Positions 1-32,000 of a stretch of DNA of 32,000 bases are shown here, piece after piece. This DNA comes from Candidatus Saccharimonadota bacterium (GTDB lineage Bacteria > Patescibacteriota > Saccharimonadia > Saccharimonadales > Saccharimonadaceae): the NCBI GenBank assembly GCA_023898645.1, contig CP060232.1:60001-92000 (forward strand), in the 5' to 3' direction. The notes beneath the pieces were generated by a model that saw only the letters and a list, made by a program, of their open reading frames with translations, had not been told where the DNA came from and did no database searches. Position 1 is the first letter of the stretch. Every line of letters starts with the position of its first letter. The position numbers and the translations under genes were made by a program.

Positions 1-51
1 CGAGGACAAGGATCAGGCTGTAGTACTTGGTGTTTTTCGACGGCATAATAT

Positions 52-1410
52 ATGTATCGCTATTATAACACCTTGAGCCAAGCGACATGGGGTATACTTA
101 ATTGTATGAAGCATAATCTCGTTGAGCGAGTGCTTGTCGGAACACTTTTGGTGGTTGCCGCGGGTATTGTGATACATGCGCCATTAACCGTATGGCTGGG
201 CACTGTATGGCCTCACCAAGTGCAATTTATAAAGGCCTGGAAAGAAGTGTTAATGGGCGTGGCGTTGGTGTTGTTGATTGTAGCGGCGACGCAACGTAAG
301 CAAATTTCGACGCTTCTTCAGGATCGACTGATGCAACTGGCGCTCGTGTATGCCGGGCTGCACTTTGTACTCGTAGCTGTGTATCAGAACGGTTTGACAC
401 AAGCTGGCGCAGGGTTGTTGATTGACTTACGATTTGTACTGTATTTCGTGCTGGTGTATGGTGCTCTTAAACTTTACCCGTGGTATCGCGAGCTGTTTGT
501 CAAAGTATTTGCCGGCGGGGCTGTTGTGGTGCTGTTGTTTTCGGTGTTGCAACAGTTTGTGTTGCCGCGTGACTTTTTGACGCATATTGGCTATAGCAAA
601 GACACGATCTCACCCTACTTATTGGTAGACGAGAATCCAACGTTTGTACGAATTAATAGCACGCTTCGGGGGCCAAACCCACTCGGTGCATATGCGGTAA
701 TTGTATTAAGTTTCCTAGCGGCGATTGCCATACGTGGCAGTCTGAAACGGCGCGATTGGGGCTTTTTGGGCATGGCTGCGCTAGCGGCAGGACTGACGCT
801 GGGAGCGAGTTATTCACGAAGTGCTTTGATAGGCGCCATTGTGGCGCTGTTAGCCGTCGTGGCTGTGTCTGTGAGCAAACGTATACGACAAAAATTTGGT
901 TGGTCGATTTTGGCGGCAACGCTCGTTGTAATCGGCGGGCTTTACGCGCTACGTGGCAGTGAATTTGTGACGAATGTAATATTGCACGACAACCCTACCA
1001 CTGGTGCGTCGGTTGACTCTAACGCGGGGCACCTTAGCTCGGTAGTCGATGGTCTGAAGCTAGTTGCAAGTGAACCGTTTGGCAACGGTGTAGGTAGTAC
1101 TGGTTCGGCGTCGCTTGGCGGTAGCGAGCCACTTATCATTGAAAATCAGTATTTGTTTGTAGCACATGAAGCCGGCTGGATCGGACTTGGTTTGTTTGCG
1201 TGGCTATATGTAGAAATAATGAAGCGATTGTACCAACGACGACGATCCATGTTGGCCCTTGGTGTGTTTGCTAGCGGCTTGGGGCTTGCGGTAGTTGGTT
1301 TGTTTTTGCCGGTATGGGTCGACGATACGGTGAGTATAGTGTGGTGGGGTTTGGCGGCTATTGCAGTGACTGGTCCAATAGGGGGGCATCGTGCGCGAAA
1401 GGGCAACTAA
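52..1410 (+). CDS. Wzy_C / O-antigen-ligase-family polytopic membrane protein
   Basis: 452-aa ORF with many hydrophobic helices. 'GASYSRSALIGAIVALLAV' and the loop 'GNGVGSTGSAS...ENQYLFVAHEAGWIGLGLF' resemble Wzy_C/O-antigen-ligase signature regions. The more likely start is ATG 106 (MKHNLVERVLVG...). Confidence 0.7.
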   Translation: MYRYYNTLSQATWGILNCMKHNLVERVLVGTLLVVAAGIVIHAPLTVWLGTVWPHQVQFIKAWKEVLMGVALVLLIVAATQRKQISTLLQDRLMQLALVYAGLHFVLVAVYQNGLTQAGAGLLIDLRFVLYFVLVYGALKLYPWYRELFVKVFAGGAVVVLLFSVLQQFVLPRDFLTHIGYSKDTISPYLLVDENPTFVRINSTLRGPNPLGAYAVIVLSFLAAIAIRGSLKRRDWGFLGMAALAAGLTLGASYSRSALIGAIVALLAVVAVSVSKRIRQKFGWSILAATLVVIGGLYALRGSEFVTNVILHDNPTTGASVDSNAGHLSSVVDGLKLVASEPFGNGVGSTGSASLGGSEPLIIENQYLFVAHEAGWIGLGLFAWLYVEIMKRLYQRRRSMLALGVFASGLGLAVVGLFLPVWVDDTVSIVWWGLAAIAVTGPIGGHRARKGN

Positions 1411-1735
1411 AAAACAGCAAGAATTGTTGCAGTTTATCGGTGACTTCATAGCCGAGCACAACTATGCACCAAGCTACCGCGAAGTTATGACGTCGTTGGG
1501 GTATAAGTCTGTGTCTACTGTAGCCGTGCACGTAGACGGATTAATTACAAAGGGTTTCTTGGTGAAAAAAGACAAGTCTGCCCGTTCCATACGACTGGCT
1601 TCAGAGGGACCTGAGACGGAAGAAAATACGCATTTAGCGTGGTTGCGTACGGAAATCATGAAGCGTGAAACTGCAGGTGCTGCCGACGAAGAGCTGGGCG
1701 TGCTTCGCCAAGCATTAGAGTTTTTGGACGTCTGA
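1391..1735 (+). CDS. LexA-type winged-helix DNA-binding protein (N-terminal domain only, no S24 peptidase domain)
   Basis: GTG start overlapping the upstream gene by 20 nt. 'TKKQQELLQFIGDFIAEHNYAPSYREVMTSLGYKSVSTVAVHVDGLITKGFL' matches the LexA_DNA_bind pattern. The protein ends after a ~45-aa helical tail, with no Ser/Lys peptidase module. Confidence 0.7.
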   Translation: MRERATKKQQELLQFIGDFIAEHNYAPSYREVMTSLGYKSVSTVAVHVDGLITKGFLVKKDKSARSIRLASEGPETEENTHLAWLRTEIMKRETAGAADEELGVLRQALEFLDV

Positions 1736-1742
1736 TACTATA

Positions 1743-3476
1743 ATGTCCTCTATGAGGCCATTGCGCCTAAAACGGCACGGAGAGTATTTACGTCAACATT
1801 GGCGAAGGTTAATCGTATCTGGTTTTAGTACGATTACATTGCTATTAATTGTTGCGCAGATGGCGTACCCCGAGGACAATTTATCACTTTATGCGATGGT
1901 TGACGGGGTTGATGTGGGTGGATTGTCTAAGAGTGCAGCGAGTAATTTACTCGACAATAAATACAAGCAGCTGCCCATTAATTTATATTTCGGGAAAAAT
2001 GCTGACGCTTATAGGCAGCCGAAGCCGGGTGATATAGGTCTAACAATTAGCAGTCAGCCAGAAGTCGAGGCTAAGATGTATCCGTTTTGGTTGCGGCTTG
2101 TTCCAACTTCGTTATGGTGGGCGCACTTTGTTGCGCAGTCTGCGCCACCACACTATACGCGCGACAACACCAAGGCTGAGTCGTATGTTAAAAAAGAGCT
2201 AGGAAAGTTTTGTAACGTTACGCCACAGAACGCGTCGCTGACGTACAAGGACGATAAATTACGAATAGTACCGGCAGTAGATGGCGGCACATGTAAACTT
2301 ACGGACGTCACGAAGTCGCTTCAGAGTGTAAAACCGCTACTTAAAAAATCAGATGTACGATTTGCTATGCAGCAGAGTCCAGCCAAGATCCATAATGACG
2401 TGGCGAGTGACTTTGCTAAGAAGCTGATGGACAAAACGAAGAGTGTTTCTATGCAAGCTGCAGGTACATCGGTAGCGATTCCGCAGCCGACTTTTTTGTC
2501 GTGGCTTGATTTCAAGGCGCCGGACAGCGGTATAGTAGCGACGATTAGTGCTGAACGAGCAAGTGATTACTTGGCGAAAAACGTGGCGCCAAAAGTGACA
2601 GTCGCGGCCGGTACGACCCATGTGACGACGGTGGACTTTACGGAAACGGGTCGCTCACAAGGCCAGTCGGGCCAGGTGTTTGATAGCCAGGCGACGATTG
2701 ATTTGTTAAATCAATGGCTAGGAGGATCGAGCGTTGAGCTCGTGGCAAAGGTTAAAGTAGCGGCACCTGTTTTGTCGTATTCACGTAGCTATACAGCTAC
2801 AGATACCGGTCTTTCGGCACTGATAACTCATTTTGCTGAGTCGCATAGTGGCGTATACGGTGTGAGCTATGCAGAGCTGAGCGGTCAGCACCGTCATGCG
2901 GGCTACAACGACAGTAGGATATTTGAAACAGCCAGCACGTATAAGCTATTTGTGGCGTACGGTACGCTTAAAAAAATTGAATCTGGCGAGTGGCATTGGT
3001 CTGATCAGATACAGGGCGGGCGCGATCTGACGAAATGCTTTGACGACATGATTGTATTGTCAGACAACGACTGCGCCAAGACGTTGCTCGTTAAAATAGG
3101 CTACGCTCAGCTGACGCATGAACTCCAGGTGATTGGTTTGTCGCATAGCTCATTTTTGAACAGCTACATTCAAACGACACCGGGCGATTTGGTAACGTAT
3201 CTTGGTATGCTTGCGTCGGGCCAGCTATTGAACCAGTCGAGTACTAATACACTTATTTCGGCAATGAAGCGCAATGTTTATCGCCAAGGAATACCGTCTG
3301 GCACTAGCGCTACCGTGGCAGACAAGGTTGGGTTTTTGTACGCGCTTTTGCATGATGCGGCCATTGTATACAGCCCCAAGGGAACATATGCGCTTGTTAT
3401 CATGACCGACGGCAGTAATTGGGGTACGATTGCCGACTTGACTCGTCAAATTGAAAAGTGGCGAGAAGACAACTAG
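1743..3476 (+). CDS. Membrane-anchored serine hydrolase, class-A beta-lactamase fold, with N-terminal PG_binding_4/VanW-like region
   Basis: N-terminal TM helix (LIVSGFSTITLLLIV). 'VDGVDVGGLSKSAASNLL' resembles the putative peptidoglycan-binding domain of YoaR/VanW proteins. The C-terminal ~230 aa carry SxxK (ASTYK, nt 2931-2945), SDN (LSDNDCA) and a KTG-like KVG motif. Confidence 0.75.
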   Translation: MSSMRPLRLKRHGEYLRQHWRRLIVSGFSTITLLLIVAQMAYPEDNLSLYAMVDGVDVGGLSKSAASNLLDNKYKQLPINLYFGKNADAYRQPKPGDIGLTISSQPEVEAKMYPFWLRLVPTSLWWAHFVAQSAPPHYTRDNTKAESYVKKELGKFCNVTPQNASLTYKDDKLRIVPAVDGGTCKLTDVTKSLQSVKPLLKKSDVRFAMQQSPAKIHNDVASDFAKKLMDKTKSVSMQAAGTSVAIPQPTFLSWLDFKAPDSGIVATISAERASDYLAKNVAPKVTVAAGTTHVTTVDFTETGRSQGQSGQVFDSQATIDLLNQWLGGSSVELVAKVKVAAPVLSYSRSYTATDTGLSALITHFAESHSGVYGVSYAELSGQHRHAGYNDSRIFETASTYKLFVAYGTLKKIESGEWHWSDQIQGGRDLTKCFDDMIVLSDNDCAKTLLVKIGYAQLTHELQVIGLSHSSFLNSYIQTTPGDLVTYLGMLASGQLLNQSSTNTLISAMKRNVYRQGIPSGTSATVADKVGFLYALLHDAAIVYSPKGTYALVIMTDGSNWGTIADLTRQIEKWREDN

Positions 3477-3518
3477 GGTTGTCTAAAAGCACAAGCATAA
3501 TCTATACTTGAAACTGAT

Positions 3519-5303
3519 ATGAACTCACTTGAATTGAACTATTGGTTTAAGCAGCACTGGAAGCTGGTGTTAGTAATTATTTTTTCAGTTTTATTACTGG
3601 GAGAGACGATATTTCAGATTGTTTATCCGGGGAGCCGATTAATCCCGGGGACGCGTTTGGATGGAGTTGACATAGGTGGTCTACGAAAAACAGACGCTGC
3701 CAGTAAACTCGACGCTGATTATGCTGATTTGAAACTTGATATTTATTTTGGCAAGAACCAGGCGGCATTCCAGTCGCCAAAAATGAAGGACGTTGGCATA
3801 GGTGTGGACAACGGCGCGCGTGTTGACGCCATGGACTATCCGTTTTACTTACGATTTATACCGGGATCGATATTTTGGGCTCCTGGGCTAGAGAAGCCGG
3901 GCGACATTGCATATACCTATGACAAGAACAAAATAGCCGACTATACGACCAGTAAGGTTGGTTCCGACTGTAGTATTCCACCTCAAAACGCAACTTTGAA
4001 GCTGATAGATAGCCAGTTGCAAGTCGTCGCCTCGATTACCGGAGGTAACTGTGACATCACGTTGTTTCAGCAGGCTTTAGCAAAGATTCAACCGAGTTCG
4101 AATGAGGTAAATAGCGTACGAATTTCTATAAACGAGACACCAGCACCTGTCACGGACGACATGGCGCGCAACCTTGCTGCTACGCTCAATGCGCGGCTAG
4201 CAAACCCTATGCCGATTCAGGTTGATACGTCGACTGACACGATTCCGGGCCGTGTAGTAATGAGTTGGCTCGACTTTACGGCGAACGTGCCAAAACAATC
4301 AATCGATAATAGCGCAAATCAACAGGCAAGTCTGGATTTCAGTGTTAATCAGCAACGCATGGAAGATTACTTAAAGCAGGGAATTGCTTCAAAGTTGGTA
4401 GTTCAGCCTGGGGTCAGTAAAGTTAGTACAAGTGACTTTAAAGAAACTTCCCGAGTAAACGGCGCTAATGGGCGAGAGCTCGATATGCCAAAGGCTGTGC
4501 AGTCGGTCATGGATTATATAAATGGCAAGAATCAAAAAGCGATTGGTGCAACCAGCGTCGTGGGACCAACTACCGTCTACAAACGCAGCTATTCGCCGAC
4601 AAATGAAGGCTTCTCGGCACTGTTGGCACAATATGCACAGGACAATCCTGGAACTTGGGGATTGGCTTTTACGGAATTGAGTGGCGTGCGTCATCCGCGA
4701 AGTGCTTCATTTAACGGCGATGTAAAGATGAAATCTGCAGGTGTCCATGCGCTTTACTTGGCGTATACATACCTTATGCAGAAAGCAGCCGGCATAGCGC
4801 GGCCGGTTGATGTCATAAGTGGTGATACGAGTGCTCAGGAATGTTTCAAACTGATGTTGCAGCAGTTCGACGTGGCTTGTACGCGAGGTTTTTACAATAA
4901 GTTTGGCTATGCCACAATCAACTCACGAGCAAAAGAAATCCCACTGACAAATACTGTTTTTGCTGGTGACGATACGATGACATCTGCTAATGATTTGCAG
5001 AAACTTATGGTTGGTCTCTTTAAGAACACGATTGCTCGTACGCAGGACGGTCAGAGCATACTAAGTACATCGGGCATCAACCGCAAGAGCGATGGTATAC
5101 CTGCCGGCTCGGGCGGTATCAGCGTTGCTCATGTCGTAGGTGAGTCTGACACTGTACACAACGACACGGCAGTTGTGTATGACAGCAACTACGGTAGTTA
5201 TGCACTTACGGTGCTTTCGGATGGATCGTCATGGGACAAGGTTGCTGAACTGGCGCAAAAAATCCACGACCTCAAGATGGTGAAGATTCCACTGCAGAAC
5301 TAA
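3519..5303 (+). CDS. Paralog of the preceding gene with a degenerate beta-lactamase-fold domain (probable pseudoenzyme)
   Basis: Same architecture, colinear with 1743-3476 (YPG..LDGVDIGGLRKTDAASKL, YPFYLRFIPGSIFW). The catalytic motifs are replaced: STYK->GVHA (nt 4740-4751), SDN->GDT, KVG->VVG. Confidence 0.7.
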   Translation: MNSLELNYWFKQHWKLVLVIIFSVLLLGETIFQIVYPGSRLIPGTRLDGVDIGGLRKTDAASKLDADYADLKLDIYFGKNQAAFQSPKMKDVGIGVDNGARVDAMDYPFYLRFIPGSIFWAPGLEKPGDIAYTYDKNKIADYTTSKVGSDCSIPPQNATLKLIDSQLQVVASITGGNCDITLFQQALAKIQPSSNEVNSVRISINETPAPVTDDMARNLAATLNARLANPMPIQVDTSTDTIPGRVVMSWLDFTANVPKQSIDNSANQQASLDFSVNQQRMEDYLKQGIASKLVVQPGVSKVSTSDFKETSRVNGANGRELDMPKAVQSVMDYINGKNQKAIGATSVVGPTTVYKRSYSPTNEGFSALLAQYAQDNPGTWGLAFTELSGVRHPRSASFNGDVKMKSAGVHALYLAYTYLMQKAAGIARPVDVISGDTSAQECFKLMLQQFDVACTRGFYNKFGYATINSRAKEIPLTNTVFAGDDTMTSANDLQKLMVGLFKNTIARTQDGQSILSTSGINRKSDGIPAGSGGISVAHVVGESDTVHNDTAVVYDSNYGSYALTVLSDGSSWDKVAELAQKIHDLKMVKIPLQN

Positions 5304-5392
5304 CGCACTGTAGTATTGCACAAAACACAACATATTTTTGCTTGACATTATACTCATGTTTACCCCAATATGGAGGAACATAGGAGGTAGCC

Positions 5393-6664
5393 ATGGAAAA
5401 AGCGAATAGGCACGAGAAGCGCAAGGAAGTTGAAGGCGTAGATGTTGAAAGCGAGATGGCTACGAAGGCCCTTTCGTTAATGAATTTTGATGTAGTTTCA
5501 CGCGGTGATTTAAGGCCGCACAAACACATCGAAGAGGGTATGAATCATGCAATCATTGGTCAGGAAGATGCAGTCAACGAAATAATTCGGGCAATAAATC
5601 GCGAAAAACTTCGTGACCCAACCCTACCGGTAACGACCGTTGCATTGCTTGGTCCAACGGGCACAGGCAAGACGGAGTTCGCCAAGGAGTTGGCTCGTCA
5701 GCTTCATCCTCAAGGTGGCGGCTATCTAGAGATCAATAGTGAGTCGTATAAGTACGGGCATAATATTTCTAGCTTGATTGGTTCGCCTCCAGGCTATGTG
5801 GGTTCTGAAATAGTACCTGCGTTATCAACCAAGGAATTAAAGAAACCGTTGAATGTTGTGTTGTTTGACGAAATTGAAAAAGGGTCCTTGGAATATTGGG
5901 ACATTGTAATGCAGGCGATAGGTTCGGGCAAAGTGCCGCTAGCGAGGGGCGGGCATGCTGATTTTACGAACTCCATCATCATTCTCACCAGTAATCTTGG
6001 TGCTTCCGAAATGGCAAAGAAATTACGAGTGCAAAAGTTTGGGCTCCAGTCTGGTGACTCGGCAGAGCCAAACAAAAAAGAAATTGAAAACGAGGCTATT
6101 AAGGAATTGAAAAAATATTTTCGGCCTGAGTTTATCAACCGCATAGACCGTAGTATTGTGTTTAATTTTCATTCTGATGAAAACCTGGCTCGTATACTTG
6201 AACGCCATATCGAAAAGAAGAACAAGACATACATGGAGCAGGCGGGTGTATCGCTCGTGTTAACACCGGAAGTGCTCGATGCGCTGGTTGCAAGCGCCGA
6301 AGATCGTCGAGAAAACAATGCTCGCGCGGTAATACGTAAGTATAAAGAAGTGATTGAGAGTGAGTTGGCGGAGTTCGTTAACACGGGTGGTGTAAATAGC
6401 GGAGAGTGTGTTTATGCTACGCTTTCGCCCGACACGCCTGAGACTGCTTCGCTTGCGGAACGAGTAGACTGGAGAAAGAACGAGATGCCACATGTCACAA
6501 AGCATATAAAAAAATTGCAGGCAAAGGCTGAAAAGGCGAAGGAAACTGCCAACCTCCCGGCAGTGATAAATAGTAATCGTGCTATTAGTTTGGCGGCAGC
6601 GGCTGGTATTGCGGCGTTGTTTGTTGGTGACTATCTAAGTTCTCGACGTACCAGGCGCGCATAG
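5393..6664 (+). CDS. AAA+ ATPase, ClpA/ClpB D2-type module, with C-terminal transmembrane tail anchor
   Basis: AGGAGG SD lies 5 nt upstream of the ATG. Motifs present: 'IIGQEDAV', Walker A GPTGTGKT, 'IGSPPGYVG', Walker B VVLFDEIEK, sensor-1 'LTSNLG', 'FRPEFINRID', and a ClpB_D2-small-like region with 'NARAVIR'. The last 30 aa are hydrophobic (AISLAAAAGIAALFVGDYL) followed by RRTRRA. Confidence 0.8.
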   Translation: MEKANRHEKRKEVEGVDVESEMATKALSLMNFDVVSRGDLRPHKHIEEGMNHAIIGQEDAVNEIIRAINREKLRDPTLPVTTVALLGPTGTGKTEFAKELARQLHPQGGGYLEINSESYKYGHNISSLIGSPPGYVGSEIVPALSTKELKKPLNVVLFDEIEKGSLEYWDIVMQAIGSGKVPLARGGHADFTNSIIILTSNLGASEMAKKLRVQKFGLQSGDSAEPNKKEIENEAIKELKKYFRPEFINRIDRSIVFNFHSDENLARILERHIEKKNKTYMEQAGVSLVLTPEVLDALVASAEDRRENNARAVIRKYKEVIESELAEFVNTGGVNSGECVYATLSPDTPETASLAERVDWRKNEMPHVTKHIKKLQAKAEKAKETANLPAVINSNRAISLAAAAGIAALFVGDYLSSRRTRRA

Positions 6665-6741
6665 TATAAGCGTCTGCAAGCTTTCTCACCGACGATTCAT
6701 AAACTATCCTCGATAATATATGTAAAAGAGAGGAGGTAGTA

Positions 6742-7176
6742 GTGAAACGTATTGTTACCGCCAAAGATCTTGGACTTACGATAGAACGCAAAGAACACAC
6801 ACTTTTTAAATGGTTTTTAGCTTCGTATTTGTTCGGAAAACGCATACAACAAGGTGTAGCTTGGAAAACCTGGCAAGTGTTTATGGAAAAGGGCATTGAT
6901 ACGCCGCAGAAAATCGCTGCTCAGTCATGGCAGCAACTGGTAGGGTTGCTCGGTGAAGGCCACTATCGACGCTATGACGAGTCGACAGCGCATAACTTGC
7001 TAGACATGTCGCGTGCGCTTTTGCGTGATTATCATGGCAACTTGCTGAATATGTACGATGGGTGTTCGGATGAAAAGGAATTTGTGAAACGTTTACAAAA
7101 ATTCAAAGGCGTCGGACCCAAGACGGCAGAGATATTTATGCGTGAGGCCAGACCGGTGTTGTTGCGAACAGTGTAG
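6742..7176 (+). CDS. Helix-hairpin-helix protein, HhH-GPD-superfamily-like, apparently short at the C-terminus
   Basis: AGGAGG (6731-6736) followed by GTG 6742. Contains the HhH motif 'FKGVGPKTAEIFMRE'. The ORF stops ~15 aa after the hairpin, before the position where a catalytic Asp loop would be expected. Confidence 0.5.
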   Translation: MKRIVTAKDLGLTIERKEHTLFKWFLASYLFGKRIQQGVAWKTWQVFMEKGIDTPQKIAAQSWQQLVGLLGEGHYRRYDESTAHNLLDMSRALLRDYHGNLLNMYDGCSDEKEFVKRLQKFKGVGPKTAEIFMREARPVLLRTV

Positions 7177-7185
7177 GTGAGTTGT

Positions 7186-8433
7186 TTATTCTCGGCGTAG
7201 AGCGTCGATGGGGTTGATTCTGTGAGCACGACGTGCCGGTAGTATGGCGACGACTAGTCCAACGAGCCCCATGAAACCTATGAGCGACAAGATAAGCCAC
7301 GGAGGTGTTGCGAACAGCTGGAAGGCTGTCTCGACGCCACGTTGGCGAGCGAAAGTCACTAAAACAGTATTTACAATCTGACCAATGATTACGGCCAAGC
7401 CGATGCCCGTTGCGGCTCCCATGACGGATAGTAGCAACGCCTCGATGATAAACAGCCTACTCATATCGCGGTTTCGCCCACCCATGGCCATCATAAGACC
7501 GATTTCCTTGGTTCGTTCGAGTAGGGATATGGTGAGGGTGTTAAACATACCGAGTACGGCGACGACCATACTGACCGAGCCGAATCCGACGAGCACGAGG
7601 TTAAAGAGCGAGAAGATTTGATTGACTTGGTCGATTGTATCGCTGGGTGATGTGGTTTGAAAGCCCATACTTTCGACTTGTTTTCGTAAATTGGGTATAT
7701 TGTTTGTGTTGTCGACAAGTAGTTGTACTTCTGAATAGGCTGGTACACCGGCAAGATCAAAGTGGAAACTTGGTATGTACACCTCGCTTCCTGCTCCGGT
7801 AGACACGAGTCCTACAACCGTGTAATTATTTTCGAAACTATCTTTTTTAGCACCTGCATCTTGGAGCGGTACGGTGAGATTAATTTTCTTGCCAACGGCG
7901 TCTTTGGGATTTTTGAAGCCGATGGCTTTTGCCGCTGAATCGTTTATGAGGACCGATTTGTTGTCTTGCTGAGTCAGTAATCTACCATCAATAATTTTTA
8001 GCGCGACCATGTCTTGGTAATGCATATCGACACCATAGGCGACGGTATCGACGGCGCTTCCTTTTTGGCTAAGGCTTCCTGGGAAGGAGTACACTAGCCC
8101 TGATTCCTGGACATGGGGGAGTGATGTCATTTTTTTGACAATGTCTTTGTCTAGCTTGACGATGCGGGAGTTTGTAGTAGACACGACGACAGTCTTGATG
8201 GTTTGGTTGCCGATGATTTGTTTTGTCACGAGGTCTTGGATACCTAGGCCAAATGAAAGCAGGAAGAATATTGAACCAATACCGATGATAACACCGGTGA
8301 CGGTGAGTGCGGAGCGTAACTTTTTGTTGATGATGTTGCTCCATGCCATGTGAAACAAGATGCTCCAACGGATACCGGAACGGCCTTTGATGTCGTGGGA
8401 GTTTGATGGTGTTTTGCGACTTTTATTTACCAT
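7186..8433 (-). CDS. ABC transporter permease, MacB/FtsX type (TM1, ~230-aa extracytoplasmic domain, then 3 TM FtsX domain)
   Basis: Start trimmed to ATG 8433 (MVNKSRK...), with GGAGG 8 nt upstream. It overlaps the ATPase stop by 11 nt. The topology and the C-terminal 'INPIDALRRE' are typical of the MacB_PCD + FtsX family. Confidence 0.85.
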   Translation of the reverse strand: MVNKSRKTPSNSHDIKGRSGIRWSILFHMAWSNIINKKLRSALTVTGVIIGIGSIFFLLSFGLGIQDLVTKQIIGNQTIKTVVVSTTNSRIVKLDKDIVKKMTSLPHVQESGLVYSFPGSLSQKGSAVDTVAYGVDMHYQDMVALKIIDGRLLTQQDNKSVLINDSAAKAIGFKNPKDAVGKKINLTVPLQDAGAKKDSFENNYTVVGLVSTGAGSEVYIPSFHFDLAGVPAYSEVQLLVDNTNNIPNLRKQVESMGFQTTSPSDTIDQVNQIFSLFNLVLVGFGSVSMVVAVLGMFNTLTISLLERTKEIGLMMAMGGRNRDMSRLFIIEALLLSVMGAATGIGLAVIIGQIVNTVLVTFARQRGVETAFQLFATPPWLILSLIGFMGLVGLVVAILPARRAHRINPIDALRRE

Positions 8434-9199
8434 GTTTTGCCTCCGAAAGACGATGAATACGGTCGCGCATTTCTCGTAGTAATTTGTCGGCGGTTGCCTG
8501 GATGCTGCTCGAAGGCATTTCAACGACATGACCGTCTTCGATGTGAAGCAGGCTGTCGGCTAATGGTAAATATTCCATATTGTGCGTGACCAAGACAACA
8601 GTCTGGCCGAAATCAGTCTCGCATTGCTCGAGCAAGCTCATGATAAAGTCGCCTGTTTTGCTGTCGAGCGCGCCCGTCGGTTCGTCGGCAATGATAAAGG
8701 AAGGATTGCTAGAAAGGGCGCGAGCAATGGCGATGCGCTGTTGCTCACCACCGGACATCAGCTGCGGGTTCTTTTTGGCGTAATCGTCCATATTGACGCG
8801 TTTGAGTGCCTCGTGGGCTCTTTTAAACGCTTCGGCTCTGGTAAAGCCAAGGAAGTATAGGGGCACTGCGACGTTTTCGAGGGCGGTGAGACTTTTTATC
8901 CAGTAGTTCGACTGGTAGACGAAGCCGATATCGTTGGCGCGAAACTTTGCTAAATCGTCCGGCTTTAGTTCGTACATGTTGTTGCCGGCAAACATGACAC
9001 TTCCCTTTGACGGGTGCTGTAGGCCGGTCAGGACGTTTAGCAGAGTTGATTTACCACTACCAGAGGGTCCGTAGATGATGTTGAAGCTTTTTTCGCTGAG
9101 CGTAAAGCTGACGTCTTTTAACGGTGATATTATATCTTCGCCGATTTTGAATTCGACAGAGATGTTTTTGGCAATGATGAGGTCTTTGTTGGCTGGCAT
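8423..9199 (-). CDS. ABC transporter ATP-binding protein (MacB/LolD/FtsE-like)
   Basis: Walker A GPSGSGKST, signature LSGGEQQRIAIARAL, Walker B IIADEPTGALD, H-loop VTHN. ATG 9199 lies 1 nt after the giant gene's TAA (9201-9203). Confidence 0.9.
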   Translation of the reverse strand: MPANKDLIIAKNISVEFKIGEDIISPLKDVSFTLSEKSFNIIYGPSGSGKSTLLNVLTGLQHPSKGSVMFAGNNMYELKPDDLAKFRANDIGFVYQSNYWIKSLTALENVAVPLYFLGFTRAEAFKRAHEALKRVNMDDYAKKNPQLMSGGEQQRIAIARALSSNPSFIIADEPTGALDSKTGDFIMSLLEQCETDFGQTVVLVTHNMEYLPLADSLLHIEDGHVVEMPSSSIQATADKLLREMRDRIHRLSEAKHGK

Positions 9200-9200
9200 T

Positions 9201-12200
9201 TTATAGTCCAAATATATTCTTTAGTGTGTTAAGTATGATGGTCATGACGCTGTCCGATGCGTGGCCGATGATGGCCGACTGAGCTTGGCCATACGCTATG
9301 TTGCCGGCGGCATCTTTTGAAACAGGCTCAAGGCTGTAGACTTTTGACGTAGGCAAATCTGTCACGATGACGACATGCTCTGTACTTAGTCCGCTGTCTT
9401 CGGCAGTACGACTACTATAATCAGCGGCGTGTGCCCCTTCGGCATAGGCGACTTGGCTAGTGGCGGGTTCGTCGGTGTGCCAACTGACAACGACTTGGCC
9501 ACGGGCTTGTGCGCCGACGCCATGGATTGAAGGCTCGACTGTTACATTGCTAACTATCGGCGGGCGCGTGTCGAGTGCAGTGTGGAACGACTGAGTGTCA
9601 GAGGCGGCGAGGTTACCGTCGGTGTCACGAGATTGTGCTATGAGCGTGTATTCGCTGTTGTCCTGAAGGCCTCGGATGATTATTGCGTGTTGCGTCACCA
9701 TTTTTGTGTCGAGTGAGTCGACTGAACCACCACCAGCTTTCGCGTAACTGATTCCAGATGTCGACGGTACGTTGGTGTCCCAGGTAACTTTTTGCGTACT
9801 CGTGGGTACTCCCTTGACTGGCTGGAAGCGTAGGTTGCTGATACGCGGTCTTGGTGGTGTAGTGAACGAGAAGATGCTGCCGTCGTAACTATTGCCGTCG
9901 GCATCGAACGAGACAAGTTTGTAGAAGTATTTGACGCCGTCATCGAGGCCGTTTAGATCAACATTGTAGGTTGATTTGCTCAGTGAAGTGTTGACGGTTT
10001 GAACCCCGCCGAAGGCGCTCGATTTGCCGAAGTAGACAATGATTTTGCTGGAGTCTTTTGACGTAAATTGGATAGTTGCCGCGGTGAGCGATACTTTTGT
10101 CGTGGTGATTTCTTCGAGTGATGGCGCTGGTGACGTTGTGAATTGGTATTCCTGGCTAACGCCTGTGTTGCCGTCGCCGTCTGTCCACTTGGCTACGAAG
10201 TAGTAGGTGGTGCCTGCGGCCAGGTTATCGAGATCAATCTCGTGAGCGCTGACTTGGTCGGAGTTGCCGATTTCAGACGCACTATAATCGCCACTTTTTG
10301 TGCCGATGGCAATCTTTGAGTCGCTATTGCGGTCGGTGCTCCAGTCGATACGGGCTTTGCGCGTGGTGATGTTGCTCACGACAGGTTCGGCGACAAGGTT
10401 TGCTGGGGATGTGAACTTGCCTGTAGGCAAGGCGCTGACCACTGAGCCCGTCGCGCTACAGTTGTTGGTGCTGTCGCAGGCCTTTACCTGGTAGTAATAC
10501 GTTTGCTGAGTTAGACCGGCATCGATATATGTCGTACTCGTACTACTTCCGGCAAAGGTGAAGTTGGTGTTGTCAGTTGAGCGGTAGATTTTGTAGCTGG
10601 CGATGCCTGCGCCGGTATATGTAGGAGAATCCCAAGTGAGCGCCAGGCGCCAGTTGTTCGTTGACTTGATGGAAACATCGACAATGTCCATGTTAAGCGG
10701 CATGCCCGGCGATGGAGTATTGGCAGTGAAGTTTGCGGAGGCGTAGCTCGAATAGTTGATATTGCCAGACTCGTCTTTGGCGGCAATATAGAAGGTGTTT
10801 TCACCAGGCTGAGTGGCGTAGGCTGCGGGAGAGAGGTTGGAGGCTCCGGCAGTCGTGAAGCTACATGTACTTGATGACGGCAGGGTATTTACCGTGTAGC
10901 AATAAGTGAGATTGTTGACGTCACCGACAAATGTCGTAGGGGGTGACCATGTAAAGGCAAACGAGTTTTCAGTATTGCTTGACGGCGAGACGTTGACGTT
11001 TTGCGGTTCTGACGGTGCGCCACTGGTGTTGACTTTGAGGGCAGCCGACACGAAAGATGTTGTGACATTACCTGCATTGTCCCAAGTGCGGAAGTAGATG
11101 TTGTTGATGCCTTCGGCTAGATTGTCGAAATCTGGCGTTGACTGCATGGTGTATGATCCGTCGTTCGCCAAAAGATCGGTCGAGTCGCCGGTGCCACTAT
11201 GGCTGTCGCCGTACCAGGTGCCGCTGTTGCCGATGCGGTATTGCATACCGGCCAGACCTGAGTTGTTGTCTACGGGTGCATTTGGACCACTTGTTGCCCA
11301 CGTGAGTGTTGCGGCCTTGGTGTTGATGAAGCCGGATGGCGAAGTGATGTAGCCAGGATTTGCTGGTGGCGTGTTGTCGAAGCGGAAGTGGAACTGTTGC
11401 ATTGAAGAAATGACATTTCCGGCATTATCGATAGCTTTGATCGATAGGTAGTACGGTGAATCGCTGGTTGTCAGGGCTGTATTTAGGTAGCCACTTGTTG
11501 CAAGGTCGAGTTCGGTACCGGTTACCATGAATTGGCAGTGGCCGCCTGTATTGGTTGGTGAGGTGCCAAGGAGCCCCTTTGTTGTGGCCGGATCGGCAGT
11601 GTTGTCGGTGCCTACGTAGAGGCAGTAGCCTTTGATGCCGGAGTCGCTGTCGGCGGCGGCTGCCCAGGTGAAGTCGGGCGAGCCACCGTTTGTCCAGTCG
11701 TTGGACGCTAGTGCGGCGCCACCCTTGACGTGGTACGCGCTGATTGTGCCGGCATTTACCGAAGGCTCTGTGAGGTCGGATGTAGCATACGTTGTAACAC
11801 TATTGAGCGTAACTCGCTGGTCGCCATTGCCGGTGAGGACAGCTTGCCACTTGAGTCCGTCGAATGTGACGGGGAAGGTGCTTACATGAGCGTCGACAGT
11901 AGTGGCGTTGTTGGCGTCGGCGGTGCTGTTTGATGCCGACCAGGCGCTGCCGTCCCAATATAGCCATGTGGCACCATTGTCGCTTGATAGCCGGTAGGTG
12001 ATGTTGCCACCATTGGTTGTTTCGCTGGTAGTGAAGTTGTCCCAGTGCCAGACGCCAGATGCGCGTACGGCGTTTGCTAGCGTAATTGTCTCGGAGCCAC
12101 TTGAGTATGGATGTGCGTTGAAGCCAGACCTAGCATCGTTGCTGATGCGTAGCTCGTCGATCTTGCCGTTAAAGGTACCAACTGCTTTGCCATATTCGCG

Positions 12201-15200
12201 ACCGCCGTAACTACTGCCAATCAGAAGTGGTCGGCTACTGTCTGGCAACAGGACATTTGCAGATGTTTGGCTGTCGAGCGCTCCGTCGACGTAGAGCTTC
12301 ATATTGGCGCCGTCGTAGGTTGCAGCAACGTGGTGCCAGTTTGTGTCAAATGATGACTTGCTTGATTCCAGGTAGGCGTTGTTGCCCCATGACCATACCA
12401 AGGCATCGACGTTTGTCGACAGACCCGTACCTGCATAGAGCTTGCCCTTGTAGGGACTAAAGGATTCGATTTCTTCGACACCGTTTGTCCAGCCGCTGTT
12501 GATGCTGTTGCCGCCAATTTTGGACCATGTGCCGTCGCTCAGGCGCCAAACTTCTCCGTCGCCCGTGGAGTTACCAAGCCCTGCGTAAATGTCACCGTTG
12601 TAAACGGCGATAGTTTTAACTCTTTCGTAGGTGCCTGTCGTCCAGCTGCCGTTAATGTCATCGCCACCTACTTCTGTCCACGTTGAACCATCGTACTGCC
12701 ACAGTGTTGCCGATCCGGTCGCGTAGCCCATGCCGGCGTAAAGCTTGTCTCCATATGGCATCAATGATTCGACGTCTTGGTAAGTGGAGCTGTCCCAGCT
12801 GCCGTTAGTACTATCGCCACCAATCTTGGTCCAACCACTGCCGTCCCATTGCCACACTTCACCGTCGCCATTGCTCCGACCTAGACCGGCAATGAGCTTG
12901 CCGTCGTAGACCGCCAATGAGTAAACATTTTCAGCATAAGTGGTCCAGCCACCGTTTAAGCTGTCGCCACCTATTTGCGTCCAGGTTGATCCGTCCCATC
13001 GCCAGACTTCGCCGTCTCTACTGCCAGCACCCAGACCCGCGTAGAGATACCCGTTGTAGCTAGCCATAGAGTCAACTTCGCCGTAATGACTGGACGCCTG
13101 CCAGCTACTGTTGACACCGTTGCCACCAATCTTCGTCCATGAGCTGCCGTCCCATTCCCAGACTTCGCCGTCGGCCGTCGAGCCGCTGGCAGTGTTGCCA
13201 AGGCCAACGATTAAATGGTTGTCGTAGCTTGCCATGCTATATACGTACTCATACGTATTGGCGTCCCAGCTGCCGTTAATTCCTTGCCCGCCAATGAGAT
13301 TCCAGGTCGAGCCGTCATAACGGAAGACAGCAGCTGCTCCTGTAGTGTTGCCCATGCCGGCGTACAAGTAGCCGCCCTGTGCCTGCATGACTTGCACTGC
13401 CGAAAAGCCGTAGAAGCCCCAGCTATTGTTTACGTAATCACCGCCAATTTGTGTCCACGACGAACCGTCCCATGTATAGGCGAGTCCCGCACCGCCGGAA
13501 TCGTACGTGCCAGAGTAGAGTTTTCCGTTGTCATATAGTAGTGTGTTGACGATGTCGCCTTGATTGGTTGCCCAGCTACCATTGTCTCCGTCGCCACCAA
13601 TCTTTGTCCATGACGATCCGCCCCACTTCCAGACCTCACCGTCGCCGTTGCTTGTGCCTAATCCAGCGTAGAGGTTGGTGCCGTCATAGGCGAGAGAAGC
13701 GACTTGTTCGTAGCCACCACCCCAGCCACTATTAACGCCATCGCCACCAATCTTTGTCCACGACGTCCCGCCCCATTTCCACACCTCGGCGTCACCGCTG
13801 CTGTCGCCAAGACCGGCATACAGGTTGCCGCCAAAGTATCGCAAAGAGTCGACAGTTTCATAATTTGTCGTCCAGCCGCTATTGATGCTGTCGCCACCGA
13901 TCTTTGTCCATGAACTGCCATCCCACTCCCACACTTCGGCGTCGTTGGCAGATACGCCAAGTCCGGCATACAGGTGTGTGCCGTCATCAGTGAGTGCGGC
14001 GACTCGTTCAAAATTCGCCGTCCAGCCACTATTGACGCTGTCGCCACCAATCTTTGTCCATGAGCTGCCATCCCACTCCCATACCTCGGCGTCGTTGGCA
14101 GAGTTACCGATTCCGGCATAGAGTTTGCCGCCAAAGTAGTCAAGCGTCCACACCTGTTCGGCGTAATTCGTCCAGCCGCCGTTGACACTGTCGCCACCAA
14201 TTTTGCTCCATGACGAACCGTTCCATTTCCAGACTTCGCCGTCACCGCTAGACAGACCAAGACCGGCATATAGGTTGGTGCCGTCGGTAGTAAGCGAATA
14301 AACACCTTCGTATGTGTTGGCGTCCCAGCTGTTGTGTATGGATGACGGTCCGCCACCAATTTGCGTCCAGCTGCTACCGTCCCATTTCCAGACTTCGGCG
14401 TCACCCGTGTCGTTACCGATACCGTAGTAGTAGTCGGAGCCCATTTTGACGATTGCATTAACGGCACGCTTGCCGTTTTGGTCCCAGCTGCCATTTGTAT
14501 CGTTGCCACCGGCGAGCGACCAACTGTTGGCGTTTTTGTCGGCAAGCTCATAAACGACTTTGCCAGTCTCGTTGTCGTAGTACAGTTGGTAGTCGCCCTT
14601 ATCGACAATCGTTTGGCGCTGTGTGTCGCTACCGGCAGAGAAGTTGCTGCTGAACTGAGTCCAGGCTTCGATTGTGTTTTTTTGTGACAGCGACAAAGAA
14701 GGTGAGTCGGGTACACTGACGGACGACGTTGAACCATTGAGTGACAAGGCGTTGTTGAGGTTTCCTGCACTAAACGTTGCGTTACTGACGGTACCGTTAT
14801 TGCCGTTGGACGAGCTGTCCGTAAGTGTCGAGCCGGTTGATTCGTCCATGTGGTAGAGGGCGGCAGTATTTGCATCGTTGGCATAGTTTTGAGCTTTGAA
14901 CTGAGCGTCGGATCCGGGAAGCTCGATGCCAGAATCAAATGAATAATCGCTACTGTTTGAGAAATTAAATGAATCTACCAAGTCAGAGAGGGCAAAAGCT
15001 TTTTCGTAGGCGCCGAACATTGCAACGCCGACAACCAGCGAATATAAGACCAATATATATGTATGCATGTGCGAGTGGTACTTTTTGTCGTGCCATGCGT
15101 CGTACCACCGCAGTTTGCTCCGTAGGTGCTCGTGAGGACGTTTCGCTATATGGCGGTGTGTTGTTTTTACAACGGCCGCACCGGCCTTCACACCCTTGAC

Positions 15201-15329
15201 GGCAATGCGCTTGCCATGGTGAGACAAGCGTTTTGCGTGTGGTTTGGCACGCAACAAAACAGAGGAAGGGCGTTGCTTCACCCCACTATCTGTGTGTTTT
15301 GTTTTATGTTGTGTCTGTTTCACTCTCAA
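9201..15329 (-). CDS. Giant surface protein: basic N-terminus + TM, LamG split by ~14 tandem ~50-aa Asp-box-like propeller repeats, then multiple FN3 / PAP-N-like FN3 domains
   Basis: The maximal ORF reaches a TTG at 15455, but a hairpin plus T-run (15424-15443) lies inside that extension. The proposed start is TTG 15329 (AGAGGG 5 nt upstream); ATG 15068 is also possible. The TM helix is MHTYILVLYSLVVGVAMFGAY. LamG halves are 'ALYHMDESTGSTLTDSSSNGNNGTV...' and 'WHHVAATYDGANMKLYVDG...FNGKIDELRISN'. FN3-like segments end in '...YYYQVKACD' and '...TTYYFVAKWTDGDGN'. Confidence 0.85.
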   Translation of the reverse strand: MRVKQTQHKTKHTDSGVKQRPSSVLLRAKPHAKRLSHHGKRIAVKGVKAGAAVVKTTHRHIAKRPHEHLRSKLRWYDAWHDKKYHSHMHTYILVLYSLVVGVAMFGAYEKAFALSDLVDSFNFSNSSDYSFDSGIELPGSDAQFKAQNYANDANTAALYHMDESTGSTLTDSSSNGNNGTVSNATFSAGNLNNALSLNGSTSSVSVPDSPSLSLSQKNTIEAWTQFSSNFSAGSDTQRQTIVDKGDYQLYYDNETGKVVYELADKNANSWSLAGGNDTNGSWDQNGKRAVNAIVKMGSDYYYGIGNDTGDAEVWKWDGSSWTQIGGGPSSIHNSWDANTYEGVYSLTTDGTNLYAGLGLSSGDGEVWKWNGSSWSKIGGDSVNGGWTNYAEQVWTLDYFGGKLYAGIGNSANDAEVWEWDGSSWTKIGGDSVNSGWTANFERVAALTDDGTHLYAGLGVSANDAEVWEWDGSSWTKIGGDSINSGWTTNYETVDSLRYFGGNLYAGLGDSSGDAEVWKWGGTSWTKIGGDGVNSGWGGGYEQVASLAYDGTNLYAGLGTSNGDGEVWKWGGSSWTKIGGDGDNGSWATNQGDIVNTLLYDNGKLYSGTYDSGGAGLAYTWDGSSWTQIGGDYVNNSWGFYGFSAVQVMQAQGGYLYAGMGNTTGAAAVFRYDGSTWNLIGGQGINGSWDANTYEYVYSMASYDNHLIVGLGNTASGSTADGEVWEWDGSSWTKIGGNGVNSSWQASSHYGEVDSMASYNGYLYAGLGAGSRDGEVWRWDGSTWTQIGGDSLNGGWTTYAENVYSLAVYDGKLIAGLGRSNGDGEVWQWDGSGWTKIGGDSTNGSWDSSTYQDVESLMPYGDKLYAGMGYATGSATLWQYDGSTWTEVGGDDINGSWTTGTYERVKTIAVYNGDIYAGLGNSTGDGEVWRLSDGTWSKIGGNSINSGWTNGVEEIESFSPYKGKLYAGTGLSTNVDALVWSWGNNAYLESSKSSFDTNWHHVAATYDGANMKLYVDGALDSQTSANVLLPDSSRPLLIGSSYGGREYGKAVGTFNGKIDELRISNDARSGFNAHPYSSGSETITLANAVRASGVWHWDNFTTSETTNGGNITYRLSSDNGATWLYWDGSAWSASNSTADANNATTVDAHVSTFPVTFDGLKWQAVLTGNGDQRVTLNSVTTYATSDLTEPSVNAGTISAYHVKGGAALASNDWTNGGSPDFTWAAAADSDSGIKGYCLYVGTDNTADPATTKGLLGTSPTNTGGHCQFMVTGTELDLATSGYLNTALTTSDSPYYLSIKAIDNAGNVISSMQQFHFRFDNTPPANPGYITSPSGFINTKAATLTWATSGPNAPVDNNSGLAGMQYRIGNSGTWYGDSHSGTGDSTDLLANDGSYTMQSTPDFDNLAEGINNIYFRTWDNAGNVTTSFVSAALKVNTSGAPSEPQNVNVSPSSNTENSFAFTWSPPTTFVGDVNNLTYCYTVNTLPSSSTCSFTTAGASNLSPAAYATQPGENTFYIAAKDESGNINYSSYASANFTANTPSPGMPLNMDIVDVSIKSTNNWRLALTWDSPTYTGAGIASYKIYRSTDNTNFTFAGSSTSTTYIDAGLTQQTYYYQVKACDSTNNCSATGSVVSALPTGKFTSPANLVAEPVVSNITTRKARIDWSTDRNSDSKIAIGTKSGDYSASEIGNSDQVSAHEIDLDNLAAGTTYYFVAKWTDGDGNTGVSQEYQFTTSPAPSLEEITTTKVSLTAATIQFTSKDSSKIIVYFGKSSAFGGVQTVNTSLSKSTYNVDLNGLDDGVKYFYKLVSFDADGNSYDGSIFSFTTPPRPRISNLRFQPVKGVPTSTQKVTWDTNVPSTSGISYAKAGGGSVDSLDTKMVTQHAIIIRGLQDNSEYTLIAQSRDTDGNLAASDTQSFHTALDTRPPIVSNVTVEPSIHGVGAQARGQVVVSWHTDEPATSQVAYAEGAHAADYSSRTAEDSGLSTEHVVIVTDLPTSKVYSLEPVSKDAAGNIAYGQAQSAIIGHASDSVMTIILNTLKNIFGL
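12400..14530 (-). repeat. In-frame tandem array, ~14 units of ~150-156 nt (consensus GDGEVWxWDGSSWTKIGGDSVNSGWTxxYExVxSLxxYxGxLYAGLG)
   Basis: The units can be read directly in the translation. Neighbouring units are near-identical at the DNA level. For example, 13871-13950 and 14021-14100 differ at only a few positions over ~80 nt, at a 150-nt offset. Confidence 0.9.
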
Positions 15330-15423
15330 TGGAACCCTCTTGTAAATCCCACCTCTGTTAAGGTTACTTTTGAGTATACCATACTCCTTGTGCTTTCCAT
15401 ATATTATATATAGCAAATAAAAA

Positions 15424-15443
15424 GGCCACGTACGAAGACGTGG
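15424..15443 (-). terminator. Hairpin + T-run oriented on the minus strand (orphan intrinsic-terminator-like element)
   Basis: On the minus strand: GCCACGT-cttcgt-ACGTGGC followed by CTTTTTATTTG. No convincing minus-strand gene lies upstream of it. Confidence 0.4.
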
Positions 15444-15638
15444 CGCACTGCGCAAAAATTAATAAGCCATACAAATAGATGATACGCACCTTACCCTATA
15501 CCCCGAACGTCTGCTTTTTGCGGATGTTGATTTTACGCAAGTATATGAGTGGCTGTAAATTTCGTCAACCATAACTGAATATACGATTAAAGGTTGTTTT
15601 TTGAATTGCGTCCGTGCATAGTAGTAGCCATAAAGGCT

Positions 15639-16046
15639 ATGATTGAGCAAACAAAGCTGCCAACAGGATGGGATTATCATCATACTTTATACCCTCGCAG
15701 GGGGTATAAAAGTGGGGGCTTAACAAACGACTGGCGTGAGAGCCCTGCGATGATCGTGCCTATGCGCCGTATGCGAACTCAAAACGAACATCAGGGTTTG
15801 CACGACGATGTGCCACCGGAACCCCTGCCGAGCGATGCTCTGGCCGGCTACGCTCTGCGTATTTGCGAGGAGCTAGAGCAAGAGGAAATTACGGCGCTAC
15901 AAGCATTTAAATTAGTACGAGACGAGCTATATAACCTTTCAGTCAGGCGTTCGAAACGTGAGCTTGGCCACGAGGCGGTTCGGTTTGTCAGATTTTTTGA
16001 TTTGCAACGCAAGCATATGTGCGAAGTGCCTTTGCCAGGAATATAG
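15639..16046 (+). CDS. Hypothetical protein (135 aa), weak HNH-like H-H...N...H..H spacing
   Basis: ORF trimmed from TTG 15594 to ATG 15639 (MIEQTKLPTGWDYHH...). It shows coding-like composition. No family was recognised with confidence. Confidence 0.5.
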   Translation: MIEQTKLPTGWDYHHTLYPRRGYKSGGLTNDWRESPAMIVPMRRMRTQNEHQGLHDDVPPEPLPSDALAGYALRICEELEQEEITALQAFKLVRDELYNLSVRRSKRELGHEAVRFVRFFDLQRKHMCEVPLPGI

Positions 16047-16155
16047 TCAAGCAGTTCGCTTGATAGCTTGACGAACTACCCTTATATTATGTACAATTAC
16101 CTCTAGAATCCTTGTCTAAGCTTGCTCTCATGCCGCAGCTAGCGGGTTCTGTTAT

Positions 16156-16230
16156 TCCGGCGTAGCTCAGCGGTAGAGCATTCGACTGTTAATCGAATGG
16201 CCACTGGTTCGAATCCAGTCGCCGGAGCCA
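16156..16230 (+). tRNA. tRNA-Asn (anticodon GTT), CCA encoded
   Basis: Manual cloverleaf: acceptor TCCGGCG/CGCCGGA, D arm GCTC-AGCGGTA-GAGC, anticodon arm TTCGA-CTGTTAA-TCGAA, variable loop TGGCC, T arm ACTGG-TTCGAAT-CCAGT, discriminator G, CCA. Confidence 0.95.
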
Positions 16231-16269
16231 AGCAATAGCCACCCGCAAGGGTGGCTTTTGCTTGGCTCC
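16224..16269 (+). terminator. Nested hairpin terminator directly after, and partly made from, the tRNA 3' end
   Basis: Inner stem AGCCACCC-gcaa-GGGTGGCT (16237-16256) followed by TTTTG. The outer 11-bp stem is GGAGCCAAGCA (16224-16234, which includes the tRNA terminal GGAGCCA) paired with TGCTTGGCTCC (16259-16269). Confidence 0.7.
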
Positions 16270-16283
16270 CACTACGTGTTTTT

Positions 16284-16329
16284 CGAACCAGTGGCGCGAC
16301 AGCTTTAGCTGGCGCTAGCCACTGGTTCG
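16284..16329. repeat. Long inverted repeat built from the tRNA-Asn T-arm sequence
   Basis: CGAACCAGTGGC (16284-16295) is the reverse complement of GCCACTGGTTCG (16318-16329). The latter is a direct copy of tRNA positions 16200-16211. The inner CAGCT/AGCTG pair extends the stem. Confidence 0.8.
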
Positions 16330-16419
16330 GCGCAGCGCAGCGAAATTCTGGAAAAGTTTACTTTTGCCAGAATAAGCAAGCGGAGGAGCGGAGTGAAACG
16401 GAGCGATATCCAGTCGCAA

Positions 16420-16503
16420 TTATCTAATAATAATGTGAACAATAATCGTAGCCATAACACTAGCAACGATATTCAATAGAAAGTCGATGATAATATTTTT
16501 CAT
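16420..16503 (-). CDS. Candidate 27-aa hydrophobic small protein (MKNIIIDFLLNIVASVMATIIVHIIIR)
   Basis: Not in the ORF track because it is under 60 aa. AGGAG lies 5 nt upstream of the ATG on the minus strand, and a minus-strand TATAAT is at 16592-16587. The sequence is a single predicted TM helix ending in Arg. Confidence 0.35.
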   Translation of the reverse strand: MKNIIIDFLLNIVASVMATIIVHIIIR

Positions 16504-16657
16504 CTTAGCTCCTATAAAAAAGCACGTATCGGCTCTTACTTGCCGAACGCGCCTGTATCTTTTTAGGTAGCGTTGCTCCTTCTATAATTATACAGGAAAA
16601 TGATTATGTTTGGAAACGGAGGAGGCTTTAGCCGATATCCAGTCGTAAAAAGTATAA

Positions 16658-16684
16658 TTGGCACTCTTGACACGAGAGTGCCAA
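16658..16684 (+). promoter_or_regulatory. CIRCE-like inverted repeat (candidate HrcA operator) TTGGCACTC-N9-GAGTGCCAA
   Basis: Perfect 9-bp inverted repeat with a 9-nt spacer. It differs from the canonical CIRCE TTAGCACTC-N9-GAGTGCTAA by one symmetric substitution per arm. The spacer contains the hsp20 -35 box. Confidence 0.65.
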
Positions 16685-16695
16685 TTTTCTATACT
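16667..16695 (+). promoter_or_regulatory. Sigma-70-type promoter of hsp20 (TTGACA-17 nt-TATACT)
   Basis: -35 TTGACA at 16667-16672, an exact 17-nt spacer, -10 TATACT at 16690-16695. The GGAG SD is at ~16748 and the ATG at 16757. Confidence 0.7.
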
Positions 16696-16756
16696 ATATA
16701 TAGAAGCTTTTATGCTTCTCTGGAAACCATTAAAACAATGATGAAAGGAGAAAATT

Positions 16757-17239
16757 ATGAGCAATCTTGTAAAGTGGGATCCTTTTACAGAACTTTCTGT
16801 ATTACAAAAACAGTTTTTCGGTGACGATTGGATGTCACCGGTCAAGGGAATGAACATTCCTACTACGGATGTTTATACAAAAGACAACGAGCTGGTCGTT
16901 GAGGCTCATCTGCCAAACTTTGATCAGGACGATATAAACATTCAGGTTGAGGAAGGCTCTTTGATTGTTAGCGCAGAACGGCACGAAAAAGAAGAGGATA
17001 AAGATAAAAAATACGTTGTGCGCGAAAGTTCAAGCAGCTTTTATCGTCGTATCGCTTTGCCAAAGCGTGCGGACGCTGACAAAATCGAAGCACATCTTAA
17101 CGAAGGAGTGTTGACAGTAAAGGTGCCGCTAGCGCCGCTTTCAGAACCAAAAAAAATCGCTATTTCAAGCAACAAGAAAAAGTGGAGAAGTTTTCAGAGG
17201 AAGAGGCTCATTCACGAGTCTCTTCCTGAATATGGGTAA
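16757..17239 (+). CDS. hsp20: Small heat-shock protein, Hsp20/alpha-crystallin family
   Basis: N-terminal 'WDPFTEL', alpha-crystallin domain 'DVYTKDNELVVEAHLPNF...SFYRRIALPKRADADKIEAHLNEGVLTVKVP', IXI motif 'IAI'. There is an unusually long 24-aa basic tail after the IXI motif. Confidence 0.9.
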   Translation: MSNLVKWDPFTELSVLQKQFFGDDWMSPVKGMNIPTTDVYTKDNELVVEAHLPNFDQDDINIQVEEGSLIVSAERHEKEEDKDKKYVVRESSSSFYRRIALPKRADADKIEAHLNEGVLTVKVPLAPLSEPKKIAISSNKKKWRSFQRKRLIHESLPEYG

Positions 17240-17313
17240 AAATTGCCTCAGTCTGACCCCGCCATAGAGCTTTGGTACGTTATAAAAATGTGAGTGGAGA
17301 ATAGGAGGAAGCT

Positions 17314-17789
17314 ATGACAAATACGACATTACAGCCCGGGCGCGTCGCGACGTATCCGGCATTAATGAGTACGAGTCAAAATAGGTTAGATACATTGCCT
17401 CTTGGTGCAAATCGTAATCGCGAACTGTTTAAACTGCGTGCTTCTTATTTTGTTGAACTTTTTCCGGATGAATTAGTAATCCAGGAAAAACAATATCTGT
17501 CATTGTCAACCAATTTTTCGTTTCGTCTACGGAAACTATGCCCGTGAGAGATATTGGAAGAGTAGTATATATCGAAACTCCCCTTTTTGGAGGCCTGAGA
17601 ATTATTGGTAAAAATACGCAACACGAACTGAGAATAAAAGGTCTTAACAAGAAGCAGGCCATAAAGGCTAAAGAGATTATCGAAGGTCTGATACTTGTAA
17701 ATGCAGGAGTTGTCGATGTGCCGTATTGGACTGAAACTGATTATCGCAGAGACATGTTGGCTGAAGCTGGGCGTAATCAGGGGAATTAA
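17314..17789 (+). pseudogene. Bacterial PH (bPH_2-like) domain protein split by a 1-nt frameshift in an A5 run
   Basis: ORFs 17314-17547 (frame 1) and 17538-17789 (frame 3) overlap. Adding one A at 17486-17490 gives a continuous '...FPDELVIQEKTISVIVNQFFVSSTETMPVRDIGRVVYIETPLFGGLRIIGKNTQHELRIKGLNKKQAIKAKEIIEGLIL', which fits the bPH pattern. AGGAGG SD precedes 17314. Confidence 0.5.
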
Positions 17790-18058
17790 TGCGATCTGCG
17801 CCACAAGATGTGCTATAGGAAAATAATTACACGGTTCAAAATCCGTACGATGATCTAGCATGTATTTCACAGAGAATTTACATAGTATTTGCGTGCGAAG
17901 ATTTTTGAGAAAATTTAAAGAAGAGCCAAGCTAGGGTGACGGCCGTTAAACTGACGACTATGAGCAACGAAAAATATTTGTCGTTATACGGGGTTTTCGT
18001 TGCCGACATTAATATTGTACGATGTTTAATTTTGTAGTGTGCCTACCACCGTACATAA

Positions 18059-18087
18059 TTGAAAAATAATCACAAAAATGATATACT
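18059..18087 (+). promoter_or_regulatory. Promoter TTGAAA-17 nt-TATACT placed for a leaderless or near-leaderless transcript
   Basis: -35 at 18059-18064 and -10 at 18082-18087. ATG 18097 lies only 9 nt after the -10 box, with no SD between them. Confidence 0.55.
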
Positions 18088-18096
18088 ATCAAAATT

Positions 18097-18588
18097 ATGA
18101 GTGATAGAGAGTACGAGTTGGCAGAAAAAATGCGCATTAAGCGTTTGTGTAAAGAGAATTTTGGTGTGGATTTACGTATTAATACCATTGTTGCTTCTGA
18201 CGTAGAGATGACACAAGACGATTCTTATACGACGATTTTTAACACAAATGGCGCTATGTATGCACTTTGTGAAACTAACGAGCCTACTACTTTACGAGAC
18301 ATCAAATCACAGATTAGACTAATGGGTTTGGATGCAGAATATTACTATCCCCCTGCACATGATGTTAATTACTTCGAACGATACGGCAAAAATGCATTTT
18401 TGTCCGTGTTTCCTGGCCGCGAGATTTCTACAGAATCGGATATCGATTTTTACAAGACATTGGCACCATATAGCCCGGCGCTCGTACGTATCCGTAAGGT
18501 CAACGGTAGGATCCGTCGCTTTAACAAGCCTGGTAACATGTGGCAAACGACAATGGATCTTTCTTATTCTCGTATTAGGGTGCAATAA
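18097..18588 (+). CDS. Hypothetical protein (163 aa), no recognisable domain
   Basis: Clean ORF in the AT-rich islet. Soluble and mixed-charge. The stop lies 2 nt before the next ATG. Confidence 0.65.
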   Translation: MSDREYELAEKMRIKRLCKENFGVDLRINTIVASDVEMTQDDSYTTIFNTNGAMYALCETNEPTTLRDIKSQIRLMGLDAEYYYPPAHDVNYFERYGKNAFLSVFPGREISTESDIDFYKTLAPYSPALVRIRKVNGRIRRFNKPGNMWQTTMDLSYSRIRVQ

Positions 18589-18590
18589 TC

Positions 18591-19607
18591 ATGAAAAACT
18601 CTACTATCAGTCAGAATGAACTACTCGACAAACAGGCTATGATCGATATGGTCTTGATGGATAGAGAGCATTTTCGTGCTCAGGCGGAGTCGTCGCTGTT
18701 ACGTTTTAGCCCACGAGAACGGAAACTGCTAAAAAAGATCGAGACGGAAACTGTCTCTGCATATGACGTACTATATGCATGGAAGAATGAACTGAATCCG
18801 TTGATTAAGCAGCTAGAATCTAAGCGTGTCGACAAAACATTCCGTATCGACATGAAAAAACAACTTATACTGGCAGAAGATGAGTTAAATGAAAAAGTGC
18901 GCCAACTGGTTGAAGCACGTATTAGCGAAATTCAGACACGTTTTCTAGAGAAAATGTACACCAGTGACAGAACGGCATATAGAAATGCCGAAATGCTTTT
19001 GACCAAGCCAGACCAAGAATTAGATGAATTACTTTCACACGTTGTTTCAGCAACTCTTTCGACAATTGTGGCTGCTGAACATGGGGTAACGATTATCGAT
19101 GGGCATGCATCGCTATTTCGCCGACTTAGGTTACGTCGGCAGGTTCGTCGTGAACGAAAACAGATAAAGAGTAGCCATCGCGAACGTCTAGCGTACATAA
19201 CTCGACGTAAGCAGGTGCTAACAAATCAAAACGGTGGACTTCTTGTAGCGATAAGTGAAAAAGGCTGGGATCTAATAACTATTATTAGCATGCGTAATCA
19301 ATATGAGAAACGCATTAACGCATTACCGTTAAAAAGTTCAAAAAACGTTGTTAAAAGGTTGGCAATTTTTGAAGAAATTACTCAAAAATTTCGCAATGAC
19401 TATATCGAAAAGATTACATCTACTAATCCAAAAGCCGGATTAAATTCCGTTCGTACAATTACACAAGAAGTAGACGATTTGCTACAAAGAATTTTTGATC
19501 TTTCGACTGCTCAAAAAAATCAATTGTTAGTACACTCAAAGGAATATCGTGAGCTCACAGAAGAGCACCAAGAGATTCTAGTGGAAAACAACAAAGTACA
19601 TATATAA
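18591..19607 (+). CDS. Hypothetical alpha-helical/coiled-coil protein (338 aa) with a central Arg-rich segment
   Basis: Tightly coupled to 18097-18588. Long heptad-like helical stretches and 'RRLRLRRQVRRERKQIKSSHRERLAYITRRKQ'. No family recognised. Confidence 0.65.
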   Translation: MKNSTISQNELLDKQAMIDMVLMDREHFRAQAESSLLRFSPRERKLLKKIETETVSAYDVLYAWKNELNPLIKQLESKRVDKTFRIDMKKQLILAEDELNEKVRQLVEARISEIQTRFLEKMYTSDRTAYRNAEMLLTKPDQELDELLSHVVSATLSTIVAAEHGVTIIDGHASLFRRLRLRRQVRRERKQIKSSHRERLAYITRRKQVLTNQNGGLLVAISEKGWDLITIISMRNQYEKRINALPLKSSKNVVKRLAIFEEITQKFRNDYIEKITSTNPKAGLNSVRTITQEVDDLLQRIFDLSTAQKNQLLVHSKEYRELTEEHQEILVENNKVHI

Positions 19608-19708
19608 GTATTTGGTGTAGGGGGGTGTCCACCTAGTGGCGGACTTCGTATAGATGGCCTTTAGATATCAAGACTAAGACAAGCTTACGCTAATGGTACA
19701 CTGGGTAT

Positions 19709-20344
19709 ATGCATATAGATGTACTCGCTTGGTTGTATGCGTTGCCACCTATGGTGATTTACGTAGCCGTGTTGCTTGTGGTTGGAATTGAGAGCCTGGG
19801 GGTACCGCTGCCAGGTGAGTTAACTCTAACGAGTGCGGCATTGTTATCCAGTCAAGGTATAGCAAATCCATGGATAATTTGGGCTGCCGGTGCAACTGGA
19901 GCCATTGTGGGTGATTCGATTGGTTATTACATTGGTCGAGAGCAGGGCTATAAATTACTGAGGTTTTTAGAACGATTGTTTCCAAGGCATATCAATTCAC
20001 GTTCAATTAAATTGGCCGAGAGTGTCTTTCATGAGCATGGTGTGAAAACGGTATTTTTTGGACGTTTCGTTGCCATATTGCGAATTCTTGCCGGTCCGTT
20101 GGCGGGTATTTTAAAGATGCCATATGGACAATTTTTGCGAGCAAATGCTACCGGGGGCATCGTGTGGTCTGGAAGTGTCGTTTGGGTGGTGTACTTTTTG
20201 GGTATCATAGCTGAGCAGTGGATGCATGTTTTTTCGTGGGCCGTTTTGATCGTTGGACTCGCGCTGGGTGCGGTAACCTCAATAGTGTTTAGAGCGCGAG
20301 TTGATGCATATCTAGAGAAGCATCACGCCGTGTCGACAGAGTAG
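19709..20344 (+). CDS. dedA: DedA/SNARE-associated family membrane protein
   Basis: 'GVPLPGE', 'GAIVGDSIGYYIGR' and 'FFGRFVAILRILAGPLAGILKM' are classic DedA motifs. An extended -10-like TGgTACACT (19694-19702) sits 6 nt before the ATG. Confidence 0.85.
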   Translation: MHIDVLAWLYALPPMVIYVAVLLVVGIESLGVPLPGELTLTSAALLSSQGIANPWIIWAAGATGAIVGDSIGYYIGREQGYKLLRFLERLFPRHINSRSIKLAESVFHEHGVKTVFFGRFVAILRILAGPLAGILKMPYGQFLRANATGGIVWSGSVVWVVYFLGIIAEQWMHVFSWAVLIVGLALGAVTSIVFRARVDAYLEKHHAVSTE

Positions 20345-20479
20345 TCTTTAATACGATGAGACCGTCGAAAATTATCGGTACACATTTGAAAAAGATGCGA
20401 ATTTATGATAGGGTAATAACCATTCTGCATTAGAGGTGAGTGTGGAGTGGAACTGTCCTTTCAAAATTTAGGAGTTCTC

Positions 20480-22219
20480 ATGGGCGAGAATGACAATCGG
20501 TCGCAAGACGACCAAAATGGTGAGCTTGAGGAGCTGCAAGTAAAGTTGCGAAAGCTTCAGGCGCTTGAGGAGAAAGTGGAGTCGCTTCAGGGCGAAAACA
20601 CCAATCTCGTCATACGCAACGAAAAGCTCAGCGACACGTTGCAGACAGCAAGGCAACAAATGCTTCAGCTTCGAGAAGAAATTGATCGTTTAGGCAATCC
20701 GCCGAGCGGTTATGGTGTTCTTTTGAATTGCAATGACGACGACACGGTGGATGTCTATACATCTAGCCGCAGGATGCGCGTGCAGATTTCACCGAATATC
20801 GACATGGACAAGCTTCGTATCGGACAGTTGGTCCGCGTTAATGAGGCCATGACTGTTGTCGAGGCCGTGGGATTCATGCGTACCGGCGAGCTGTGCACGT
20901 TAAAGGAAGTACTTCACAGTGACGTGGAGAACGAACCTCTTCGTGCGCAAATTATCACGCAAACAGACAGCGAACAGATCGTATTGGTGGCTGATTCGAT
21001 TGATTCCTCGTTGTTAAAGGCGGGTGATACGTTGCTTGTCGACACCAAGGCTGGGTACGTGTTCGAACGGATTCCGAAGTCGGATGCGGAGCAGTTGGTG
21101 CTGGAGGAAGTTCCGGACATCGACTACGACGACATTGGTGGATTGTCGCGTCAAATCGAGCAGATTTTTGACGCTGTCGAACTACCGTTCCTCTATAAGG
21201 AGTTGTTCGCGGAGTATAAACTGCAGCCACCGAAGGGTGTGCTGCTGTATGGACCTCCGGGTTGCGGCAAGACGATGATCGCAAAAGCGGTTGCGAACTC
21301 GCTGGCGAAAAAGATGAAAGAACGGACCGGAGATGGTACTGGGAAGGCATACTTCCTGAACATCAAAGGACCGGAGCTTCTCAACAAGTTCGTTGGCGAA
21401 ACCGAGCGGCATATTCGTGAAATTTTCCGTCGGGCCCGTGAAAAGGCTGCGGAAGGTGTGCCGGTCATCGTGTTTTTCGATGAGATGGAGTCTATGTTCC
21501 GCACACGTGGAACGGGCATTTCGTCTGATATGGAAAGCACGGTTGTGCCACAGTTGCTTAGCGAGATCGATGGTGTCGAAGGTTTGGAAAACGTGCTGGT
21601 CATTGGCGCGTCCAATCGTGAAGACATGATTGATCCTGCCGTACTTCGCCCCGGTCGTCTAGATGTGAAAATCAAGGTTGAACGACCTGACGCAGAAGCT
21701 ACGGCGGATATTTTTTCTAAGTATCTCACTGTGGACTTGCCGATTCACGCTGACGATCTTGTCGAATTTGGCGGGGACGCACAAGCGTGTATCAATGGCA
21801 TGATCGAGCGTTCGGTGACGCGTATGTACGACGAGGTTGATGAGAATCGATTCCTTGAAGTGACATATGCAAATGGCGACAAAGAAGTCATGTATTTTAA
21901 AGACTTCAATTCGGGCGCAATGATAAAAAACATTGTCGACCGGGCCAAGAAGTACGCCATTAAGGCCATGATTGAGACCGAACAGCGTGGCATTCGCATC
22001 CAACACCTCATGGAAGCGATAGTCGATGAGTTCGCTGAGAACGAAGATATGCCGAATACGACAAACCCGGATGACTGGGCTCGTATATCGGGCAAGAAGG
22101 GTGAGCGCATAGTGTATATCCGTACGCTCGTCACGGGTAAAAATCAGAATAGTGATGGAGGTGGTCGTACCATCGACACCGCTGAAGATAAGTATGGTGG
22201 ACTGGGACAATATTTGTGA
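20480..22219 (+). CDS. mpa: Proteasome-associated AAA ATPase Mpa/ARC
   Basis: Start trimmed to ATG 20480 (AGGAG 5 nt upstream). N-terminal coiled coil, then 'PPSGYGVLL...DDDTVDV' OB region, Walker A GPPGCGKT, Walker [11 protein letters not shown]. '[25 protein letters not shown]' and '[29 protein letters not shown]' are present. The C-terminus is the proteasome-docking motif GQYL. Confidence 0.9.
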
Positions 22220-22245
22220 GTAATCGCAAATCCCCGCACCAACCA

Positions 22246-22291
22246 CTCTGGTAACGTAGTAGCCAAGCCGCTACGTTACCAGAGTTTTTTT
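22246..22291 (+). terminator. Strong intrinsic terminator after mpa
   Basis: 14-bp perfect stem CTCTGGTAACGTAG / CTACGTTACCAGAG, an 11-nt loop, then T7 (22285-22291). Confidence 0.85.
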
Positions 22292-22416
22292 ATTGCAATG
22301 AATTTACTTGGCTATTCATGAAACTGCGCTATACTTAAGCATAAGAGTTGTAGAACCGTGTGAGGGGGTACGACTAGATTTATGGTTTAGTTGGAAGGCA
22401 AGAAAAAGCAATACAT

Positions 22417-22932
22417 ATGTTGAGAAATATAAAAGCTCCATTAGTACTGACAGCTCTCTGTCTCTTTTTGCTTTTGAGTGCGGGTACCATACAGTCTGTA
22501 TTTGCTAGTGGGGAAACCGTATCAGCTGACCCTACGGCAACAACCGAACTTAAGACAGCAGCGCCAATTTCGGGCGTAACTATAAACGGGGCTGATAATT
22601 CCACTGTACCAGTAAAACTCCTTGTTACTAATGGTAGCTTGTCGATGACGACGACGACAGGCTTGACGTTTGAGGATGTCAATGGCAACACGATATCCAA
22701 CCCGCAGACCGGTTCAACTCTATATTTTAGTGGCACACGCTCGGACGTAAACGCGGCACTGGCAACTTTGCATTACACTCGAAACTCGGTTGGCACTGAT
22801 ACGCTTGAAATTTCACTCGTAAATCCTGGCGAGGTCTTTTTCTCGGGTACTGGCCACTTGTATGAATATGTTGCCAGTTCGCTTGATGGCAATAGTGCTG
22901 GTAGTTGCAATGCTTGCTGCAGTGCTTCTTGA
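22417..22932 (+). CDS. Secreted protein of unknown function (signal peptide, Thr/Ser-rich)
   Basis: The N-terminus 'MLRNIKAPLVLTALCLFLLLSAGTIQSVFA' is a good signal peptide. No obvious SD. The 3' 71 nt overlap the next ORF in another frame. The ORF ends soon after 'GTGHLYEYV'. Confidence 0.5.
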   Translation: MLRNIKAPLVLTALCLFLLLSAGTIQSVFASGETVSADPTATTELKTAAPISGVTINGADNSTVPVKLLVTNGSLSMTTTTGLTFEDVNGNTISNPQTGSTLYFSGTRSDVNAALATLHYTRNSVGTDTLEISLVNPGEVFFSGTGHLYEYVASSLDGNSAGSCNACCSAS

Positions 22933-23872
22933 TGAGCGTGTATTTGCCGTTACCCCAAGCTCTACCAACAACAACCTCAATACGCTCAAAATTTCACCCG
23001 TTCGTAGCGACCTAGTGATTGCTCCTGGCAAGAGTGGTACTGTGACGGTAAAGGTATCTAACCTTACTAAGGTACCTATGACGATCCAATCGATCGAAAA
23101 CGATTTCATAGCTGGCGACGAAAAGGGTACGCCGGCGCTGATACTGGACGCAAGTAAATACGCACCTACCCATAGCCTGAAGCGCTTCATGGTGCCTATC
23201 GCAAACGTCACCATACCTGCAGAAACTGTGAGAGAAATCAAATTGACGATCAACGTACCTGCAAATGCAAAGCCAGGTGGCTATTACGGTGCGGTAAGGT
23301 TTTCTCCTGTAGTGGGAGATGGCTCGGCATCTGTCAACCTGAGTGCTAGTGCGGCTTCGTTGATATTGCTAAATGTACCTGGTGAAGCAATCGAAAAGCT
23401 TAATTTGACTGATTTTTCAATCATGCAAGGCAGTAAGATTGATACGGTGTTTCAGAGTGCAAACGACATACGGGTTTCATACCGATTTGCGAACGCAGGT
23501 AGCATACAAGAAGGTCCGTTTGGCAAAATAACAGTCAAGCAGGGCGACAAAGTGGTGTATAGCTACGACTTTAACACCGACACGCCGCGCGAGATGGTGC
23601 TACCCGACAGTGCTCGTCGCTGGGATGTGCCGCTTAAAAATATCGGCAGCTTCGGCAACTACACGGTCACAGCGACGTTTACCTATGGCAAAAACAACGA
23701 AACTCTAGACGTCACGAAGTCATTTTGGGTGATCCCATGGAGTGTCATCATCGGAGCAATCGTGGGTCTGATAGCAATCGTAGGCCTTGTAGTGGGAATC
23801 TGGATGTTCCTAAAAAGCTATAAACGTCGCATACTGCATAGCCAAAGCCGCCGTGGCGGTTACCGACGCTAA
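22862..23872 (+). CDS. Cell-surface protein, DUF916/DUF3324-like, with C-terminal TM anchor
   Basis: Signal-like 'MAIVLVVAMLAAVLL'. 'ISPVRSDLVIAPGKSGTVTVKVSNLTK...NVPANAKPGGYYGAVRF' and the second half '...VLPDSARRWDVPLKNIGSFGNYTVTATFTYG' resemble CscA-type DUF916/DUF3324 proteins. C-terminal TM 'WSVIIGAIVGLIAIVGLVVGIWMFL' followed by KSYKRR. The start is uncertain (22862, 22868 or 22886). Confidence 0.6.
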   Translation: MNMLPVRLMAIVLVVAMLAAVLLDERVFAVTPSSTNNNLNTLKISPVRSDLVIAPGKSGTVTVKVSNLTKVPMTIQSIENDFIAGDEKGTPALILDASKYAPTHSLKRFMVPIANVTIPAETVREIKLTINVPANAKPGGYYGAVRFSPVVGDGSASVNLSASAASLILLNVPGEAIEKLNLTDFSIMQGSKIDTVFQSANDIRVSYRFANAGSIQEGPFGKITVKQGDKVVYSYDFNTDTPREMVLPDSARRWDVPLKNIGSFGNYTVTATFTYGKNNETLDVTKSFWVIPWSVIIGAIVGLIAIVGLVVGIWMFLKSYKRRILHSQSRRGGYRR

Positions 23873-23901
23873 GTCATAAACTAGCTGATTTATGTGAGTT
23901 A

Positions 23902-23933
23902 ATACAGGGAGCGAAGTCGCTCCCTGTATTTTA
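23902..23933 (+). terminator. Intrinsic terminator
   Basis: ATACAGGGAGCG-aagt-CGCTCCCTGTAT (12-bp perfect stem) followed by TTTTA. Confidence 0.8.
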
Positions 23934-23957
23934 TAAGAACCCACAAAGGTTTACCCC

Positions 23958-23986
23958 TTTTCATATATAGCATAAGCAGATATAAT
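23958..23986 (+). promoter_or_regulatory. Possible promoter of the TPR/giant-protein operon (TTTTCA-17 nt-TATAAT)
   Basis: Consensus TATAAT at 23981-23986 with a weak -35. The GGGGGAG SD precedes ATG 24013. Confidence 0.35.
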
Positions 23987-24012
23987 GAAGCTAAATATAT
24001 CAAGGGGGAGAT

Positions 24013-24723
24013 ATGGACACTAGGGGAACATCAGACACCGATAATTCATCGGGTAGTGCCGGCAATGAATCGTCGGGCGCAAAAAAGAAGGGTGTAAAGG
24101 GTCTAGCCCGAGCACTAGGGCGGTATTGGTACGCACTTGTCGTACTTGTCGTGATTGTCGCGGGAGCTATTGCGTGGTTTGTGCAGCAAGCATCTGCCGA
24201 CGCGGCGTGGCAAAAGGCTACCGACGATTACGGCCGGGCCGACTACGCTGCGGCAGCTAAGCTGCTAGACAACGTAGCAGTACCAACAGACGAAAAGCGT
24301 CTGACAGTCTATGCACAGACGATGCTGGCCACACGCCAGCTCGACAAGGCGCTGCCTGCGTACAATAGTTTGTATGCCAAGAAAAAGGATCCTGCCGTCA
24401 AGATTGTCATCGGCAATATCTACAACGAGCAAAAGAAGTACGACGAAGCCGCAAAGACATACCGCGACATAATAAACGCAAATACAACGTACATACAAGC
24501 GTATGTAAACTTGTCGACACTGTATAAGCTGCAAAGCAAAACACAGGACGCAATTGACGTTGCCAAGCAGGGCGTAAAGGCGAATCCGAATAGCGCAACG
24601 CTATACGAGCTACTTATCTCTATGCTGCTTGATAACCAAGGATCGACAGACTACAAACAGGCGGTCGCTACCTTGAAGAAACTTAACCCTTCGGATCCAC
24701 TACTACAAACACTAAAGAAATAG
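24013..24723 (+). CDS. Membrane-anchored TPR-repeat protein
   Basis: Ser/Gly-rich N-terminus, TM 'YWYALVVLVVIVAGAIAWFV', then TPR-like helical pairs ('KYDEAAKTYRDIINANTTYIQAYVNLSTLYKLQSKTQDAIDVAKQGVKANPNSA'). Confidence 0.8.
   Translation: MDTRGTSDTDNSSGSAGNESSGAKKKGVKGLARALGRYWYALVVLVVIVAGAIAWFVQQASADAAWQKATDDYGRADYAAAAKLLDNVAVPTDEKRLTVYAQTMLATRQLDKALPAYNSLYAKKKDPAVKIVIGNIYNEQKKYDEAAKTYRDIINANTTYIQAYVNLSTLYKLQSKTQDAIDVAKQGVKANPNSATLYELLISMLLDNQGSTDYKQAVATLKKLNPSDPLLQTLKK

Positions 24724-32000
<7,277 letters not shown>

Follow-up and report, generated by a model that had tools for sequence, protein, structure and literature searches.

Type VII ABC systems typically act on extracytoplasmic partners or on outer-leaflet hydrophobic groups (PMC12646458, PMC7668044, PMC8333309). 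One of these, FtsEX, which works with EnvC, PcsB, RipC, or CwlO, has a separate ATPase and a permease with four transmembrane (TM) helices, an FtsX fold, and an extracytoplasmic domain, and is paired with a dedicated outside protein partner, not a transported substrate; the partner helices dock onto the outer domain of the permease. The cassette described here, in which the gene for a giant surface protein is followed by genes for an ABC ATPase and a permease, has the same composition, although the partner role of the giant is inferred. It differs in that the permease has a MacB_PCD (Porter/Sabre) domain and not the FtsX extracytoplasmic domain, and in that the putative partner is a 2,040-residue propeller/FN3 protein with neither a coiled coil nor a peptidoglycan-hydrolase domain, the candidate docking element being its C-terminal tail. 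The Escherichia coli YbbAP-TesA system, a recently recognized type VII ABC with an adjacent partner gene, is also similar, including in the logic of its discovery through co-location and coevolution, and YbbAP is proposed to extract outer-leaflet hydrophobic groups and present them to TesA (PMC12646458). TesA is, however, a small soluble hydrolase whereas the cassette partner is giant and nonenzymatic, YbbP has a duplicated FtsX fold, and a physical complex is proven only for YbbAP-TesA.

By sequence and fold, the closest systems are MacAB-TolC and Gram-positive pumps (Spr0693-0695, YknXYZ, and YtrEF), which have the same combination of MacB_PCD and FtsX domains with a LolD/MacB-like ATPase. 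In contrast to MacAB-TolC, there is no MacA/HlyD adaptor in the operon or in the window (the whole 32,000-nucleotide stretch of DNA that was analyzed), there is no outer membrane, and the conserved neighbor is the giant gene; Patescibacteria are generally considered to be single-membrane bacteria. LolCDE, also of type VII, draws the hydrophobic anchor of an exported protein from the outer leaflet and provides the best mechanistic analogy for extraction or handling of the tail, but the LolCDE anchor is a triacyl lipid and not a peptide helix, and both a LolC/LolE heteropair and LolA are needed.

The giant protein invites comparison with the LPXTG/sortase, PEP-CTERM/exosortase, PGF-CTERM/archaeosortase, and T9SS CTD systems, in which dedicated machinery handles diverse and often huge surface proteins that carry a short conserved C-terminal signal and are ordered as N-terminal signal peptide, head, stalk, and C-terminal tag. 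Here, the machinery is an ABC ATPase and permease and not a transpeptidase. Type I secretion (T1SS) of RTX adhesins such as LapA and SiiE likewise places a giant repetitive adhesin with a C-terminal signal beside an ABC transporter, but relies on a type IV-fold ABC exporter, an MFP, and an outer-membrane channel to move substrates that lack an N-terminal Sec signal. The cassette fails to qualify as a T1SS for giant adhesins, having a MacB-fold ABC, a Sec-type N terminus with an AxA site on the giant, no RTX repeats (by Pfam), and no MFP or OMP. The large FN3/DUF2341/LamG proteins of Patescibacteria belong to the same class as the giant, being very large and surface targeted with adhesion-type domains, and are proposed to act in host contact; the papers describing them report neither a conserved tail nor a coupled MacB-type pair, and ABC genes appear only as FtsEX or generic transporters (PMC11809585, PMC13059738, PMC10633639). 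A preliminary description of the locus had called the pairing an arrangement not previously described, and this held: neither the cassette nor any link between Patescibacteria and type VII ABCs is described in the literature searched, although subscription journals were mostly outside the search and absence is not proof.

Three genes joined at translational-coupling distance

The giant, ATPase, and permease genes are all on the minus strand in that order and are joined at translational-coupling distance (Table 1). A single base (position 9200) separates the giant stop codon (TAA, 9203-9201) from the ATPase ATG at 9199, and a Shine-Dalgarno sequence, GGAGG, is positioned 7 nt upstream of the permease ATG. 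The mechanical open reading frame of the giant extends to a TTG at 15455, but the true start is the GTG at 15323; the NCBI model of the identical protein (P0196, 'hypothetical protein H6797_00315') is 2,040 aa. The preliminary description, made from the sequence alone, had given a range reaching 15455, and only this is revised; its other coordinates, the 1-nt spacing between the giant and ATPase genes, and the 11-nt overlap of the ATPase and permease genes are all upheld. A structured riboswitch-like leader is not indicated by folding of the 5' leader (15310-15530; z-score = -0.35).

Table 1. Positions of the cassette genes, junctions, and predicted features within the window
Feature	Position	Strand	Basis or comment
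Best sigma-70-like promoter matches 5' of the giant gene: two overlapping, 10/12 each	15530..15568	-	Consensus match only; function not shown
Giant surface protein gene, 2,040 aa, GTG start, TAA stop	9201..15323	-	Identical NCBI protein also 2,040 aa
His-rich cytoplasmic motif, residues 54-88, HRHIAKRPHEHLR..WYDAWH..YHSHMH, in long n-region	15060..15164	-	44/120 orthologue clusters
Hydrophobic helix, residues 89-106, and c-region to A-F-A, residues 109-111	14991..15059	-	Probable Sec signal peptide
Split LamG/concanavalin-like jelly-roll, N-terminal part, residues ~127-273	14505..14945	-	AF2 model m074f00af18f5
Fourteen four-stranded blades, residues ~287-967, tandem double 7-bladed beta-propeller	12423..14465	-	AF2 pLDDT 85, pTM 0.81
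Split LamG, C-terminal part, residues 976-1066	12126..12398	-	Pfam Laminin_G_3 8.7e-17; AF2
Stalk, about 10 Ig/FN3-like (fn3/Pur_ac_phosph_N-like) all-beta domains, residues ~1090-2016	9276..12056	-	Pfam; AF2 pLDDT 84
C-terminal tail AIIGHASDSVMTIILNTLKNIFGL-COOH, near-invariant amphipathic helix-forming peptide	9204..9275	-	120 orthologue clusters
Junction TAA-A-ATG, termination-reinitiation geometry	9199..9203	-	Conserved across 85 loci
ABC ATPase, 258 aa, LolD/MacB/FtsE-like nucleotide-binding domain	8423..9199	-	Pfam ABC_tran 1e-32
ATPase stop/permease start overlap, 11 nt	8423..8433	-	ATPase TAA 8425-8423; permease ATG 8433
Type VII (MacB-type) ABC permease, 415 aa, four TM helices	7186..8433	-	Pfam, hydropathy, PDB sequence search
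Extracytoplasmic MacB_PCD domain, residues 66-275, between TM1 and TM2	7609..8238	-	Pfam, hydropathy

The ABC pair has MacB architecture

The ATPase and permease have the architecture of MacB, and the catalytic motifs of the ATPase are intact (Walker A, GPSGSGKST; signature, MSGGEQQR; and Walker B, FIIADEPTGALD, including the catalytic Glu). The best NCBIfam matches of the ATPase are LolD (199 bits), the MacB nucleotide-binding domain, and FtsE. The permease matches the Pfam MacB_PCD (8e-20) and FtsX (6e-19) domains, both over their gathering scores, and hydropathy places its TM helices at residues ~42-65, 276-300, 326-352, and 378-400. Its closest relatives in a PDB sequence search are MacB (5lil, 1.7e-26), YtrF (9o9x), Spr0695 (5xu1), LolF, and FtsX. 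The pair meets the sequence- and fold-based features of type VII ABC membership, namely four TM helices with an extracytoplasmic domain between TM1 and TM2, a LolD/MacB/FtsE ATPase, and nearest structures with the MacB fold. Conservation is lower in the extracytoplasmic domain (0.47-0.64) than in the TM helices (0.70-0.88), as it is in ordinary MacB exporters.

The pair does not reach any curated NCBIfam cut-off for LolCDE, MacB, or FtsX. The MacB equivalog model gives 95 bits where 966 are required, lolCE 57 bits against 362, LolC 18 bits against 473, and the FtsX models 31 bits against cut-offs of 225-255. A MacAB-TolC tripartite pump is ruled out, as no open reading frame in the window has an HlyD/MFP domain, and no MFP gene is called inside the operon in the related loci for which gene tables were examined. 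A LolCDE lipoprotein extractor is excluded by these sub-equivalog lolCE and LolC scores and by the lone permease gene, which has no paired copy, and an FtsEX division complex by the MacB_PCD domain of the permease and by the lack of a coiled coil or hydrolase domain in the giant. BceAB-type modules for detoxification of peptide antibiotics have a 10-TM permease with a large extracytoplasmic domain and an adjacent two-component system, and can be set aside with a permease of only four TM helices and 415 aa; neither a histidine kinase nor a response regulator is a conserved neighbor of the module, and the flanks vary among the loci examined. PADLOC reports only generic ABC/AAA similarity for the ATPase and no match for the giant, and this is therefore not an anti-phage defense system.

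Domain organization of the giant protein

Pfam identifies Laminin_G_3, fn3, and Pur_ac_phosph_N domains in the giant, with the Laminin_G_3 match spanning only profile positions 58-146, and in the AF2 model the double propeller is inserted within the LamG domain. The blades share the motif DGEVWxWDGSxWTKIGGD, and the best structural matches of the propeller by Foldseek are the double 7-bladed propellers of Elp2 and GH74 OXG-RCBH. The stalk is the part that is conserved throughout the wider family, and Foldseek matches it to generic FN3/Ig arrays. No enzyme fold or functional homologue was found with Foldseek for either half of the protein, and the giant had no match when its sequence was searched against the PDB. 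The mature protein is thus predicted, from the model and with maturation inferred from sequence, to have a LamG head split by a 14-blade double propeller, about 10 FN3/Ig domains, and then the tail. We infer that its cellular role is probably attachment to the host cell or to glycans.

The N-terminal hydrophobic helix is followed by a putative signal peptidase I site before L112 (LSDLVDSFNF...), directly ahead of the conserved mature N terminus. The P-1 residue is Ala in 33/37 sequences, P-3 is Val, Thr, Ala, or Ser in 35/37, and a helix-breaking Pro often accompanies the AxA-type site. Because this conserved signal-peptidase-like site comes after the helix, the helix is likely a cleaved Sec signal peptide and not a TM anchor, with cleavage inferred only from sequence motifs. 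A stable N-terminal anchor cannot be excluded and remains possible, as the h-region is long (18 residues) and an n-region of ~90 aa is unusual.

A near-invariant C-terminal tail

The giant ends in a tail with the consensus AIIGRASDSVLTIILNTLKxVFG[FL]-COOH, which is at the exact C terminus in every one of 120 orthologue clusters. Leu at -7 and Gly at -2 are present in all 120, and Phe at -3 and Thr at -13 in 119. It is an 18-24-residue amphipathic segment (muH 0.38) ending ...FG[FL]-COOH, and its motif has a single match in the whole window, at the C terminus of the giant. AF2 leaves the tail unpacked with pLDDT values of 36-51, contrasting with values above 80 in the neighboring domains. Such extreme conservation in the absence of an intramolecular role implies that there is an external partner.

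All family members carry the tail regardless of head type or length (about 1,100 to 6,300 aa), and it is also present on a DUF2341-headed paralogue and in distant clades. It occurs in two flavors on 77 of the best 150 representatives from an exhaustive search; generic FN3 similarity inflates the total of 4,026 matches in that search (E<=1e-3), which does not represent a family size. The tail has no full TM helix, basic cluster, or LPXTG-like cleavage motif. A sortase- or exosortase-type C-terminal signal is not supported, with neither a TM helix nor a basic tail and with an ABC pair as the neighbor, and the likeness is one of analogy only. A mutual-information scan of the tail against the permease revealed no covariation enrichment, although with 64 nonidentical giant-ATPase-permease triplets it is underpowered and the clade signal dominates.

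Conservation and distribution of the cassette

The association of the giant with the ABC pair is present in essentially every relative, with unrelated flanks and in several CPR lineages. Starting from the permease, a giant of ~2,000 aa is upstream in all eight of the orthologues checked (51-72% identity; in one, L096, the contig begins within the giant and leaves 1,557 aa), and the flanking genes are unrelated among these loci. Starting from the giant, loci were collected by a metagenome scan with its C terminus, and an ATPase gene is directly downstream in 85/85 informative loci, followed by a MacB-type permease gene wherever the contig is long enough. The gap between the giant and ATPase genes has a median of +1 nt and is between -11 and +5 in 73 of the 85 loci, and that between the ATPase and permease genes has a median of -8 nt. 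The same order and the same tight junctions in 85/85 related loci are far beyond chance, and the cassette is kept across lineages with only 27-45% permease identity; named matches are from Saccharimonadales, Woesebacteria, and CPR3. The preliminary description had proposed a tightly coupled operon with a dedicated pairing of the giant and a MacB/FtsX-type ABC, and had suggested conserved synteny as one check and orthology to a known exporter found without the giant as another. The pairing is upheld by synteny in both directions and in every relative examined, no curated exporter cut-off is reached, and no giant-less orthologue of the ABC pair was found among these relatives.

Variants of the arrangement retain the association. 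Two tandem giants share one ABC pair at several loci (L066, L072, and L074-76) and two complete modules are in tandem at another (L005), pointing to recognition of a shared feature, and the association is retained at L078, where the gene order is rearranged. Giants with the second (type II) tail have the ATPase downstream in three of four informative cases: those of 4,418 and 6,179 aa are followed by both an ATPase and a MacB permease, and that of 3,517 aa by an ATPase, with the contig ending before any permease. A tail-bearing giant of 3,518 aa (P0377) has no adjacent ABC pair. A genome-contig scan with a single permease yielded four loci, including an orthologue with the module (L006) and, at L007, a paralogue of 32% identity that has an ATPase of 330 aa but lacks a giant.

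We propose a Patescibacteria family comprising a tail-bearing giant and a MacB-type ABC cassette, defined by a Sec-type N terminus, a variable head, an array of FN3/Pur_ac_phosph_N-like domains, a tail matching [DE]S[VI]L.II...L...FG[FLW], and an ATPase and a MacB_PCD/FtsX permease encoded directly downstream. The window meets all five features, the Sec-type N terminus by inference, and the features recur in the 85/85 informative loci. A second giant open reading frame in the window (24745 onwards) was rejected as a paralogue, having NHL repeats and no BLASTP similarity. Southlakia epibionticum codes for a MacB_PCD pair (SEML1_0053/54) with a tRNA gene and no giant upstream, the orthology of which to the cassette pair is not established, and proteins with PF16656, PF13385, or PF10102 are absent from Table S2 of PMC10633639. 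This sole genetically tractable Saccharibacterium with Tn-seq data appears to lack the giant, and those data (PMC10633639) therefore offer no phenotype.

Proposed mechanism and alternatives

The interpretation that we favor, with moderate confidence, is that the three genes form a dedicated cassette, found widely among Patescibacteria, and that its type VII ABC works on the tail of the giant encoded upstream to anchor, deploy, or actuate it; both the physical interaction and the mechanism are inferred. The giant would be exported by Sec and its signal peptide cut at the conserved AxA site, giving the canonical order of an adhesin, with its head distal, an FN3 stalk of roughly 35-40 nm, and its tail proximal. 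The tail, as the last part through the translocon, would remain at the outer leaflet, where the permease may engage it through its extracytoplasmic domain or a lateral TM groove, and ATP binding and hydrolysis would hold, extract, or move it. The outcome could be noncovalent anchoring, deployment into the wall or surface layer, or actuation or release of the giant, and the closest analogies for such handling are FtsEX with EnvC/PcsB, LolCDE with lipoprotein acyl chains, and YbbAP with TesA. The preliminary description had envisaged a TM-anchored giant contacting the permease through its N-terminal juxtamembrane region. The anchor is probably wrong, as the AxA-type motif directly precedes the conserved mature N terminus, and that contact site is not favored, the evidence pointing instead to the near-invariant C-terminal tail, which had been overlooked; mechanotransmission remains a proposal, without biochemical or nucleotide-state structural data.

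An N-terminal contact is one of two alternatives that we consider unlikely. Here, the TM helix and juxtamembrane region of the giant would pack on the permease, as the N-terminal MacA helix does on MacB, and ATP-driven movements would reach the propeller head through this contact. In its favor, the His-rich motif is directly before the hydrophobic helix and suggests a membrane or cytoplasmic function, AF2 predicts a single continuous helix over residues 51-112, and the membrane-fusion adaptors that work with MacB are anchored at their N termini. However, the motif is conserved only in the subclade that includes the window (44/120 orthologue clusters), and the wider family retains the ABC pair without it; the AxA-type site, often with Pro, lies between the helix and the conserved mature N terminus; and a head at the membrane with the stalk outward would, we infer, be the reverse of known adhesins.

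Indirect coupling is similarly improbable. The ABC pair would export or extract a small hydrophobic molecule, glycolipid, wall precursor, or peptide, and be coexpressed with the giant without contact, the molecule being a ligand, modification, or matrix for the giant, or something from which the cell needs protection. Small molecules, peptides, or lipids are the cargo of many MacB-family pumps, such as MacAB, DevCA, HrtBA, and YbbAP (PMC12646458, PMC8277102), conservation of the extracytoplasmic domain is only moderate, and the lack of a tail-permease covariation signal, underpowered and phylogeny dominated as that scan is, is also consistent with this. It leaves unexplained, however, why a near-invariant, unpacked tail should accompany the ABC pair on giants that differ so widely, and why a 1-nt stop-start coupling is kept over deep divergence; moreover, because the flanks differ in every locus examined, there is no biosynthetic or modification gene conserved beside the module.

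There is still less support for a clean-up role in biogenesis, in which the ABC pair would be a quality-control extractor of the very long signal peptide or of stalled precursor after export. LolCDE and YbbAP do extract hydrophobic segments from the outer leaflet (PMC8333309, PMC12646458), export of a chain of 2,040-6,179 aa is demanding, and the amounts of the ABC proteins are tied to that of the giant because their genes are translated only after the giant gene. We note, however, that the N-terminal regions are highly variable in the family while the ABC pair is retained, and that the conserved element is at the opposite, C-terminal, end. Finally, small genomes pack unrelated genes tightly and stop/start overlaps are common, but an accidental adjacency left by the operon history of a streamlined genome is all but excluded by the 85/85 and 8/8 adjacencies in unrelated neighborhoods and in lineages with 27-45% permease identity, and by persistence of the association with rearranged order, duplicated modules, and type II giants.

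Implications of the tail-directed model

A large part of bacterial diversity belongs to the Patescibacteria, which are thought to spend their lives attached to other cells, and the cassette bears on a gap in understanding how these bacteria display and control their very large surface proteins. What was an observation in a single genome becomes a lineage-wide rule, with a tail-recognizable family of giant surface proteins that is paired with a dedicated type VII ABC motor. If the ABC does act on the tail, as we favor, the giant would be a fifth kind of partner for type VII ABCs, after EnvC/PcsB, LolA, MacA, and TesA, and the tail might also represent a C-terminal sorting signal of a new class. 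A bolder reading, which we regard as no more than possible, is that the tail and the MacB-type pair constitute a previously unrecognized system by which Patescibacteria sort or anchor proteins, equivalent to LPXTG/sortase but powered by an ABC. The ABC would recognize the tail of Sec-exported giant adhesins of 1,100 to >6,000 aa and use ATP either to hold them as a noncovalent, releasable anchor or to extract them and pass them to the wall, and these epibionts would then control, at the expense of energy, both their attachment to hosts and their release. Mutagenesis or complex prediction has well-defined targets in the tail and the ATPase, and the tail motif is usable for finding the surface-protein repertoire in uncultured CPR genomes.

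Gene order and conservation of the cassette

Three consecutive minus-strand genes code for a surface protein of 2,040 aa (the giant), an ABC ATPase, and a permease, and they are tightly coupled. A single base separates the giant stop codon (TAA, 9203-9201) from the ATPase ATG, the ATPase TAA (8425-8423) lies within the permease gene to give an 11-nt overlap, a GGAGG motif sits 7 nt upstream of the permease ATG, and a convergent gene lies 9 nt beyond the permease end. The junctions leave no room for a promoter or terminator between the genes, and the coordinates and coupling in the preliminary description, which proposed an operon, held on ORF and stop/start positions. At its farthest, the mechanical ORF for the giant extends to a TTG (15455). 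NCBI lists the identical protein with 2,040 aa ('hypothetical protein H6797_00315 [Candidatus Nomurabacteria bacterium]'), and the start is therefore placed at the GTG. The hairpin in the leader (see the table) is possibly an attenuator, or the true promoter may lie downstream of it; folding stability of the whole leader is not unusual (z = -0.35).

Features of the window with their coordinates and strands
Feature	Coordinates	Strand	Remarks
Giant surface protein	15323-9201	minus	2,040 aa; GTG start
ABC ATPase	9199-8423	minus	258 aa; LolD/MacB/FtsE-type nucleotide-binding domain; Walker A, signature, and Walker B intact
Permease	8433-7186	minus	415 aa; Pfam MacB_PCD 8e-20, FtsX 6e-19
Best promoter-like sites	15568-15530	minus	Upstream of the giant start
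Terminator-like hairpin	15425-15444	minus	GCCACGT...ACGTGGC and T-run; between promoter-like sites and giant start
ORF in other frame (rejected)	13658-14938	minus	426 aa; inside the giant's propeller region
LexA-DNA-binding-domain protein, then two tandem Beta-lactamase2 paralogues	1391-5303	plus	Paralogues ~580 aa
Proteasome-type AAA ATPase	20447-22219	plus	Prot_ATP_ID_OB_N/C and AAA; ARC/Mpa-like
WxLIP_PGBD protein	22862-23872	plus	WxL-interacting, peptidoglycan-binding
TPR protein	24013-24723	plus	
Second giant ORF	24745-32000	plus	>2,418 aa; continues past window end

Synteny in relatives, the decisive test named in the preliminary description, was examined from both the permease and the giant sides, and the pairing held. 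The permease homologues are Patescibacteria/Saccharimonadales proteins, and the order giant, ATPase, permease is found for 8/8 permease orthologues placed on contigs (51 to 72% identity), with giants of 2,013 to 2,134 aa where complete, and variable flanks (carotenoid genes, ribosomal proteins, P-type ATPase, DHFR, ATP synthase, and others). At least 20 further permease and giant clusters have a same-size longest contig in both lists, which fits co-location. When the last 350 residues of the giant were aligned and used as query, 80 metagenomic loci were recovered (42 to 69% identity); together with six earlier loci these make 86, 85 of them with DNA downstream of the giant. An ATPase lies next to the giant, downstream, in all 85 informative loci, and where the contig reaches far enough a MacB-type permease comes next. 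Junction spacing is conserved as well: from giant to ATPase the median is +1 nt (73/85 within -11 to +5), and from ATPase to permease it is -8 nt. The seeming exceptions (loci L066, L072, and L074-76) are two tandem giant paralogues on one ABC pair. In one locus (L078) the two ABC genes are swapped, giving giant, permease, ATPase, and another (L005, 1-11230) carries two complete modules in tandem, one DUF2341-headed and the other LamG/propeller-headed. We note that a locus of another Saccharibacterium (L007) codes for a permease paralogue (32% identity) with a longer ATPase and no giant, and the giant-linked pair is thus one particular MacB lineage and not MacB pumps generally. Taken as a whole, the data make it highly likely that the three genes work as a dedicated unit.

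The giant is matched by 485 clusters at E<1e-20. The top 120 orthologue clusters range from 1,781 to 2,090 aa (most ~1,925 to 2,090) with 57 to 70% identity over the full length, a tightness at odds with a fast-evolving variable adhesin. A distant member of 1,421 aa (locus L085) has relatives named 'Patescibacteria group', Candidatus Woesebacteria, and candidate division CPR3, among which the heads differ (DUF2341, LamG, Kelch, and others) and the FN3/Pur_ac_phosph_N array is constant. Searching exhaustively with the final 120 residues finds the same C-terminal module at the extreme end of proteins from <300 to 6,321 aa, the entries below 300 aa being short and presumably partial. Five giants with a second flavour of C-terminal tail (type II) were looked up, and four are informative: those of 4,418 and 6,179 aa have an ATPase and a MacB_PCD/FtsX permease downstream, and one of 3,517 aa has an ATPase followed by the contig end. 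The fourth informative protein (P0377; L094 6001-16557; 3,518 aa), with an RCC1-propeller head and type II tail, has no adjoining ABC pair and is followed by Sua5, TatD, and ATP synthase; it is the sole informative exception found, although only adjacent genes and not the rest of the genome are covered. The oral model strain Southlakia epibionticum appears to lack a giant: no PF16656, PF13385, or PF10102 protein is in its Table S2, and none is encoded upstream of its MacB_PCD pair as a giant. Tn-seq data published for this strain are thus uninformative on the module.

The ABC pair

Four hydrophobic segments are present in the permease, and the first two (TM1 and TM2) flank an extracytoplasmic domain of 210 residues. 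Its nearest solved sequences are MacB (5lil, 1.7e-26), Bacillus subtilis YtrF (9o9x), and pneumococcal Spr0695 (5xu1), with LolF and FtsX far weaker PDB matches, and it falls below every curated NCBIfam cut-off (MacB, 95 bits versus 966; lolCE, 57 versus 362; FtsX, 31 versus 225 to 255). With MacB-fold domains and no curated cut-off reached, the pair is a genuine type VII (MacB-fold) pair that is orthologous to no characterised system. It meets all testable defining features of this superfamily but fails each membership test for LolCDE, FtsEX, BceAB, and T1SS, and that for MacAB-TolC through the absence of an adaptor. Conservation of the extracytoplasmic domain is not above that of ordinary MacB pumps. 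In distant clades (L072, L074-L089; L091-L093) the ABC components differ from those in the window, with permease extracytoplasmic domains ~170 to 250 aa larger (as in a 686-aa permease in L085), and the type II modules have extended ATPases (348 to 426 aa). The tail flavour shifts in parallel with these differences.

Architecture of the giant

A sequence search of the PDB found no relative of the giant, and it was modeled with AlphaFold2 in two halves, with 25 orthologues as input; both models are confident. The N-terminal half (residues 50 to 1110; pLDDT 85, pTM 0.81) has a long helix (51 to 112) and then a LamG/concanavalin jelly-roll interrupted by fourteen inserted four-stranded blades, and the Pfam Laminin_G_3 match is restricted to profile positions 58 to 146, after the blades. 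For this half, Foldseek ranks tandem double seven-bladed propellers highest (Elp2 and the GH74 oligoxyloglucan cellobiohydrolase). The C-terminal half (residues 1080 to 2040; pLDDT 84) is a string of ~10 Ig/FN3-like domains, for which structure searching returns only generic FN3/Ig arrays and no enzyme fold. The repetitive sequence at 10000-14000 has a GC content of 0.52 to 0.56 and a local GC-skew reversal; the 426-aa ORF in another frame within the propeller repeats is not a gene but a by-product of such repetitive, GC-richer sequence.

The preliminary description took the giant to be TM anchored, which is probably wrong. A hydrophobic helix (residues 89 to 106) is followed by A-F-A and a conserved mature N-terminus (LSDLxDxWxFS). 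Across the subclade that carries this motif, position P-1 holds Ala in 33/37 cases and P-3 holds V, T, A, or S in 35/37; other clades have textbook c-regions (e.g., ...ILL-PMTTVQA|SETLNW). These patterns make a cleavable Sec signal peptide the likely reading, inferred from sequence and without cleavage being shown. The n-region in the clade of the window's giant is unusually long (~90 aa), and its His-rich motif is present in just 44/120 clusters and so cannot be a general link to the ABC pair.

A conserved C-terminal tail

Every family member closes with a short amphipathic segment, AIIGHASDSVMTIILNTLKNIFGL-COOH in the window's giant, a feature missed in the preliminary description. It is exactly C-terminal in 120/120 orthologue clusters; all of these have L(-7) and G(-2), all but one (119/120) have F(-3) and likewise T(-13), and no examined segment of the giant matches its conservation. 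The tail is kept in the DUF2341-headed paralogue and takes the form NALNLVITNLQEAFGF... in distant clades and ...LTPQxKESVLQIIIKNFEDTFGW... in type II giants. Its helical hydrophobic moment is ~0.4, and the window contains no second copy of the motif. In the AlphaFold2 model the final 16 residues pack against nothing (pLDDT 36 to 51), and extreme conservation of an unpacked segment is the hallmark of a peptide with a binding partner elsewhere. A mutual-information scan between tail and permease (64 triplets) shows no enrichment of covariation, but is underpowered and dominated by phylogeny.

A proposed role for the ABC pair

With its signal peptide removed, the mature giant would have the canonical adhesin order of head, stalk, and C-terminal tag. 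The LamG and double-propeller binding head would come first; this head fold is often linked to glycan binding. The stalk of ~10 FN3 domains would follow, spanning roughly 35 to 40 nm as estimated from typical domain lengths, and the tail would be last to exit the translocon and, if the signal peptide is indeed lost, is the sole candidate for the membrane-proximal end. Type VII ABC systems are known to act on a protein partner docked at the outer domain, as with FtsEX-EnvC (PMC7668044) and YbbAP-TesA (PMC12646458), or to extract hydrophobic groups from the outer leaflet, as with LolCDE (PMC8333309). From these modes and the position of the tail we propose the tail as the element on which the ABC complex acts, with ATP being used to hold, extract, or move it, such that the giant may be anchored, deployed, actuated, or released. 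The service of two tandem giants by one ABC pair fits recognition of a shared tag. The coupling of the genes, their conservation, the protein architectures, and the tail itself are shown; the tail-ABC contact and the ATP-driven step are inferred, and in the absence of interaction data our confidence in direct action of the ABC pair on the giant through its C-terminus is moderate. The data bear out the central interpretation of the preliminary description, a dedicated pairing of the giant with a MacB/FtsX-type ABC pair in one tightly coupled operon, while mechanotransmission stays a hypothesis. Two points of that description are corrected: the anchor, and the likely contact site, which it placed in the N-terminal juxtamembrane region.

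A type VII ABC system with a dedicated outside partner encoded next door is already established; the giant partner class and the C-terminal tail are not. No paper in the searchable literature joins Patescibacteria with type VII/MacB terms. Genome papers describe large FN3/DUF2341 surface proteins only as putative adhesins and mention neither a tail nor a link to an ABC system (PMC11809585, PMC13059738, and PMC10633639), and the main text of the Southlakia study (PMC10633639) nowhere mentions ABC systems. It is a realistic possibility, though less likely than not, that the tail and ABC pair constitute a C-terminal sorting or anchoring system of a new kind.

Other features of the window

The proteasome-type AAA ATPase belongs to a family known chiefly from Actinobacteria, among which Saccharibacteria usually have their hosts. 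It is also present at a related locus (L001, 20762-21236), and no proteasome or Pup-ligase gene is visible within the window. The two tandem paralogues behind the LexA-domain gene have C-terminal Beta-lactamase2 domains, the second also with a weak PG_binding_4 match, and are conceivably peptidoglycan-related enzymes. The second giant ORF, whose C-terminus is beyond the window, is sequence-unrelated to the first; NHL repeats (Pfam 3.8e-56) are numerous in it, alongside a Big_1 domain and a signal-like helix at the N-terminus. The WxLIP_PGBD and TPR genes are directly upstream of it, and together they might form another surface-protein cluster; a TPR protein is also encoded after the ABC pair at one distant-clade locus (L091).
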